A stretch of DNA of 64,000 nt from a virus (Duplodnaviria > Heunggongvirae > Uroviricota > Caudoviricetes). Shown one piece after another: positions 1 to 64,000 of the stretch. A program made the translations under genes and the position numbers. The notes beneath the pieces were generated by a model that worked only from the letters and a program-made list of their open reading frames with translations, did not search any database and was not told the origin of the DNA. The DNA is taken from the IMG/VR virus record IMGVR_UViG_3300032038_000014, positions 64,001 through 128,000 of that record; one strand, written 5' to 3'. Position 1 is the stretch's first letter. The number at the start of each line of letters is the position of its first letter.

Positions 1-975
1 TTTAGTCCAGAAATAAGAAACTACACCAGAATCATCTGATAAAGCAGCAATATACTTCTGAACTGGAAGAGTAGAGAAACCATTATCATCAATACCTAAG
101 TTCATAACTTCGTATTGAATTGTATTATCAGTTTTGAGTTTCTGAGTCCAACCTTTAAGACCATTAACAACCCAATCTTCCCAATAAGGAACCATAGCTA
201 CTAAATCAGTAGAAGATGCCGGACTATTAATAGCACGTAACATAATATTAGAACTCATATCATCAATTAATACAGAAGGTGTATCACCAACAATATCTTC
301 AATATCATAGTCTAAAGCAGGTTGAATCTTTACAGTCTGATCTAATGTAGAAAAACTATATACAAGCTTATCTGCATCATCAAGACGATAGAAACGAACA
401 GAAAATGTTACATTACCAGCAACTTTAGTAATTTTAGAAGAAATAGGCCAACCAAAAATTAAATATCCTGGTTCGCTTACAATATCTTGGATCCAAGGTC
501 TAGATACTCCCTCTTTTTGATTTCCGAATTTATCAGTTTCAGAACTCTTCCACTGAATGAAAATCTTACATCTGCTTAAATCTGTTGCATCAAAGAATCT
601 GTTAACTTTAAAGAATAAAATCTCGGCAACTTCATCACCTTGAACAGAAACTCCGTTTGTAGCAAAATCTTTAGGAACAGAGATAGATCTTGAATCAGCA
701 TCAATAAAGAATGGTTCTTCATCAAGAGGAAGTCTTGTATAGATAGGTGCAAAATTAGTGATAAAATACATATACTCAAATAATTCTTCAAGTGATGTAA
801 TAGTTTCACCTTCTTCTTCACCAGTATCTGGATTTAAAACCTTTCCAAGTAAAGCATCTTCACTATACTGTTCAACTTCTTCGCCGCTATCATTGTGTGT
901 ATATAACCAGTTTTGCACATCTTGAAAAAGCTGATTATATAAGCCTTTATTAGCTTTATTAATAACAGTAATCAT
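1..975 (-). CDS. BppU-like baseplate/tail-tip protein (partial, runs off window edge; missing from ORF track)
   Basis: Manual translation from ATG at 975 (RBS AAGAAAGGA) is open to position 1: MITVINKANKG...VQGDEVAEILFFKVNRFFDATDLSRCKIFIQW...FGWPISSKITKVAGNVTFSVRFY. GD-x-x-A-E..RFFD..DLS and W-x-I..AG-x-V-x-F-x-VRF resemble BppU N-terminal domains. Confidence 0.7.
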   Translation of the reverse strand, partial: MITVINKANKGLYNQLFQDVQNWLYTHNDSGEEVEQYSEDALLGKVLNPDTGEEEGETITSLEELFEYMYFITNFAPIYTRLPLDEEPFFIDADSRSISVPKDFATNGVSVQGDEVAEILFFKVNRFFDATDLSRCKIFIQWKSSETDKFGNQKEGVSRPWIQDIVSEPGYLIFGWPISSKITKVAGNVTFSVRFYRLDDADKLVYSFSTLDQTVKIQPALDYDIEDIVGDTPSVLIDDMSSNIMLRAINSPASSTDLVAMVPYWEDWVVNGLKGWTQKLKTDNTIQYEVMNLGIDDNGFSTLPVQKYIAALSDDSGVVSYFWTK

Positions 976-1013
976 GCTAAACTATCCAATCCTTTCTTTA
1001 ATTTAAAAAAGAT

Positions 1014-1040
1014 AAGGGAGGTTCAAGAGGAACCTCCCTT
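1014..1040 (-). terminator. Intrinsic terminator
   Basis: 11-bp perfect stem AAGGGAGGTTC/GAACCTCCCTT, followed on the minus strand by ATCTTTTTT. Confidence 0.75.
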
Positions 1041-1104
1041 AATTCCCCTTTCAATATTCTTGAAAGATTTATTAATTATTATAATTATTTTTGACCATTG
1101 TAGT

Positions 1105-1305
1105 TTATTTATCTACCTCAGTCCATTTATCTACATCTTCTTCAAGAACTGTAACGCAATACTCTTTACGAGTTCCGTTAGTAAGTATCTTACCAGAATC
1201 TGCAACTAAACGTATTTTTGTAAGATAATAAATATCTTCTAAATGGACTTCAGATGTAATTGTACCGTTGGTACCAAAATAAGTATATAAAACAGTTTTT
1301 GTCAT
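1105..1305 (-). CDS. Small fibre-associated hypothetical protein (66 aa)
   Basis: Start moved to ATG 1305 (RBS GAAAGGGG). LVADSGKILTNG...V..D...W-E pattern; directly follows the giant LRR protein. Confidence 0.6.
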   Translation of the reverse strand: MTKTVLYTYFGTNGTITSEVHLEDIYYLTKIRLVADSGKILTNGTRKEYCVTVLEEDVDKWTEVDK

Positions 1306-1321
1306 CTTTAAGCCCCTTTCA

Positions 1322-4300
1322 TCATACATAATTTGTAGTTATTGTAATAGAACTACCTTCTCTAGTTATTCGTTGTAATAAACCTGTACGATATTCATCT
1401 AATTGACCAGTTGTATAAACAGTTAAATTAGTAATTTGATAGCCATTAAATCCAAAAATCCAGTTACTTGAGTCAGCATTAATTTCACTTTCAAACATAT
1501 TATAATCAAATGTATCAAATGGACTATTAGTAGAACCTAACTGAATTGCATGAGTTTTTGCAAAGCAGTATGAATATGCACGATAACCTAAGTATTGAAT
1601 TGATCCAGGTATAAAGATTGGTGTATCACCAAGCTCACGCTGTACAAATGCTTGGTTAAATGCATTAGGACCAACATATAAAATACCTTCTGGTAAATTA
1701 AAGAACTCTAAATTACGAGCTCTATTAAATGCTGAAGATCCAATATATTTTAATCCAGTAGGCACATCAAAATAACGAATATTGCTAGTTGCAAAAGTTT
1801 CAGTTGAAATATAATTCATTACTGCTTTATCTTCAAAGAAGATATGAGTAATTCGAGTTTGAGAACCAAAATTAGACATACCAACAACTGGGAAGGTTTG
1901 TCCATTTGCTGTAATAGATGCTGGTATAGTAATCTTACCAGATAATTCTACTCCATATTTTGGTTGAATACTCCAACCTTCACTATTGTAATCACTACTG
2001 TTCATTTTAGTTACAGAGAAGTAATCACTCTTAGTTGTACTAGCATATACACTTTCTTTACAGTAACAAGCAAAGAACGCTCTATCAGTATTTTGAGACA
2101 TAATGTTGGAAAGTTTAACAGTTTTTGCTTTTGCTTTATTAGTAACAATACCATCTTCTTTATCAACTACCCATCCTAAGAAAGTATAGCGTTCTTCAAG
2201 TTCCAATCCAGATTCATCCATTGAAGGAAGAATTGGTGGATCAGATAACATAGTTCCATAATTAACATCAACACTATAAAGCGGTTGTCCACTTCCAGGA
2301 ATCTGATTAGGATTCCAGAAACTAATGTTAAATGAAGTAATAGAAAATACTGCATAGAATGTATAAACATCATTTTGTGCAGAAAACTCTAAATTTGAAA
2401 TTGTAGCAGGATTATTATTAGCTAAATCTTTACTAAAGATAATTCCACTATTAATTAATCCAGCAACTTGATCAGACTTTACAACTGTATAGTTTGGATC
2501 AAGTGTCCAACCTTGGAAGTCATAATTTTGCTTAATTGGAATTTTCTTTGTCATCGTAGGATGAATAGATCCAGATTTAGCATATCTGATAGTTTCAATT
2601 TCATTATCTTTTCCATTATCTAATCTTTGTACAAATTTAGCAATATAAGCTTCATTTACATTAGCAGCATAAATCTTTAATTTATCCCAAATCTTACCAT
2701 ATTTATCAGTAATATCTGCTTCTTCAACAGCTGTACCATTTTCATTAGAAACATAAATAGAACCTGTAATATTAGGATATCCAAGTGTACTAGTTAAGTT
2801 ACTATAATGGCTTGTTTGAGATACGCTTACAGAAGCTTCACTATAATCTGCAATAAACTTATCTAAAACAGATAAAGAATCAATTAATACAGAATCAGCA
2901 TTAGCTTCATAAGTAAAGATTTTTTCATTTAAAGTTAAACTTGTCCAATCTTCTGCAGAGCTAAATGTAAAATTAGTAAATGTACTATGATCAGTTAAAC
3001 GATAATAAGTAACGTTTGGATCATATGGAGTACCAGGTTCAACAACCTTATAAGGAGACCATTCAACTTCCTCAAGGTTAATACGAAGTCTTGTTCCAGC
3101 AGCAGCTTTACGATCAACTAGTTCAAGAGCATTAGTTAATAACTTATAAGAATCATATCCAAGAGCACCACCAACAATATTAATTCTATCAAGAGCAACT
3201 TTAGCAGCATCTGTAGCATTAGTTAAATCAGTAACACCCTCAATATAAAGTCCTTTATAAGAATCTCTTGGTTGACCAAATACAACTGGTTTAGATGTAA
3301 GTATGCGAGTAAGCTCTCTAGCCTCAATAAGATCGATTCTGTTAACAGACTTAGGGAGGTGAATAGTGTCCAGAGGGGCACCTTCCGCAAACAAAGCATA
3401 TTGAATCTGAGTTCCTAATGCTCTGCACTCCTGGAGTTTTTCAGAACCAGATACATCTAAAGGTTCTTGTAATTGAGTTACATTTGTTAAATTAATTCTC
3501 TTTAATAATGTCTTACGGCTTGGGTTCAACATAGTTTGACCGCCACCAGTGTTGATATATTTAGAGTCATTAATATTAAACTGTCCTGTTCCAACACCAA
3601 GTAAGTTATTGAAATAGTCAGGAGCATCACTACCTATATCTAAGTTAAGAATTCTCTTACCATTCATAAGTGTAAATTGTGATAAGTATTTAAGACTTAA
3701 ATCTCCAAGACTAGAAATATAGTCCTCTGCTGGAACAATAATAATCTGTTCCGGGAATCCAGGAGTTGTCTTATAACCATCAGTTACACTTGCTCCACAT
3801 GTAGTTTTAACTGGTATACCTTGATATTTAACTGGTTCACCAGAACGCTGTTTATCATTGTATGTAAATACATACTGACTTAAGAATGGAGTAATTTCAA
3901 ATTCTGGTGTTGCATCATAGTATTGTACTGGATATGGAGCTAATTCTTCTCCACTCCATGCATTATTAGGTAATGTACTTAAAATACCGCTATCTAAGTA
4001 TTTATCAGAAGTACCCATATTATTTGCATTAGCACGCATACGTACTCCACCTTGAGCAATTGCGGCCGGTGTATAGTCACCTGCAACCCAGTATGAATCA
4101 AGGTAATTTAATCTATTTCTTAATAATAACTCTCTTGATAACATTCTGTCACCATTAACTGCATATGCATAAGAGTTATTATCATATTTAAGTTCACCGC
4201 TTGTGTTATAATATCCAGTTTTAGAAGGAGCTACATACTTATAATATTCATCTAATCCGATAGCAATCATTGGACGAAGTCCTCTCATTGCATAAGAGTC

Positions 4301-7300
4301 GAATACAGATGGACTACATAAGTAAGCACCCTCAATGGATTCATAACTTAAAGCGTTATTACTACGAAGAGTAGCATATTTATTCTTGATATTATCTTCG
4401 AAGCATTCAAGGAAGTTAACCCAAAGTACACTTGAAGGAGTAGAGAATGCTTGTTCTAAAGTAGCATCACAATCATAATCCCAAAGTGTTGCTCCGATAT
4501 TGTTAAGACCTAACTGAGTATCAATATCATAGAAAATAGGGAACCAGATATATTCTCCGCCTTCTTCTATTGGACCATAAGATGCCATCATCAGATTCTT
4601 ACCACGAGAGTCGTAGCAAAGAAGAAGTTCAGTCATTACAAAGTATACAGTACAATACTCAAGATTTAAGTGTTTATTAAACTCATTCTTAAATTTCATA
4701 AGTCTATAAACTGCAGTGTCTTTTGTAAATGTAGCAGTAGTAACTCCATTTTCAGTCGCAATAGTAACACCAGTTTGATCCTTACCATCTAAATCTGTAG
4801 CAAGAGCTAATGTGTAAGTAACTGGTTCAGGAAGATCTCTAGTTGGATCTGCTTTTCTTGTATCAGTAGAATCACACCAAGTAACAAACTTCTGCCAATT
4901 ATCCCATTTATTAACAATATATTGATTCATTTTTGGAACTGTATCAATACTTTCCCAAACGGCTCTATCTTTTTCTTTTGTTTTAGGATTATTAATTTTT
5001 GCTACAACAGTTTGTAAATCATAAGGATTTTCATCACTTGCAATAACCTCAATAAAATCAAGGTCTTTATGATAACGACACTCATAGTGACGTATAACTT
5101 CAAGACGAGGATTTTCTACTAACTGATTATTACTATCATAACTATCAGCTGTGTAAGTAGCAAAATGAGATTCTTGAGCATCAGAAGGATAAGAGAATGA
5201 AGTCCAAGTACCTTGGTTATCAGTCATTTCCCAACACTCTGCCACATCAGCAATTGTTGGATGATAACTTACTTCTTCTTCTTCTCCAGTTTCTGCATTA
5301 ACCACCATTTTAGTTTTAGTAATATGTGGTTGCTCAATGTCTAAAGAGAATCCGAATAATTCATCAGAACCTTTATCTTGGTTAATATTGTATCTACCAA
5401 TATATTCATAAATTTCATCTTCAAGTTCTGTACCAATTTTAGCTTTATCAGTTGGTTTACTATGCTTATGGAATGTAAGAACTGGGAATCCATATACAGA
5501 TGTTCTTAATCCAGTATCATCAAAATCTGGAATATGATAATAAGCTAATGGATGATTAGTATAAATGTTATTACCTACAAGGTTAGCAAATCCAGTATTA
5601 TAAGAACCAGAAGACTCCATGTAGTCAATTTTCCAAGTATACTTATTAGTACCATAGTTTGGATTATCTTGTTTCCATTTTTTAAATGAAGCTTTTCCAC
5701 CTTTAGCTTCAATAAACTTTTCATTAGTATAGAACCAACCCCAGTCCTCATGAGCAACTTCTTTTGCATCTGTTGCTTTAACAGCAGATTTCATTTTAGT
5801 TTTATAGTTACGTCTTGGATAACCTTGAGAAGATGTACCTTGAACGTTAATATCAGCACCAATACATACATATGAAGGTGAATGACTTTCATAATAAGCA
5901 GTATCAATTAAATCTGCATTATAAGCTGCATCAAGAGCAGGGTTTACGAATTCAATTTTACAATATCTATTATTACCTTTCTTCCATGGAAGAAGGTCAT
6001 CTGTAAGTGAGTTAGAAGTACCATTAGGGTTTGTCATACCATTTTCATTATCAATAATTTCGATAACTGCATAAGGCATTGTTAATGCATCTGTATTACC
6101 CTCTTCTAACATTCTTGCATTATATTCAACTAATTTCTTATAAGATAATAATGTAGGATCATCATCTTTTGTTAACTGATTCTGGTCATAAAGAGTAATA
6201 TTATGAATATCAGAAATATAATTATGAATTACTTCTGGCATTGTAAGACCATATCTATAAAAACGAATCTTATAAATATCAATATCACAATACTCAGAAT
6301 TAATTTCAATTTGATTTCCAATATTAAAACTACTATTAGCTCCAAGATTTAAAGAACCAGATAAAATACCATTAAGGTAAATAGAAGCTAATTTTTCAGA
6401 ACTAGAAACTACAACTGAGAAGTTAATAATTTCATCTTCTTTATATCTTACACTTGTTACACCTTCTGGTGAACGGAAGTAAGCTTCTTGTGTACCAATA
6501 CAAAGACCATAAGCAGGACTATCTCCAAGAATCTTGAAACAAACTCCTTCAGTATTTTTAATAACTTTTTCAGAGTTCTTTTCATCCATTACCCAGTTAC
6601 CATCATCATCAGTAACGATAACTACATCTTCATTATTAGCTTGTCTTTGTTTAATTTCATTAATAGAAATACCAACATCTTGTCTTACTCCATCTACAAA
6701 TACATAATAATAAGGAATTGTAGATACAAGAGTTGAATATTCTTGAACGTTTCTAACTCTAAATCTTAATTCAATCGTATAATTAGTAAGACCATCATTA
6801 AATAAGAAAGCAGATGGATTATTACCAGAATAGTTAACAAATGGAATAGTAACACTTGCACCATTTGTTACTGATAAATAAGAACCTGCTCCATCATTAT
6901 CATTTTTCCAACCATTACTATACCAGTTAAATCCATGGAAAGAAGTAACATAACGATCAGAAGTCCAAACTGGTCTATTTACTGCAATTTCATCATTAGA
7001 ACGTCCAGTAGCAGATAAGTTCATAATAAGAGAATCAGTATGTGTTAAACCTAAATCTCTAGAACCTTCTGTAGTAACATAGAAAGTTATTAATTTAGTT
7101 GCGTTGCCACAAGCGATTGTATATTGGTTATTACCAACATCATAACTTTCTGTTAAATCTAAAGTCAACCATTGTCCAGCAATATATTTTCTAGAAACTT
7201 CTGATAATAATGCACCATTTTTATAAATATAAACAGTGAAGTAATCATCACGTCCATTTCCAGACATCATAGGATCGTAAACTTGATATTGAACTACAAA

Positions 7301-8359
7301 GCTTTCATATTGAATAACTGTTGAGTCATATTCTGCGGTCCAGATTACAGGAACAGTTGAGCTGGCATCAGCCCATGCTAATTCATAAGTAATAGTATCA
7401 CTATACATAGCAATATCATTTACTTCTGTAGATACATTTAATCCAATGGTATGTGCACCATGAGATTGAACTGGAATAGTTACAGTTTTTTCACTTGAAG
7501 AAACTTTTACAGATTGTTGTAAAGACATATCTTCAACACCATCTATATAAACATGAAGAGTCTCGTCAAGTGAAGGGCTTCCTGTTAATCCATATACAAC
7601 TGAAGCAGGTCCAGTTAAAATACCGGCACTGGCCGCATTCATTGTATTAGATTTTCTAATACCCATGGTTACTACATGGATATTACTTACTGATTTACTA
7701 GGAAGTCTTGTCATTGTTGTGTTATCAGAGTTAACGTTAACAACCATTTTAATATTATCATTTGCTGGCAAAAAGTTAACGTTTAACAAATAAGGCTCAC
7801 CACTAGGAGTGATTACTGATTTAATTTGTGAATAACCATTATCACCAGTAAATTCAAAGTATAAAGATACTTGGCTATCAACTGTAGAAGTACCTGTAAC
7901 ACTAATATAGTAATCTTGACCTTGAATTAAGGTCATACCTCTATCAATTGTGCTTGAATCAATTGACAAACTTAAATCATTGACGACAACTGGGCCGCCG
8001 CCTCCGCCGCCTCCAGAACCACTTACTGCAATTCTAGAGCATACATAATTATCACCTGAGTAATCAATTACTTTGTAAAATGCTCCATCACTATTGATAA
8101 GTAAATCATCAAGTTTTACAATCTCATCTGTATCGACTGTATCTTTAGGAATGATATAATTATCATTCTCATCTTGTGCTACTTCTGGTTGATAAGCATA
8201 ATACCAGGCAATACCCGCACCACCCATAGTAATACGTTCACCATCCTGATCGAGATATATACGGCCACTATCAGTAGCGAAATATACATAACCATCAGAA
8301 ATAGTCTGCATTTCTATTTGTGATTCAGTCCCACGGACGGGTCTAAATTTAATTGCCAT
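1322..8359 (-). CDS. Giant multidomain virion/adhesin protein (2345 aa): beta-sandwich/LamG-like, CotH-kinase-like domain, LRR, InlB B-type repeats, C-terminal BspA-type LRR
   Basis: Start moved to ATG 8359 (RBS GAAAGGAG). Kinase-like motifs QGTSSQGYPRRNYK, KIDYMESSG, DSRGKN, FYDIDT. LRR LKRINLTNVTQLQEPLDVSG. B-repeat-like NYDFQGWT and YTFLGWV. BspA-like YIGSSAFNRARNLEFFNLPEGILYVGPNAF. Confidence 0.75.
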   Translation of the reverse strand: MAIKFRPVRGTESQIEMQTISDGYVYFATDSGRIYLDQDGERITMGGAGIAWYYAYQPEVAQDENDNYIIPKDTVDTDEIVKLDDLLINSDGAFYKVIDYSGDNYVCSRIAVSGSGGGGGGGPVVVNDLSLSIDSSTIDRGMTLIQGQDYYISVTGTSTVDSQVSLYFEFTGDNGYSQIKSVITPSGEPYLLNVNFLPANDNIKMVVNVNSDNTTMTRLPSKSVSNIHVVTMGIRKSNTMNAASAGILTGPASVVYGLTGSPSLDETLHVYIDGVEDMSLQQSVKVSSSEKTVTIPVQSHGAHTIGLNVSTEVNDIAMYSDTITYELAWADASSTVPVIWTAEYDSTVIQYESFVVQYQVYDPMMSGNGRDDYFTVYIYKNGALLSEVSRKYIAGQWLTLDLTESYDVGNNQYTIACGNATKLITFYVTTEGSRDLGLTHTDSLIMNLSATGRSNDEIAVNRPVWTSDRYVTSFHGFNWYSNGWKNDNDGAGSYLSVTNGASVTIPFVNYSGNNPSAFLFNDGLTNYTIELRFRVRNVQEYSTLVSTIPYYYVFVDGVRQDVGISINEIKQRQANNEDVVIVTDDDGNWVMDEKNSEKVIKNTEGVCFKILGDSPAYGLCIGTQEAYFRSPEGVTSVRYKEDEIINFSVVVSSSEKLASIYLNGILSGSLNLGANSSFNIGNQIEINSEYCDIDIYKIRFYRYGLTMPEVIHNYISDIHNITLYDQNQLTKDDDPTLLSYKKLVEYNARMLEEGNTDALTMPYAVIEIIDNENGMTNPNGTSNSLTDDLLPWKKGNNRYCKIEFVNPALDAAYNADLIDTAYYESHSPSYVCIGADINVQGTSSQGYPRRNYKTKMKSAVKATDAKEVAHEDWGWFYTNEKFIEAKGGKASFKKWKQDNPNYGTNKYTWKIDYMESSGSYNTGFANLVGNNIYTNHPLAYYHIPDFDDTGLRTSVYGFPVLTFHKHSKPTDKAKIGTELEDEIYEYIGRYNINQDKGSDELFGFSLDIEQPHITKTKMVVNAETGEEEEVSYHPTIADVAECWEMTDNQGTWTSFSYPSDAQESHFATYTADSYDSNNQLVENPRLEVIRHYECRYHKDLDFIEVIASDENPYDLQTVVAKINNPKTKEKDRAVWESIDTVPKMNQYIVNKWDNWQKFVTWCDSTDTRKADPTRDLPEPVTYTLALATDLDGKDQTGVTIATENGVTTATFTKDTAVYRLMKFKNEFNKHLNLEYCTVYFVMTELLLCYDSRGKNLMMASYGPIEEGGEYIWFPIFYDIDTQLGLNNIGATLWDYDCDATLEQAFSTPSSVLWVNFLECFEDNIKNKYATLRSNNALSYESIEGAYLCSPSVFDSYAMRGLRPMIAIGLDEYYKYVAPSKTGYYNTSGELKYDNNSYAYAVNGDRMLSRELLLRNRLNYLDSYWVAGDYTPAAIAQGGVRMRANANNMGTSDKYLDSGILSTLPNNAWSGEELAPYPVQYYDATPEFEITPFLSQYVFTYNDKQRSGEPVKYQGIPVKTTCGASVTDGYKTTPGFPEQIIIVPAEDYISSLGDLSLKYLSQFTLMNGKRILNLDIGSDAPDYFNNLLGVGTGQFNINDSKYINTGGGQTMLNPSRKTLLKRINLTNVTQLQEPLDVSGSEKLQECRALGTQIQYALFAEGAPLDTIHLPKSVNRIDLIEARELTRILTSKPVVFGQPRDSYKGLYIEGVTDLTNATDAAKVALDRINIVGGALGYDSYKLLTNALELVDRKAAAGTRLRINLEEVEWSPYKVVEPGTPYDPNVTYYRLTDHSTFTNFTFSSAEDWTSLTLNEKIFTYEANADSVLIDSLSVLDKFIADYSEASVSVSQTSHYSNLTSTLGYPNITGSIYVSNENGTAVEEADITDKYGKIWDKLKIYAANVNEAYIAKFVQRLDNGKDNEIETIRYAKSGSIHPTMTKKIPIKQNYDFQGWTLDPNYTVVKSDQVAGLINSGIIFSKDLANNNPATISNLEFSAQNDVYTFYAVFSITSFNISFWNPNQIPGSGQPLYSVDVNYGTMLSDPPILPSMDESGLELEERYTFLGWVVDKEDGIVTNKAKAKTVKLSNIMSQNTDRAFFACYCKESVYASTTKSDYFSVTKMNSSDYNSEGWSIQPKYGVELSGKITIPASITANGQTFPVVGMSNFGSQTRITHIFFEDKAVMNYISTETFATSNIRYFDVPTGLKYIGSSAFNRARNLEFFNLPEGILYVGPNAFNQAFVQRELGDTPIFIPGSIQYLGYRAYSYCFAKTHAIQLGSTNSPFDTFDYNMFESEINADSSNWIFGFNGYQITNLTVYTTGQLDEYRTGLLQRITREGSSITITTNYV

Positions 8360-8396
8360 GCGGTATCTCCTTTCTATCTTTAAGTATATAAGAAAA

Positions 8397-8425
8397 AGCG
8401 GAGAGAAATGAAATTTCTCTCCGCT
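8397..8425 (-). terminator. Intrinsic terminator
   Basis: 13-bp perfect stem AGCGGAGAGAAAT/ATTTCTCTCCGCT, followed on the minus strand by TTTTTC. Confidence 0.8.
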
Positions 8426-8469
8426 ATTCATCTCTCTACTTTAGATTAATTTTTTATATAAGTAAATTT

Positions 8470-10251
8470 TTAGAAACTGCCCCAAAGCATTTCTATTTTT
8501 AAACCACCTGGAGTAAGCGCTCCATTAAGAGTGGTTGGGCGAGAATCTTCATCTGAAATAGATAAACTAGAACTGCTTAATACTACAGCTGTAGATTCAG
8601 AAGGAGCAGCACCTCCACTCTGTGCTAAAGTTGTAGTAATAGTAATAACTCCAGCTTTATAATTATTTGTAGTATCACTATAAGCAGAAGTAGCAGTAGA
8701 CATGCTATCTATAGTAGCATTAGTATCGTGAAGAATAAAGTTTTGTGTAGTTATTCCAGTTACATGTCCTTTAGAGTCTGTAGTAACTCCAGTCACTCCT
8801 GGAATAGTAACAGTTCCTTGATCTACTTGTTCAGTAGCATTTACAGTAGTATCATTTCTTGTAATAGATTTGTGAGTGATTGTTAAAGTTTTATCAACTC
8901 CATCACCTGAAGGAGTAGAGCTTTCAGTAACATCAATCCAATCATTATTTGAACCAGGAGTAATAACTAAACTACCAGTTGTTCCTCCTGTACTTTCATG
9001 AAGTCTGACACCGTTTGTAATATCTTCTAAATAGTAATGAGTATCTCCAATCCATTTTTCTGCGACAACATCACAAATGAAATCACCAACAGCAATAATA
9101 CCATCAGAACCTTCACTCTTACCATCTTTTGCACGAACTATAAATAATGAATTCTCTTTATAAGATTGACTATTATAATTTCCTTCTTGAGTTACTAAAA
9201 ATGTATCACCAATAGATACTGGTACTGCAGTACCATTTTTAACAATAGTGGTTTCACCAGTAGTATTATTATAAGTAATAGAAGTTGCACCACTACCACT
9301 TGGACCAACAGTACCTCTATAAGTCATAGCATTTACTGCATATAACTTAGCATCAATTGCGCTTCTTGAATAAACATCAAGAGTTGCAGTTCCACTTACA
9401 AATGAAACGCTATTTGTAGTAGTACCAGAAGGAGAAGAATCTGTATAAACCGAAATCTTTGGATCTACAGTAGCTTCAACTTCAGCACCTTGTGTATCTG
9501 TAATTGTAAATTTATAACCAGCACTTTGAGCTGTAAATTCTGCTGTACTATTTTCAGTATTTCTTGCACCAATAGTAACATCATTTGAATTTGCATCTTT
9601 TGTTAAAGTAATATTAGAACCAGCTTTTAATTTAACAGAAGAATCATTATTAGTTCCAGTTGAATCTAAATTAAGATTTATATCATTACCACTTTGTGCA
9701 GAACTTAAAGTATAAGTATCTCCAGTAAGAGTAATAGCTTTACCAGAACTTGTAATTGAAATACCATTTGCACCAGTAACAGTAAAACTATCAGCGAAAG
9801 TGGCTCCAGTACTGTCTGTAATTGTATTAGTAATAGTTGAAGTATCACTTGCAGTTACTACTTCATATTCATTACTTACTGTAGTAGTATTTGAGTTTTC
9901 ATTTAATTGAACCCAATTTGAACCATTATATACGCACAATACGTTTCTATCTACAACATAATAAAAACGTCCTGTTAAATATCTTGCACCAGATACAGAA
10001 CTAGCTGCAGTAGATGCAATTGTTTGTAATTGAGTCCAAGTTCCAATCCATTCAATACCTTCGTTAACAGCAGAAAGGGTTCCATCTTCATTACCTACAT
10101 AAAGGCGATGAGCATCTTTGGTCAAATAGAAACAACCGTGTTCAGCTTGTGGAGCACCTTGCTCTTGTGCTAACATAGAATCTACAGTAGATTGTAAACC
10201 GACCTTAAAGCCTAATAGCGCGCCGCTTTTTACATTAGCTTCAGCTGCCAT
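8470..10251 (-). CDS. Tail fibre / tail-tip structural protein (593 aa)
   Basis: S/T/G-rich beta-type composition. C-terminal WIDV...TITH...DSKGHV module is shared with the 1754-aa fibre. Lies in the tail-tip cluster. Confidence 0.55.
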   Translation of the reverse strand: MAAEANVKSGALLGFKVGLQSTVDSMLAQEQGAPQAEHGCFYLTKDAHRLYVGNEDGTLSAVNEGIEWIGTWTQLQTIASTAASSVSGARYLTGRFYYVVDRNVLCVYNGSNWVQLNENSNTTTVSNEYEVVTASDTSTITNTITDSTGATFADSFTVTGANGISITSSGKAITLTGDTYTLSSAQSGNDINLNLDSTGTNNDSSVKLKAGSNITLTKDANSNDVTIGARNTENSTAEFTAQSAGYKFTITDTQGAEVEATVDPKISVYTDSSPSGTTTNSVSFVSGTATLDVYSRSAIDAKLYAVNAMTYRGTVGPSGSGATSITYNNTTGETTIVKNGTAVPVSIGDTFLVTQEGNYNSQSYKENSLFIVRAKDGKSEGSDGIIAVGDFICDVVAEKWIGDTHYYLEDITNGVRLHESTGGTTGSLVITPGSNNDWIDVTESSTPSGDGVDKTLTITHKSITRNDTTVNATEQVDQGTVTIPGVTGVTTDSKGHVTGITTQNFILHDTNATIDSMSTATSAYSDTTNNYKAGVITITTTLAQSGGAAPSESTAVVLSSSSLSISDEDSRPTTLNGALTPGGLKIEMLWGSF

Positions 10252-10270
10252 ATTTTACTCCTTTCTACCA

Positions 10271-11221
10271 TTATTCATTATTATCTCTAACAACATCAAC
10301 CCAACGTAATCTATCTGATACGGCAGTAAGATTTGTTTCGATTGTAGTCATACGACTTTGAGCTGCAGTCATAGATGCATTAAGATCACTAATAGCAGCT
10401 TCATTATCAGAGACTCTATTTGTTAAAGAATTTACTTGAGATTGTAAACCAACTGTTGTTAGTCCATCTCCTAAAATTATCGTATTTAAATTTGATAAAA
10501 TTCTAATAACGCCATCTGTTTGAACCATTTGTACCAATTGAGAATCCGTTTCTGCTGGATTTGCAATAGTACCAAACATAGCGTTTGTTAAATTATCAAT
10601 ATCAACCGCTGCTTGAGTTATATCTAAAACCGTTTCATGGTTTGTAACCCAATTAGCAAGCTCTTCTAAAGTGTCTAAAGAGGTTGGCGCATTTCCTACT
10701 AAATCATCAATTAAACCTGAAGCAATACTTCTAATGCTTCCAGTATCACCAGCATATAAATCATCAAAACGATTGTTAACACTGTTTTCTAATTGAGCAG
10801 TTGGATTTGCCCATGTTCCATCTCCGCGTAAGAAGAGTCCTTGATCGCCCGCCATTGGTTGTGGGACCAAGCCCGCTTCACCATCGTCTTGAGCAGTAGC
10901 ACCTGTCATTTCATTTATGATCGTTGCCAATGCAGATTCTAAAGACATCGGCTCCCATAATTGATCAGTATCATTATAAACTAATACAGCATCATTAGGA
11001 ATATTGTTACTAATTAACACATCTCCTAAATCTGCAATATTATAAGTGTTACTAATACCACTAGAAATTAATTTATTACCTAAAAATAAACTACCTTTAT
11101 TTGCACCATCTTCAGCTACAAAATATAAGGTATCGGGATCTTTATTAGTAATACTTTCCCACGCTGCTGGAGTACCTCTTAAAAATTTTACGTAATTGCC
11201 TTGTACTTGCCTATACGCCAT
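10271..11221 (-). CDS. Tail fibre protein (316 aa)
   Basis: Start moved to ATG 11221 (RBS AAGGAGG). Phage fibre motifs KDPDTLYFV, GEAGLVPQPMAGDQGLFLRGDGTWANP and APTSLDTLEELA; C-terminal coiled coil. Confidence 0.65.
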   Translation of the reverse strand: MAYRQVQGNYVKFLRGTPAAWESITNKDPDTLYFVAEDGANKGSLFLGNKLISSGISNTYNIADLGDVLISNNIPNDAVLVYNDTDQLWEPMSLESALATIINEMTGATAQDDGEAGLVPQPMAGDQGLFLRGDGTWANPTAQLENSVNNRFDDLYAGDTGSIRSIASGLIDDLVGNAPTSLDTLEELANWVTNHETVLDITQAAVDIDNLTNAMFGTIANPAETDSQLVQMVQTDGVIRILSNLNTIILGDGLTTVGLQSQVNSLTNRVSDNEAAISDLNASMTAAQSRMTTIETNLTAVSDRLRWVDVVRDNNE

Positions 11222-11282
11222 TTTTAATATCCTCCTTTTTTCAACTCTCCTAGTTTTCTTCAAAAAAGAAGTAATTAAACTA

Positions 11283-11316
11283 AACTAGCTTGGCCAAATA
11301 AATGACCAAGCTAGTT
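11283..11316 (-). terminator. Stem-loop, probable terminator
   Basis: 11-bp stem AACTAGCTTGG/CCAAGCTAGTT right after the stop of the 1754-aa gene. Confidence 0.6.
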
Positions 11317-11325
11317 ATTTTATAA

Positions 11326-14300
11326 TTATGCTAAAGTAGCTTCTATTGCTCTTAAGCGTTCATCTAAATTTTGTAAAGTAAATGTTACTGCAGTACTCTC
11401 TCCAGTTGGAGTATAACTAAATTGTTTAGACTTGATATCTGGAATATCATTTACACCTAAAGTCTTTGTGCCAACTGTTATTTTTCCATTTGTTTGACTT
11501 ACAGAACCAATTACTTGACCATTAGAAAGTGTTGGAGTATCTACATCCAAACCACTAATTGTACTATTAATAGTATCAATAGCTCCTGCCATTGTTGCTG
11601 AAGTAGTTGTCTTACTAGTATTATTATAAGTATAATTAACTGTATTTCCAGAAATATCTGGAATATCTACTGCTTTTAATTGTTTAGTAGAAGCAGTAAC
11701 TTTACCGTTAGTTTGACTTACTTTTCCAATAACATATCCATTGCCTGCAGATACTTCACTTAAGTCTAAACTCTCAATTGCACTTTCAAGTTTTCCAAAT
11801 GCTTGTCCAATAGAATCAGAAGCTACAATGTTTTGAGTTACTCCAGAAGGAGTTGTATATCCTGTTAAAACTAAGTCTTTAACAGCAGATTCAGTTTTTG
11901 TAAATGTACCACTATTAGTACCAGCCGTATAAGTTAATCCAGTAACTACATTTCCTTTATTGCTAGTAACTAATGTTTCATTACCAGATTCTAAACCCAA
12001 ACTTGGAATTTTAACAGTATGGTCAGCACTCACTGCAATATGGCCTTTACTATCAATACTAAATGAAGGAACTTTAAAAGTACTTCCAAAGTTTGGAGTT
12101 TTATTTCCAGTTTCGCCACGTGCAGTTGCATTAGTTTCAACTGGACCAGTATGAGTAATTTTAACAGTTTTAGTTCCATCAACAGTTGCTACTTCTGTAG
12201 CTATCCAACTATCTGCTCCATTAAAATTAATAGTTGCATAAGGGGTACCTGCGGCAAGGGCCGTTCCACTGTCTCCAGAAATTACGCCATATCCATCTGG
12301 CATATCAATAGTAGTTGTTTTCCAAGCTACTACATGACCTTTATCATCAAGAATAGGTTCTTTATCTGTGATTTGAGCGCCAGTATTTGTAGATAAGTTA
12401 ATAGAAGCAGTTGTTGAAGTACCAGCATGATACTCATGAGTTATTTTAACTTTCTTAACGCTATCTTCAGTAGCTACATTGGTTTGAATCCAATTATCTG
12501 AACCTTCAAATTTAACAGTAGCATATGTTCCACCAGCAACAAGTGAATTATTGCTATCATCTTTAAATACTCCAAATCCATGCGGGAATTTAATAGTTTC
12601 ACTATGTGTTCCTACTACATGACCAGTTGCGTCTATTAATGCTGAAACATCTACATATTGAGCACTATTATTAGTATTTAAATTAGTAGTTCCACTAGTA
12701 TTATCAATTGGATTATATTCATGAGTAAATTTAACTTTTCTATTTGTTGAATCTACTGCAGTTTGAATCCATTCATCAGTTCCTTCAAACTTAATAGAAG
12801 CATGTGTTCCTCCGGCCGCAAGTGATCCGCTATCTCCAGTAACAACACCAAATGCTTGTGGAAGTTGATAAGTTTCAGTATGCTTACCTCCAACATGTCC
12901 AGTTTCATCAACCAATGGATAAATATTAACTAAACTTGCATTATTATTTTCTTTTAAGTTTGTAGTATGACTTGTATCAGCAATTTGAGTCCATAAATGT
13001 TCAATATTAATACTAGGTGTACCAACTTGTGGATCTACATTAATCTTAGTCCACTTAGTAGTTACTCTATCGGCACCATGTAATCTGCCATAGTTATCAA
13101 CAACCATAACTTGACCTGGTGACCAAGTAGAGAATTGAGCAATTTTATCTTGTAAAGTATGTAATGCACCTTGAACTGTTCTAGTATCACGAGTATCTTC
13201 ATCATCATACTCAAGCATTCCTTTAATTTTAATCATCAAACCATGTAAAGTACCTAAATCTCTAGCAAAATCTGTAAATGGTTCAAGACCAAAACTTTCT
13301 GTTCTTCTACCTAAAGTTAAAGTAGCTGGAATGTAATGAGCATCATAATTCCAAACTGCACCCTTTGGATAAATATTTGCAGTATCATTCATTACATAAA
13401 GTGCATTACGATCATATATAGGTTTTGTTAAATCATAATTATCATCGGTAATTAAAGTATATTGACCAGTAGCAGTATTCTTTTCATAATATCTATAAGA
13501 TTCAAAGAATTTAAGATTTACAGGTGCACCACGTACTTCTATAATTTTATAATAAACATCATGCATCTTCTTTGGATAAGTATCAAGAATATAATCAGTA
13601 TATCCATTTTGTAACTGTGAATCAGTTAAATAATGGAATTTACCAGCCTCATAGAACTTATCTTGATAAAGCATTGCAGAAATTTCTGGATTATTAAAAT
13701 CTCCATCTCCAGCATGAAGTACATAATCACCATAATTATCACTTACATTCTTTCTTAAAACAACAATTTCATCACTTGTTAATAAAGCAGTATCAGCAAG
13801 TCTAGATATTACTTCATAATTATTTCCTTTCTTATGGAAGAACTCATATTCATGGAATTGAATAAGAGTATAAGGTCTTTCTTGATCAACTTGATAATAA
13901 TTATTATTTATCTTATAAAGTGTCTCATTTCTTACAAAGTATGGAGCTTTAGCTGCATCATATTCAAGATCAGTACATAAATAATAATCATTATCTGAAT
14001 TACTACCTTCATGAGCTCCTGGCTTTAATAAGTAATAAGTATCTTTAATATAATAGTTCATACTATCTTCTATCAAATTTGCTCTTTGATAAGTAATAAC
14101 CCTATTATACACATTATCATCAATAGTAGTTTGACTACTAGTATCTAATACGTAATAAATACCTCCTACTGGCTGTTCATTTTGTAAACTTCTATTAAGA
14201 GTGGTTTCAACAGCAAGTTTAAAGTTTCCATTTGTATCTTTATAAATATATTTACCTGGAACATAAATACCAAAGTAACTTCCTGCAGAGAATAAACTTG

Positions 14301-16590
14301 GAAGAGTTCTTAAATTCTCAGGTTTTAAACTATAATAAGTTTTATCCGTTTCTGCGGTATCTGATTCAGATAAAATATAATTTCCTTGTCCATCTCGATA
14401 ATAAAATTTATTTTTTTCATATATATCAGACAAGTTACTAAATGTTTCTGTTCTAATTTGATCCCAACGATAATAAGTTTTATCACGTTGATATTTTGGT
14501 TCTCTAACATAATCTAATTTAAGCGGATTAAATGCACTGGTCTTTCTGAAATAATTTCTACCAGTTACATATTCACCGCTAGTATCAAGAACGAAATTAG
14601 AACCAGACTCTATATAGAAAGTATTATTTGCATAAGATGATGCTGTAACGTTAGCAGCTTCATATTGATACAAAGAATCATCGGAACCCGTAAAATCTGG
14701 ATAACAATATGTCATACCATCAAAACGAGAAAATCCAGAAACCTGAGTGTATTCAGCACTTTCATTAATAGTTCTTAAATAATATTCAGCTCCACTTGTC
14801 CAACTTGATCTTGTATCAATACTATATGTATTTCCATTTTTAATATAATAATAACCCGGCTTATAGCCAGCAGCAGTTACAGTTACTTTTTCATAACCAT
14901 AAGAACTTGCTGGTAAAGCAGTATAATTATAAATCATATGTCTACGATTAAATGTATGATTAGTTTCATCATAATAAATACGATGGTCACTTAAATCATC
15001 AATATGATTCATTAAATCTTCATTTGTTCCAGAAGTAATAATCATACCCATTAAATCGTGAACAGAATTTAAAGCACCAGCAATAGTTTCTACACTTTTA
15101 GTCTTATATAAATATTGACCACCGAAATCATAATCATTAACCAATCTTAATCCATGACGATCCAAGCCCGCACGAGCTTTTTCCCATCTAATATCAAGAT
15201 TACGCATTTCACCATCATTAACTTCTTCACTTCCGTAAATTAAGTCCCAGATTGCGGCAATGGTATTACCAAGTGCTGGTAACATGATAGATAGCTCTTG
15301 AATATCTTCTTGGACAGAATCAGTAATAGTTCCATCATGACGATTATACATATGACCACTTATACCAGTTGGTTCAACTTTAATATGGTCTTCAATTTTC
15401 TCATAATAAGTTTCATGAGAATCAAAATCTAAATCATCAGCTAATGAATAAACTCCATTATGTTTAGTATAATAAATATAAGGCTCATAAGTATCTGCGG
15501 TTAAATCAATTTCAAAATAACCATAAGAAACTTTTTCTGGATTAAAACCAGCTTTATTATAATAGATCGCTGCTTCAGGTTCTACAACTGTTTCATAAAT
15601 ATATTCACCTTGTTCATTAAGAATTGTATCAAAACCTTCATAATCTCCTTCTTCTGCGGAAACCCAACGACCTAATTGATTTTCTTCATCAACTGTAAAC
15701 TGAAAATTCTTAATTGTATTAACACCATCATAAGTAGTTTTATACCAAGATGTTCTTTCATCAGATGGATATGTTTTAGTTCCGGAAGTCATACGAGTAT
15801 TTCCAATACCGCTATTTTTACCATCTGCATTAAGAATTGGTCCAAGTAATGATGCATTAGCATTACGTACTCTAAATCCCCAAGATGGAGACCAGTGAAG
15901 TTTATAATAAACATTTGTACTATCAGCATCAAAATGCGGAGTTAATGGAATCATTTTTGGAGCATCAGCTTCAATATCAAAAGTTGGTACGATTGTATTC
16001 AGTTCTGCAACCATTACATATTTATCTTGTCCATCTTGATAAACTTTTTGCCAAACTGTTGAATCGTAACCTCTAGATGTACTATATTCAGTTACATCTA
16101 TATTATAATTTAAAGAATAAACATCAGCATATTCTACAAACGTTGCATATTGAACAATAGTTGGTTCTCCTCCTGGAGTTTCACTCGCTACTTCAACATC
16201 TGCATGTCCTTCAACTCTCCAAAACTCCCATTCTGTTTGATTTGGATCTGCGACATTGTGAATATGATCGGGTGGAATTGCAATAACTTGATATTGAAAT
16301 AATACATCATTATTTGGATCTGCTTGAGTAACTCTTTCGACCCATCTAAAACGAGTTAATTGCTCTCCATTCCAAGAAGAACCAAACTGAAAACCGTTTT
16401 CAGTTGTGATCTTATATGCGTGAAGGTAATAATCACTAGCGCCATCTTCTTCGTAATTTACAAGAACATATCTTCCTGCATAAATGCCATCTTCACTAGC
16501 AGAATCATCCATTTGTTTTCGACTAGTATATACTCTATCGAATTGGAATTGAGTTCTTGAAGTATTTGTTATATTACCATAAAAACCCAT
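11326..16590 (-). CDS. Large tail fibre / receptor-binding protein (1754 aa)
   Basis: Tyr-rich short repeats in the N-terminal half. Three ~95-aa tandem repeats (D..GHV...FEG.D.WI.T...KV..TH) and two L..(VIG)VSQTNGK..DIPDI repeats near the C-terminus. Confidence 0.65.
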   Translation of the reverse strand: MGFYGNITNTSRTQFQFDRVYTSRKQMDDSASEDGIYAGRYVLVNYEEDGASDYYLHAYKITTENGFQFGSSWNGEQLTRFRWVERVTQADPNNDVLFQYQVIAIPPDHIHNVADPNQTEWEFWRVEGHADVEVASETPGGEPTIVQYATFVEYADVYSLNYNIDVTEYSTSRGYDSTVWQKVYQDGQDKYVMVAELNTIVPTFDIEADAPKMIPLTPHFDADSTNVYYKLHWSPSWGFRVRNANASLLGPILNADGKNSGIGNTRMTSGTKTYPSDERTSWYKTTYDGVNTIKNFQFTVDEENQLGRWVSAEEGDYEGFDTILNEQGEYIYETVVEPEAAIYYNKAGFNPEKVSYGYFEIDLTADTYEPYIYYTKHNGVYSLADDLDFDSHETYYEKIEDHIKVEPTGISGHMYNRHDGTITDSVQEDIQELSIMLPALGNTIAAIWDLIYGSEEVNDGEMRNLDIRWEKARAGLDRHGLRLVNDYDFGGQYLYKTKSVETIAGALNSVHDLMGMIITSGTNEDLMNHIDDLSDHRIYYDETNHTFNRRHMIYNYTALPASSYGYEKVTVTAAGYKPGYYYIKNGNTYSIDTRSSWTSGAEYYLRTINESAEYTQVSGFSRFDGMTYCYPDFTGSDDSLYQYEAANVTASSYANNTFYIESGSNFVLDTSGEYVTGRNYFRKTSAFNPLKLDYVREPKYQRDKTYYRWDQIRTETFSNLSDIYEKNKFYYRDGQGNYILSESDTAETDKTYYSLKPENLRTLPSLFSAGSYFGIYVPGKYIYKDTNGNFKLAVETTLNRSLQNEQPVGGIYYVLDTSSQTTIDDNVYNRVITYQRANLIEDSMNYYIKDTYYLLKPGAHEGSNSDNDYYLCTDLEYDAAKAPYFVRNETLYKINNNYYQVDQERPYTLIQFHEYEFFHKKGNNYEVISRLADTALLTSDEIVVLRKNVSDNYGDYVLHAGDGDFNNPEISAMLYQDKFYEAGKFHYLTDSQLQNGYTDYILDTYPKKMHDVYYKIIEVRGAPVNLKFFESYRYYEKNTATGQYTLITDDNYDLTKPIYDRNALYVMNDTANIYPKGAVWNYDAHYIPATLTLGRRTESFGLEPFTDFARDLGTLHGLMIKIKGMLEYDDEDTRDTRTVQGALHTLQDKIAQFSTWSPGQVMVVDNYGRLHGADRVTTKWTKINVDPQVGTPSINIEHLWTQIADTSHTTNLKENNNASLVNIYPLVDETGHVGGKHTETYQLPQAFGVVTGDSGSLAAGGTHASIKFEGTDEWIQTAVDSTNRKVKFTHEYNPIDNTSGTTNLNTNNSAQYVDVSALIDATGHVVGTHSETIKFPHGFGVFKDDSNNSLVAGGTYATVKFEGSDNWIQTNVATEDSVKKVKITHEYHAGTSTTASINLSTNTGAQITDKEPILDDKGHVVAWKTTTIDMPDGYGVISGDSGTALAAGTPYATINFNGADSWIATEVATVDGTKTVKITHTGPVETNATARGETGNKTPNFGSTFKVPSFSIDSKGHIAVSADHTVKIPSLGLESGNETLVTSNKGNVVTGLTYTAGTNSGTFTKTESAVKDLVLTGYTTPSGVTQNIVASDSIGQAFGKLESAIESLDLSEVSAGNGYVIGKVSQTNGKVTASTKQLKAVDIPDISGNTVNYTYNNTSKTTTSATMAGAIDTINSTISGLDVDTPTLSNGQVIGSVSQTNGKITVGTKTLGVNDIPDIKSKQFSYTPTGESTAVTFTLQNLDERLRAIEATLA

Positions 16591-16593
16591 TTA

Positions 16594-16938
16594 TTAAACC
16601 TCCTCTCCGTTATCGTAAATAATGTCTACTATCAAATAAGAATTACGATTTCTACCAATTGCTTCGATTGAAGTATAATCAAACCTAATATCAGAAATTT
16701 CTGTTTCTTCTTCTAAATCAAGTTCATAAATTCCTGTGCGTCCGATTATAACTGGTTCTATTGCGTTATTAAGATAAAACATTGTGCCAGGAAGAGATTG
16801 TATTCCCAATTGTAAAATTGGAAAATAAGCTTTGAAGACACTGCCATTTATATAACCAGTACTTCCAACATTAGAAGGCTGATTTTTAGCCATGTCATCA
16901 TCGCTATAAAAACGAAATTGTTTTACTACATTCGCCAT
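16594..16938 (-). CDS. Conserved hypothetical tail-region protein (114 aa)
   Basis: RBS GGAGG/GGAG; tightly packed in the tail operon. Confidence 0.55.
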   Translation of the reverse strand: MANVVKQFRFYSDDDMAKNQPSNVGSTGYINGSVFKAYFPILQLGIQSLPGTMFYLNNAIEPVIIGRTGIYELDLEEETEISDIRFDYTSIEAIGRNRNSYLIVDIIYDNGEEV

Positions 16939-16952
16939 TCTCCTTATCCTCC

Positions 16953-19900
16953 TTAATACAAGTTTTCTACTGCTTTTGTAGCAGATATTGACATCGTACC
17001 ATTATGTGTTAATGGAAATGTCAATCTTGTAATTATATATTCACCATTAATACCACTATTATCATCTCGAACTAAAATTCTATTATTTGGTTCAAGATAA
17101 TATATTGGTAATGCATTAATCGTAATTGATTCTGCACAATAAGCATATGAATATAACCAATCATTAAGCACATCCATTGCAGATTTTCCTTGTCCACTTA
17201 TTGAGAATAAATTCTCTAAATAATCAGGTAATCTGATATAAGTATATCCAGTGCCTTTTTTTTCTTTTTCCGCTTGAATATTAGTATCTGGATCGACAAA
17301 AATTACTGTAGGTACGTCTCTATAGTAAATAGAATTTATATTAGTATCATTATTAGCTTTCGTCCTATCTCCAATATTACAAACTTTATATTGATCAAGT
17401 TCGCCCTCAGTGTCTAAAAAATCAAACCAAAAATTTAATAATTCTGGATTATCTTTAATGGTATGAACCCAATGAGTATTTTTATCATAGTCATCAGAAG
17501 ATTGTGCAAAATAAATTTCATTCTTATCATATTTTAATGCTTTTAAATAATCTTTATTAGCAGGAGATAAAGCATCACATCTTCTGACAAAACAATAATT
17601 CTCTGGATGTCGTTCATATAAATCTTTATCTGGTACACTATCTAATGGTTGCATTTGATTTTTATAGTTACAAAAATAAAAAGTCCCACCACATAGTGGC
17701 TCCCAAGCCGCGGCCGCAGTCACAGCTTCTTCATAAGTCATATTAGTACAACTTTGATAAATATAATATTTATCTTTGTGCGCATTATACTTAGATTCAT
17801 TAGGAGCAACTACTGTATAAGTGTATTTATAATAAGGATTATATAAATCTCTCCAAAAACCATTTATATCAATATAATATTGTTCATATCCGGTATAACC
17901 ACCAAGATAAAGATGTGTATCATCTGGAAGAGTATTATGTTTATCTACTTTAACTAAAAAATCTTCATCGTGATGATGTTTATTATAATCAACTGACATT
18001 TGATAAATTAATTCTCGCCAATCTGATAAAATAGCTCTATCTGTGTCTAAACCTAAATCTTCAATAACAATTGTATCAATCATAGCAACTATATCATCTG
18101 TTAATTCAGATGTTGGTAATTTAGGTTTATAGATAAAAGATTGACAATTATTTGTTTCATCTAAATAAATAAATTGATTATAAGTATGACCGCATCCATT
18201 AAAACCATGTTGGAAAGGACTCCAAGTACTATTAGCATATTCTCTAGCATTTCCATTACGATCTATAAAATTATAACCAACTTTACGTCCATAAGAATTT
18301 ACGGTAGGTCCATTTCCATAAAAAGGATTATGAGTATCTCTTTCTAAATCAATAACTAATTGATTAGAAAAACTTTGAGTTGTTCCATTAGGAAATTTAA
18401 TACTTCCTTTAAATCCTTCTGTACCATAGTCTCCAATAATACGATCTGGTAAAGCTCCTGTTAATAAAAAGTAGTATTCTGCCCAGTTAGTAATATCCCA
18501 CCAATCAGAAGAACCATCTGCTTTTTTTAAACAATCTGGAACCATAATTTTCTTAAAAACAATTTTTCCAGCAGCAATAGCCTCTTCTTCTTGACGCTTT
18601 TTCATAGCTTCTTTGTATTCATCCATTAATTTTTCATATCGACCATAACCTTCAGCTGTAATATAAATATTATTATTATAACCAATATACATCCATGGTT
18701 TAGTATCTATAGCATATCTTAAATGAATAGGCAATTCAATTCCAGTTACTCCTTTTCTGACACCCCATAAAGAATAATCATTTTTTAAATCTCCAAAATT
18801 AGGAGAATTAGAAAAAGAAGTGACTAAAACTGCATTATCAAATGAATAAACACAAGAAGAAGTTTCAGCAGCATTTTGAACAAAAATTTCTACTTTTTTA
18901 GAATAATATTGTTTATTTGCATCAAAGTCATTACTTTGATCTAAATAAAATTGATTGTTATCTTCATCCAAAAGATAAAAAGTATAACCTTTATAAGTTT
19001 CTTTAGTTAAAGAAACTTTAGTATAACTTACATCTTCAGTTTCTAAATTAGTAAATGTACTTTGAATATAAGTTTTCTTTCTTTGGAATACAAAACGTCC
19101 ATCTAAATCATAAAAATATTCAAATTCTCCAAGCATTTCTTTAATTTTATCTAACATAGAAGTAACAGTTTCTCCTACGTTAGAAATTAAATCTCCTGCA
19201 TAAGTCAAATCTGTAGTTCTATAACCTATAACATCACCATATTCAGCTTTCATTAAAGTATAACGTCTTTGTTGATTAGCTGGTTTACCTACATCTTCTG
19301 GATCTATAAATTCAGTAGGATCTGGAAATTCACTATGCAATTCAGTAAGTCGATAATCAAAACAAATTTGAGATTCTGGTATATCTCCAATTAAATCTCG
19401 CGGTAAATTAAATTGCATAGTTTCAACCACTCCTGTATTAACCCCATATATAAGATACATAGGAATGTCACCTCTATATTCCAAAAGCTCAAGCCCGCAA
19501 TCATCTAAATCATTAATAATAATATTCCAATAAGGCTCTTTAGCATGTTCATGAACAGCTTCAAGAATAATATCTTTTAAAAGATAATCAGTCGTCATAA
19601 TTGAACCATCAGCATTGACAGTATCAATTTTACCAAAATCCCAGGAGAGAGGAGTTATTATTCCACCTACTTCTCCATTTAAAAGAGTCATCTTATCTTT
19701 ACCTTGAATACTAATTGTATAAGAACTGGTAGATTGTGAAGTACTAAAAGTTGAAATAACATAAGTACCCATTTTAAACCAACAAATATCTGGATATAAA
19801 TGATATTGCTCTTTATAATCAGGACGTTCTTTTATAGTATTTCGTACTCCTATATAAAGTTTAAATTTAGTATTTAAACCCCAATAAAATTCATGAATAT

Positions 19901-20129
19901 TTAATTCATGTGCGACTAAAGATAATGAGCAGGTTCTGCGGACAGCAGATGTGCCGTCCACAGAAACTGAACCTTGAGTCACTCGACCTTCAATTTTTTC
20001 AAGAGGATTCTCGTTAAAATCTAATGCGACGATTTTGGCAAAAATTTCTCGTTCTTTTTCTTGGTCGAGCAATCTTAAAAAATCTTTGTCGATTAAAAAT
20101 ATATCATCATATTTATTCAACGAGACCAT
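16953..20129 (-). CDS. Putative baseplate hub / tail-associated protein (1058 aa)
   Basis: GRVTQGSVSVDGTSAVRRTCSLSL, YFYDLDGRFVFQ and C-terminal ILVRDDNSGINGEYIITRLTFPL...MSISA are hub-like; downstream of the TMP. Confidence 0.55.
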   Translation of the reverse strand: MVSLNKYDDIFLIDKDFLRLLDQEKEREIFAKIVALDFNENPLEKIEGRVTQGSVSVDGTSAVRRTCSLSLVAHELNIHEFYWGLNTKFKLYIGVRNTIKERPDYKEQYHLYPDICWFKMGTYVISTFSTSQSTSSYTISIQGKDKMTLLNGEVGGIITPLSWDFGKIDTVNADGSIMTTDYLLKDIILEAVHEHAKEPYWNIIINDLDDCGLELLEYRGDIPMYLIYGVNTGVVETMQFNLPRDLIGDIPESQICFDYRLTELHSEFPDPTEFIDPEDVGKPANQQRRYTLMKAEYGDVIGYRTTDLTYAGDLISNVGETVTSMLDKIKEMLGEFEYFYDLDGRFVFQRKKTYIQSTFTNLETEDVSYTKVSLTKETYKGYTFYLLDEDNNQFYLDQSNDFDANKQYYSKKVEIFVQNAAETSSCVYSFDNAVLVTSFSNSPNFGDLKNDYSLWGVRKGVTGIELPIHLRYAIDTKPWMYIGYNNNIYITAEGYGRYEKLMDEYKEAMKKRQEEEAIAAGKIVFKKIMVPDCLKKADGSSDWWDITNWAEYYFLLTGALPDRIIGDYGTEGFKGSIKFPNGTTQSFSNQLVIDLERDTHNPFYGNGPTVNSYGRKVGYNFIDRNGNAREYANSTWSPFQHGFNGCGHTYNQFIYLDETNNCQSFIYKPKLPTSELTDDIVAMIDTIVIEDLGLDTDRAILSDWRELIYQMSVDYNKHHHDEDFLVKVDKHNTLPDDTHLYLGGYTGYEQYYIDINGFWRDLYNPYYKYTYTVVAPNESKYNAHKDKYYIYQSCTNMTYEEAVTAAAAWEPLCGGTFYFCNYKNQMQPLDSVPDKDLYERHPENYCFVRRCDALSPANKDYLKALKYDKNEIYFAQSSDDYDKNTHWVHTIKDNPELLNFWFDFLDTEGELDQYKVCNIGDRTKANNDTNINSIYYRDVPTVIFVDPDTNIQAEKEKKGTGYTYIRLPDYLENLFSISGQGKSAMDVLNDWLYSYAYCAESITINALPIYYLEPNNRILVRDDNSGINGEYIITRLTFPLTHNGTMSISATKAVENLY

Positions 20130-22812
20130 TCTCCTCTCTATATTGATCTAAAGCTTTATTTAATTCTAAAATATAATTATTATAAGATGCTTTAATAATG
20201 CTCGTATCATAATGAGCAGCCTGTCTAGTATTTATCATATTAGACTGATCAGAGAAATATTGTAAACGAGCTTGATATAATGTAGGATATTTATGATAAT
20301 TAGTTTCTACATTATAAACTTTAATTTGTTTAGAACAACTAACTTCTACAATAACTCCATCATTAAATTCAATGTTATACATTTTAACTGATTTATTTTT
20401 AATATAATATTTTTCTATTTCATCTAGATTAATTGTTTCTGCATTAATAGTTAAATCAAAAATATCTTTAGAGTAAATAACTACTTTACCATTTGATCCA
20501 TCAATACAAATATCAGTTAATTGAGCAAAATCATCTAAATTAGCATCTACATAATATTTATAATTTTTTAATCTATTAAACGGCGTAGTATTTGCTCTAA
20601 ACCTAATTCGATATAATGCTAATTTATCTGCAGTATCTAAAGAAAATGGAGTTTCACAATACATATCTGTATAAAATTGATAATTAGATAAATCTGTAAT
20701 TTCTCCTCGTAAAAAGGCATCTCTTTCATCTACTGTAGAAAAACTATTATACATATAAATAGTATCTATAGGACGTTTTTCAGCTCGTAAAAATACTACA
20801 TTTAATACAGTAGTACGGATATTATTTAAAGCATCAAATAAATTAGTACTTGGAACATAAGTGTGTAAACTATTACTCCAAGTATGAGCATCATTAAGAT
20901 AATTTCTACCAATAAATTGTTCTACTGGACTATCCAATAATTCTATATCATTAATTAAACCAAAAATAGTAACAGCTTGTGCTAAATATCCATAAGTTAA
21001 TTGACCTTCATTCACTGAATCAATTACATATCGAATAGACTTAATTGAATTTTTACTATTTGTAGTTTCAAAATGATATGCTCCAGTAGCACCAATTTGA
21101 ATATCTTCATTACCAAGTTTAACATGCGCGCCAGGTATAATATCCCTAAAGTCTACATAAATAGCATCTCTAGTGATTAGTTCAATTGTATCTCCAATTG
21201 CCTCTTCTAAAGGTATATCATTAGTTGTAAGATAGTCTTGAACTTTACTATATAAATCAACAGTAACCCAACGAGTTAATGTTTCTAAGTTTTCTCTTGG
21301 ATCTATTAAATTATAATAAGCTAAATTACTACTATTAAATTCAGCTACTTCAAAAGCAGAAGCAGTAAAAGTATGTAACATACGACTTAAAGAATCTGTT
21401 GGAGATAATGATACATTCATAAGTCTAACTAAAAAATTTCCTTCTGCTGGACTTTTAAATAATTTAACTTGACCATTATTTAACCAATCAAGAACTTTAT
21501 TCTTAAAAATTCTTTCAGCCATAATATTATAATCTACTAAATTAGTAGTAGCATATCTGCCATAAGGACTTCTAATATTAGAATAACCGTCAAGGCCCAA
21601 CTCTGACATTTCAATGAAATTTTCTGCTTCATCTGATAAGTAAGAAATGAGTCCAGATATGGCAAATTCTTTATAATTTACATTTCCATTTCTACTAATA
21701 AAAGGAAATTGAGAACCAATAGTATCGACTTTGCTTTCAAGAATATCTGTTTTAAAAGTAGAGACTTTTGGATTATATCGAATTCTTAATTGACGTTCAC
21801 CATCATATAAAAACATATCTTCAAAATCCATTACAATACTATTGGAAATAATTCGATCTGAATATACACCTTGAGCGTTATACTGTTGTAAAGAGTACAT
21901 ATAAGTTACACCTTGTTCTACTGTATAATCTCTATAAGACCAGTCCTCTGGTGGAAGAGAGTGTAAATCAAATCGTTTAATTTCTTCCCAATTAAAACCA
22001 TTTTTACTACTTGCTCTTGATATTAAAAATGTTCCAGATATAACTGGATCTCTATCATCATAAATAGTTAAAAGAATATATCCATTATTAAAATTTCGAC
22101 CGGCAATTAAATTAGCATCTACATCTGGAGAAATAGATCTTCGTTGTGCAATTCTATATTTAACGCTATGAACAACAAGTTTATTAGTTGTTGTAACTCG
22201 AAATTGAATATAATAAGATTTATGTAAATCTAAATCTTGACTAATTAAAAATTCTTCATGAGATTCATAAGAAATATTATCAAAACTAGTATTATGTAAA
22301 CGTTCGCCAGAATCTGCTATTATATTACCTTCACTATCAGTTAATACAAATTGGTAAGAGTACATTTTTTCAGTAACATCTCCTCCAAATTGACTATATA
22401 CACCAACATAAGAATAATTGTGCACATTGGCTTGTCCAAAGGTTAATCCTTCAATATAAATTTCTGGTTTAGTAGTACATTTTGTAATACCAACTGTTGA
22501 ATAATAGCCAATTACACCAGCCTTATCAACATAAGCAAGCTGAACTTTATAATATTGCCCAATTAAAAATTCTATGTTTGAAATAGGAAAAGTTACTGAT
22601 GCTCCTGTGGTGATTGTCATATCTTTATTACCAATTTGAACAACTCCTTTAACATCACCATTAATTGTTTTTATTTTTAGTGCAAAACCAGCAACATCAG
22701 CTGGGGCAACACCCCTATTCATAGTAAAAGGGACGACTATTTCAATCGTCCCTTCTGAATGATAAAAAGCTGGAATTGTACCATTTATATAAGGTGGGTA
22801 CAATTTAGCCAT
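20113..22812 (-). CDS. Putative distal-tail/baseplate protein (899 aa)
   Basis: Ig/FN3-like N-terminal half (YRDYTVEQGVTYMYSLQ); Dit-like segment YNPKVSTFK..KVDTIGSQFPFISRNG..YKEFAISGLIS; gene position. Confidence 0.5.
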   Translation of the reverse strand: MAKLYPPYINGTIPAFYHSEGTIEIVVPFTMNRGVAPADVAGFALKIKTINGDVKGVVQIGNKDMTITTGASVTFPISNIEFLIGQYYKVQLAYVDKAGVIGYYSTVGITKCTTKPEIYIEGLTFGQANVHNYSYVGVYSQFGGDVTEKMYSYQFVLTDSEGNIIADSGERLHNTSFDNISYESHEEFLISQDLDLHKSYYIQFRVTTTNKLVVHSVKYRIAQRRSISPDVDANLIAGRNFNNGYILLTIYDDRDPVISGTFLISRASSKNGFNWEEIKRFDLHSLPPEDWSYRDYTVEQGVTYMYSLQQYNAQGVYSDRIISNSIVMDFEDMFLYDGERQLRIRYNPKVSTFKTDILESKVDTIGSQFPFISRNGNVNYKEFAISGLISYLSDEAENFIEMSELGLDGYSNIRSPYGRYATTNLVDYNIMAERIFKNKVLDWLNNGQVKLFKSPAEGNFLVRLMNVSLSPTDSLSRMLHTFTASAFEVAEFNSSNLAYYNLIDPRENLETLTRWVTVDLYSKVQDYLTTNDIPLEEAIGDTIELITRDAIYVDFRDIIPGAHVKLGNEDIQIGATGAYHFETTNSKNSIKSIRYVIDSVNEGQLTYGYLAQAVTIFGLINDIELLDSPVEQFIGRNYLNDAHTWSNSLHTYVPSTNLFDALNNIRTTVLNVVFLRAEKRPIDTIYMYNSFSTVDERDAFLRGEITDLSNYQFYTDMYCETPFSLDTADKLALYRIRFRANTTPFNRLKNYKYYVDANLDDFAQLTDICIDGSNGKVVIYSKDIFDLTINAETINLDEIEKYYIKNKSVKMYNIEFNDGVIVEVSCSKQIKVYNVETNYHKYPTLYQARLQYFSDQSNMINTRQAAHYDTSIIKASYNNYILELNKALDQYREENGLVE

Positions 22813-22817
22813 ATTAT

Positions 22818-23204
22818 TTACTCCTCTTCTTCTTTAATCATATATAAAATAGATTTTAATTGATTTGAATTAAGTTCTGCATCTCCAAATGCATCAAGAG
22901 AAATTTCATAAATAGGAACTTCTTGTTCTAACTCAAAAAGATCTAATAATTCTTGATTAGCTTGTTCAAGTTTTCCATCTTCAAAATTATAATTATTAGT
23001 TTCTTCATCTTTAGTTCCATATTTCTCAAGAATTTCAGTTCTTGATTTTTCAATATCCTCTGCTATTGCAAGTAAAGATGTAATATTTTTTTGCAAATAA
23101 AAATTAACTTTTACTGGTAATGTAAGATTTAAATTAACAACATTATCCATAAGAGCTAATGCTATTGCATAAATCTCATTATTAGTCATATTTTTTCTTA
23201 CCAT
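22818..23204 (-). CDS. Hypothetical protein, paralogue of 23217-23600
   Basis: Shared LPVxVNFYLQKNI...IEKxRxxIxEKYG motif. Confidence 0.6.
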   Translation of the reverse strand: MVRKNMTNNEIYAIALALMDNVVNLNLTLPVKVNFYLQKNITSLLAIAEDIEKSRTEILEKYGTKDEETNNYNFEDGKLEQANQELLDLFELEQEVPIYEISLDAFGDAELNSNQLKSILYMIKEEEE

Positions 23205-23216
23205 TATATCCTCCTT

Positions 23217-23600
23217 TTACTCTTCTATCATAAATAACATTGCATTCATTTGTGCAACTGTTAAATGTGTATCTTTTAAATCTTCTAAAGAAATCATATG
23301 AATTTCAAGTACTTGATCTATAGAAAGTAATTTTTTCAAATCATCTTGTGCTTGAAGACGTTTTTCATTATCTCTAATTTCATAACAATCTTCTTCAAAA
23401 TTATATTCTCCATATTTTTCTCCAATTTTTAATCTTGCTTCATCAATTTCTTCAGCAGCTTCAATAAAAGTTTTTATATTTTTTTGTAAATAAAAATTTA
23501 CTACTACTGGTAATTCAACATCTTTACCATCTTCTAAAAAATTTTTAGTTAAAGATGTTGCATATTCCAAAATTGTCTTATTTGAAAATGGTTTATGCAT
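23217..23600 (-). CDS. Hypothetical protein, paralogue of 22818-23204
   Basis: Shared LPVVVNFYLQKNI...KIGEKYG motif; RBS AAGGAG. Confidence 0.6.
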   Translation of the reverse strand: MHKPFSNKTILEYATSLTKNFLEDGKDVELPVVVNFYLQKNIKTFIEAAEEIDEARLKIGEKYGEYNFEEDCYEIRDNEKRLQAQDDLKKLLSIDQVLEIHMISLEDLKDTHLTVAQMNAMLFMIEE

Positions 23601-23631
23601 ATTAAAGCTCCTTTATCTCTTTATATATTTT

Positions 23632-26600
23632 TTATCTACCTAAATAACGAATAGTAGATTTAGATGGCGATGATAATGAAACACTGCTGGAAGCAGTTCC
23701 TGAAGATAAACTAGTATCATTGGTTAATATTTTTCCAGAACTATGACCAGTTGCCCATACATTTGTAACATAACCATCGTCATTTTTTGAAAAATGAATT
23801 TCAGATAAATAATTAAAAGTTGTTGTATCTTTACTTAAGCTATAAGTATTAATATTTACACTACCACCATTCAAACTAGTTACTACACTTTTAGATTTTG
23901 CAGAATAAGTTTGACCTTTATATTTTAATACACTAGTAATATTACATGTACCTACATTAACAGTAGTAATATTTGCTGTATTTGAATAGAAACTAGTAAT
24001 AGTTGCTTTAGGTAAAATAGCATTAGTAGCTGTTAATTGACCATTACGAGTTACTAAAAATGAAGTAGCACTTGCATCTTGTAAAGAATAAGCAATATAC
24101 TTATCTCCAGAAAAATCATCATAAGTACTTTTATTTGTAGTAATCCAATTATGTCCAACCAAATCTTGATTATCTTCATCATCAACTACTGAATTAACAT
24201 CAATCCAATGAGTAGCTGTTAATCGTACAGTACCAACTGAAATTCTTGGAGAATCAGAAGACGAACCAAACTTAGAACTAAATAAAGATACTCCATAAGT
24301 AGCAGCACTTTCACCATCACTAGGGATACCATCAGAAAAAAGTCCGTATTGAGTTAATCCCCAACCGCCAATTTCTCCAGTAGTAGCATAAACTGAGCCA
24401 TCCCAACTTACTGCAAAATCTCCTTGTCCTTTTCCAGATCCACTTCCTTGACCTACAATAATTGGATATTTTGTAGCTCCACTATTAATACGAATATATT
24501 TGCCTGCATATGCTTCTCTATAATTACTATTATCTTTATCAACTCCATATTTAGCTACAATACTAAAATTATATGAAGTAATTTTTCCATTTTCTACATC
24601 AAATAATGTACCACTTTTATTTACTTTATAATTACTTGATTTTAAGAAAAATTTAGATGAAATTGTAGTAACTTTAGGTGTATTATTAGCTTCTGAAACA
24701 TTTTCATCTCCATCACTAATATCCACTTCAGTTCCAATATTTTGAGAAATTCTAAATATTTCTATAATATCAGTATCATGATCTTCATATGAGGCAGCAG
24801 CTTTAACGCTAATAAATGGATTTCCCGCACTATCAATAGTTAATCCAATAAGATTTCCAGAATCTGCAGGATATTCACTTAAAGCCTTTAAAGTAAAATT
24901 ATATCCAGTTAGTTTTTTATTAAACAAATCAAATTTAATACCACTTCGATTTGTATCACTAAATCCAGTAGATTGTATATATTCTTGATTTTTAGAAATA
25001 TGTATTAACTTAGTATTATTTTCTGTATCATCAATAATTTGTAAATAAGGATCAGAAGTAGTACCTTCTACTCCTAAATGCACTTTTGCTTGTTTATTTG
25101 TAGTAGTATCTAAAGCTCCTTTAATATTAATAATACCATTATCAATATCAATTTCCATTCCAGAAGCATCAGATGTTTTATAATCTGCACTTCTAATTAC
25201 TCCTGTATTTCCATTAATTTCAATTCTACCATGACCGCTTTTTCCAAAAAATGCAGTACCATCAATTTTTAAACCAAAACTTTGTTCGCCTTCATGATAT
25301 CCAAATACACCAGTATCAGATGATTTTCCGACTCCAATTTTTTTAGCAACATTGCCCATTAATACACCATTGAAGCGATTCTCATCATCTTTATATCCAG
25401 CTCCAACCATAGCAGACATAATAGTACCATTGTCTTCATCAATAGTTAAACTTCCGTCCCAAGAATTTAACATAGTGGAAGCATAAACTTCTTGATATAT
25501 ATGTAAAGGTTGACACCAAACTACTTGATTATTTAACTTAGCTAAAATAGATACTCGTTGATCATTAGTTGCCATATACATAGATGGTACAACTAATTCT
25601 CCAGTAGTAGCATCTATCTGAGGATAAAATTTTGTAGCATCTACACTATCTTCAAATTGTATAAACCAATTAATTCCTTCTTGTTTAACAGGTTTATTAT
25701 TTTCTATTTTATATAAAGTATATTGTCCTTTATAATACATTGGATTAACTCCAGTAGGATCATAAATAATACGATTATCTCCATCCATTGCGGTATAAGT
25801 ATTATCAAATCGTACAGCAATTGGACAATATACAGTTAAGTCTACTGTTAATTGAGATGGACTTAATTCATTAGCTATCTCTAATGCTTCAGTTTCACTC
25901 AAATCAGGATTTTCTTCTTTTACTTCTTCAAGAGTTTGATTTAAATTTGAAGATTTTATTTCAACAGCTTTATTTACTATAATTTCAATAATATAGTGAT
26001 AAAACATTGTTTTATCATTATATTCATTAGTTGTTAAATTATCTTTTCTTTCAAGAATAAAATTTTTACCATCTTGTGTAATTTCTAAAGCCTGATGTAA
26101 TGGAACTGAATATGGTATATATGTAAATAAATTTTCATCATAATCATCAGTAACTTCAATATTCTGATAATTAAAAACATGCGGCACTAGCTTAATAGGT
26201 CCTCCATGCCAGTCAAATACGGGCGTTACCATTGGAACCCATGTACCATTTTTATATTCTTCATAACTTACTGTTAAAGTATAATCTGTTCCATTTGTAC
26301 CATGTACTCCAAAATACATTGTATACTCTGCTGCAAAAGTTTTATTATTTTTATAAATTTCACATCTAACTGTATTATTAATTGCAGTTTGAGTATAATA
26401 AGATTTAATTCTAAATATTTGCTCTAAAGCTGTAGGAACAATTTCTCCTGCGACTCGATCAGTTTCAACTGCAACACCTTGGCGCTCAATGCAGAACCAC
26501 TGGTTACCATCAATCAAGCCCGCAGATATTGCATGAATAGAATTATCTTTATTTTCTTCTAATAAACTATATTCACACCCTTCAACCGGGAGTTCAATCA

Positions 26601-28701
26601 TGGTATTTTCTACTGGAAAATACCATTTGATTGTTTCTACTTTATCTAATTTCTTATCTCCGGTAATAACTTTATCAAATTCTGCAGATAAAAAACGTAT
26701 TTTTGAAGCTTCACTAGAATTCATAATTTGACCATTGGTATTATAAATGTGATAAACTCCATTAAGGCCATAATTAGGATCAGCGTCACATACAATTTTT
26801 AATCCACGTACTAATTCAATACTTGTTAAATCTGGTACTTCATGCTCATTAGTAAATTCTAAAATATCAGATTCATATAAAGTTCGTTGATTTAAATAAG
26901 AAATACGATAATTTTCTATATATTCTAAAACTGGAGACCATTCTTTTTCAGTTGGAATCCATTGTTCATTTTGACCAGAAGATTGTTGAATTGTAAATGA
27001 AAAATTATTATAATTGTATTTATCATTTAATAAACTTGTAGCTTGATAATATGCTTCACTTCCAATAGGATATTGTGCTGCAGCATTTAACAAGTCTTCT
27101 TTATATTGTTCTTCAAAAATAATTAAAGCTTGCTTTAAACGTGAAATATAAAGTTCATTAGCTAATTGTAACTGATAAATTTCTTCATCAGTTAAATTAC
27201 TAGTATCTATTTCTTTATCTTCTATAATTTCAGAAGGAAGAGAATCTAAATAATCATTTAAATTATTTTGAAATTCATACTCTAAATATTCTATAGAAGG
27301 ATATTCAATAATAGTTTTAATTTTTTCATAAGGAGCCATTGGATTTGGTTGAAAATTTTCCCAATTAAAATAATTAACCAAATTAGCAGTACCATTTTGT
27401 CCATTTTGTTCTTCCCAAAACGCTCCTGCTAAATTATCTTCTACTCCTTCTTCCATTTTCCAACGATACCAATGTACAGTAGCTAATGGAACATCTTCAT
27501 AATCATCATTTTCCCAAGTGTCTATATCTTCAATATTATCAATAGCTTGAATACTACCATCTTCATCATCAAGATGTACCCAACGCAAATGAATATTTTT
27601 TTCATTAACTATTTGTAAACCTAAATCTGTATCATCTGTTTCGTTCAGATTTAAAGAAGGATATTTTTCTTCTAAAATAGCTCTATTTATATCTGTTAAA
27701 TAAGAAGCATAAGTTAATGGCTCAAAACTATATAAAAATATTCTATCATCAGTAAAATTTTGCAAATCATAACCAAGACTAAGATAAATATCTTTAGTTA
27801 ATAAATTTGCCATAGAAAGATAAGCATTCCATTCTTGTTCATTATTACGATTAATTAATGGAATATAATTATTATTTTCATCATAAAAATCATCATCTTG
27901 ATAAAATACAAGTTGCATACCTATAATATTATCAAGACTAGAAATATCAAAAACAAGTTGTTGTTGTGACCAAGTTACAAAATTATAAGGATTACCGAAC
28001 ATATTATCAGAATCCAATTTTATATTCACAAAACTATTTGTTCTAACAGTAGAAGTACTACCTGGATCCATAGATGCTATATCTAATCTTAATCCATAAT
28101 GACCTGAAGTAATTTTGTATCCGCCTAAAAGAGATTTAAAGCTAGCCCGCAAACCAAGTCTATCAAATTGAGAAAGTTGTTCAGTAGTAACAGATACTGT
28201 ATTATTAATAGTATCTACATCAGTATCATCTTGAGAAGAAGATTGTGGTGTAATTGATAGTTCACCAGTTCTCCAAATAACAACTTCTTTTTTATCAGAA
28301 TTATTTGCAACTAATCCTTTAGTAGCTTCTGAATCAATTGTTAATAAATTGCCAGTAATATCTATATAAGTATCAAAAGGATTAATATAAGTAGAATATT
28401 CTGTATTACCAGAAATATATTTACCTGTAATATATTTAGTTTGTGTAAAATCTCCATTTGGAATGGTTACATAAACCCAAGTCCCTTCTCTATATCTAGA
28501 ATTTTCTGAATATGCAAAAAATTCAGTAGACCCATCAGAAACGATATATTCGCCTTCATCACTGTTAGATGTATCTACTATTTGACAAGTTATCGTTTTA
28601 TCAAATTGTAAATTTTCAAGACGCTTAGTTGTAATTACATCAATAGCTTGAAATAATTCATCTAGCATTTGATTATTTGTTTTTTCAATGCTTTGCGCCA
28701 T
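23632..28701 (-). CDS. Tail-tip protein (1689 aa)
   Basis: First gene after the TMP. Acidic central region; C-terminal beta-helix-like fibre segments (FAVSWDGSVYATTGEIGGWGL). Confidence 0.55.
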   Translation of the reverse strand: MAQSIEKTNNQMLDELFQAIDVITTKRLENLQFDKTITCQIVDTSNSDEGEYIVSDGSTEFFAYSENSRYREGTWVYVTIPNGDFTQTKYITGKYISGNTEYSTYINPFDTYIDITGNLLTIDSEATKGLVANNSDKKEVVIWRTGELSITPQSSSQDDTDVDTINNTVSVTTEQLSQFDRLGLRASFKSLLGGYKITSGHYGLRLDIASMDPGSTSTVRTNSFVNIKLDSDNMFGNPYNFVTWSQQQLVFDISSLDNIIGMQLVFYQDDDFYDENNNYIPLINRNNEQEWNAYLSMANLLTKDIYLSLGYDLQNFTDDRIFLYSFEPLTYASYLTDINRAILEEKYPSLNLNETDDTDLGLQIVNEKNIHLRWVHLDDEDGSIQAIDNIEDIDTWENDDYEDVPLATVHWYRWKMEEGVEDNLAGAFWEEQNGQNGTANLVNYFNWENFQPNPMAPYEKIKTIIEYPSIEYLEYEFQNNLNDYLDSLPSEIIEDKEIDTSNLTDEEIYQLQLANELYISRLKQALIIFEEQYKEDLLNAAAQYPIGSEAYYQATSLLNDKYNYNNFSFTIQQSSGQNEQWIPTEKEWSPVLEYIENYRISYLNQRTLYESDILEFTNEHEVPDLTSIELVRGLKIVCDADPNYGLNGVYHIYNTNGQIMNSSEASKIRFLSAEFDKVITGDKKLDKVETIKWYFPVENTMIELPVEGCEYSLLEENKDNSIHAISAGLIDGNQWFCIERQGVAVETDRVAGEIVPTALEQIFRIKSYYTQTAINNTVRCEIYKNNKTFAAEYTMYFGVHGTNGTDYTLTVSYEEYKNGTWVPMVTPVFDWHGGPIKLVPHVFNYQNIEVTDDYDENLFTYIPYSVPLHQALEITQDGKNFILERKDNLTTNEYNDKTMFYHYIIEIIVNKAVEIKSSNLNQTLEEVKEENPDLSETEALEIANELSPSQLTVDLTVYCPIAVRFDNTYTAMDGDNRIIYDPTGVNPMYYKGQYTLYKIENNKPVKQEGINWFIQFEDSVDATKFYPQIDATTGELVVPSMYMATNDQRVSILAKLNNQVVWCQPLHIYQEVYASTMLNSWDGSLTIDEDNGTIMSAMVGAGYKDDENRFNGVLMGNVAKKIGVGKSSDTGVFGYHEGEQSFGLKIDGTAFFGKSGHGRIEINGNTGVIRSADYKTSDASGMEIDIDNGIINIKGALDTTTNKQAKVHLGVEGTTSDPYLQIIDDTENNTKLIHISKNQEYIQSTGFSDTNRSGIKFDLFNKKLTGYNFTLKALSEYPADSGNLIGLTIDSAGNPFISVKAAASYEDHDTDIIEIFRISQNIGTEVDISDGDENVSEANNTPKVTTISSKFFLKSSNYKVNKSGTLFDVENGKITSYNFSIVAKYGVDKDNSNYREAYAGKYIRINSGATKYPIIVGQGSGSGKGQGDFAVSWDGSVYATTGEIGGWGLTQYGLFSDGIPSDGESAATYGVSLFSSKFGSSSDSPRISVGTVRLTATHWIDVNSVVDDEDNQDLVGHNWITTNKSTYDDFSGDKYIAYSLQDASATSFLVTRNGQLTATNAILPKATITSFYSNTANITTVNVGTCNITSVLKYKGQTYSAKSKSVVTSLNGGSVNINTYSLSKDTTTFNYLSEIHFSKNDDGYVTNVWATGHSSGKILTNDTSLSSGTASSSVSLSSPSKSTIRYLGR

Positions 28702-28729
28702 ATTTTGGGCCTCCTTTCTCTCCTTTTCT

Positions 28730-28758
28730 ATTATATCTTTATTTTTCTATAAAGTCAA
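28730..28758 (-). promoter_or_regulatory. sigmaA promoter for tail-tip genes
   Basis: TTGACT-17 bp-TATAAT upstream of RBS AAAGGAGG and ATG 28701. Confidence 0.85.
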
Positions 28759-28787
28759 TTAATGGTATCCGACCAATAATAAAAAAT

Positions 28788-28817
28788 AGGGTAGATATAA
28801 TTATATATATCTACCCT
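28788..28817 (-). terminator. Intrinsic terminator after TMP
   Basis: 12-bp stem AGGGTAGATATA/TATATCTACCCT, then ATTTTTT on the minus strand. Confidence 0.8.
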
Positions 28818-28825
28818 TAAATTAT

Positions 28826-31800
28826 TTATTCTCTGTTTGCATATTGAGATGCTAAATTAATAACATTATCAAAAGCAGCCAATATTTCATTTCGATCTGT
28901 AGCATTAGGAAATTCTGCTGTAATATGAACATCTTGTTCAACAGGAGTTGTAGAACTGGATACTGAAGGAGCTGATAAACTACCTAAAGCACCACTTGAT
29001 GCTAATGCATTAATATCTATAATATCAGCAATTTGACGAACAGTATCTACTGCAGCAAGCATATTTTCAGTATCTTTTGCATTTAAAACTAATTCTTTTT
29101 TATGAAGAATTGCAGGCATACCTTCATTACCAGACCAATCACCAGTATATCCACCAGTATCAAATTTACGTCCTACTTTTGATCTCATTGCATTATTATA
29201 TGCTTTTTTAATATAATAACCTAATCCTCTCCAGCCTCGCCTACTACTACTGCTACTTGAACGACGCGTAGTAGTTCTACGACGACTACTAGCTTTAGGG
29301 CTACTACCTGCAGAACTGCTACTACTACTACCACTACTACCAGATCGTCTTCCACTGCCTCTACTGGAACGTCGACGGCTAGAGCGTCTACGACTGCTTC
29401 TTCTACTACTAGAACTTCTTCTGCTGCTACTACTAGAACTACTTCTTCTGGTTGCAGCAGCTCCAATTCCAATAATTTGTGACCAAACTTCTAAAAGTTT
29501 ATTAAATCCACTAACTAAATCTGTAACCTTATTAACAATATTATCAACTGTAACAGACCATTGTTGTTCAAAAGCAACTACTGAATTAACAACAGATTCA
29601 ATTGCTTGTTCAACTTCACCAACAGAAGTAGTCATTCTATCAGCAAGATCTTCTCCTTCATCTGCAATTGATTGTAAATTATCATTTGTAGAACCAGTAA
29701 AATCTTCAATGGTAGTACCAGCAGCAGAATATATATCTGCCATATCAGCTTCCCAAGTTTGTCCTGCTTCCATAGCCGTATTATAAACATCTGCAGTTGC
29801 TTCTGCCCAAGTTTGTTCATAATCAGTTAAAGTATCTATGTTTGTTAATGCAGCTAATGTAGTTTCATCCCAAGAAGTTGTTAAATCAGCATTAGCTTGA
29901 TAAACATCTCCTGTTAATGCTACATAAGTATCTGCATGAATGGTAGAAACTTCTTGTTGATTTTCTAAAGCTAAATTTAATTCATCTGTTAAAGCAGTAA
30001 AATATTCTTGATAATCAGCTTGAATATTTTGAATAGCTTGATAATATTCTTCTGTTCCTTCTCCATAAATTTCAGCAGCTTCTTGCATAGCAGCAATATA
30101 ATTATCTTCAAGTTCCATTAATTGAGTTTGTAAATTAAAAATATATTCTTCATTTAATTTTTGCATTTCATATAGTTTAGCTGCATAATCTTCTTCTGCT
30201 TGTTCAACAGCTTGTTCATCTGCTGTATATACATAAGAGAAATTACCCTCACTATCTCTACTCATACGAACTTGACTTTTTGCTTTTTGAGCTTCTTCCA
30301 TTGCCATTTGTGCGGCTTTTAATTCTAGCTCTTTTTGCATATAATCAATTTCATATTGACTTAATTTTACTTCACTTTCTCTAGCATCTAAAATTTTCTG
30401 TTGAATTTTTTGTAACTCTTGTTTAACTTTTAAATTACTTGATTCATCAATTTGCTTTTGAGCATCACGAGTAAGTTTAGTAAGTTGATACATTTTTTCA
30501 TACTCAGGAACATATACATCAGCAATTTCTTTCTTTAAATCAAAACTATTTTTAAGTCCTTCAAGATTCTCTGCTGCTCCAGCCATTTTACGGCTGAAAT
30601 CTTCAGCCATCATATTCATAGTAGACTCAAATCTATCATTAACAGCTTCAATAGCATCTGCCCAAGTAGAATAATAATTTTCTGTCATTTCTTGAGCATA
30701 ATCTTCTGCTTCTTTAAGATTTTGTTCCCATCTAATGCGTTCATCATCACGAATAAAATCTTGTACTTTAGCATATTGTTCTCTTAAATATTGTAATTGT
30801 TGATCTGCTTGATTTTTACGATCAAAAGCCATAGCAGTAGCTTCTTTAGCCAATTTTACATTAGTTTTTTCAATCTCATCATAAAGTTTGGAACTCATTT
30901 TCATATATTGACGACCAGTTAAATCAACAATATTTTTATAAGAACTAGTTACATTCCTTAAAAATTCCATTCTGTCGGTAATACGATCAAGTTTATCAAT
31001 ATTTTCTTCCATAACCGTATTAATTTCTTCAACTTGTTCTTTTAACCAATCAGACATTTTTCCAGCTTCATCCATAAGCGCTTCAATCCACTCTCGCATT
31101 TGAGAAGCTTCTGCTTCGGTAAAAGTATTTCCATCTTTTTCCATTTGTGCCTTAAGAGCATTTGGATCAATAGTACCATTCATAATTTGATTCATTACAA
31201 CATTACTATCTTTTATACCATGATTTTCAAAAATACCTTTTAATCCATTTTCATAAGTTTTAATTTTGCTAAAAGAAGAATCCATTTGTTTTCCAATATT
31301 AGCAATTCGCTCTCCAGCTTTATAAGCATCATCTTGAATTTGTTTAAGTAAGAAATCAAGAAGCTTTAATTTATCATCTTCTACATTAATTTGAAGAGTT
31401 ACTATTAAAACAGTTTTTTCTAATAACTGATCATAAAGTTTATTTTGTTCTTCTTGAAGTTTTTGTTGTTGCTCAACTAACAAATCTTCTGTTTCTTCAT
31501 ATTGTTTTAAAAATTCATTAAAAGCATCATATTGAGCCTTTGCAGCTTCAAATGCACGTTCAGCTTTTTTATCACCTTTTGTAGATTTATTATATTTTTC
31601 TACTGCGGCATTGTATTTAGCATTATTTTGTTCAATTAATGCATCATAATTTGTAAGATTGCCATAATCATCAAATTGTGCACCAATACCCAAATAATTA
31701 GAAGCACCAGCTCCAACACTTTTAAATTTACTATCAGTTTCACTCCAATATTGTTTAGAACCACTTTGTAAATTTTGTTTATCTAATTTTTGATTTGCTT

Positions 31801-34800
31801 TAATTTGATTGATATATTCTTTTTGTTTATTTATTAATTCTTTTTGTTTTGCAATATTTTGATCTAATAATTTAACCTTATCTCTGCCAAAAGCACGATC
31901 ATAAGCAGTATCAATTTTCTTTAATTGACCTTCAATAGATTGAAGTTGATTTTTAACTACATGATAACGCTCTTTTCCTTCATCAGGTTTTTTCATTGCG
32001 GCACGATTACGTTCAGCACGACGACCTCCTCTTCGACCGCCTTTATTATGCACTAAAATTTGTTGTTTACCTACATAATAATTATGATTTCCAGAGACTT
32101 CAAAGTTATAAACTATTTGAAGTTTTATTTCTATTTTAATTTTTTGAATTGGTAACCAAATACCAGAAGCAAAGAACAATAGATCTCCGGCGCGAAGTTC
32201 ACTTGCAGGTAACCATTGAACCATTCCCGCACGTTTTACATAAAATGGATGAATACCAGTTGTTTTTAAAATATCGGATCCAATATAAATACTATGAATA
32301 TCTGTCCACAGAGCATGAATCATTGTATCAACTACTGGACTATATTCATTTTGTTGAGTATTTTCATTATAAGAAAGAACAATATCTCCTTTTTTAATTT
32401 TTTCAATTGGGTAAAAACCTTGTAAAGTTGAAATTAATGTGCCTGCAATAAAACAACCACCTCCGCCGCCACCACCACCTGTGCGGCCAGAATTTCCTGC
32501 ACCTGCAGCTTTGCCTGCAAAAGTACTTCCTTCAATGACAGGGATTGTTACTGTAGATCCATTTTTATGAGAGTTAGCAAAATGTTCATCTACTGTCACA
32601 GTACCACCAGTTGAACCATCAAGACCTGAATAAGTCATTTCATAATGACCATCATTATCACTATCTTGTATATTATCAATTCGCACTTCTTTCATAGTTA
32701 CTTTAGGATTATAACCAATTGCTCCTAAAGCAGCGTTGACTTGATCAGCAGACATACCAGATTGAATAATCATACTGTTTAAAGCATCATAAAATGGAGC
32801 ATCTTCAATTTTTGCACCAACTTCAATATCTTCTAAACCGATTTGATTAATTGTATCAAAAACGCTATTAACTTGAGAATTCCAACTTTCTTCATCAAAA
32901 CCAAGTGGAATATTTTGTAATATTTGATTTTGAGCTAAAGCTAATCCCAAATCATCAATCGCAGTCATATCTCCTTCTGCTAAACGTTGAATTTCTGCCA
33001 AGTGTTCAGAAATAAAATCTTGACTTATGTCTTGATTGAACATATCGGATAAAACATCAGAAATTTCTCCAAGAACTTCTGGGGTTTGTAAGCCCATTTT
33101 ATTCCAATTCTTCCATTCTTTTTGAATAGCTTCAACTGCTTCAATAGTATCTTCCCAAGCTGCGGCAGTGTCTAATAAAGCCTCTTCATTTTCAGCAAGG
33201 CTATCATCTATCCAATCTAAATTTTTTGCATTTTCTCGTAAATAATCATTATATTCTTTAACTTTTGCAATATCCATATCATCTGCTATTGCAGAAGTTT
33301 TCTTTTGTTCATTTAATTCAGCTTGTTCATCTTTAATACCTTTAAGGCGTTCTTCAATTTGTTCATCTGTTAATGTATTTTTTAAATTTTGATAAGCTTG
33401 ATCTAATTCTTTAATTTGATCGGCAGTTAATTCTCCAGTATATTCTCCAGTTTTGGTATCGCGTTTTTCAAATTCTTCATTAATACGAGCTAAATGCCTA
33501 TCATTAATACCTGATTCTTCAGAAAATGCATTAACAGCACCAATTTTTGCAGATAAATCAGCATTAGCTGCAACGGCTTCTTCTCCAGTCTTACCTTGAA
33601 CAATTTGTTGATGACCAGATAAATCTTTTCCATTTTGGAAAGCTTCTAATGCCATTGCTTCATTGTTTAATTTATTAATTTTATCTGTAAAACCACCTAA
33701 TGCAACATCTCCTTCTTGTAAAGCAGCTTGTAAATCTTCTACAGAACCAGTAAACATATAAGTTCCACTTGCTGTTTTACTGAAGAAATCTTCTACATCT
33801 AAACCATACTTATCTAAAGTATCATATTCAGTTTGAGAAATTTCTTTTCCCGTACTTAAATCTTTTGTAATATCATTAACTGCTTTATATCTATCCTCTG
33901 GAGAAATTTCTTCTTCTGGAGATATAGATTGGAAAATACCTAACATATTAGCTAACTGACCAGAAAAAATTTCAGATTCCACTCCTGCTTTTTCTAAAGC
34001 ATTAGCTAAATCTTCAACATCAGCATTTTTCCAATCAATTTTATCTAACTCTTCTTCAAATTTAGCAACATCTCCACCATTTTCTTGAATGGTTTGTAAA
34101 AAATCAGTATATGCTTTTTGTTTAGAAATATCACCATAATTATTCATATAGATATCATCCATATGTTGCTTGATAGATTTCGCTTCATTTAAAGTAACAT
34201 CTCCTAAAGAATCAATCGTTTCTTGGAATAATTTTTTAGCACTTCCAGAAAGTCCTTTACTTAATTCTTTAAAATCAAAATCTTTAACACTTTGATTAAT
34301 ATCAGCTTCTAATTGATTAATTAACTCTTCTTGAGTTAATCCATACATATCAGCTAATTCCGCAATTTTATCACTATCAAGACTTAAAGCTTTTAATAAT
34401 TTATCTCCAGTTAATCCTTCAAGAGCATCTAATTCAGCTTTTGTTTTATCACCAACAAATTGACCAAAATCAAATTTATCATTTTCTTTATCATAATTTT
34501 GTATAGCAGAATCGGCAAAATCCTTAACTTCTTCAGAAGCATCACTTAAAAAAGCTCTAGCTTCATCTAGTGCGGTTTGAATATCACTTTGAGACATTGA
34601 AGCAACAATTATATCTGCTAATTCTTCTGGAGAATACCCTTTTCGACCTTCTTTTCCAACATCAAAATATAATTGATCTTTTTCTTCTCCTCTTTTAGCT
34701 GTTGGATGTGAACTTAATGAAACTCTTTCTCCTGTGACAGAAGATAAAGCTTCTTCTATTTTATCTCCATATAAATTTGCTATTGTTTGAGCTTGCACAC

Positions 34801-37800
34801 CACTATCGCCTGGATGAGAATCAGCCATTGTTCTAATACGACCTTCCCATATTGAAGCAAGTTCCGTTTCACCTTTGACTGCAGTTTCAGCATAAGCCTT
34901 TTCAGTATCATTATATTTATCTCCAGCAACTTCTTCTACCCTTATACCAGCAATAATACTAAATTTTTCTGCAGCTTTTAAAGCAGTATCAGACATAGTA
35001 TTAATATCATCTTGCCATTTAGTTAAATCTTCATCACTTAAATGAGAAATATCAATACCTAATTGTTGAAATTTTTTCTTTAAATCATCTGTATCAATTG
35101 CAGAAGATAAATCTTCTAAATTATTTTTAATAACATCTTGATATTTACTATCATAAGCATCTAAAGAAGAAAGAGAATCTGTTAAACTGCCAGATCCCAT
35201 TTCTTTAATTAAATCTTTAATACCTACAGTTAGTTCTGCTTGAGTAGCTCTATAATCTGCTAATGCTGTAGCATATTCCATATTAGATGCAGCATCATCA
35301 GCTTTAGTTTGAGCTTTATCTAAAATAGTAGAATCTAAAGTTCCATTTTCTTTAAATCCTTTAGCTAATTTTTGATAATCTTCAGTACTTAAAAATTCTC
35401 CTACATTATTAAGAGTTTCAATTGCTGCTCGATTAGTTTCTCTTAAAGCATCTCGCCACTCTTTAGTTCCTTTTGTACAATTTTCAAGTTTTTCTACACA
35501 AGAATCATAAGTTTCAATTGTAGATTTTAAATCACTTGCAGCCTGTTTAGCTTCTCCAGTTTTTTCAGTTAAATCTTCAACTGTTTGTCTTGCTCTTTCA
35601 GCTGCATTTTCTTCACTATTTAAAGCATTAACTAATGCTTTAATAATCATTATTACACTAGCAACTACAGCTACTGCGGCCGCCATTGCTGCAACATATG
35701 GTAGCATTGCAGCCAAGCCCGCAAGTCTAGCTTTTACAACTTCCCAAATTGCTGTAGCTAAACCTCCATGAGCCACAGTATCAGTTGCTGCTGCACCAGC
35801 TTCTATTAACTCTTCAGCAGCTTCTTCTCCACTAGCTGCAGCATCTGCCTTTTTAGCAGCAACACTCTGCCAACCTACAATTATTTCATCTTTTTTAATA
35901 GCTTGTAAACCAAATAAACTAGCTAATTCTTCTTTATTTAAAGCAAGTTTTTTAATTTTTTCAATATTTTCTGCTTTAAAAGCAGAAGTTAAAGACATAG
36001 TTACAATTCCTAAAGAAGTAATAGTAGAAATTAATTTATCTCCTAAAGAAAGATCTTCATTACTCCAAATAGAACCAAGAGATTTTACAGAACTAAGTGC
36101 CATACCAAAAGACATTAAAGCAGACCCAGCTGCAGTAATACCTTGACCAACTCTTTGAGATACTGTAGCTTGAAAATTAGTAAATATTTCTGTAGCCATT
36201 TGAGTTTGTTCTTTTAAAGTTCCTACTCCAGCTGCACCTTCAGCTGCTCTAGCTCCAACATCGGACATTGCTTTTGCAGCTTCTTCTACTTTTGCTCGCA
36301 ATTCATCCCAAGCTTTAGATCCTTCTTTAATACCGTTCGCCTCAGCTTGAATTTTAGTTATTTTATCAACAATTTTATCAAAACTTGTTCCAGAATTTCC
36401 TATTATAGTTGTCCAATCACTCCATGCTTGTTTTAATTCTTTAATATGAACACTACCTTCTGTAGAATTTTCTTTTAATCGATTAAAAATTGTTCCTAAT
36501 CGAGAACCTAAAATACTTTCTGCAGATTCACCTACTTCTTGAAATCCTTGTTCTAAATTTTTTAGATCAGCATTTAATTGTTTAATTGATTCTTGATTAT
36601 TACTATTCCATTTCATTCCATTCATAGAAGTTGCTAATTGAGAATCAATTTCTTGTGCTGCTCCTATTTGTTGTAATCGACCTTGTTGACCTTTAAATTC
36701 AGACTCGACAGCTTCTCGATTTCTTTTTCCATTAGTTGCAAGAACGACTTCTCGCTCTAATGCAGTAGCTTCTTTTTCTGCCTCTTGAGCAGCTTCAGCT
36801 TGCAATCTAACATTATCTCCTAAAGCTTTATTTTGATCTAATAATAATTGAGCAATAGTCTGTTGTTCAGCACTCATGCTTTCAGCAGAATTTAAATAAG
36901 CATTTTGTAAATCACCTTGAGCTTGATAACTTGCTGCTATATTAGCTCCACCAAGAGTTCCTTGCTCAACATTGGTTTTAGCTAATAAAGCATTAACATC
37001 TTGTCTTTGTTGTTCGACATATTGTTGACCACCCATCATAGCCAGTTGAAATCCAGAAGTTAATTTAGCAATTCCATTACTTAAATCTTGATTAAATATT
37101 TTAGTAATAATAGACCCTAATAATAATAAGGTTCCTTTCATACCTCCTAAACCATCAACTGCATCATCAATAACTTTTAAAAATCCTGCAAAACCATTTG
37201 CTAAACCAATAAAAAATTTATCATCTAAAATACTTTGATAAATGGCTTCCCAAGCAGCTCTTACACGTTTTTGAGCGCCTTCCCAAGATTCAGCATAAAT
37301 ATCAGCTTGTTCTTGTAAAGTTCCCTCTGCTCCTTCTGCAATAAGCACATTTTCTTTCATTTTGTCCCAATTATCCATAAGAGCAATTAAGTTAGTATAT
37401 TGTCTAACACCACCAACTGTTTGAGCCAAAGCAACTTGTTGAGCTTTAGATAATTCATTCCAACGACCACCTAAATCATTAAGAATATCATCCATATTTC
37501 TTAATTCACCAGAAGTATCTAATACTTTAACTCCAACAGCATCTAATGCTTGAGAATATTTATTAAGATCAACACCATCTTCTAAAGTATCACCAAGTTT
37601 TAAACTTTCTAATCTACTAAACAATGTTCTTAAACCAGTACCGACAGTATCTGCACTTTGACGAGTTTGTGCAGTAATTGTAGCCATAGCTGCAGTAGCA
37701 TACTCATAAGATAAACCAACAGTATCTGCTATTGCCGCGAATTTTTCTAAACCGGCAGCTATTTCTTGAGAACTTGAAGCGGTTGCAGCACCTAAAGCCG

Positions 37801-38608
37801 TAATTACATCAGCATAATATTCTAAATTTTGTGATCCATCATCAAAGTTATTCCAAATTGCAGTCATCTCTTGAGAAACTTCTTCAGCGCTTTGCCTACT
37901 AACATTAGCTAATTTAATAGTAGTTTCAGTTCTTTCTGCAATTTCTTCTTGATCTCGAATACCCTGTTGATAATAAATTAATGCGGCATCAGTATAACTC
38001 GTTGTAGTTGTACTTAATGCTTGTGCTGCTTTATTAGCTCTCTCGGCAAAACCGGCCATTTCTTCAGTTGATTGACCAGTAACAATTCGAATATTATTTA
38101 AAGATCCATTTAAATCTTGTGCATATCCATATGCTCCTTGAAGAGCACCCATAAAACCATGTAACATACTAGATGAAATTTGCCACCTAGCAGTATTTTT
38201 TAAGGTAGTAGCAAACTGACCTAACATTGTATTTGCATTTCGTAATCTAGCATCTGCATTATTAATAGAAGCAGCTAAAGACGCAAAAGCTTTATCTCCT
38301 TCTGGGCCTAATCGGCTTAATTGCTGTTGGTATTTTTTTAAAGACATACCGCTTTCAGTCATAGATTGCGTAAATTTTGTTAAATCTAATTTACCAGTAT
38401 TAACATCTGTAGCATTTTGCAATTGAGCTTTTAATTGAGTTGCTGCAGTTGTTGCTTGTTGTAATTCTTTAGTTAAAGCTAATTTACCATTATTACGTCC
38501 AGCTATATTAACTAAATTTGTTAATTGCTGTTGCAATTGCATAATTTGAGCTTTAGCTTGCCCAGTATCTGCAGTAAAAGCAAGATTAACATTCAATTGT
38601 TTAGCCAT
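28826..38608 (-). CDS. Tail tape measure protein (3260 aa) with inserted HINT domain
   Basis: TP901-type TMP N-terminus (FAERANKAAQALSTTT..., ALGAATASSSQEIA), long Ala-rich helical composition, and C-terminal FDTGGYTG...AILHKKELVLN motif. Confidence 0.92.
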   Translation of the reverse strand: MAKQLNVNLAFTADTGQAKAQIMQLQQQLTNLVNIAGRNNGKLALTKELQQATTAATQLKAQLQNATDVNTGKLDLTKFTQSMTESGMSLKKYQQQLSRLGPEGDKAFASLAASINNADARLRNANTMLGQFATTLKNTARWQISSSMLHGFMGALQGAYGYAQDLNGSLNNIRIVTGQSTEEMAGFAERANKAAQALSTTTTSYTDAALIYYQQGIRDQEEIAERTETTIKLANVSRQSAEEVSQEMTAIWNNFDDGSQNLEYYADVITALGAATASSSQEIAAGLEKFAAIADTVGLSYEYATAAMATITAQTRQSADTVGTGLRTLFSRLESLKLGDTLEDGVDLNKYSQALDAVGVKVLDTSGELRNMDDILNDLGGRWNELSKAQQVALAQTVGGVRQYTNLIALMDNWDKMKENVLIAEGAEGTLQEQADIYAESWEGAQKRVRAAWEAIYQSILDDKFFIGLANGFAGFLKVIDDAVDGLGGMKGTLLLLGSIITKIFNQDLSNGIAKLTSGFQLAMMGGQQYVEQQRQDVNALLAKTNVEQGTLGGANIAASYQAQGDLQNAYLNSAESMSAEQQTIAQLLLDQNKALGDNVRLQAEAAQEAEKEATALEREVVLATNGKRNREAVESEFKGQQGRLQQIGAAQEIDSQLATSMNGMKWNSNNQESIKQLNADLKNLEQGFQEVGESAESILGSRLGTIFNRLKENSTEGSVHIKELKQAWSDWTTIIGNSGTSFDKIVDKITKIQAEANGIKEGSKAWDELRAKVEEAAKAMSDVGARAAEGAAGVGTLKEQTQMATEIFTNFQATVSQRVGQGITAAGSALMSFGMALSSVKSLGSIWSNEDLSLGDKLISTITSLGIVTMSLTSAFKAENIEKIKKLALNKEELASLFGLQAIKKDEIIVGWQSVAAKKADAAASGEEAAEELIEAGAAATDTVAHGGLATAIWEVVKARLAGLAAMLPYVAAMAAAVAVVASVIMIIKALVNALNSEENAAERARQTVEDLTEKTGEAKQAASDLKSTIETYDSCVEKLENCTKGTKEWRDALRETNRAAIETLNNVGEFLSTEDYQKLAKGFKENGTLDSTILDKAQTKADDAASNMEYATALADYRATQAELTVGIKDLIKEMGSGSLTDSLSSLDAYDSKYQDVIKNNLEDLSSAIDTDDLKKKFQQLGIDISHLSDEDLTKWQDDINTMSDTALKAAEKFSIIAGIRVEEVAGDKYNDTEKAYAETAVKGETELASIWEGRIRTMADSHPGDSGVQAQTIANLYGDKIEEALSSVTGERVSLSSHPTAKRGEEKDQLYFDVGKEGRKGYSPEELADIIVASMSQSDIQTALDEARAFLSDASEEVKDFADSAIQNYDKENDKFDFGQFVGDKTKAELDALEGLTGDKLLKALSLDSDKIAELADMYGLTQEELINQLEADINQSVKDFDFKELSKGLSGSAKKLFQETIDSLGDVTLNEAKSIKQHMDDIYMNNYGDISKQKAYTDFLQTIQENGGDVAKFEEELDKIDWKNADVEDLANALEKAGVESEIFSGQLANMLGIFQSISPEEEISPEDRYKAVNDITKDLSTGKEISQTEYDTLDKYGLDVEDFFSKTASGTYMFTGSVEDLQAALQEGDVALGGFTDKINKLNNEAMALEAFQNGKDLSGHQQIVQGKTGEEAVAANADLSAKIGAVNAFSEESGINDRHLARINEEFEKRDTKTGEYTGELTADQIKELDQAYQNLKNTLTDEQIEERLKGIKDEQAELNEQKKTSAIADDMDIAKVKEYNDYLRENAKNLDWIDDSLAENEEALLDTAAAWEDTIEAVEAIQKEWKNWNKMGLQTPEVLGEISDVLSDMFNQDISQDFISEHLAEIQRLAEGDMTAIDDLGLALAQNQILQNIPLGFDEESWNSQVNSVFDTINQIGLEDIEVGAKIEDAPFYDALNSMIIQSGMSADQVNAALGAIGYNPKVTMKEVRIDNIQDSDNDGHYEMTYSGLDGSTGGTVTVDEHFANSHKNGSTVTIPVIEGSTFAGKAAGAGNSGRTGGGGGGGGCFIAGTLISTLQGFYPIEKIKKGDIVLSYNENTQQNEYSPVVDTMIHALWTDIHSIYIGSDILKTTGIHPFYVKRAGMVQWLPASELRAGDLLFFASGIWLPIQKIKIEIKLQIVYNFEVSGNHNYYVGKQQILVHNKGGRRGGRRAERNRAAMKKPDEGKERYHVVKNQLQSIEGQLKKIDTAYDRAFGRDKVKLLDQNIAKQKELINKQKEYINQIKANQKLDKQNLQSGSKQYWSETDSKFKSVGAGASNYLGIGAQFDDYGNLTNYDALIEQNNAKYNAAVEKYNKSTKGDKKAERAFEAAKAQYDAFNEFLKQYEETEDLLVEQQQKLQEEQNKLYDQLLEKTVLIVTLQINVEDDKLKLLDFLLKQIQDDAYKAGERIANIGKQMDSSFSKIKTYENGLKGIFENHGIKDSNVVMNQIMNGTIDPNALKAQMEKDGNTFTEAEASQMREWIEALMDEAGKMSDWLKEQVEEINTVMEENIDKLDRITDRMEFLRNVTSSYKNIVDLTGRQYMKMSSKLYDEIEKTNVKLAKEATAMAFDRKNQADQQLQYLREQYAKVQDFIRDDERIRWEQNLKEAEDYAQEMTENYYSTWADAIEAVNDRFESTMNMMAEDFSRKMAGAAENLEGLKNSFDLKKEIADVYVPEYEKMYQLTKLTRDAQKQIDESSNLKVKQELQKIQQKILDARESEVKLSQYEIDYMQKELELKAAQMAMEEAQKAKSQVRMSRDSEGNFSYVYTADEQAVEQAEEDYAAKLYEMQKLNEEYIFNLQTQLMELEDNYIAAMQEAAEIYGEGTEEYYQAIQNIQADYQEYFTALTDELNLALENQQEVSTIHADTYVALTGDVYQANADLTTSWDETTLAALTNIDTLTDYEQTWAEATADVYNTAMEAGQTWEADMADIYSAAGTTIEDFTGSTNDNLQSIADEGEDLADRMTTSVGEVEQAIESVVNSVVAFEQQWSVTVDNIVNKVTDLVSGFNKLLEVWSQIIGIGAAATRRSSSSSSSRRSSSSRRSSRRRSSRRRSSRGSGRRSGSSGSSSSSSAGSSPKASSRRRTTTRRSSSSSSRRGWRGLGYYIKKAYNNAMRSKVGRKFDTGGYTGDWSGNEGMPAILHKKELVLNAKDTENMLAAVDTVRQIADIIDINALASSGALGSLSAPSVSSSTTPVEQDVHITAEFPNATDRNEILAAFDNVINLASQYANRE
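32045..32455 (-). other. HINT (mini-intein/BIL-type) domain, 137 aa, TMP residues 2052-2188
   Basis: Block A CFIAGT..., block B TTGIHPF, block F VYNFEVSGNHNYYV, block G ILVHN. The +1 residue is Lys and there is no homing endonuclease. Confidence 0.92.
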
Positions 38609-38668
38609 CTTTTATTTGCTCTCCTTTCTCTCATATTTTTCTTTTTTATTTGCGCAAATAAAAAAAGA

Positions 38669-38705
38669 GGGTGGTTAGAGTATCTAGTTATTACTCTAAC
38701 CACCC
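38669..38705 (-). terminator. Intrinsic terminator upstream of TMP
   Basis: 14-bp perfect stem GGGTGGTTAGAGTA/TACTCTAACCACCC, then TCTTTTTTT on the minus strand. Confidence 0.8.
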
Positions 38706-38751
38706 GTACTCCTATTGTTTTATAAAAATTATAACAATAGAATGAAACTAT

Positions 38752-39279
38752 TTAGCCCAATTTAGTTAAAACATTCTTAAGCAGTTCAAGATTTTCAGGG
38801 TCTGCAATTTCTTTTTGAATCTTTTGAGCATCTAAATCAAGATTTGAATAATCTTGAACAACTGAATCTAAAATACCATATATAGAATTTCTATAATCAT
38901 AATAAGATTTAATGACATTATCAATTCCTTCAATAATAAAATTATATTCATCAGATGGAATTGCTGTCATAATTTTATTAATTATGCCATTTTCTTCTAA
39001 CAAATCATATAATTTAGGTAAATCTGATAATTGCTTTTCAGTAAAACTTAAATTACTATAGGCCCTTACCATCTCAACACTTCCTACCACATCAATTTTA
39101 ACTGGATTAGCAAAATTGTTATCATCTGCCGATCCATTAAGCACGGCCGCAATCAACGCCAATTTATCATTAATAGGAAGATATTGTAAAACTTCTACTT
39201 CTATATCATCTGTTAATTGAACTTTAACAGTTTCATTTTTCTTTTTAAGTCCAAGTTTTGAAAAACTTACTTTTGCCAT
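38752..39279 (-). CDS. Hypothetical protein, possible tail assembly chaperone (175 aa)
   Basis: Gene immediately before the TMP; RBS AAGGAGG; IEVLQYLPINDKL motif. Confidence 0.5.
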   Translation of the reverse strand: MAKVSFSKLGLKKKNETVKVQLTDDIEVEVLQYLPINDKLALIAAVLNGSADDNNFANPVKIDVVGSVEMVRAYSNLSFTEKQLSDLPKLYDLLEENGIINKIMTAIPSDEYNFIIEGIDNVIKSYYDYRNSIYGILDSVVQDYSNLDLDAQKIQKEIADPENLELLKNVLTKLG

Positions 39280-39306
39280 AATAAGCCTCCTTTTTCTCTT
39301 TTATAT

Positions 39307-39335
39307 ATTATATCATAAAAACCTAAAAAGGTCAA
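39307..39335 (-). promoter_or_regulatory. sigmaA promoter with extended -10
   Basis: TTGACC-17 bp-TATAAT with TG at -15/-14. Confidence 0.85.
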
Positions 39336-39340
39336 ATTTA

Positions 39341-40456
39341 TTAAAATAATTTCACTGGCTTTGTTGGTCCAATTTGATGTTCTAAAGCATCAAACATAGG
39401 ATTTAAAAAAGCATTACTAGTATCATCTACAGTTCCTTTAAAAGCTGCTAAATGAACATTTCTATCAAAACGTTCTAATAAATAATTTGTCAATTCTTCC
39501 TTACTTAATTGATTTGGACTACTTACTATAAATTTTGCAGTATTCATATATTGAGTAATACCTGGAGCAGCAGCTTTATTACCTTTAACAGCATATTGAG
39601 CATCATCTGTAATTACGTCTTCTTCAATAATTGCTGGTCTATTCGTAACTCCAGAAAGATAAGTCCAAAAAAACTGTTTTATTAAACCATCACTATAATA
39701 ATCTGGACTTCCAATTCCTATCCCACATAATACATCTAAATCACTTTGATGTTTTGCCATCAATGCAGCAACATATCCTTCTTTAACAACACCAAAATTT
39801 GCTACTCTTGCTAAGGCCCACTGACGTCCTTCTTTCCACATTAAAAGACCCCATTGTTTTTGACCTCCTCCAGCATGTTCATAAAAACGATTTAAACGAT
39901 TAACAGTTCCAGCATAAGCGGCTTGTGCTGTTTTAACATGAATATCACCAACTTTTTTTGCCATTTCTAATTCTAATTCTTTACTTTGATCAGCAAATAA
40001 TAACCCTACATTTTGGTAAATACGACCATGCTTATCCATGTAATCAATTAAATCAAGCATAGACATTTCAATTGTTCGTGGTACTCCAGTAGCTGAAGTA
40101 TATACAAAAACTGCTTTTTTAGGTAATTCACCTCTATATTTAGTTAACTCATCATCAAATTTAAATGCTGCAGTATATCTCCTACGAATTCTTTCTAAAC
40201 CTATTTGAGTTTTTTCATTAGCAATTTGTTCAGGATGATCAATATATTGTTTAGATTTTTGAGTTAATTGTTTCATTTTTATTCGATATTCTTCATCTGC
40301 TATTTTTTTTTCTTCTAAAAATTCAGCAGCTACTTGTTGCAATCTTTGCCAAGCTTGTTCTGAATCTACCGCACCATCTTCTGCTCCCAGCTCTACGCCC
40401 TCTTGAATTATAGATAATGCTTCTGAAGTATCTATTGGAATATTAATATTTTCCAT
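39341..40456 (-). CDS. Hypothetical protein (371 aa)
   Basis: Long ORF with RBS GAGGAG; no motif recognised. Confidence 0.55.
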   Translation of the reverse strand: MENINIPIDTSEALSIIQEGVELGAEDGAVDSEQAWQRLQQVAAEFLEEKKIADEEYRIKMKQLTQKSKQYIDHPEQIANEKTQIGLERIRRRYTAAFKFDDELTKYRGELPKKAVFVYTSATGVPRTIEMSMLDLIDYMDKHGRIYQNVGLLFADQSKELELEMAKKVGDIHVKTAQAAYAGTVNRLNRFYEHAGGGQKQWGLLMWKEGRQWALARVANFGVVKEGYVAALMAKHQSDLDVLCGIGIGSPDYYSDGLIKQFFWTYLSGVTNRPAIIEEDVITDDAQYAVKGNKAAAPGITQYMNTAKFIVSSPNQLSKEELTNYLLERFDRNVHLAAFKGTVDDTSNAFLNPMFDALEHQIGPTKPVKLF

Positions 40457-40487
40457 ATTTCTCCTCTAACTCCTCTCCACGAAAAAT

Positions 40488-40518
40488 AAGGGAGAGACTC
40501 AAATAGAATCTCTCCCTT
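40488..40518 (-). terminator. Intrinsic terminator after major tail gene
   Basis: 10-bp stem AAGGGAGAGA/TCTCTCCCTT, then ATTTTTC on the minus strand. Confidence 0.75.
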
Positions 40519-40548
40519 TAAAAATCATCTAATTAAAAGATCGTTTAA

Positions 40549-41493
40549 TTAGTGCCAAGTACTATCTCTATGAGCATCAGCCATCTCTTCATCTTTAATA
40601 ATCTGAATAGCAGCTAATACTTTCTTACTGTGGTCAAATCTTGTATAATCTGGGAATGCATCCATAGTAAATGTAAATGTACTTGGATCGCCAGAAGATG
40701 CCATAGTAAATGTGAAGTTACTTTGAATCTTACAGTTAGGAATAATGAATTCAGCTGGCATATCTTTACCATTCTGATCTCTAAATAATGTAGAAGCTTC
40801 AAGATAATAGTTTCCACCAAACTTATCTGCAGTAATCTCAATCTGTTGAGCATCAGCAGTTCTTGCAGTATAGTAATCTACAAGAATAGCATCAAATGCA
40901 CCATTCTTGATAGGATCCTTAATAGTATAAGTATGAGCAGTTTCTCCCTCTCTTAAATTAGAATAATTATCATGAGGTGCTACAAGAATTGTATTACTCT
41001 CAACCTCACCATGTACTGGAATATAAGGCTCAGAAATAATTTCACCATTTTTCATAAGCATTACATAAGCAAAGTTATCACCCTTATTAGTAGGAAGATA
41101 TGGAGCTTCACTTAAAGTAATATTAAGACCATTTTCATCAATTACTACTCTTTCATCACTAGCATCGAAAGTTTCTGTTAAATGCTGATAAACTGGAGTA
41201 GAAGCAGAAGCATCAATTAAACCAGCACCAGAAAGAATCATGAAACCTTCTGGAGAGATTAAAGCGTCTTCCATAGTGAAAGTAACTGTACGTTCACCTT
41301 CCCATGCTACTAAACGAGTGTTACCACGACCACCCTGTGCATATACAGTAGTAGCAGCACCTTCCATACTAGAAGTCTTTAAAGTATCGAAGTAAATTAC
41401 AGGTTCGTTAGCATAGAAGATTTTATCACCGATCTTTTGCGCTGTCTTAGCTTTAAGAACAACGTCGCAAATCTCACGAACACCAAATTTCAT
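40549..41493 (-). CDS. Major tail (tube) protein (314 aa)
   Basis: MKFGVREICDVV...YFDTLKTSSMEG...VYAQGGRGN.RL.AWEG, GDPSTFTFTMDAF. High-expression codon usage; followed by a terminator. Confidence 0.75.
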   Translation of the reverse strand: MKFGVREICDVVLKAKTAQKIGDKIFYANEPVIYFDTLKTSSMEGAATTVYAQGGRGNTRLVAWEGERTVTFTMEDALISPEGFMILSGAGLIDASASTPVYQHLTETFDASDERVVIDENGLNITLSEAPYLPTNKGDNFAYVMLMKNGEIISEPYIPVHGEVESNTILVAPHDNYSNLREGETAHTYTIKDPIKNGAFDAILVDYYTARTADAQQIEITADKFGGNYYLEASTLFRDQNGKDMPAEFIIPNCKIQSNFTFTMASSGDPSTFTFTMDAFPDYTRFDHSKKVLAAIQIIKDEEMADAHRDSTWH

Positions 41494-41517
41494 AGTGCAT
41501 ATTCCTCCTTATTAATT

Positions 41518-42243
41518 TTAATGGATATTTTTCATCCAGTTGTCTGGTTGGGAATCCGGACTGCCACCCGCTAAACGAGTTCGCACATCAATATCCCAAT
41601 TCATAAACAGTATGTATCTTTCTACTAAATCGTATAATTGAAACATTGTTGTATTAATTAAATCCAATAGGGACATTGAAGATAAACCAACCGTTAACAT
41701 AGAAAGATATCTACTAAATACACTTGAGTTTTCACCACCTTGTTGAGCGGCTACTCTTTGTCGTCCACGCATTAATTTCTCGGCAATTTCTCTGGCTTTA
41801 TCATTGGCTGGGTTAAAAGCTTGTTGATCCATTGGCCCATCTTTTGCGCAGAATACATCTCTTAATGTCTTTTGGAATATTTCAAAATTTGAATTATCTA
41901 CTGTAATAGTTGTTTCTCCTTGCTGAAAAACCAAAGACATTGGAGTTATTAAAATATTATAATTAGGAAAAAGTAACTGTAACAATTGCATTACTGCAAT
42001 TTTTTTATCAGCAGTTTCTTTTTCATTCATTATTGTCATAAATATTTGAAAATTTGTTATACTGTCTAAATCATCTTTGTCCTTCACGAACATACTTTTA
42101 TACAAGCATAAACATTGTACACCAGTAAAAAAATCAGTTTCTCCTAAATAAGAAATTTCTTTTAAAGTAGGCTGATGTACTGTTAATTGCAACTCCGGAA
42201 TTGGGATATCTGTACCAGCCATTAACGCAAGACGAATGTCCAT
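41518..42243 (-). CDS. Conserved tail-region hypothetical protein (241 aa)
   Basis: HQPTLKEI motif; lies between the tail-completion and major tail genes. Confidence 0.5.
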   Translation of the reverse strand: MDIRLALMAGTDIPIPELQLTVHQPTLKEISYLGETDFFTGVQCLCLYKSMFVKDKDDLDSITNFQIFMTIMNEKETADKKIAVMQLLQLLFPNYNILITPMSLVFQQGETTITVDNSNFEIFQKTLRDVFCAKDGPMDQQAFNPANDKAREIAEKLMRGRQRVAAQQGGENSSVFSRYLSMLTVGLSSMSLLDLINTTMFQLYDLVERYILFMNWDIDVRTRLAGGSPDSQPDNWMKNIH

Positions 42244-42244
42244 A

Positions 42245-42832
42245 TTATCTCAATTGCGGAATATCCTTAAATTCTTCAAGGAACACTAAATTATCTTGTG
42301 GGTTAGGAAACTCCTTCTTATCTTCTTCACCATGCACCGCACGATACATCAAACATAAACCCGCAAATTCATCTGTTAAAATAATTTGATTTGCACCTAA
42401 AAACTCCGTTTCCCCAATTCCAGTTAAATGTTTACCATCAAACATTGAATCTATTTCAGCTGCAATACGATAAGGTCTTAGCTGGAAATCATCTAGTGTC
42501 CATTGATCATAATGACAAATAATATCAAATTCAATAATATTATCTCTAAATTCAGGATTAGTCCTATTTGGAGTAAAATTATCAAATCCAATAATTATAT
42601 AATTCAAAACGCTCCCATCAACATAAAGCTTTGGAACATTCTTAATATTTTTACCAAATAATTCAATAGATTGCTCCTCTGTTAAATTAGGTTGACGTAA
42701 AGCATCTTTTGTATTGTAATATAATAATCTCTTAAGTCTAGCATTTCCTAATAACTGTTTAGTTATAATACCCATATCTTTATCAATAGATAAAAAACTA
42801 GACTTAGGTATTGTATAACCTTCAATCTTCAT
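42245..42832 (-). CDS. Putative tail terminator/completion protein (195 aa)
   Basis: IEFDIICH...RPYRIAAEIDSMFDG pattern; gene position. Confidence 0.55.
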   Translation of the reverse strand: MKIEGYTIPKSSFLSIDKDMGIITKQLLGNARLKRLLYYNTKDALRQPNLTEEQSIELFGKNIKNVPKLYVDGSVLNYIIIGFDNFTPNRTNPEFRDNIIEFDIICHYDQWTLDDFQLRPYRIAAEIDSMFDGKHLTGIGETEFLGANQIILTDEFAGLCLMYRAVHGEEDKKEFPNPQDNLVFLEEFKDIPQLR

Positions 42833-42851
42833 AAATGTACTCCTTTATCTC

Positions 42852-43976
42852 TCAAAACAATGATTCAACTACTATCGTTTTAGAAGTTAAACCATATTTA
42901 ATCTCAAATTGTCCATGATAAGAACTGTCCCATTTAACCCATAATTCACTAGGATCTTCTGGATTTACTTTCCAAAGAACAGGATATTCTTTATCATCAA
43001 CACTCCATTGAGAAGTTAAAATACCTTTAAATTTATAACTAACTTGAGTTCTTGGTTTAATAAAAGTTGGACCCTCGATAAGAGTGTCAGTAGACCAACT
43101 ATTAGGATTAATAGGTTCAGTCTTTAAAGCTCCCACTAAACCATTTTCTAAATCATCTTCAGTTTCATTAACATAATATTCAACTGCAGTAATCTCTAAT
43201 ATTCCAGGAGAACTAATCCAATCAGTGGCTTCAACTCGCCAACAAACTTGCGGACTTCCCTTATCTTCCCCCTGAAGGTAAAACTTAGAATATCTACGAA
43301 AGTACTTTAATGCAGATTCTGTTCTAGGCATATAAATACTTAATGAATGGTTAGGAGTATCAACGCTAATTTGGTGTTTTTGTATATAATTAATTTTAGT
43401 TTCAACCGGACCTCTAACCGCAACGTAAGAGGAATGCACGCCATCTTCATCCTCCCAACTAATCTGATAAGAGCATTTTCTAATGTCTCCTCTAAAATAT
43501 GCAACTTCATTTAATTCTTGAAGCCTAATTAGCCAAAAGGTACCAGTACCTACCCATTCAAAAATATCGCCTGGTTCATATCCGTTCTCAAAAGGAACAG
43601 ATACGATTTTATCATCGTAATCCATTTTTAATTTATCTGGATTAATAAGTGCTCTACATACTTGTGGAATATAATCTAACTCTTCTTGACTTTTAGATAC
43701 AGAAAAAACTCTTTTAATATCACATGCTTGATAAGAATAAAGCAATGCTCGATCAAGCGTTCTTCTTTTATCAAAAATCATTCGATGTTGTTGAAAAGTT
43801 CCACCATTTAATTGTAATCGTTTAGCTTGACAAGAAACTCCCTCTTTGTCTTCAAAAGTAAATTCTATTTTATCTTTTTCTACATAAGGTTGTTCTAAAT
43901 CCTTAGGAATTCTAAATCCTAAACGTCCGTTCATTAAGTGTAAAGAAGGATTTTGTTTAACCTCATAACCTGACAT
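42852..43976 (-). CDS. Putative head-closure protein (374 aa)
   Basis: PGDIFEW..TGTFWLI..YFRGDIRKC; gene position. Confidence 0.5.
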   Translation of the reverse strand: MSGYEVKQNPSLHLMNGRLGFRIPKDLEQPYVEKDKIEFTFEDKEGVSCQAKRLQLNGGTFQQHRMIFDKRRTLDRALLYSYQACDIKRVFSVSKSQEELDYIPQVCRALINPDKLKMDYDDKIVSVPFENGYEPGDIFEWVGTGTFWLIRLQELNEVAYFRGDIRKCSYQISWEDEDGVHSSYVAVRGPVETKINYIQKHQISVDTPNHSLSIYMPRTESALKYFRRYSKFYLQGEDKGSPQVCWRVEATDWISSPGILEITAVEYYVNETEDDLENGLVGALKTEPINPNSWSTDTLIEGPTFIKPRTQVSYKFKGILTSQWSVDDKEYPVLWKVNPEDPSELWVKWDSSYHGQFEIKYGLTSKTIVVESLF

Positions 43977-44269
43977 TAGTTTAACTCCTGTAATAAACTT
44001 ATACTTTCAAATATAGTTTTACGATAAAGTTCAAATGTACTCTCTTTAACTTTTAATCCCTCTAATTTACTTAATAACTGTAAAAAAACTGGCCCAACAA
44101 AAATTTCATTGAGACCAGCAATTTCTATAATAACAGTATCTAATTGTTTAGACCAATCTTCATCATGTTCACGCATTGGAATTAATTTCCATAATTGGTT
44201 GGTTAAGCGCTGAACATCTTTTGCAATAACCTCATCATCAAATCCTATATCATATTTATCTACCATCAT
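43976..44269 (-). CDS. Hypothetical head-tail region protein (97 aa)
   Basis: Start moved to MMVDKY, overlapping the upstream stop (translational coupling). Confidence 0.5.
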   Translation of the reverse strand: MMVDKYDIGFDDEVIAKDVQRLTNQLWKLIPMREHDEDWSKQLDTVIIEIAGLNEIFVGPVFLQLLSKLEGLKVKESTFELYRKTIFESISLLQELN

Positions 44270-44849
44270 TTGACATCGCTCTATCTTTTCCGAATAAATA
44301 CCATTCAGAACGATATACTCCATCATCATCAAGTTTTCTGCGCTTATAAAGTCTTTGCATATGAAAAGACTCTCGTTGCGCTTCTGATAAAAGACTTAAT
44401 AGTTTTGCTAAATGATTTGCTTGAGAGGTCATCTTAAAATCACTTCCAGAATATTTCATACGAGTATTTTCAATAGAAGTTACTTGACGCTGAACCCAAC
44501 CACATTTCATTAATAGCGCCAAAATATTTATCTCTTCGGATGTTAAATCCGCATTAAAAGAAGATTGTTCAACAAGGACGTCAGGAACATCGACTTCACT
44601 AGTTTCAGTTAAATCGTTCCAAATTACTCCGATAATAAAATCATCATCTGTAACTGTATCTTCACGAATAATAGCTGTTTTAATCTCATAATCTTGAAGA
44701 TTCTTTCTAGGAAACTCAAAACCAGGAATAGCATCTATAAGAAGATGTTGAAGGTCTCTTAATGTATCTTGTGGAGTTAACTCCATATACATATCATCAG
44801 TAATTTTTTCAAGAAAGCGATTATATATAGTTGAAAACTTTGTTCCCAT
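44256..44849 (-). CDS. Putative head-tail adaptor (197 aa)
   Basis: MGTKFSTIYNRFL.KITD..., LTSEEINILA, YSGSDFKMTSQANHL; gene position. Confidence 0.55.
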   Translation of the reverse strand: MGTKFSTIYNRFLEKITDDMYMELTPQDTLRDLQHLLIDAIPGFEFPRKNLQDYEIKTAIIREDTVTDDDFIIGVIWNDLTETSEVDVPDVLVEQSSFNADLTSEEINILALLMKCGWVQRQVTSIENTRMKYSGSDFKMTSQANHLAKLLSLLSEAQRESFHMQRLYKRRKLDDDGVYRSEWYLFGKDRAMSNDGR

Positions 44850-44864
44850 AAAACGCCTCCTTAT

Positions 44865-45458
44865 TTATTTTTCATCTTTTTTAACTACTTTATATTTTGA
44901 ACCAGAAGTTCTTCTCTGAATAGTAGGTTGCGGTTCAGCCGTCTTATTCGGCTGTACACGTCTCTGTGGTTGCTGAGCCTGTTGAGCTTGCTGTGCAGCC
45001 ATTTCAGCTTCTTCTTCCTTTTTAGCCTGAATCATACGAGCAAGATCAAGACCTTTCTTTTCTTTAAAGGACTGCATCTTTACTGTATCAGTAAGTGGAA
45101 GTTCCACAGAAAGAGTTTTAATAAGATCAATAACTCCCTCTGGAGCAAAATCAAGACAATCAAGCCATTCATCATGAGTACCATTAAGAATAAGATCTTG
45201 TACTTGTGCTGGAGTCATGTTATACTCTGGCTCAACATCTCCCACAAGGTCAGCCCGCACATTAGGATCTTGAATAAGAAGATATTCTTTAATCAACTTA
45301 ATTCCTCCTGGTTGATAACTCAACTCTTCAAGTTCAGCTTTACTTATTTTCTTAGTCTCTCCTGGTGCAAACTCACGATTTTTTACACCGACTTCAGGTG
45401 CAGAGTAACCTACTCTACTTGCACTTCTGTTCGTCACTAAATAAATTTTATCTGACAT
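44865..45458 (-). CDS. Hypothetical protein (197 aa)
   Basis: RBS AAAGGAG; first gene after the capsid terminator. Confidence 0.55.
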   Translation of the reverse strand: MSDKIYLVTNRSASRVGYSAPEVGVKNREFAPGETKKISKAELEELSYQPGGIKLIKEYLLIQDPNVRADLVGDVEPEYNMTPAQVQDLILNGTHDEWLDCLDFAPEGVIDLIKTLSVELPLTDTVKMQSFKEKKGLDLARMIQAKKEEEAEMAAQQAQQAQQPQRRVQPNKTAEPQPTIQRRTSGSKYKVVKKDEK

Positions 45459-45490
45459 TTTATATCTCCTTTATCTCCTAACAAAAACAA

Positions 45491-45520
45491 GGGGAGAAGG
45501 GGAACTTCCCCACTCTCCCC
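45491..45520 (-). terminator. Terminator of the capsid operon
   Basis: GGGGAGAGTGGGGAA-G-TTCCCCTTCTCCCC, followed by TTGTTTTT on the minus strand. Confidence 0.75.
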
Positions 45521-45555
45521 TATCTCAATTTTTATATTAAATAATCAATAGTTAA

Positions 45556-45951
45556 TTATGCTTCTTGGAATACGATATTGTATTCAATATCATTTACCTT
45601 AATAGTTCTTGGAAGGTCTTCTGCCTTGAACCAGAATACGAAGTGACCAGCTGGTAAATTAATTGAGTTAGCTTCTTCTACATCAGATTGATCCATTGTA
45701 TAAGAGTCTCCCCACTTAACGCCAACAATTGTGTCAAGACCTGTATCCATATCAAGAGCAAGCCACTTTCCAGTACCTTGGTTTGGATTAGTTGAAGCAA
45801 AACTATTTAATTCATCAAGGCTACCAGAAACAGTAATTGTAGTACCGTTTTGTGTCACTGTAACTACGTCCTGATTGGCTTGCGACTCAGTCGCATTATC
45901 ATCAACAGGCGCGGTAGCGAGTTTACTTGCAGTTACGCTAATTAATTGCCC
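45556..45951 (-). CDS. Probable -1 frameshift C-terminal extension of the major capsid protein (131 aa)
   Basis: Frame is open across the capsid stop (GGG CAA TTA ATT AGC GTA ACT...). The internal GTG at 45858 lacks an SD. Beta-rich sequence: KWLALDMDTG...GHFVFWFKAE. Confidence 0.6.
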   Translation of the reverse strand, partial: GQLISVTASKLATAPVDDNATESQANQDVVTVTQNGTTITVSGSLDELNSFASTNPNQGTGKWLALDMDTGLDTIVGVKWGDSYTMDQSDVEEANSINLPAGHFVFWFKAEDLPRTIKVNDIEYNIVFQEA

Positions 45952-47069
45952 TGGTTTGATGCACCAGCAGCATCAGCAATATTCTCAACGAAAACATTGT
46001 TCTTAATGCTGTCCTTAAGCTTGAATGCACCTTCCTTGCTAAGACTTTCGTCTTTATATACATGAATAGCATTATCCATCATGCAAACTACTCCAACCTT
46101 CTCATAGATGTGAATATCATGAGACCAGTCGTAGTTCTCAAATTCATTAGTATAAAGATCACCTTCAAAAGCAACCTTTACTGGCTTCTGATCAGCAGCA
46201 GAAGGAATAATCCAGCAGAAGCTTGGATCTACAACCTTAACCTGCTCAAAAGCATTTTTATATTGGTTAGGAAGAATAACAACATTCTCACCCTTGTAAC
46301 CTGTAAGACGACCAGTTCTATAAAGTTCATCCTTCATAGCTTCTGTATATCTCCAAGCTTCCTGTGGGATCATCTTAACAGCGAATTCATTTGTGCAGTA
46401 AATAGTAACATTACCATACATTTTAGCATTGTTAAGAAGTGCATCAAATGCAGCCTCGTCGAAATTATTTCTAACTACCTTATGAGCAGCTGGAAGCTGA
46501 CCCATACCTTCGTTCATAGCCTCACCAATTTCTTCGTAAATGAGGTCATCAATTGCTTCGTAAAGAATATTTACAAGCTCTGCCCAATCTACACGGCCAT
46601 CAAGGAATTCCTCAAAACCGATCTGAGCTGCTCCACCGATTGCAGATGTAGGAACTTCGAAGCTCTCTTGGCTTGCACCAAGTTTCCAAACTTCGTATAC
46701 ACCAGCAAGTCCAACACGTGTGATGAACTGTTTACCACGGTTACGAGCATTATTAAGGTTCTTACGACGGAAGATTGGCTTTTCACCTTGTGCGAAGTGC
46801 TTAACTTCAGCAAATCTCTCGTAATTTTCCTTCACTCTCTCTGGAACGATTTCAGAAAGAGTTTCTTCAATAATACGGAAAATAGTATTTTTATTTTCTC
46901 TATATGAACGATAGTCAGGTGCTAACTCTGCGAACTGAGAACGAAGAGTTTCCTGGACTTCGTCATAACTAAAGTTCTCTCCATTAAAGCTGTATGCTAC
47001 AGGAGTAGAACGTTTAGCCTTAGCTGCGATTTTTGCAAGCTTTACAAAATCTTCAGTCTTTAATAACAT
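45942..47069 (-). CDS. Major capsid protein (375 aa)
   Basis: Follows portal, scaffold and decoration genes; strong RBS; high-expression codon usage; HK97-like size. Confidence 0.8.
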   Translation of the reverse strand: MLLKTEDFVKLAKIAAKAKRSTPVAYSFNGENFSYDEVQETLRSQFAELAPDYRSYRENKNTIFRIIEETLSEIVPERVKENYERFAEVKHFAQGEKPIFRRKNLNNARNRGKQFITRVGLAGVYEVWKLGASQESFEVPTSAIGGAAQIGFEEFLDGRVDWAELVNILYEAIDDLIYEEIGEAMNEGMGQLPAAHKVVRNNFDEAAFDALLNNAKMYGNVTIYCTNEFAVKMIPQEAWRYTEAMKDELYRTGRLTGYKGENVVILPNQYKNAFEQVKVVDPSFCWIIPSAADQKPVKVAFEGDLYTNEFENYDWSHDIHIYEKVGVVCMMDNAIHVYKDESLSKEGAFKLKDSIKNNVFVENIADAAGASNQGN

Positions 47070-47089
47070 TTGCTCTATCTCCTTCCAAA

Positions 47090-47791
47090 TTATTTAATTC
47101 TCATAAGCTTTACAGCTCTCTGACGATCACCGAGATCATAAACTTTAACAACCTGCCATACCATATCTGCATCATCTCCAGCTGGAGCAAGATATCCATC
47201 TGCTCCTGGAGCAAATGTAGCACCAAGTGCTGGAGCTTCTGTAGCCATGATACAATTTGTTGTATAAATATCACCAACGTTAGTCTTGAATACACGAGGA
47301 ACCATCTTTGTGTTTTCAGGCATCTTCTTTGGGCCACCATAATCCCATTCAGCAGCGAATGGATTATCTGTAGAATCCCATTCTCTAGGATCTGCAGAAG
47401 TTGTAACCTTTGGAATAGCATTACCCTCAGCATCAACACCACCATAATATCTTGGTTGTGTCATCTGCTTCATAGAAGTTCCATCAATAGGACTGTAAAC
47501 GCGAGCAACATAGTTATCTCTAAGCATTGCGAAATCGCAATCAGATTCGCCATCACGATATACCTTTACTTCGTTAAAGACTAACATCCATTCGCCAGCA
47601 CCGCTAAAATCAACAACGCCATCTTTGTAATTATATTTTACAAACTGACCATTCTCAAGTTTTTCAATAGTGCTTGCAGCTGGCAATTGAGCGTAAATTT
47701 GACCAGTTCTCTGTGCAGAGAGATGGTTAGGTTCAACTTGACCATATCCACGCTGAACGAAAGTAGCCCCACTTAAACGTACTTTAGCCAT
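47090..47791 (-). CDS. Capsid decoration/structural protein (233 aa)
   Basis: GYGQVEPNHLSAQRTGQIYAQLPA; immediately upstream of the capsid gene as in SPbeta-like gene order. Confidence 0.6.
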   Translation of the reverse strand: MAKVRLSGATFVQRGYGQVEPNHLSAQRTGQIYAQLPAASTIEKLENGQFVKYNYKDGVVDFSGAGEWMLVFNEVKVYRDGESDCDFAMLRDNYVARVYSPIDGTSMKQMTQPRYYGGVDAEGNAIPKVTTSADPREWDSTDNPFAAEWDYGGPKKMPENTKMVPRVFKTNVGDIYTTNCIMATEAPALGATFAPGADGYLAPAGDDADMVWQVVKVYDLGDRQRAVKLMRIK

Positions 47792-47808
47792 CTGTTTTTT
47801 CCTCCTAT

Positions 47809-49140
47809 TTATTTTTCACTTTTCTTAATCTTCCGAAGGGCACTGACTAATGCTGGGATATTAGTATCTTCGGAATCGTCATCTACATCATCTAAACTAA
47901 ATGTAGTATCGACATTATTTTCATTATCTACGTTACCAGATAAGTCTAACTTATTATGTACGCAGATAACAGAAAGCTTCGCTTCAATCTCGTCAAGAGA
48001 ATAATTATCAATATTGTCTTGAACATCTTTCTTTTCTTCATCAGAAAGCATATAGAAACTATTAATCATAGTCTGCTTTTCTTCTCTGTCTTTAGAATTC
48101 TTAAATTCTACTAAACTAGCATAAGATGTAGACATTTCATCAAATTTTCTCTGAAGTTCATTAAATTGAGTTTCGAGATTAGAATAACTCTCCTGTAAAT
48201 TTTGAAAATCTGTTAGACTAAATTGAACTTCCTCGCCCTCATTTTCAGAATTTTCTTCTTCTGCAGGCTCTTCAGCTTCTTCGTCTTCAGACTCTTCTTC
48301 TTCATCAACCTGGTCTTCTTCAGCCTCAGGTTCTTCAGCAGAATCTTCTTCAGTTTCAACAGGAGCGCTTTCAGCAGGATCTTCTACCTCTGGAGTAGCT
48401 ACTTCTTCCTCTTCTTCTTGAGTTTCAATAACTTCCTCTTCTGGTTTCTTTAAATCTTTTAATTCCACTGTAAAGTTTCCTCCTTTCAATTGTTGAACTT
48501 CTTTCATTAGTTTATAAATTTTACTATCAAAACTTTCATCTAATGAAAAACTTCCAGTGATTTGTGCGCCCTCAAAACAAGGCTCATTTTCTTCTCCTAA
48601 AATGCACAATCCTCTAAAGATTGCGTCATTTATAATGAAAAATTCCATACCACTCTTATCATCAATTGTCCAATGTCCTTGTAAAGATTCTTCATCTAAT
48701 TCCATAGACTGATTATTTCCTTTGGTAAGAACTCGGTTTGCCTCAGGATATCTTCCAGTCCATATATAACCTTCGGTAACCATGTATGTATGAATATTTT
48801 CACTATCGTCTAAATAATCTTGAAACCACACTTTAGCATTTAAATCAACAAAACCATAAGGTCTTGTTTCATCACTAACTTCAAGTCTTCCACCAGAAAT
48901 GTGAATTACTTGATTGTGCTCGTCAAAATCTGCTTTTTCTTCCTTCCAAAATCCCATAATCGGGCTTCCTGGAAGCGAGTTAGCCATCCTGGCCGCAGTT
49001 TCCTTTGAAATAATACTACCATTGCGATTTGGCTCATCACCTACATAACAAACCTTAATCTGAACTTTTGAAATCATCGGATTTAAAGGAGTTATGTTTA
49101 TCAATTCACAAGGAGTATTTAATTTAATACTAGTATGCAT
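47809..49140 (-). CDS. Prohead protease/scaffold protein (443 aa)
   Basis: Protease-like N-terminus (YVGDEPNRNGS, NNQSMEL, GLCILG...PCFEGA), very acidic linker, coiled-coil scaffold C-terminus. Confidence 0.75.
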   Translation of the reverse strand: MHTSIKLNTPCELINITPLNPMISKVQIKVCYVGDEPNRNGSIISKETAARMANSLPGSPIMGFWKEEKADFDEHNQVIHISGGRLEVSDETRPYGFVDLNAKVWFQDYLDDSENIHTYMVTEGYIWTGRYPEANRVLTKGNNQSMELDEESLQGHWTIDDKSGMEFFIINDAIFRGLCILGEENEPCFEGAQITGSFSLDESFDSKIYKLMKEVQQLKGGNFTVELKDLKKPEEEVIETQEEEEEVATPEVEDPAESAPVETEEDSAEEPEAEEDQVDEEEESEDEEAEEPAEEENSENEGEEVQFSLTDFQNLQESYSNLETQFNELQRKFDEMSTSYASLVEFKNSKDREEKQTMINSFYMLSDEEKKDVQDNIDNYSLDEIEAKLSVICVHNKLDLSGNVDNENNVDTTFSLDDVDDDSEDTNIPALVSALRKIKKSEK

Positions 49141-49154
49141 TTTGCTAATCTCCT

Positions 49155-50795
49155 TTAATTCATTGACTCTTTATTCTGAATGGTCTTATCACTTAATTCG
49201 CCTTCATCCTTTTTAGGACGTCCAGTTTCACCCTTCTCTTTTGGAACGGCGCCACCCTCTTTTTTAGCTGTATCTGTATTACCATCATTTTTATTATTAT
49301 CACCTTGTTTATCATTGCCCAAATTTCTTAAATCTTCAACAGACATTGTAGAAGACATAAGAGGTGGAATCATGATTTCACTAAGATGTAATACATTATT
49401 CTCAAACAAAGCAGTATTAAGAATAAAGCTTTGGCTTTGTCCTAAAGCAATCTGAGGTAACATTTTAGAAAAGCCCATTTGGGTTTGTTCTTTATACAAC
49501 TTAGCCAATGCTTGATAGTTATTCTGAGTTGTATGTAACATATAAAATCTAAAGTTCCATTTCTTTTTATTAGAACTTTGCTTTTGAGCAATAGTATCAA
49601 ACAGAACTTCAAATTGCAAAATTAAATCTCGTAAAGAACCCTCATCAGCTAATATAGATTTCTCAAGAGCAAGATTTCCATCTGTATTAAAAATATTTTT
49701 TGAAGAACCTAATGCGTTATAAACAGTACGTTCAGCATTATTCAAAGAATCATCCTTTACTGTCGCATTAGCCTCAGATACATCAATACCTTCAATATCC
49801 GCGAATGTTGTTAAAACATCAACTCCAATAGCATCTCGTAACATTTCAACAGCATTATTATGAATATCTCTTGCTTCATCAACGTCAAAAATTAAATCCC
49901 CATTTTTATCCATAGGTAATTTTTGAACAATAATCTTTAACAGCTTCTGGAGTTGTCTTTGTCTATCAATACCTTGAGTAGTATCTAAATCAATAAGTGC
50001 TGGAATAGCATTTATAAATAAAGGTAAACCATTAAGTCCATTAAGACTACACATAAAAGCACATTCTGGATCTAAAAGATACCAATGTCCTTTTCCAATT
50101 CCAGTAGTGTATAATTCATCATTAGGCAGTTTACCTTGTTTATAAAGAAGGTATCCCTTCTTAAATTCTGGAGGGAATAAATCAAGCACTTTCATACGAT
50201 AACCAATATCTGGAAACTTTGTATCAAAGAATGTCATATCAAATTCGATTGCGGGAACACCGGCAATTTTGTATCTAGAACGACACCATCTCCAAGGAAG
50301 ATCCTGGATTAAAAGTTTCCCATTGCCATCATATGCATATCCAAAATAAACACCATCACGAATAGTCCTTAAAGCAAATTCTCCACATAACTTTTTAATA
50401 TGAGAAGCATCAAAATAATTAAGTGTTTTAGTAAAATCAGCAATAACTTTTTCTTCTTTGACATTATCACTAATTAATTCTGGACACATATACCAATCAT
50501 ATCTATACATACTTGCAAAATAATTTACAATTTTTTGATAAATACCATTAGTCTTATAAAAATATCTTGAAATCTGTCTTAATGTTGGAATATCGTTATT
50601 AATCAGTGCTTGAATAACGAACCCTTTATTATTATACCCACGATTATCCAGTTTCTCATAATATCTCAAATCAACAACTGCATCACCATAAGCGCGAGTT
50701 CCAATTTTTAATTTTGCATAACTATCAACTGTGGAAGTAGGAGCTTTTAACATATCAAAGCCTTTTGCACGAATCTGATCTTGTCGATTTTGCAT
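49155..50795 (-). CDS. Portal protein (546 aa)
   Basis: Size and position between terminase and scaffold; IEFDMTFFD, GVDVLTTFAD, PPLMSSTMS, C-terminal ETGRPKK. Confidence 0.8.
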   Translation of the reverse strand: MQNRQDQIRAKGFDMLKAPTSTVDSYAKLKIGTRAYGDAVVDLRYYEKLDNRGYNNKGFVIQALINNDIPTLRQISRYFYKTNGIYQKIVNYFASMYRYDWYMCPELISDNVKEEKVIADFTKTLNYFDASHIKKLCGEFALRTIRDGVYFGYAYDGNGKLLIQDLPWRWCRSRYKIAGVPAIEFDMTFFDTKFPDIGYRMKVLDLFPPEFKKGYLLYKQGKLPNDELYTTGIGKGHWYLLDPECAFMCSLNGLNGLPLFINAIPALIDLDTTQGIDRQRQLQKLLKIIVQKLPMDKNGDLIFDVDEARDIHNNAVEMLRDAIGVDVLTTFADIEGIDVSEANATVKDDSLNNAERTVYNALGSSKNIFNTDGNLALEKSILADEGSLRDLILQFEVLFDTIAQKQSSNKKKWNFRFYMLHTTQNNYQALAKLYKEQTQMGFSKMLPQIALGQSQSFILNTALFENNVLHLSEIMIPPLMSSTMSVEDLRNLGNDKQGDNNKNDGNTDTAKKEGGAVPKEKGETGRPKKDEGELSDKTIQNKESMN

Positions 50796-50808
50796 CTACT
50801 ATACCTCC

Positions 50809-51165
50809 TTAATATCCAGCTTTATGCATAATATAATCATACGTAATAAGGTTCTCTTCTGTGTATGGAATTTCTATTAATTTAAAATCATGTAAAGCAC
50901 AAAATCTTCTTTTCTTATTATCATTGTACTGTTGTTGATAAAATCCTCTTTTTCCACCAAATTTTGCACTTGGCTCATAATGTTGTTTACCTTGATATTC
51001 TATAATAAAATCAATGTAACCATCATCATCAAATATTACAAAATCAAATCGTAAAGGTTTACCACTAGAACTTCTAAGATCATTAAAACTATATTCCATT
51101 TTATAGTTTAAGCCAGATTCTTCTAATATTTCATGAATCTTCATTTCTCCTCGACTAGCATCCAT
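50809..51165 (-). CDS. PD-(D/E)XK restriction-like endonuclease (118 aa)
   Basis: SRGE..I..IL, LRFDF..., IEYQGKQHY, K..FC..H...LIEIPY (DUF559/Vsr-like pattern). Confidence 0.7.
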   Translation of the reverse strand: MDASRGEMKIHEILEESGLNYKMEYSFNDLRSSSGKPLRFDFVIFDDDGYIDFIIEYQGKQHYEPSAKFGGKRGFYQQQYNDNKKRRFCALHDFKLIEIPYTEENLITYDYIMHKAGY

Positions 51166-51180
51166 TTATAAACCCCCTCT

Positions 51181-52923
51181 TTAATTTTTAAACATCCAGT
51201 CTTTTGCATTAAATTTCTTTTTCTTCTTTTTCTTTTCTTCTTCTTGATGTATATAATATAAACCATACTCAAACGCAGAGAATTTATCCTTTCGGATACC
51301 CCTATTCGCTTGTTTTAAAATGATATTTACGCCCTCATTTTCTTCTCGTAAATTCATCATTTCCTCTTTTAATATGGAAGTTAAAGTAAATGGTTTTAAA
51401 TATTCTGCCCTTTCTTCAGGCTTCATATTTTGTCCAACTTTAGTTCCAAGTAATTTCTGTTTAGCAATTCTTTCATCTATTAAAAATTTAACTTTACCAG
51501 ATGAAAGAGATGCTCTAGCATTTGCGTGAGCTTCACTATTAATTGGCGCATTCGCTTTAATTAAGTATAATGCGTCTTGCTCGCAAGACGCGGTTCGATA
51601 TTTTTTATACTCTAACTCAGCGCCTTCATAAGTACCACCATAAACTCCAAAGTCTGGATATACTTCATTAGTTTCTGGATTAATTTGCGGTTTGACCATA
51701 TAGTCTACTAGACCAATACCCAAACCGTTCGCATCTATAACCATCCTACGAGCATTATACTTATAGAATAGATTCTTTAATTTTATTGCTTGATCCTCAA
51801 AATGAGTATCATTTATTGTATATATATTTACTACAGACTTAATTGCCGCTCCTTGCGGTTGAGGCGTACATTTAAAAACAATTGCTACAGTATCACAACT
51901 TTTACGACCAACGTCGACTGCGATGATATAATAGCTGGCCTTAGAAGATCGGCCACTGGCCGCATACTCTGGCTGTTTTAATATCCGATTTCTATCAAAT
52001 ATTTCAGAATTAAAAAACGCATCTTCTACAGTTCCAGACCATTTACTTTCATACTCTCTTTCAAATGAAGTCTCATTAAATGTTCCGTCCATTTTCAGAT
52101 CCCTTACAAAGTTCTTATCTAATAAACGAACTAATACAGGTATTCTATATGTTCCTCCCATTACCATTGACTTCTCTGGTTTAACTATTTGCCATACCAG
52201 CAATTGAATTAACTTATCATACGGAAAAGTATTTTTCCATCCCGCAGTAGTAATATAAAGTTGCGACTTATTTAATTGTTCTTCTGGATGAGTAGTACCA
52301 TCCATACACATTCTAGAAACGTTCATTGTAGGAATAATAACTTCTGAAAGAATAGTACCATCAACTCCAGCACACTCCTCGATTACTCCACCATGGCGTC
52401 TCTTACCTCTTGAAGTCTCTCTGGCCGCAATATTATCAAAGTAAGATTCATTTTTGAAAACATACTTACAATAATCTTTACCTTCCAAAGTAACTCCACG
52501 TGACCAATTTATCTCTTTTTTAAAAGCTGGAACTAATGAACAGATTTCTTGCACTTTTTCTTTCATAATTCCTGCAGCTTGTTCTTTACCACCAGATGTT
52601 ACAAACAGTTTACATCTTGGATAAAGAATACATTTAATCATCAATATCATCATCGCAAGAAATGATTTTGAATACGCACGTGGGAAAACCGCATACATAT
52701 ATTGATGTCGCATCGCAGCTCTTAAAAATACTCTTTGATAAAAATAAAATTTAAACTCTTGAGGGTTTCCAAATTCAAGTAGAAAATCTACAAACATATC
52801 TGGATATTCCCTCCAAAAAGAGATATACTGTCTTCCTATTGGAACACATTCCATAACTCTTTCTTCTGACAGTCCAATCTTTTTTCTCTGTTGAGAGAGA
52901 TTTAATAAGTCTTGTAAAGCCAT
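51181..52923 (-). CDS. terL: Terminase large subunit (580 aa)
   Basis: Walker A-like PRAYSKSF, RGKRRH, Walker B-like VIEE, ITTAG, RNase-H nuclease AVDVGR, IDANGLG, KDKFSA. Confidence 0.92.
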   Translation of the reverse strand: MALQDLLNLSQQRKKIGLSEERVMECVPIGRQYISFWREYPDMFVDFLLEFGNPQEFKFYFYQRVFLRAAMRHQYMYAVFPRAYSKSFLAMMILMIKCILYPRCKLFVTSGGKEQAAGIMKEKVQEICSLVPAFKKEINWSRGVTLEGKDYCKYVFKNESYFDNIAARETSRGKRRHGGVIEECAGVDGTILSEVIIPTMNVSRMCMDGTTHPEEQLNKSQLYITTAGWKNTFPYDKLIQLLVWQIVKPEKSMVMGGTYRIPVLVRLLDKNFVRDLKMDGTFNETSFEREYESKWSGTVEDAFFNSEIFDRNRILKQPEYAASGRSSKASYYIIAVDVGRKSCDTVAIVFKCTPQPQGAAIKSVVNIYTINDTHFEDQAIKLKNLFYKYNARRMVIDANGLGIGLVDYMVKPQINPETNEVYPDFGVYGGTYEGAELEYKKYRTASCEQDALYLIKANAPINSEAHANARASLSSGKVKFLIDERIAKQKLLGTKVGQNMKPEERAEYLKPFTLTSILKEEMMNLREENEGVNIILKQANRGIRKDKFSAFEYGLYYIHQEEEKKKKKKKFNAKDWMFKN

Positions 52924-52924
52924 A

Positions 52925-54115
52925 TTATCCCTCCTCTACTAATTGTTCTAGCAACTCCTCATCTGACATTTCTTCTTCTTCTAAGAAATCACTATATTCC
53001 CCAAAATCTTCATCTTTAAGTTGATCAATTTCTTCAAGAGTTAATTCTTCTTCAATATCTTCATCTTCCTCTTTTTGTTCTTCTTCATACATTTTCTTCA
53101 TAGCACCTTCAATAAGGTTTCCAAGATTCATTTCTTCAACGACCAAACTATGAGTATAACCTTTTAAATCCATTAAAGTTTCATCAACTTTATCATTTGG
53201 TCTTTCAGTATAAAATCTAGGAATAAAACCATCTTTTTCACATATAAGAATGAACTCAGAAATTGAGTCAACAAATTCTCCATTTTCTCCTTTATTCTGT
53301 GCCGCAGTAAATTTACCAGACTTCATTAAACTATCATACATTTTAACCATTTTCTGCGCACCATCAACATCTCCTATATCGAGAAGCTGATTAGCTTTTA
53401 ATGAAGTCTTACATACTAACTTAAGAGTATCTTCATGACCTGCACCACGAATATCATATGATTGCATCATTTCCTGATACAATTGTTCCAATTTAACCCA
53501 TTCTTCAGGTTTATATGCCTTACCCCATTTTAATCGTAAATAAGTTTTATCTTCATCGGTTAATTCATCTACAATTGGGTTACTATCATCACCATTAATA
53601 TCATCAAAATAATCCCCACCGATCGGGTCATCCTGGGCCGCAATGACTGGCTCTTTGAACCCTTCTTCTGGAATTATGATTTTATTTTCACTTAAAGTTT
53701 GAGCAATTTCCGCAGCAGAGTAACCTTGTCTTTTCATAGTTTGTTCAGTGCGGTTATCAGCTAATTCTTGTAAAAAAGAAGTATCATTCCACCGATAATC
53801 CTTAAACTGTTTTAAACGCATTTTAGAAAGATATCTCCCTAAAATAGTCATTCCAGTTACTTTAGTAGGATCTTTAGCATAAGATGCTAACAGCTTTTGC
53901 CATTCATCTGGAATATAAGGCACATCACATTCTTGAAGAATCCAAAGAAAAGTATCGGGGTTCCAATTGTCAACATGTAGAGTGATACACTTCTTACATT
54001 GTTTCAATTTACCATCTGGATACTTTTCAGTATTATTACTATTATAAAATTCATCGGCCCGCATGGTACGATGGCATTTTTCGCAAAAGAATGTTTGATT
54101 CTTATCTACTGCCAT
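52925..54115 (-). CDS. Putative terminase small subunit (396 aa)
   Basis: N-terminal Zn-finger CxxC...CxxC, YLRLKWG...W..LEQLY, KFTAAQNK; directly upstream of terL. Confidence 0.6.
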   Translation of the reverse strand: MAVDKNQTFFCEKCHRTMRADEFYNSNNTEKYPDGKLKQCKKCITLHVDNWNPDTFLWILQECDVPYIPDEWQKLLASYAKDPTKVTGMTILGRYLSKMRLKQFKDYRWNDTSFLQELADNRTEQTMKRQGYSAAEIAQTLSENKIIIPEEGFKEPVIAAQDDPIGGDYFDDINGDDSNPIVDELTDEDKTYLRLKWGKAYKPEEWVKLEQLYQEMMQSYDIRGAGHEDTLKLVCKTSLKANQLLDIGDVDGAQKMVKMYDSLMKSGKFTAAQNKGENGEFVDSISEFILICEKDGFIPRFYTERPNDKVDETLMDLKGYTHSLVVEEMNLGNLIEGAMKKMYEEEQKEEDEDIEEELTLEEIDQLKDEDFGEYSDFLEEEEMSDEELLEQLVEEG

Positions 54116-54167
54116 AATAAACTCCTTTCTTTCCTTTCTACCAAAAATAAAAACCTATAGTACTCAC

Positions 54168-55229
54168 TTATTTACTTTTGGCCTTAGAATTTCGGCAAGC
54201 TTTACAAATGGAATAAAAACCATCTCTACTTGTCTTATTTTTAGAAAAGTATTTATTATGAGCTAACTTAACCTGCCCGCATCGCGAACACTTTTTATAT
54301 TTACCTTTTTCTATATTTAAAAAATACCAATCTAAAGTTTCATCTTCTGCAACAGAAGCAATCAATTTAGGAATTTTATTCCTCCATAAGGAACTAATAT
54401 ACTCTAAACTATGAGTTAACCCAAACTTCGCCTGCAATAACTCTTGAATCTGAATATTCTGCAAACCATCAATTTTTGCAATAACAATTTCCTCATAAAC
54501 TGGATAATCTTTAAGAGCTTTCTCACTAATTCTATCAAAATCATGCATTAAATACCAAGTATCATCTTCAAAATTACCCCAAGCAGCTTCTTTTAGTTTA
54601 GAATAATTACAAAGAATAGCACTACAAACTTTAGGACTACATAAAGAAACTCCTTCTGGAATTATATATCCATCTTCACTAAAACTAAAGCTATCCGGTA
54701 AAAAAGTAGTATGACGACTATGAGTTAAATTACTAAGTCTAATTGGTTTGCGATAAGCCTCCTTAATAATATATTGACTTTTCCGCAAATCTATAATCGC
54801 CTTTTTAATAATATACTTATCTTTCCCTTCAGCTTTCTTCAACTGTTCTTCCCATAATTGAATAGCTTCCCGCACTTGCTTTAAATAAGGTATTTCTTCT
54901 AAATCTTTTTTTGTAATTGTAACTTTTGGTTGAAATATTTGTGTCTTTGATTCATTAATTAAATTATAAATTCCATCTTCACCATTCTCAAATTGAGAAA
55001 CCAATCCTTCATATGACGTTTCTCTTTTATTAACCGTAGTCATACGGTTTTCAGTAAGGATTTTTTTCTCCTTCCTTTCTTGTTTCTCCATACATAAGAT
55101 TAGGTAGTCAGCCAGAATCTCCAAATATTGGGGATTTGGATCTGGATTCTCTTCCAAGATCCGTTTGACCAACTCATTTCTCTCTTGTGGAGATTCTATG
55201 GTATAATCTAACTTTATTATCCTAACCAC
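54168..55229 (-). CDS. Hypothetical DNA-binding protein with HTH-like region and C-terminal Zn finger (~350 aa)
   Basis: LQNIQIQELLQAKFG..HSLEYISSLW (HTH-like); KCSRCG...SICKAC. Start uncertain (GTG 55229 or ATA 55220). Confidence 0.55.
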   Translation of the reverse strand: MVRIIKLDYTIESPQERNELVKRILEENPDPNPQYLEILADYLILCMEKQERKEKKILTENRMTTVNKRETSYEGLVSQFENGEDGIYNLINESKTQIFQPKVTITKKDLEEIPYLKQVREAIQLWEEQLKKAEGKDKYIIKKAIIDLRKSQYIIKEAYRKPIRLSNLTHSRHTTFLPDSFSFSEDGYIIPEGVSLCSPKVCSAILCNYSKLKEAAWGNFEDDTWYLMHDFDRISEKALKDYPVYEEIVIAKIDGLQNIQIQELLQAKFGLTHSLEYISSLWRNKIPKLIASVAEDETLDWYFLNIEKGKYKKCSRCGQVKLAHNKYFSKNKTSRDGFYSICKACRNSKAKSK

Positions 55230-55244
55230 CTCCAGTCTCGATTA

Positions 55245-55274
55245 TATTTTACAAAAAATTTCCATACAAGTCAA
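55245..55274 (-). promoter_or_regulatory. sigmaA promoter for the packaging/head operon
   Basis: TTGACT-17 bp-TAAAAT with extended TG. Confidence 0.75.
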
Positions 55275-55280
55275 TTTTAA

Positions 55281-55309
55281 TTGAAAAGTCCAAAAATTTT
55301 TGTTATAAT
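55281..55309 (+). promoter_or_regulatory. Divergent sigmaA promoter
   Basis: TTGAAA-17 bp-TATAAT with TG, back-to-back with the minus-strand promoter. Confidence 0.75.
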
Positions 55310-55363
55310 ATATATAAGAAATGATAAAAAATATTTTTTAAGATTTTATAAAGGAGAATTATA

Positions 55364-55600
55364 ATGACAAATCCTTTTCTATCAATAGCAGTTGTTCTAT
55401 GGGGGCTTATGGCTTTACTACTCCTCCAACAGTGGATCAAACCACTGAAATCAGTTCCAGTAGGAGTAGCATTTTTCGTCTTTCTCCTAATAGTAATAAC
55501 TGCACCTTGCCTTGTAGTAAGTGAAATAGTAATGGGGTTTTTGGATCTTGTTTTTCCAGAAGGATGGCAAGAGAATGATAGCCAAACCCCTAGATTCTAG
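55364..55600 (+). CDS. Small membrane protein (78 aa)
   Basis: RBS AAGGAG; two hydrophobic segments. Confidence 0.65.
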   Translation: MTNPFLSIAVVLWGLMALLLLQQWIKPLKSVPVGVAFFVFLLIVITAPCLVVSEIVMGFLDLVFPEGWQENDSQTPRF

Positions 55601-55618
55601 TAGGAGGCTAGCCCGCAT

Positions 55619-55945
55619 ATGAAACGAATACACAAATACCTTCTTGAAGAAGGTGAAGTTTGGATAGAAGATCCAATAGAGAAGTGGTTAACTGCCCAGG
55701 TTCAAGGTGATAAAGTAGCAGTCTGGGCGCAAATCGACACCCTTGAAGAGCCACACGAATACTATCTCTACACTCTTGGAACAGGCTGGTCTTGTAAAAG
55801 AATTCCAGGAGAGTATGTAGGTACAGTCCAGGAGCCTGAATCGCAACTTGTATGGCATGTGTTTGCGGCCAGGGTCCATAGATCGGAAAACGTAGATATA
55901 GGATGGGCAGGAGGCGAGACAGGAGAAGCGTTTTATGTTAATTGA
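55619..55945 (+). CDS. Hypothetical phage protein (108 aa)
   Basis: RBS AGGAGG; IHKY.L...QVQG..V.VWA.ID...GTG...Y.GTVQ...LVWHVF pattern common in phages. Confidence 0.65.
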   Translation: MKRIHKYLLEEGEVWIEDPIEKWLTAQVQGDKVAVWAQIDTLEEPHEYYLYTLGTGWSCKRIPGEYVGTVQEPESQLVWHVFAARVHRSENVDIGWAGGETGEAFYVN

Positions 55946-56279
55946 TGTAAAGTATGCAGTTAATGACATAGTAAGATTCAAATTTGGTAGGGCGGTTAAG
56001 ACGACTTGCACATGCGACTTTTGTGCTTCTTCTGGAATGATTCGAGGTCTAGATGGAACTGAGGAAGAATGTCCTCGTTGTGATGGTCGTGGCTATATGG
56101 AGTTTAGCAACTATCAGGTAACCGAGGAAGAAAATACAATTAGAAAAATCGGCGTAAAGTGGAATCGTCAATCAAAACCTTCTGTTTATTATATCATGAG
56201 CGATTGGGTGTGGAGTCAAACTGAAATTCCACAGGAAGATATTGTTAAGAAGATAGGTGAAGTATCATTTAGTAAATAG
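55935..56279 (+). CDS. Hypothetical protein with CxxC...CxxC Zn ribbon (114 aa)
   Basis: RBS AGGAG; CDFC...CPRCDG. Confidence 0.6.
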   Translation: MLIDVKYAVNDIVRFKFGRAVKTTCTCDFCASSGMIRGLDGTEEECPRCDGRGYMEFSNYQVTEEENTIRKIGVKWNRQSKPSVYYIMSDWVWSQTEIPQEDIVKKIGEVSFSK

Positions 56280-57140
56280 TCGTTATCCGAAATCTAAAAA
56301 GGGTTTTAGAAGAGTTGTGCCCAGAGCAAAACGTTTTAGCCTTTCAAAAAAATTTTTTTCCCGAAATACACCCCCCTCAAGGATTTTGTATTTCGTTTTA
56401 TCTGAGCACAGCGTATAAAAGGTATTGCCGAGGTCTGAGCGAGCGGGGCAGGCAGGCAGATACACACCCTCCCACAACAGCCCGCACATAGAGACACACA
56501 GACACACAAAGAATAAATAAAATAAAATTATTTTATTATAATGAATAGTATGTCTTGTACTATACATGTAATCTAATCCTAAACCTTTCATTAATACATC
56601 GTTCGTACGCGCGCTGGCGACCCTAGCGCGCGTTGTTTTGCCTTGGGGTATCCGTCAGCATTTTTATTGGACAACTGTGGCTAATACAGTGATACACTCT
56701 ATCGCCCTAAAGTCTATGTGCTACTGCGTTTGTTAATGTAGAGATAGTGTGTATCTCCCTATTAGTACAGTAGCGAACATGTGTGCGTACAAATGCAGTA
56801 GGGTAGATAACCTCTTCATCAAGCAGCAGAAAAGAACAGATGTACGATCCCTAGGAGAATAGTGTAAAGGTAGTCAAGAGGTACGTAGAGACACAAGGAG
56901 GGGCAGGCACCCAAGCCCCAAGGCTGGCCGGCCAGCCAAGGCGAAGCAGAGACAGAGAGAAGAAGAAACAGTGAAAGATAAAGAGAACAATAACAACAAC
57001 ACAATGATACACACACATCACACACTAACAATGATGTATGTATACTATGTAGGTAGGGGGTGCCTGCCCCTCCCCTCCTCCCCCTACCCCTAGGGGGTAT
57101 GGGTATAGTACTATGTACTAATAGCAGTACATAGAAGAAG
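56280..57140. other. Long non-coding, palindrome-rich region (candidate genome end/pac or origin)
   Basis: No convincing ORF with RBS. Several inverted repeats, G/C tracts and AC/ATGT microrepeats. Lies between the late and early modules. Confidence 0.4.
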
Positions 57141-57213
57141 GGGGTTGACACGGTAGGTGTATGTATGTATAATAGTAGTGTAAGTAGAAGGGTGTAACAG
57201 AGAGGTAGTAACA

Positions 57214-57420
57214 ATGGCTAAGAAAACAAAGGTACAGAAAGAGGGAGAGAAGTGGCTCAAGCAGAGTATGACAAAGAAGGCGTTGAAGGAACACTACAAG
57301 AAGGATAGAAACAGAGCCTTATTTGATACAAGCACTAAGACCTTCAAGAGTCCAAAGGACTATGACAGAAAGGCAGAAAAGAGGAAGGCAAGAGAAGTCA
57401 AGCGTGGAGTAGAGGAGTAG
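57214..57420 (+). CDS. Small very basic protein (68 aa), possibly ArfA/BrfA-like
   Basis: Own promoter and RBS GAGAGG; K/R-rich with FDTSTKTFKSPKDYDRK. Confidence 0.6.
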   Translation: MAKKTKVQKEGEKWLKQSMTKKALKEHYKKDRNRALFDTSTKTFKSPKDYDRKAEKRKAREVKRGVEE

Positions 57421-57487
57421 GGCTTGACAGAGAACAAGCCTTGTGCTATACTAACAGTAGCAAAGAAAGAAAGAGAGGGCAAAGACT

Positions 57488-57697
57488 ATGGCAAAGATAA
57501 CAACAGTAAGAGACTTAATCGCACAGCTTGAAGCTATTGAGAATAAAGACCTTGATGTAGTAGTGGATAGTGAGTATGGAGTAATTACAGACATCGAAGC
57601 TATCGAGGGAGCACACAGGTACTATGGCAAGAGTGAAGAGGGCAAAGGCTGGACAGCTTGCAACAGAGAGTGTGTTGTGTTGATAGGTTGGGAGTAA
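57488..57697 (+). CDS. Small early protein (69 aa)
   Basis: Promoter 57424, RBS GAGAGGG, terminator 57699-57719. Confidence 0.75.
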   Translation: MAKITTVRDLIAQLEAIENKDLDVVVDSEYGVITDIEAIEGAHRYYGKSEEGKGWTACNRECVVLIGWE

Positions 57698-57698
57698 G

Positions 57699-57719
57699 AT
57701 AAGCCGAAAGGCTTATTTT
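57699..57719 (+). terminator. Terminator, identical copy at 58569-58589
   Basis: ATAAGCC-GAAA-GGCTTAT-TTT. Confidence 0.8.
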
Positions 57720-57974
57720 ATCTTGTTCTATTCCAGAAGAGAAACAGAAGAAGAAAAGCCTTGACTTGCGGGCTTGCCTCTTCATGACTACTAGTAAGCA
57801 AGTCTACAAGATACACCGGAGCACTAGCCCGCAGACAACTCCGTAGATCGAGGGAAGATCGTTTGTTAAAAAAATGACAAAGTCTTTGTGATTGTTTGCA
57901 TTAACATTTATTTAGAAACCTTGACCCATTCCCGAAAGTGGGGTATACTAAGGACAGAAAGAGAGGTAAGAACA

Positions 57975-58154
57975 ATGAGAAAACATTACAAATGGAATCC
58001 ACTAATTCTGCTGAAGAATTTGTTAATCCTTGCAATGATACTGTTAGGAGTGTGGCTCGTAGTAAGTTATGGAGAGATACTTGTAAAGAACACAAGCATT
58101 GATGTAAGACCTATTTACTCCTCTTGGAACTTCTTCACAATGTGGATGGATTAA
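57975..58154 (+). CDS. Small membrane protein (59 aa)
   Basis: Promoter 57921, RBS GAGAGG, ATG 57975, one hydrophobic helix, terminator TGCGGAGA/TCTCCGTA. Confidence 0.7.
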   Translation: MRKHYKWNPLILLKNLLILAMILLGVWLVVSYGEILVKNTSIDVRPIYSSWNFFTMWMD

Positions 58155-58230
58155 AAAATGCGGAGAAAAAATCTCCGTATTTTTTTGTAAAAGGGGTTGA
58201 CACTATAGCTAAAAGGTGCTATACTTACAT

Positions 58231-58372
58231 CATCAGGAGAGGGGAGAGACAGAACACTCCTAGACGAAGATACTACTTAGTGGCGCGAGCCTATGTAGAA
58301 TACAAACCCCGATTCTCACTCACATCAAAAGTTCTGTCCAGGGTCGAGAGTAAGTCGACCATTTTTTTTAGA
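58231..58372 (+). ncRNA. Candidate structured small RNA (~140 nt)
   Basis: Promoter 58197 and terminator GGTCGA/TCGACC-TTTTTTT with no translatable ORF between. Long-range stem GACAGAAC/GTTCTGTC; GGC-GCGA-GCC tetraloop. Confidence 0.5.
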
Positions 58373-58440
58373 AAAACCCTTGACAGCATCCCGAAACCGG
58401 AGTATAATGTAATCACAAAGGAAAGAAAGGAGATCGAAAA

Positions 58441-58572
58441 ATGGATAAAGCAGAAAGACTTGCACAGATTATGTTTGAAGAAGACACACTTCGTGTAGAA
58501 GAAGGAAAAGAACCTATTTACTTCACTCAAGAAGATTATGAAGCAGAGAAAAAAGAAAGAGAAAATAAATAA
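58441..58572 (+). CDS. Small acidic early protein (43 aa; not in ORF track)
   Basis: MDKAERLAQIMFEEDTLRVEEGKEPIYFTQEDYEAEKKERENK; promoter 58380, RBS AAGGAG, terminator. Confidence 0.75.
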   Translation: MDKAERLAQIMFEEDTLRVEEGKEPIYFTQEDYEAEKKERENK

Positions 58573-58657
58573 GCCGAAAGGCTTATTTTTTTTATAAAAG
58601 GGGTTGACACAGAGCCCGGCAGATGCTATACTTAAACCATCAAAGGAGGACAGAAAA

Positions 58658-58810
58658 ATGACTAAGATGGAAATGGTTAATAGAATGATTATTCTCGGCT
58701 GCATTAAAGAGGAAGACCGCAATCACTGGCTCAGACATACAAAGGATTACATCACAAAGGTGTACATCGAGATAATTCCAAAGAGACTTGAGTACTTGGG
58801 CAGAGCCTAA
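58658..58810 (+). CDS. Small early protein (50 aa)
   Basis: Promoter 58604, RBS AAGGAGG, ATG 58658. A 14-bp hairpin at 58787-58819 spans the stop. Confidence 0.75.
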   Translation: MTKMEMVNRMIILGCIKEEDRNHWLRHTKDYITKVYIEIIPKRLEYLGRA

Positions 58811-58900
58811 GTACTCAAGACCGGAGTAAAAAAGGTATTGACACACAGGATCGAAGATGTTATAATTAAATCATCCAAGAGAGAAAGAGAGGAACACAAA

Positions 58901-59350
58901 ATGAAAAAGATTGACATTACACCGTTCAGCAATGCAGATACCAACAACAACGGAAAGAATAGAGAGTTTGCAGTTTGCAGATACTTCGGGATCGAAAGAT
59001 ACACTCATGACCGCACAGCTTACAACAAGGGAAGTGATGTAGAGATAGACGGAAGAAACATCAGCGTTAAATCAGCGGGTTTCACTCTAATGCACGGTAA
59101 CCTCTGTAAAGGCTGTAAAACCTTTGAAGGAATTTGGAGAAGATACTACAGAGAAGTTCATTCAGATGAATGGCTCTATGTAACAAAAGATTGGCAAGGG
59201 TTCTTGATGAATAAAAAAGAGTTCTCGCAGTTTGTCCACAAGTTCTGCACAATCGACAGAGAAAGCACTAAAAATGGTGGACACATTAAAATTAAAAACA
59301 GTTCAGAGACAAAAGCAATGAGAAAATGGCTTGAAGAAAAATGTGCGTAA
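58901..59350 (+). CDS. Early protein, possible PD-(D/E)XK-like nuclease (149 aa)
   Basis: Promoter 58838, RBS GAGAGG, ATG 58901; REFAV...GSDV...ISVKSA pattern; terminator ATGTGCG/CGCACAT. Confidence 0.55.
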   Translation: MKKIDITPFSNADTNNNGKNREFAVCRYFGIERYTHDRTAYNKGSDVEIDGRNISVKSAGFTLMHGNLCKGCKTFEGIWRRYYREVHSDEWLYVTKDWQGFLMNKKEFSQFVHKFCTIDRESTKNGGHIKIKNSSETKAMRKWLEEKCA

Positions 59351-59443
59351 ATCGCACATTTTTTTTAAAAAGTTGTTGACATGCAGACCGGACTGTGTTA
59401 TTATAATTACAGAAAGAAACAGAGAGCAGAAAGGAGCCTCAAA

Positions 59444-59623
59444 ATGAAGACTTACGAAATCAAGAAAATCCGCAAGAACTGGGCAGTATACAGAGATGGT
59501 GAGTTCCTCACTTGGTTCTCAACCAAAAGAGTAGCGAAGAACTACATCGAAATTCGCAAACTCGAAGACGCCGGAGAGAAGTTCAACCCTCTCCATCCGA
59601 GATGGGCAGAGCTGATGCACTAA
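59444..59623 (+). CDS. Small basic early protein (59 aa)
   Basis: Promoter 59376, RBS AAGGAG, terminator AGCTGATGC/GCATCAGCT-TTTTT. Confidence 0.7.
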   Translation: MKTYEIKKIRKNWAVYRDGEFLTWFSTKRVAKNYIEIRKLEDAGEKFNPLHPRWAELMH

Positions 59624-59867
59624 AGCATCAGCTTTTTTAATTCTCAAATCCAAAAGGGAAATCCAATCCCGAAAGTTCAAAAGCGGAAAAAATTGCGCGC
59701 CGGCCGCTGTTGGGTGCAGCGACCGGAGTTTGGCGTGGATTGGGTGGTTCAGATTTTTTGTGCGGATCGGCTGTGGAAAAATTTTTTTAGTTTTTTTCAT
59801 TAAAGGGGTTGACAGGCCGGGTGCCTTGGCGTTATAATTAGGTATACCAAGAAAGGGGAACAGAAAA

Positions 59868-60056
59868 ATGATGTACGTAGAGAGAACACAGTATGAGCAG
59901 GACGTTATCGCAATGGCTTACAACTTCGAGCTTAAGGCTATCGAAGAGTGCGATGCTACTCGCAACCCATGGTTCGATGAAATCATGGCTTGGGAAGATG
60001 GCAAGACAATTTGGTCAGCCATCGACGAGGCTGTAGAAATGCACTACAGCCTCTAA
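59868..60056 (+). CDS. Small acidic early protein (62 aa)
   Basis: Promoter 59809; RBS AAGGGG. Confidence 0.75.
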   Translation: MMYVERTQYEQDVIAMAYNFELKAIEECDATRNPWFDEIMAWEDGKTIWSAIDEAVEMHYSL

Positions 60057-60126
60057 AAAAAACTTGACAACAAGCCATTCATCGTGTATAATACAGACAT
60101 CAAGAAAAGAAAGAGAGGATTAAAAA

Positions 60127-60321
60127 ATGATGAACGCAAAGAGAGAAGCACTGCTTGACAGAATAATCAGAATCTACGGCTTTGAGCACGAGGTCACACT
60201 CGACTTCGCAAGGCTCTGCGAGGAGTGGGTAGACGACATCGCCCACGACAGAATCCTCGAGATGCTGGTCGAAAGCCACGAAGAGTTTCCGCAGTACGGA
60301 GAGGAAGAGGACGAAATCTAA
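60127..60321 (+). CDS. Small acidic early protein (64 aa)
   Basis: Promoter 60064, RBS GAGAGG, terminator AGGACGA/TCGTCCT-TTTTT. Confidence 0.75.
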   Translation: MMNAKREALLDRIIRIYGFEHEVTLDFARLCEEWVDDIAHDRILEMLVESHEEFPQYGEEEDEI

Positions 60322-60487
60322 TCGTCCTTTTTTCTTGCGCCGCGCGCCAACGGTCCTGGCGCGCGGTGTTTGGCTTGTGTACAGGCTACGGAAAAAATTT
60401 TTTCAAAAATTTCGATTTTGGGGGTTGACTTCACCTCCCGGAAGTGCTATTATAATACCAGAGAGAAACAGTTAGGAGGTAACTACA

Positions 60488-60685
60488 ATGATGACAATGA
60501 TAATTGGAATGACACTCGCTGATGCTATCGCTACTCTCAAGGAGCTCGGACTCGAGCGTTGCCTCGAGATGGACCACGATGATACTGTAAAGGGTATCAC
60601 AGTGGGCAACCCATTCGGGACTCACTACATCGCCAATGTCGAGAATGACATTGTGGTCGGTGTCAGAGAGTGGATTTGGAGCTAA
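60488..60685 (+). CDS. Small early protein (65 aa)
   Basis: Promoter 60425; RBS AGGAGGT. Confidence 0.75.
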   Translation: MMTMIIGMTLADAIATLKELGLERCLEMDHDDTVKGITVGNPFGTHYIANVENDIVVGVREWIWS

Positions 60686-60781
60686 ATCCACTCTCAAGAA
60701 AAAATAAAAAAATTGTTGACACGGCATTAAAAATCTGCTATACTATAATCACAAAGAAAAAAGAAAGAGAGGAATAAAAAA

Positions 60782-61069
60782 ATGATGAAAGAAGAAACTG
60801 CAAGAAAGATCGAAGCACTGAGAGAAAAAGTAGGAAATGGAATCTTCCGTGAAAGAGATGTAAAAGGCTATGTGTCGATCTCGACTTTGAGAAAATACGG
60901 ATTCATCGCTTCTGCGACAGAAAGAAAAGAGGTTTCTCTTGATGAACTGATAACAGAAGTTAACGAAATGATAGGAGAAGATTGCTACGGAATGGAAGGT
61001 TGGTATGAAAGAGAGGGAAATAAAATCTTCTACTGCAACGACTATGATAGATACAGATTCATCAAATAG
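60782..61069 (+). CDS. Small early protein (95 aa)
   Basis: Promoter 60716, RBS GAGAGG, terminator ATAGACTT/AAGTCTAT-TTTT. Confidence 0.75.
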   Translation: MMKEETARKIEALREKVGNGIFRERDVKGYVSISTLRKYGFIASATERKEVSLDELITEVNEMIGEDCYGMEGWYEREGNKIFYCNDYDRYRFIK

Positions 61070-61159
61070 ACTTGAAAAAGTCTATTTTTTTTAGAAAAAA
61101 CTATTGACAACCCCGGATTCTTCTGCTATACTTTAGTTACAAAGAAAGGAGAAAGAAAA

Positions 61160-61327
61160 ATGGAACTGACTTACAAATTCGAAATTACATACTTCGTTCT
61201 CGACAGAGAAACAGAGGAAACGCTCGCAACCACTAAAAACCTTGAGGTCGCAAAGTTCCTCAAGCAGAACTACCCAACTCCATCGGTAGTCAGACCAATG
61301 GTCAAAGCAATCGCCTTCGCGAAGTAA
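61160..61327 (+). CDS. Small early protein (55 aa; not in ORF track)
   Basis: MELTYKFEITYFVLDRETEETLATTKNLEVAKFLKQNYPTPSVVRPMVKAIAFAK; promoter 61104, RBS AAGGAG, terminator ATCGC/GCGAT. Confidence 0.75.
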   Translation: MELTYKFEITYFVLDRETEETLATTKNLEVAKFLKQNYPTPSVVRPMVKAIAFAK

Positions 61328-61494
61328 CATCGCAAAGGCGATTTTTTCTTGGCCGACCGCGCACAACCCACGCGGTCGGTGTTTCGCGTAGATTGGGGGT
61401 TCAGAAAAAAGTTTTTCAAAAATTTCAGTTTTAGGGGTTGACTCCGGTTCCCAAAAGTGCTATACTCTAATTGTCAAGGAAAGGAGATCGAAAA

Positions 61495-61692
61495 ATGATG
61501 AGTTTATTCTTTAAGGCAGTTGCCTTCTTAATGATTGTGGACATTCTTGCTTTTGGACTTCTGATAGTCACTTCACCGATTTGGTTGAGGTTCGTTGTTC
61601 AGACCGAATGGTTTGAAAATAAATGCGAAATCGCTGAAGAAGGTTGGGAAATCATCAAAGAAAAATTTGAAAAAGTTTTAAAAAAGTGTTGA
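61495..61692 (+). CDS. Small membrane-anchored early protein (65 aa)
   Basis: Promoter 61438, RBS AAGGAG, N-terminal hydrophobic helix. Confidence 0.7.
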   Translation: MMSLFFKAVAFLMIVDILAFGLLIVTSPIWLRFVVQTEWFENKCEIAEEGWEIIKEKFEKVLKKC

Positions 61693-61755
61693 CAGCAGAC
61701 CGGAAATCTGCTATAATCTAATCATCAAGAAAGAGAAAAAAAGGAGGATCGAAAA

Positions 61756-62034
61756 ATGATGTCTTTAGAAATGGTACTTGAACTTCTTGCTTCTGCAGGT
61801 GATGACCTGATGGTCGATGTATACGGTGATGAAGTCTCCGTAGTAGTCGAAGATTTTGTAGGCTTCGATGATGATTGGTCAGAGGTAATGCGTGACCTCG
61901 ATGACGCTGACCTCGTTGACTCAATCGAGGAACAGCTCTCCGCAGAGTGCGTTTCCGAAGATGGTGACTTCTATCACTACTTCCACTTCGATGGCTTCTC
62001 GGTATGTTGGGGATACGCTTCTTTCGACATCTAA
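61756..62034 (+). CDS. Extremely acidic early protein (92 aa)
   Basis: Promoter 61689, RBS AAGGAGG; 26 D/E, 1 R, 0 K. Confidence 0.75.
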   Translation: MMSLEMVLELLASAGDDLMVDVYGDEVSVVVEDFVGFDDDWSEVMRDLDDADLVDSIEEQLSAECVSEDGDFYHYFHFDGFSVCWGYASFDI

Positions 62035-62125
62035 GAAGTACAAAGAAAAACAAAAAAGGGGGTTGACACAACCCCCTTCCCGGAGTATACTATAGACAGA
62101 AAGAAAGAAAGAGAGGATCGAAAAA

Positions 62126-62377
62126 ATGATGACTACAATCTGCTACAAGACAAAAGAGCCAACTTACTACAACAAAGGCACAGAATGGGAAAAGTCCTGT
62201 GATACATTCCTCGCTTACTACACTTGCAAGACAATGGAAGAAGCAGAGGTTGAAACAGAGGAAATGAATAGAACTCACCCAACTCACTACTCCAACGGTC
62301 TGCCAATCGACTGGGAAAAAATCGACTACTTCTTCGTCGACGAACAGGAAATGTTCGACACAAGAGACTCTTTCTAA
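62126..62377 (+). CDS. Small early protein (83 aa)
   Basis: Promoter 62063, RBS GAGAGG, terminator ACCC-GAAA-GGGT. Confidence 0.75.
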   Translation: MMTTICYKTKEPTYYNKGTEWEKSCDTFLAYYTCKTMEEAEVETEEMNRTHPTHYSNGLPIDWEKIDYFFVDEQEMFDTRDSF

Positions 62378-62577
62378 ACCCGAAAGGGTCTTTTTTGTTG
62401 GCCGCCGGTGCACGAGCGCACCAGCGGTTTTTGCGTTGTGTCAGAGGTTCAGCATTTTGCGGATCGAAATTTGAGTAAAAAAATTTGTAAAAAAATCTCC
62501 TAAAACGCTTGACACGTCCCGGGGTCTATGTTACAATAGTGGTGTAAGAAAGAGAGAGCACCGAAAGGGGGTACATC

Positions 62578-62709
62578 ATGGCAGTATACGTTAAGAGTGA
62601 AATGGCTTGGGGTGAGGTAGTTTGCTACCTCGATGAGGACACTGTCCTCGTCCGCATGGATGCGGATCCGTGGTTCCCAATCGCGGTAGATGCTACTGAA
62701 ATTCAGTAG
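62578..62709 (+). CDS. Small acidic early protein (43 aa; not in ORF track)
   Basis: MAVYVKSEMAWGEVVCYLDEDTVLVRMDADPWFPIAVDATEIQ; promoter 62509, RBS AAGGGGG. Confidence 0.65.
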   Translation: MAVYVKSEMAWGEVVCYLDEDTVLVRMDADPWFPIAVDATEIQ

Positions 62710-62720
62710 CATCCAGCTAT

Positions 62721-62796
62721 GTGCCGATAGCACAACGGATAATGCGCTTGACTACGAATCAAGAGATTGGGGGTTCGAATCCCCCTCGGCATACCA
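62721..62796 (+). tRNA. trnR: tRNA-Arg(ACG)
   Basis: Cloverleaf GTGCCGA/TCGGCAT, anticodon arm CTTGA-CTACGAA-TCAAG, T arm GGGGG-TTCGAAT-CCCCC, encoded CCA. Confidence 0.92.
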
Positions 62797-62878
62797 AAAA
62801 AATTTTTTTCAAAAAAGTATTGACAACGACCCCGGGTCGTGGTATACTATAGACAACCTAAAGAAAGGAGACAATCGA

Positions 62879-63097
62879 ATGCTTCGCGAGTATACCATCA
62901 GAGGATGCGTATGCCACCTCTCTGAAGAGACCATCGCAGTCTATGAAGAGAACCTCAGAGCAATCGAGGATGAGCGTTCTGCTTGGCAGGCTCAGCACGA
63001 TGCCTATCTCAGAGCGTGTGAGAGTAATGACCCAATGGATTGGTCAATCTACTCTGACCTCTACAAGGATTGCTACGGAGTACGCCCTCGCCACTGA
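62879..63097 (+). CDS. Small early protein (72 aa)
   Basis: Promoter 62820, RBS AAGGAG, ATG 62879; C-terminal YSDLYKDCYGVRP motif common in phage proteins. Confidence 0.75.
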   Translation: MLREYTIRGCVCHLSEETIAVYEENLRAIEDERSAWQAQHDAYLRACESNDPMDWSIYSDLYKDCYGVRPRH

Positions 63098-63319
63098 ATC
63101 AGATTCGGAGCTCTTCGGTGCTTGGCAACAGAAACCGAAAACAAATAAAACCCGCAAGGGTTCTTTTTTTTGACCGCTGGCTCACGGGCGAGCCGGCGGT
63201 GTTTGCGATAATACCAGGATTCAGCGATTTTTTGATCCAAAAGCAGGCAGAAAAAATTTTTAAAAAATTTCCTAAAAAGGGGTTGACTGCGGCGAGCGGA
63301 TAGTCTATAATAGTAAGTG

Positions 63320-63391
63320 TCAAGGGGAGAGTGGTACTAACCCAAGGCGAGCCTTAATGGGGAGCGGGTTCGAATCCCGACGCTGACGAGT
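63320..63391 (+). ncRNA. tRNA-like RNA or degenerate tRNA
   Basis: Own promoter 63283. T-arm CGGG-TTCGAAT-CCCG, D-loop-like AGTGGTA, partial acceptor GTCA/TGAC. No canonical anticodon arm or CCA. Confidence 0.45.
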
Positions 63392-63458
63392 GAAACATAA
63401 AAAAACTTTGAAAACCCCTTGACACTCTCTACACTCTATGCTATAATTACATCATCAA

Positions 63459-63533
63459 GGGTGGTTAGTTCAAAGGACAGAACAGTGGTCTTCTAAACCA
63501 TAGATAAGGGTTCGATTCCCTTACTACCTACCA
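63459..63533 (+). tRNA. trnR: tRNA-Arg(TCT)
   Basis: GGGTGGT/ACTACCT, GTGGT-CTTCTAA-ACCAT, AAGGG-TTCGATT-CCCTT, CCA. Confidence 0.9.
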
Positions 63534-63537
63534 ACTT

Positions 63538-63612
63538 GCACCGATAGCATAATGGTAATGCAATTGCCTTGTAAGCAATGGATTGGGGGTTCAAATCCCT
63601 CTCGGTGCTCCA
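63538..63612 (+). tRNA. trnT: tRNA-Thr(TGT)
   Basis: GCACCGA/TCGGTGC, ATTGC-CTTGTAA-GCAAT, CCA. Confidence 0.92.
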
Positions 63613-63617
63613 CTTAT

Positions 63618-63693
63618 GGGTTCGTAGCTCAATTGGTAGAGCAATCGGCTGTTAACCGAAAGGTTGTAGGTTCAAATCCTATCGTTCCCGCCA
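63618..63693 (+). tRNA. trnN: tRNA-Asn(GTT)
   Basis: ATCGG-CTGTTAA-CCGAA anticodon arm, T arm, CCA. Acceptor GGGTTCG/CGTTCCC has two U.U mismatches. Confidence 0.88.
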
Positions 63694-63698
63694 TTTAT

Positions 63699-63774
63699 GG
63701 GAGATTAGTTCAGAGGGAAGAACAACAGACTTTTAATCTGTGGGTCGTGGGTTCAAGTCCCACATCTCTCACCA
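63699..63774 (+). tRNA. trnK: tRNA-Lys(TTT)
   Basis: GGGAGAT/ATCTCTC, ACAGA-CTTTTAA-TCTGT, GTGGG-TTCAAGT-CCCAC, CCA. Confidence 0.92.
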
Positions 63775-63778
63775 TCAT

Positions 63779-63856
63779 GCGCGTGTAGCACAGTTAGGTT
63801 AGTGCAGTGCTCTGATAAGGCAAAGGTCGTTGGTTCAAATCCAACCATGCGCACCA
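63779..63856 (+). tRNA. trnI: tRNA-Ile(GAT)
   Basis: GCGCGTG/CATGCGC, loop CTGATAA, GTTGG-TTCAAAT-CCAAC, CCA. Confidence 0.9.
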
Positions 63857-63895
63857 AATTTTTCGAAGCTTTCATTTTTCTACCTCCTTGTTGAA

Positions 63896-63918
63896 ACCCC
63901 CGAAAGGGGGTTTTATTT
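63896..63918 (+). terminator. Terminator after tRNA cluster
   Basis: AAACCCCC-GAAA-GGGGGTTT followed by TATTTT. Confidence 0.75.
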
Positions 63919-64000
63919 TGAGGTAGTTGTTGTAAAAAATTTTTTTAAAAAATTTAATAAAAGTGCTTGACAACCGGATCCCAATAGTGTATCATTAAGA

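Follow-up and report, generated by a model that had tools for sequence, protein, structure and literature searches.

A predicted self-removing HINT cassette in a giant tape measure protein

The tape measure protein (TMP) encoded in this 64,000-nucleotide stretch of Caudoviricetes DNA (the window) contains an insert that we read as an A-type bacterial intein-like (BIL) cassette of the pretoxin-HINT (PT-HINT) class, consisting of a 137-aa HINT domain together with its own trailing lysine. Such cassettes occupy flexible Gly-rich linkers of giant TMPs, and our preferred explanation, in which we place about even confidence, is that the cassette removes itself and that the flanks are rejoined. That the HINT domain is active appears highly probable from its conservation; the rejoining of the flanks, rather than their being left cut, is a call that could go either way.

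Tail length is set by the length of the TMP, whose maturation is poorly understood. The HINT domain lies in a 9.8-kb gene at positions 28826–38608 of the window, which forms one open frame under translation table 11 on the minus strand, the strand of all features described below. Its product, P0001, is a giant protein of 3260 aa, and its N- and C-terminal parts are homologous to many giant TMPs. Residues 192–400 (37409–38035) match the PhageMin_Tail core domain (PF10145, E = 6.4e-28, 98 bits), and in the locus of the closest relative the TMP gene comes after a tail-tube gene (YomU_Tube). Based on this domain match and this upstream tail-tube gene, sequence criteria identify the host protein of the HINT domain as a phage TMP. 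PHROG scans of the neighbouring genes mostly returned "unknown function".

Several landmarks help to place the insert within P0001. A conserved ERYH motif (residues 2213–2216; 31961–31972), located about 25 aa past the linker whether or not a TMP carries the HINT, opens the C-terminal coiled-coil part. Further downstream, a Ser/Arg-rich second linker (approximately residues 3052–3128; 29225–29455) is empty in P0001 and serves as a second HINT insertion site in relatives, while the C-terminal module running from GGYTGDW to QYANRE (residues 3140–3260; 28829–29191) is conserved in P0002, P0003, P0010 and P0023.

The HINT domain itself spans residues 2052–2188 (32045–32455). On its N side it is flanked by GGGGGGGG, with a run of eight Gly at positions −8 to −1 (residues 2044–2051; 32456–32479), and on its C side by the basic linker KGGRRGGRR (residues 2189–2197; 32018–32044), so that the +1 residue is Lys2189 and not Cys, Ser or Thr. 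The block A nucleophile Cys1 is encoded at 32453–32455, and block B reads T66-G-I-H69 (residues 2117–2120; 32249–32260). Blocks F and G, recognised by conservation, extend from VYNFEV to ILVHN (residues 2166–2188; 32045–32113) and end in His136-Asn137; the block F sequence is VYNFEVSGNHNYYVG. A sequence-only reading had described this domain with its Cys1, TxxH, block F and His-Asn, its Gly8 and KGGRRGGRR flanks, its +1 Lys and its lack of a homing endonuclease, for which 137 aa leaves no room. Direct reading bears all of this out, as does the match to the Pfam PT-HINT profile (PF07591), which aligned over profile positions 1–136 of 137 with 79 bits (E = 5.2e-22; cut-off 27.7). Intein_splicing (29.3, cut-off 35.8) and Hint_2 (28.3, cut-off 28.4) both scored just under threshold, and the Hedgehog Hint model PF01079 was below its cut-off and not significant (E = 0.093). 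Scanning the 132-kb IMG/VR virus record to which the window belongs with PT-HINT gave no second match besides the TMP domain.

The insert has the features of an A-type BIL domain

By sequence profile, the best solved relative of the domain is the C. thermocellum BIL 2LWY (E = 1.4e-22, full-length match), followed by BUBL BIL2 of Tetrahymena (6Y75, 6TMM; E = 7e-10, about 1e-9; 22–23% identity), and true mini-inteins rank only after these two. Foldseek with an AlphaFold model gave the same order, with 2LWY at rank 1 (39% identity). The model is all-beta with a mean pLDDT of 80, obtained from a 5-sequence alignment, and falls below 50 for residues 128–139. As in 2LWY, block F carries Asn in place of the Asp of class 1 inteins. 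The domain thus shows everything by which the A-type BIL/PT-HINT class is recognised in sequence: blocks A, B, F and G, Cys1, TxxH, His-Asn, a mini size, no +1 nucleophile, a variable host region, sporadic presence and a nearest characterised relative that is an A-type BIL.

Other assignments were rejected. A canonical class 1 intein does not agree with Lys2189 at +1, with the Intein_splicing score below cut-off or with a site that is a low-complexity linker and not a conserved motif. A Hedgehog-type Hog domain is contradicted by the PF01079 result, by the lack of an adduct region and by the 1072 aa of TMP that follow, which means that the domain is not C-terminal. As for a toxin-releasing PT-HINT, the pretoxin-HINT domains of polymorphic toxins (Rhs, MafB, CdiA) belong to the same Pfam family, which the TMP domain matches above cut-off, but no toxin follows the TMP HINT: what lies on its C side is the usual conserved C-terminal portion of the TMP, which HINT-less homologues have as well.

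Comparison with the two nearest solved relatives brings out what is particular to the TMP domain. It shares with the C. thermocellum A-type BIL (2LWY; Amitai 2003, Dassa 2004, Aranko 2013) a size of about 137 aa without an endonuclease, Cys1, TxxH, the block F Asn, the terminal His-Asn, the missing +1 nucleophile and the variable host region. In contrast to 2LWY, the domain studied here resides in a TMP, always in a Gly-rich linker, with an invariant +1 Lys and in tandem arrays of up to three copies with spacers of 2–7 residues, and its BIL activity is predicted. BUBL BIL2 of Tetrahymena thermophila (Chiarini 2021) is likewise a BIL-type HINT with an N flank ending in Gly-Gly; it differs in belonging to a eukaryotic polyubiquitin-like locus and in having its Lys inside the ubiquitin-like fold instead of at +1, whereas the TMP HINT has no ubiquitin-like cargo. 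Judged by sequence features, three traits therefore distinguish the TMP domain: the TMP host, the Gly-linker habitat with tandem arrays, and the invariant +1 Lys.

Lysine-tailed copies and tandem arrays in other giant TMPs

A profile search of 1.84 billion representatives gave 26,317 hits, with 165 proteins below 1e-30, and the top of this list consists of giant proteins of 2500–3950 aa that share homology with P0001 in both its N and its C part. HINTs of the same clade, one to three in tandem, occur in at least 17 further giant TMPs; we defined the clade as the copies scoring at least 175 bits (29 in total, from at least 20 protein clusters). Single copies are found in P0010, P0015–P0018, P0021–P0023 and P0027, two copies in P0005, P0006 and P0008, and three in P0004. 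The spacers within these TMP arrays are KG, KGG, KGS, KGRS, KGGG or KGGGGGG.

Clade copies are only about 50% identical to each other, and 30 positions are invariant across all 29, including every catalytic residue (C1, T66, H69, block F, H136 and N137); within blocks F and G, the invariant positions are V115, N117, E119, V120, H124, N125, Y126, Y127, V128, L134, H136 and N137. No indels occur among the first five copies aligned. This conservation supports one part of what the sequence-only reading proposed, namely an intact HINT that is of the BIL/PT-HINT type and lacks a +1 nucleophile. Conservation extends into the flanks, where +1 is Lys in 29/29 copies and +2 is Gly in 27/29, while on the N side −1 is either Gly (14 copies) or Ser (13 copies), 27/29 together, and −2 is Gly in 21.

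At the eight internal junctions of the TMP arrays, the His-Asn of one copy and the Cys1 of the next lie 2–7 residues apart and are kept in all cases. Across arrays of all kinds, the upstream His-Asn is kept at 60 of 61 junctions, the downstream Cys1 at 61 of 61 and the +1 Lys at 50 of 61, the shortest spacer being a single Lys; only fully aligned copies were counted, which biases these numbers toward copies whose termini align to the profile. The more distant HINTs of the same list that lie outside TMPs have a variable +1 residue, with Lys at +1 or +2 still frequent. Members of the same subfamily occur in a Tim44-like membrane protein (four copies), a subtilase and Listeria-Bacteroides-repeat surface proteins.

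Among 50,697 phage records, megablast with the TMP gene found no match, and tblastn with the HINT recovered only HINTs of 29–39% identity and no cultured phage record with the cassette; its relatives are all metagenomic. Three matching records that we examined are Ruminococcus phages in which the HINT lies in unannotated non-TMP proteins, and the remaining matches are annotated as methylases, helicases, RNR or terminase.

The cassette is sporadic and occupies two linkers

A search of viral contigs with a conserved C-terminal TMP segment yielded 78 homologous loci (43 TAG-recoded, 32 standard and 3 TGA-recoded); a scan of viral contigs with the C flank alone returned nothing. The HINT is present in only 2 of the 78 loci, two large viral contigs whose TMPs of 4304 and 4552 aa each carry a tandem pair of 137-aa copies at the same site. 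Both were read with TAG as sense, because TAG codons are the only "stops" in their frames. The 76 loci without the domain have an unbroken Gly/Arg-rich linker at the equivalent position, about 25 residues before ERYH and without the Lys, and a search of these 76 TMPs for decayed HINT remnants with HMMER filters off found none. The 76 complete homologous TMP genes (2569–3943 aa) are each one ORF across the linker, and in no homologue did we find separate genes for the two TMP halves.

Two relatives are informative about the mobile unit. The C part of P0023 is 63% identical to that of P0001, and its site 1 reads GGGGGGRGGGGGGRRGGGGRQAERNR, with neither HINT nor Lys; a clade HINT (G...S/C...HN/KGGGG) is instead found in the second linker, 152 aa before the end, which corresponds to the Ser/Arg tract of P0001. 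P0010, whose N part is 79% identical to that of P0001, has the site-1 HINT and additionally a divergent HINT at site 2. An empty site 1 combined with a site-2 cassette in one protein and the occupation of both sites in the other suggest that the HINT moves as a unit with its Lys and targets Gly-rich linkers.

The HINT has a dN/dS of 0.20 between P0001 and P0010; the TMP segments beside it have 0.23–0.42, and the N-terminal core has 0.07. By these estimates, the HINT is under purifying selection. Decay of the domain without constraint, which the sequence-only reading had named as evidence against its proposal, is therefore not the pattern seen here: there are no decayed copies, and dN/dS is low. 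The GC content of the HINT (0.29) compared with that of the TMP (0.32) gives no sign of recent foreign origin. In a tree of the copies, those of P0001 and P0010 fall together with the copies that open the arrays of P0004 and P0005 (support 96/96), and the last copies of these two arrays pair apart (85/84). This first-with-first and last-with-last grouping suggests that the arrays are old and positionally orthologous, and that copy number has changed by gain or loss.

Self-removal, cleavage and ligation as alternative outcomes

Since the HINT is intact and under purifying selection, autoprocessing is very likely. We propose that removal of the cassette from the precursor is needed for ruler function and would proceed as follows. 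Cys1 and the preceding Gly would form a thioester through an N-to-S acyl shift assisted by T66 and H69, and Asn137, helped by His136, would cyclise and cut the bond between HN and K. The freed amino group of Lys+1 could then attack the Gly thioester and rejoin the two TMP halves, a BIL-type splicing by aminolysis. The resulting linker, ...GGGGGGGG-KGGRR..., would resemble the unbroken Gly/Arg linkers of relatives that lack the HINT. Cleaved by-products would arise where the thioester was hydrolysed.

Several observations favour rejoining. A continuous chain is the family norm, because all 76 complete homologous genes are single ORFs across the linker, and the predicted product linker resembles those of the HINT-less TMPs. 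Gain, loss and copy-number change among collinear TMPs would be easiest if the product stayed unchanged, and the His-Asn/Cys1 pairs that face each other across a few residues in the arrays, redundant for mere cutting, are all kept. The sequence-only reading had taken such domains to cleave only, a premise that is incomplete, as joining of the flanks with no nucleophilic side chain involved has been reported for A-type BILs (Dassa 2004; Aranko 2013; as related in PMC7765530 and PMC7664689). Counting against rejoining, reviews describe BIL domains as yielding mainly N- and C-cleaved products (PMC7664689), and aminolysis by the alpha-amine alone leaves the strict +1 Lys unexplained.

The same sequence-only reading had proposed a domesticated TMP maturation protease. 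This proposal is supported only in part: the intact, constrained HINT agrees with it, and the distribution does not back it, given the 76 of 78 loci without the domain, the one to three copies per TMP, the other linker used in P0023 and the unrelated host proteins. Sporadic presence, variable copy number and the occurrence of the same cassette in unrelated proteins point to an obligatorily self-removing element as the most likely identity, rather than a purpose-built maturation protease. The accompanying argument that retention without an endonuclease implies function fails, because any self-removing insert in an essential protein keeps its catalytic residues.

Cleavage without rejoining is nonetheless a strong rival, in which the HINT would do from within the work of the protease that processes other TMPs; we regard it as possible, with a probability well short of even. 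The HINT would cut both junctions and leave the TMP in two pieces, one of about 2051 aa (N) and one of about 1072 aa (C), which would stay together non-covalently or have separate fates. The absence of Cys, Ser or Thr at +1 and the mostly cleaved products described for BILs are in line with this outcome, as is the location of site 2 in relatives, about 150 aa from the TMP end and near the processing sites of other phages. T5 pb2 (cut after R1127) and the lambda TMP gpH are cleaved in tail morphogenesis, and the T5 tail retains both pieces, the C-peptide in the tip (PMC10038345); hence, a two-piece TMP can work, and cleavage by the HINT would mimic a maturation that leaves a cut TMP functional. 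Unlike those cuts, which are made during tail morphogenesis, the HINT site in P0001 lies mid-protein and not near the C-terminal end, and if the protein were cut spontaneously before assembly, its N part would come away from the C part anchored at the tip. Cleavage as the purpose of the domain also sits poorly with the plain linker of the 76 HINT-less loci, with halves that are never separate genes in homologues, with one to three copies whose redundant catalytic residues are unexpectedly fully kept at array junctions, and with the same cassette in unrelated proteins. We know of no HINT domain in the TMPs of T5 or lambda.

The invariant lysine raises a further alternative, namely that the Gly thioester, whether of its own chain or of a neighbour within the TMP trimer, is attacked by the epsilon-amine of Lys+1, so that a Gly-Lys isopeptide or cross-link forms, as with BUBL BIL2 and its ubiquitin-like cargo. 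The precedent comes from section 2.4 of PMC8616854, where BUBL BIL2 is reported to make an isopeptide between K(epsilon-NH2) and a C-terminus by splicing, and this protein is the second-best solved relative of our domain. A Lys at +1 in every TMP copy and at most array junctions, with spacers down to that single residue, and an N flank ending in Gly-Gly like that of ubiquitin-type cargo fit such a reaction. We consider it unlikely, however, as identity to BIL2 is only 22–23%, the nucleophilic Lys of BUBL sits within the folded C-flank domain and not at +1, and the Lys here could have another role, in folding, Asn cyclisation or charge; the model, being of low confidence at residues 128–139, offers no readable geometry. 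A catalytically silent HINT that persists in the mature TMP and acts as a structural knob or plug is very improbable: every catalytic residue is invariant across copies that have otherwise diverged to about 50% identity, and the domain is cleanly present or absent among close relatives, with no degenerate forms. Moreover, given the dimensions of siphophage tail tubes, three folded HINTs per TMP trimer are unlikely to fit the lumen.

Implications and relation to described phage inteins

A ruler with a self-processing domain at mid-protein would offer a well-defined processing step to test, in a large family of 130–200 kb siphophages that are uncultured and in many cases use TAG or TGA as a sense codon. 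The clade provides natural 137-aa HINT modules that sit in pure Gly linkers, tolerate head-to-tail arrangement and carry a +1 Lys, with processing predicted. If the flanks are rejoined, through either a peptide or an isopeptide bond, these modules could furnish a nucleophile-free ligation tool and widen splicing chemistry; if the domain only cuts, it would be the first autonomous device for TMP maturation to be identified. Were Lys+1 the nucleophile, the reaction would amount to "isopeptide splicing", an enzyme-free, ubiquitin-like Gly-Lys ligation in a virus tail, and the arrays would be repeated ligation modules.

Our literature searches for BIL domains in TMPs found nothing, and those for a Lys-tailed BIL subfamily found no paper describing one. 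Searches pairing tape measure with intein or Hint led to inteins in other proteins and none in a TMP: the phiCbK inteins lie in TerL and RNR, and a Staphylococcus phage intein in an unrelated larger protein. In the literature searched, the TMP is named as an intein host only in a survey of actinobacteriophages, which describes class 1 and class 3 inteins (bioRxiv 10.1101/2025.01.02.630785). These TMP inteins resemble the domain described here in being HINT-fold inserts in a TMP, whereas the present domain has Lys at +1, scores below the Intein_splicing cut-off and is situated in a low-complexity linker.

HINT divergence and a second insertion in the closest relative

Between window positions 32045-32455 and their counterpart in L103, the HINT domain has a dS of 0.33, compared with 0.55-0.68 in the flanking segments of the tape measure protein (TMP). 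With 137 codons compared, the lower value may be accidental; alternatively, the two lineages may have exchanged the cassette more recently. P0010, the L103 protein and closest relative of the window's TMP, carries a second, divergent HINT at residues 3132-3280, which scores 51 bits against the profile of the TMP HINT clade with Lys at +1. Its Cys1 and His-Asn are intact, its +1 residue is Ile, and it lies a short way ahead of the conserved GGYVGDW C-terminal module. The matching place in the window is a Ser/Arg tract (29225-29455).

Genomic setting and genetic code

Downstream of the TMP, the window encodes four very large minus-strand ORFs of 2369 aa (1322-8431), 1754 aa (11326-16590), 1058 aa (16953-20129) and 1689 aa (23632-28701), presumably tail tip and fibre proteins; PHROG comparison of the 1689-aa product returned no match. 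Most relatives of this TMP family belong to phages in which TAG is a sense codon, as seen in the TMP frames of the tandem-HINT contigs L004 (1763-14677) and L005 (389-14047) and at 43 of the 78 homologous loci (L025-L102). TAG is the sole interruption in these recoded frames of ~3000-4500 codons. Three TMP loci (L073, L093 and L094) require TGA as sense; the standard code suffices for the open frame of the window's own TMP.

HINT domains in other phages and proteins

Among deposited phage genomes, the nearest HINTs (35-39% identity) occur in Ruminococcus phages NatCom_3870 and NatCom_29429 (L001 and L002), gut members of 'Ca. Heliusvirales'. Their host proteins are unannotated, an FtsK/SpoIIIE-like gene lies nearby, and each record has up to three HINT places. 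On the 117-kb viral contig L006, an 856-aa ORF (7862-10432) has a PT-HINT domain at its C-terminal end (residues 724-850), with the stop only a few residues past it; this is an 'end-cap' HINT without a C flank. Head-to-tail arrays of 4-7 HINTs per protein, with a single Lys as the shortest spacer, are found in library proteins P0013, P0056, P0126, P0083 and P0105, and P0056 also has a Tim44-like domain. A neighbouring group of C-terminal HINTs conserves Lys at +2 (HN-x-K).

Follow-up and report, generated by a model that had tools for sequence, protein, structure and literature searches.

Between the early gene blocks of this gut phage lie short GC-rich hairpins of constant shape and orientation whose stems differ in sequence, and the question they raise is what such an element does where one transcription unit ends and the next begins. 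A reading of the sequence alone had noticed five of them and a doubtful sixth in the 64,000-nucleotide stretch analysed here (the window; all positions refer to it and to its + strand unless marked). We found that the hairpins are this gut phage's copies of an early-block boundary element that is spread through a clade of uncultured phages. Most likely, the hairpin stops stray transcription between early blocks.

A hairpin family of the early arm

We used R1, a covariance model trained solely on 52 hairpins from other phages, to search the 132-kb genome. Exactly seven sites matched, with E values of 7e-15 to 5e-4; each is on the + strand, and the rest of the genome gave none. The five hairpins already described were recovered in place, as stretches of 26-28 nt with 78-85% G+C that fold, as RNA, with energies of -16 to -21 kcal/mol: e1 at 59700..59726 (25.8 bits, E 6e-7; -16.2 kcal/mol), e2 at 60340..60366 (45.9 bits, E 7e-15; -20.6 kcal/mol), e3 at 61353..61379 (40.4 bits, E 1e-12), e4 at 62401..62428 (18.6 bits, E 5e-4) and e5 at 63174..63199 (23.4 bits, E 6e-6). 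The doubtful copy, e6, which is the first along the arm (56607..56633; 38.6 bits, E 5e-12), proved to be a full member. R1 also matched a seventh copy, e7, just beyond the window (genome 128493-128521, L082:493-521, +), and the total is seven copies, not five. A genome-wide scan of the 132 kb for stable GC-rich 30-mers returned 16 sites, seven of which were these hairpins, all inside 8 kb. Copy e2 is the one nearest to the family consensus.

The family signature is a 27-nt element with a 10-bp, almost purely G/C stem and a 7-nt loop beginning ACG, flanked by T-T-S-G-G on the 5' side and A-R-T-T-T on the 3' side. The 7-nt loop was found in 101 of 112 distinct copies, and the T-T-T of the 3' flank was conserved at 85-99%. 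This flank usually consists of two purines followed by only three T, and the T-rich stretch lies 3' of the hairpin on the sense strand only. All seven stems of this genome differ from one another, with three positions varying among copies, and the earlier claim that pairing is kept despite variable stems was borne out by double changes at 6 of 11 predicted pairs in the seven-copy alignment. In the outer eight pairs G-T (12) was hardly commoner than A-C (8), and pairing is almost exclusively Watson-Crick. A structure under selection as sense RNA alone would not usually show so few G-T pairs.

The covariance model was also run on related phages, where it gave 319 matches in 116 loci, 318 of them on the early-gene strand and in each genome restricted to one arm of 8-18 kb. 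Near-complete relatives carried 1-10 copies each, on one strand of one such arm; the sole strand exception among them was a weak partial match overlapping a stronger one. Copies in relatives stand at orthologous positions and are vertically inherited. Conservation of shape, length and orientation with free stem sequence, first noticed in five copies, therefore holds across hundreds, which fits a site read by its structure. The strict consensus hardly occurs in prokaryote genomes (only 12 stretches in 596 Gb, all in gut/rumen MAG contigs), so that the hairpin is no generic GC palindrome. Several of those contigs are short and two are of phage-genome size. No Rfam family matched the hairpins. 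The phage itself has an SPbeta/Schiekvirus-like portal and is distantly related to phAss-1.

Terminators, promoters and the repeated module

Early blocks consist of one to three small genes, with the hairpin at the block end. A terminator precedes the hairpin in six of the seven copies; for e1 to e5 it lies at 59608..59641 before e1 (11-bp stem and T-run), 60309..60333 before e2 (short stem, then six T), 62378..62396 before e4 (GNRA-loop stem, then six T) and, from the terminator scan, 61329..61348 before e3 and 63149..63171 before e5. The hairpin had been placed right after the cassette's end or its terminator; adjacency to the terminator is accurate for five copies, which start 2-10 nt past the T-run, but not for e1, whose terminator is 65 nt off. 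Only about half of the terminators in the early arm of this genome are followed by a hairpin. Copy e6 lies in the non-coding leader that precedes the early genes. It was the top terminator-like site of the terminator scan and the sole terminator-like signal separating the upstream + strand genes from the early arm, and relatives hold positional orthologues of it.

We scored the hairpins themselves as classical terminators (hairpin plus T-tract), using modern energy parameters, so that the threshold is approximate. In the sense direction the scores were +15.5 for e7, +13.9 for e4 (which has five T directly 3'), +1.2 for e6, +0.8 for e2, -1.6 for e5, -16 for e3 and -42 for e1. By this approximate threshold two of the seven, e4 and e7, are clear terminators and e2, e5 and e6 are borderline. 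Among relatives 20% of the copies scored positive and most fell below the same approximate threshold. The antisense direction gave no positive score, either here or among 110 relatives.

Downstream of every copy is a sigma-70-type, host-type promoter matching the consensus at 10-12 of 12 positions. In module e1 an UP-like A/T tract and the promoter occupy 59777..59838 (consensus match 12/12), and the promoter scan and module alignment place the same pair, in a short form, at 60389..60453 in module e2 and 61405..61466 in module e3. The promoter scan put the promoter of module e4 at 62509..62537; that of module e5 lies at 63283..63311, with a tRNA-like stretch and no ORF downstream. Measured from the end of the hairpin, the following -35 lay 83, 59, 59, 81, 84 and 82 bp away, in two classes (59 and 81-84 bp) much as noticed earlier (59 or 82-84 bp). 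Hairpin, spacer, A/T tract and promoter together form a module of 120-145 bp; its seven direct repeats within 8 kb measure 95-145 bp, and alignment of the seven modules demonstrates their homology.

Two further components proposed for the element did not hold as such. GGTTCAG was exact in three copies (59746..59752 after e1, 61398 after e3 and 62446..62452 after e4), one base longer after e5 (63217..63224, read from sequence), shortened in e6 and e7 and absent in e2; the window holds 9 matches against 4.2 +/- 1.7 expected. After e1 it falls within a 19-nt tRNA-Thr-like stretch (variable loop and T-arm) and after e3 within a 17-nt tRNA-Arg-like stretch (61390..61406), each with a score that was reached by 0 of 200 shuffles. 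The motif is confined to this phage lineage and, from its sequence, seems to be what is left of a tRNA T-arm. A-tracts are present and are UP-like parts of the promoters.

The promoter scan found no promoter aimed into any of the seven hairpins on either strand, and the conserved core must therefore function without one. In relatives strong orphan promoters point into the hairpin at a fixed distance, from one or both sides. They accompany 69 of 135 copies and are absent from 66 of 135, and so cannot define the core.

Function of the hairpin

The explanation we tentatively prefer is that of a polar boundary or backup-terminator element within a repeated module resembling the promoter-early stem-loop (PeSL). 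Polymerase reading past the first, short-stemmed terminator would transcribe a very stable hairpin and a U-stretch, and these may pause or release it, making the element a polar insulator. A polymerase held or released there would not run across the next strong promoter. This reading draws on the strand lock, on the position between a block's terminator and the next promoter, on the conserved T-T-T of the 3' flank and on the lack of any positive antisense score. The short U-stretch, in most copies displaced by two bases, makes it probable that a helper factor, either host NusA/NusG-type or phage-encoded, is involved; this would account for the constancy of geometry, loop and flanks. Secondarily, the directly repeated module may let cassettes be gained and lost by homology, through crossovers that would be promoter-proximal and not in the hairpin.

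What counts against an insulator of this kind is that most classical terminator scores are weak, that about half of the arm's terminators lack a hairpin, that G-T pairs are so scarce and that a plain terminator needs no fixed 27-nt geometry, no conserved ACG at the start of the loop and no conserved 5' flank. Nor does simple backup termination explain the strong promoters aimed into about half of the relatives' copies. Such constancy of geometry and loop hints at a dedicated reader. It is conceivable, if rather doubtful, that the hairpin with its ACG loop and flanks is the site of a dedicated factor and that the two make up a new kind of polar punctuation of phage early regions; this covers both a factor-dependent terminator or insulator and a strand-specific nick or priming signal.

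We consider it unlikely, though worth weighing seriously, that a dedicated protein or nuclease docks on the hairpin and reads its folded single strand by shape, ACG loop and flanks. Its role could lie in RNA processing or stabilising or, on DNA, in a strand-specific nick, priming, a fork barrier or an ejection pause; co-orientation with transcription would then mirror the direction in which DNA enters or is replicated and not that of RNA synthesis. Constant geometry and loop length, the asymmetry of the conserved loop and flanks, a near-absolute strand lock, the scarcity of G-T pairs, weak classical terminator scores and the restriction of the strict consensus to gut/rumen MAG contigs all agree with such a site. 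However, no candidate reader protein, HUH or recombinase domain was found in the 69%-complete genome, any reader would have to tolerate stems that vary at three positions, and the present data do not separate DNA from RNA.

The modules could instead be foremost PeSL-like homology blocks that shuffle early cassettes, with the hairpin as a passenger or an unimportant second terminator. No close relative spanning the early arm of this genome was found, and cassette comparisons were made in relatives. There, in two groups, cassettes N, K, P/F and X are present or absent as a whole, or replaced, and the modules mark the limits of these differences. The seven direct repeats of the module in this genome also speak for such a role. 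Alignment break ends numbered 38 against 16.6 +/- 3.9 within 30 nt of hairpins, a 2.3-fold enrichment, but 93% of them lie away from hairpins and cassette order is mostly conserved. The boundaries of cassette gain, loss and replacement between related phages lie at the modules, which supports the sequence-only reading in part. In the sole cassette indel mapped to the base, the crossover falls about 95 nt past the hairpin on its downstream side, within the promoter-proximal operator and -35 segment shared by neighbouring modules. This is homologous exchange of the ordinary kind known from T4-type PeSLs. With its varying stem the hairpin is least suited to homologous exchange, yet it is the part most conserved across the clade, and selection therefore acts on the hairpin directly. 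A primary role in recombination is improbable.

Relatives raise the possibility of a small RNA product, in which the hairpin would be the body of short triphosphate-capped GC-hairpin RNAs, started at the hairpin by the strong orphan promoters and acting as decoys or stabilisers. In 41 of 135 copies the -10 of a forward promoter ends 2-4 nt ahead of the hairpin, and in 40 of 135 that of an antisense promoter ends, mostly, 6-9 nt beyond it. Where the antisense promoter is present the upstream terminator tends to be bidirectional, with A-A-A beside its stem in 10 of 15 cases vs 2 of 13 without that promoter, and this predicts an RNA of 60-80 nt. Against this, the loop has the same orientation under forward and antisense promoters, and the seven copies of this genome are well conserved with no inward promoter; here such an RNA would need read-through or a promoter that escaped recognition. 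The differing stems make it unlikely that the copies imitate one target, for instance a CRISPR repeat. A CRISPR-repeat mimic (RNA anti-CRISPR) was rejected, as there were no arrays among the prokaryote genome matches, all seven stems are different and Rfam gave no match. We regard the small-RNA reading as very unlikely.

That the element serves the next promoter as an upstream activator or by bending DNA, as the sequence-only reading had suggested, is hard to credit. A strong promoter with phased A/T tracts always lies downstream of the hairpin, but the 59- and 81-84-bp classes differ by a non-integral number of helical turns and the spacing ranges from 59 to 117 bp in relatives, which speaks against a rigid activator, and many equally strong promoters of the same arm have A/T tracts without a hairpin. 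Hardly any weight remains on an attC-like or other site-specific recombination site for cassette capture, also suggested earlier on the grounds of shape-conserved, sequence-variable hairpins at cassette boundaries: a search of the 69%-complete genome detected no tyrosine recombinase (PF00589), Y1/HUH protein or serine recombinase, integron attC sites, although likewise read by shape at cassette ends, are much longer than 27 nt and imperfectly paired while the stem here is nearly perfect, no attC-type core repeats were seen, the mapped crossover lies beyond the hairpin, and the copies are orthologous and vertically inherited.

Known elements and the place of the hairpin in phage biology

Small repeated hairpins also precede the early genes of coliphage N4, where they are read single-stranded and have 5-7 bp stems and 3-nt loops directly before the genes they drive. 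An N4-type hairpin promoter, which would also call for a virion RNA polymerase, we rejected on geometry and position, since here the stem has 10 bp, the loop 7 nt, and a full host-type promoter intervenes between hairpin and gene. Tandem (backup) intrinsic terminators share with the element a second GC-rich hairpin with a T-rich tail behind a first terminator, its polarity and its place at the end of strongly transcribed units; they differ in that most copies here are below the classical threshold, which is approximate, and in that size, loop and flanks are conserved far past the needs of termination. REP/BIME palindromes of bacterial chromosomes are likewise stable, GC-rich, imperfect intergenic palindromes after genes, in many copies with variable stems, whereas these hairpins are not a host repeat and occupy a single arm of a phage genome in one orientation. 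A REP/RAYT origin was rejected, with no match to the Y1 transposase (PF01797) in the 69%-complete genome and the 12 strict-consensus stretches confined to MAG contigs.

PeSL cassettes are known from T4-type phages (PMC2839356, PMC4122927), in which exchange occurs by homology within the module (PMC4122927). Both systems combine a stem-loop with a near-consensus sigma-70 early promoter, directly repeated between small variable early genes, and in relatives of this phage cassette differences likewise start and end at modules, with homologous exchange inside. The PeSL stem-loop is an ordinary, short, lineage-variable terminator, whereas here a second hairpin stands behind the terminator, with fixed 27-nt geometry, a nearly all-G/C stem and conserved loop and flanks throughout the clade; these are Firmicute phages unrelated to T4, and orphan promoters fire into the relatives' hairpins. 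Homology to T4-type PeSLs was rejected for this distant phAss-1 relative, and the likeness is functional only. SPBRE repeats of the Bacillus phage SPbeta are a 15-bp duplex operator motif in promoters and are bound by the repressor MrpR (PMC10516654). They too are a repeated early intergenic/promoter element of a large Firmicute phage, spotted in silico long before the reader protein, but they are not hairpins and come closer to the operator-like repeats 3' of the hairpin in relatives.

The large gut/rumen Clostridia phages around the code-15 phage phAss-1 are abundant and uncultured and, to our knowledge, have no experimental model. In this group an easily recognised, conserved hairpin flags the boundaries of early transcription units and offers a practical marker by which the early arm of a metagenomic contig can be located and oriented. 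The element is short and defined enough for testing a new form of insulation between tightly packed strong promoters, and its modules give a concrete case of the exchange of early 'ORFan' cassettes. As the hairpin is present here without the orphan promoters of relatives, this genome reveals the indispensable core of the cassette. If a dedicated factor does read the hairpin, a large clade of uncultured Clostridia phages would share a punctuation system, wired to inward orphan promoters in most members, of which this genome would be the minimal, promoter-less form that isolates the core element.

Hairpins and modules of the early arm

The window covers bases 64001-128000 of one 132,097-bp IMG/VR virus contig, which is classed as linear, with an estimated completeness of 69%. 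Its portal protein has 37.5% identity to that of phAss-1, a phage of the human gut in which TAG encodes glutamine; portals of SPbeta-like and Enterococcus phages are more distantly similar. With TAG taken as sense (code 15), the long ORFs of this genome gained little (36,150 vs 34,109 codons, counted over ORFs of 200 codons or more), and none of the six tRNAs found in this 69% of the genome was a suppressor. From window position 56000 onward the G+C content is 41-44% against 27-35% elsewhere, and codon and base usage of the early genes is therefore visibly unlike that of the late genes. This early arm (window 56000-64000 and L082:1-4097, the DNA of the same genome beyond the window end) carries small genes, six tRNA genes among them, densely packed on the + strand from 57145 onward. 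We found 21 promoters on this strand that match 10-12 of the 12 sigma-70 consensus positions, and none of comparable quality on the minus strand of the early region. Against 50,697 phage records (megablast and blastn), the early region gave only tRNA matches and one 77-nt match to phAss-1.

The sequence-only reading had described five G/C hairpins between early gene cassettes and a doubtful sixth. All five (e1-e5) were found in place, the sixth (e6, window 56607-56633) equals the other copies in quality, and a seventh (e7) lies 493 nt past the window end, at L082:493-521. The hairpins are 26-29 nt long with 78-85% G+C and folding energies of -16 to -21 kcal/mol; the entire genome has 16 GC-rich 30-mers of very high stability, and these hairpins account for 7 of them, all inside 8 kb. 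Rfam searches gave no match at these elements.

Each hairpin is followed by a spacer, an A/T tract and a sigma-70-type promoter. An alignment of all seven modules, beginning at the T-run ahead of the hairpin and ending at the -35 that follows, showed homology over about 120 columns, with a mean identity of 64%. No second conserved helix was predicted in the spacer. The long form (e1, e4, e5 and e7) exceeds the short form (e2 and e3) by about 23-25 nt, which gives the two spacing classes recognised earlier, with 59 bp or 81-84 bp between hairpin end and -35. Five copies begin 2-10 nt past the T-run of a short-stemmed terminator. At e1 the preceding terminator is 65 nt away; e6 has none before it and is itself the sole terminator-like signal after the upstream + strand genes. 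About half of the early-arm terminators have no hairpin behind them.

Hairpin e6 sits in a non-coding leader of about 850 bp (window 56283-57140) before the first early promoter. The leader also has a small palindrome, stretches rich in CA/GA and long blocks of purines or pyrimidines, and it may mark a packaging site, an origin or the end of the genome. In relatives, short AT-rich direct repeats were seen upstream of the first hairpin. Three weaker GC-rich palindromic fragments were observed at later unit boundaries (L082:1800-1830, 2385-2410 and 3192-3220; genome 129.8-131.2 kb). They fall below the threshold of the covariance model described below, two of them have a 15-nt string in common, and they may be decayed hairpin copies.

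Conservation and polarity of the element in related phages

Relatives were collected through a sigma-factor-like gene adjoining the early arm (window 54168-55229; PHROG sigma factor; 80 loci) and through an exonuclease-like early gene (45 further loci). Both sets carry the same kind of hairpin in their early arms. In a loop-centred consensus of 92 relatives' hairpins the 5' flank reads T-T-S-G-G and the 3' flank A-R-T-T-T, and the loop starts A-C-G. Three stem positions flanking a constant C-G-C are either C or G, and the bases opposite change to match.

We trained a covariance model of 45 positions (R1) on 52 non-redundant relatives' hairpins, none from this genome. Covariation within the training set (91% paired, double changes at 9 of 10 pairs) is inflated because these hairpins were chosen by a hairpin finder, and the independent evidence comes from searches with R1. 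The structured element proposed from the sequence was recovered in this genome as exactly seven copies, all on the + strand, at 45.9 to 18.6 bits (E 7e-15 to 5e-4), with no other match over the 132 kb. The 44 exonuclease-anchored loci yielded 178 matches, 177 of them on the early-gene strand; in 72 sigma-anchored loci all 141 matches were on that strand and on the early-arm side of the anchor. Five relatives scanned in full (four at least 93% complete) have 1-10 copies each, on one strand in one 8-18 kb arm. The single exception is a weak partial match on the opposite strand, which overlaps a stronger match in the usual orientation. Of 112 distinct matches, 101 form a 7-nt loop. Pairing at the outer eight positions is 96% Watson-Crick; there G-T and A-C pairs, compared as a possible sign of RNA rather than DNA structure, number 12 and 8, an earlier pair count having been biased by the hairpin finder.

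Two copies are present in phAss-1, whose description (PMC10607447) makes no mention of hairpins, promoters, terminators or repeats, and we found no published account of the element in the literature searched. The strict consensus occurs in only 12 stretches in 596 Gb of prokaryote genomes (L254-L265), all on gut or rumen MAG contigs. Since it is nearly absent from these genomes, the hairpin is neither a host repeat nor a generic GC palindrome; host REP origin and CRISPR-repeat mimicry were rejected on the same search. The MAG bins belong to Acutalibacteraceae, Oscillospiraceae, Lachnospiraceae and unclassified Clostridia, plus three unlikely bins. Some of the contigs measure just a few kb, whereas two reach phage-genome size (149 and 164 kb), which suggests binned phage. 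These bins hint at hosts among Oscillospirales-type Clostridia and at mis-binning of phage contigs into MAGs.

Candidate functions of the hairpin

By a classical score combining hairpin and T-tract, only e4 and e7 rank clearly as terminators; e2, e5 and e6 lie at threshold and e1 and e3 below it. Only 20% of the relatives' copies pass, and none does in the antisense direction. A location behind terminators and ahead of promoters, strict co-orientation with transcription and a T-rich tail found only in the sense direction point to a polar boundary, which would act on read-through polymerase between a terminator and the next promoter. We tentatively favour a putative polar insulator or backup terminator that probably works with a helper factor.

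Termination would not call for several traits of the hairpin: a two-purine offset, a fixed size, conservation of the loop and of the 5' flank, and hardly any wobble pairs. Together they suggest a specific reader of the hairpin, on RNA or on one DNA strand. A dedicated single-strand-specific protein with another role, for which the hairpin would be the site, is a less likely second candidate, and we rate all remaining readings lower still. Chi sites, Z-DNA or cruciform supercoil sinks and restriction-site decoys were also considered; none accounts for the asymmetry of loop and flanks.

Promoters aimed at the hairpin were seen in relatives. Among 135 non-redundant copies, 41 are preceded by a strong forward promoter with its -10 ending 2-4 nt short of the hairpin, and 40 have a strong antisense promoter with its -10 mostly ending 6-9 nt past it; 12 have both and 66 neither. 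Loop orientation is identical across all classes. Every copy in this genome belongs to the last class, so the hairpin with its flanks is the indispensable core and its function cannot depend on such orphan promoters. Where relatives have the antisense promoter, the upstream terminator tends to be bidirectional (L204, L206, L208, L227 and others), which predicts an RNA of 60-80 nt with the hairpin at its 5' end. This predicted RNA would consist almost entirely of two hairpins. Of the account given here, the analysis shows only how the hairpin is built, that it is conserved and that it is polar.

tRNA traces and cassette exchange

The sequence-only reading had noted a GGTTCAG motif at fixed distance from the hairpin. 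It was not found after the relatives' hairpins, where the downstream repeat differs from lineage to lineage and often looks operator-like, and a degenerate pattern of hairpin tail plus GTTCAG gave single chance matches only in IMG/VR. The GGTTCAG stretch matches tRNAs of the phage itself from the variable loop through the 5' strand of the T-stem into the first part of the T-loop. The e1 stretch resembles tRNA-Thr over 19 nt and the e3 stretch tRNA-Arg(ACG) over 17 nt, scores reached by 0 of 200 shuffles in each case, and the real tRNA-Arg has the same A/T tract and promoter behind it as the modules. On these similarities, it is simplest to suppose that a tRNA gene was captured or truncated by an ancestral module, which was later duplicated; the fixed distance would then be inherited, with no second recognition site.

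Hairpins as tRNA-gene leaders were rejected because tRNAs are rare in the relatives' early arms (7 in 124 loci). A minus-strand promoter from the reversed GGTTCAG was also discarded: the spacing is unfit for sigma-70 or ECF factors, and a -10-like hexamer is kept only in e5. The e5 promoter drives no ORF (window 63283-63390) but a stretch of about 70 nt that has a perfect tRNA T-arm and is closely followed by an array of five tRNAs under a separate promoter. ARAGORN called no tRNA in it, even at a relaxed threshold, and it is either a decayed tRNA or a tRNA-like RNA.

The sequence-only reading had also considered attC-like sites for cassette shuffling. No tyrosine recombinase, Y1/HUH transposase or serine recombinase was detected in this genome, of which about a third is missing. 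L002, the nearest relative as judged by the sigma-like gene (85% identity), ceases to match ahead of the early arm. As no close relative of the modules was found, cassette breakpoints were followed among the relatives. In ten closely related loci, with repeated events included, alignment break ends were enriched 2.3-fold within 30 nt of hairpins (38 vs 16.6 +/- 3.9), but 93% lay elsewhere.

When the relatives' inter-hairpin segments were labelled by letter, cassette order was mostly conserved. The exceptions were whole cassettes bounded by modules: N present or absent, K lost, P and F as alternatives in one slot, and X replacing D and E. At the N indel (L219 vs L220) the partner switch lies about 95 nt downstream of the hairpin, within an operator and -35 segment common to neighbouring modules, and the hairpin itself comes entirely from the left partner. 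With this one mapped crossover off the hairpin and no recombinase found in the 69% of the genome covered, the attC-like reading is not supported. The exchange at this indel is homologous and occurs inside the repeated regulatory module, not by site-specific recombination at the hairpin. In this it resembles the promoter-early stem-loop cassettes (PeSLs) of T4-type phages, where homologous exchange takes place within a repeated regulatory module (PMC4122927).
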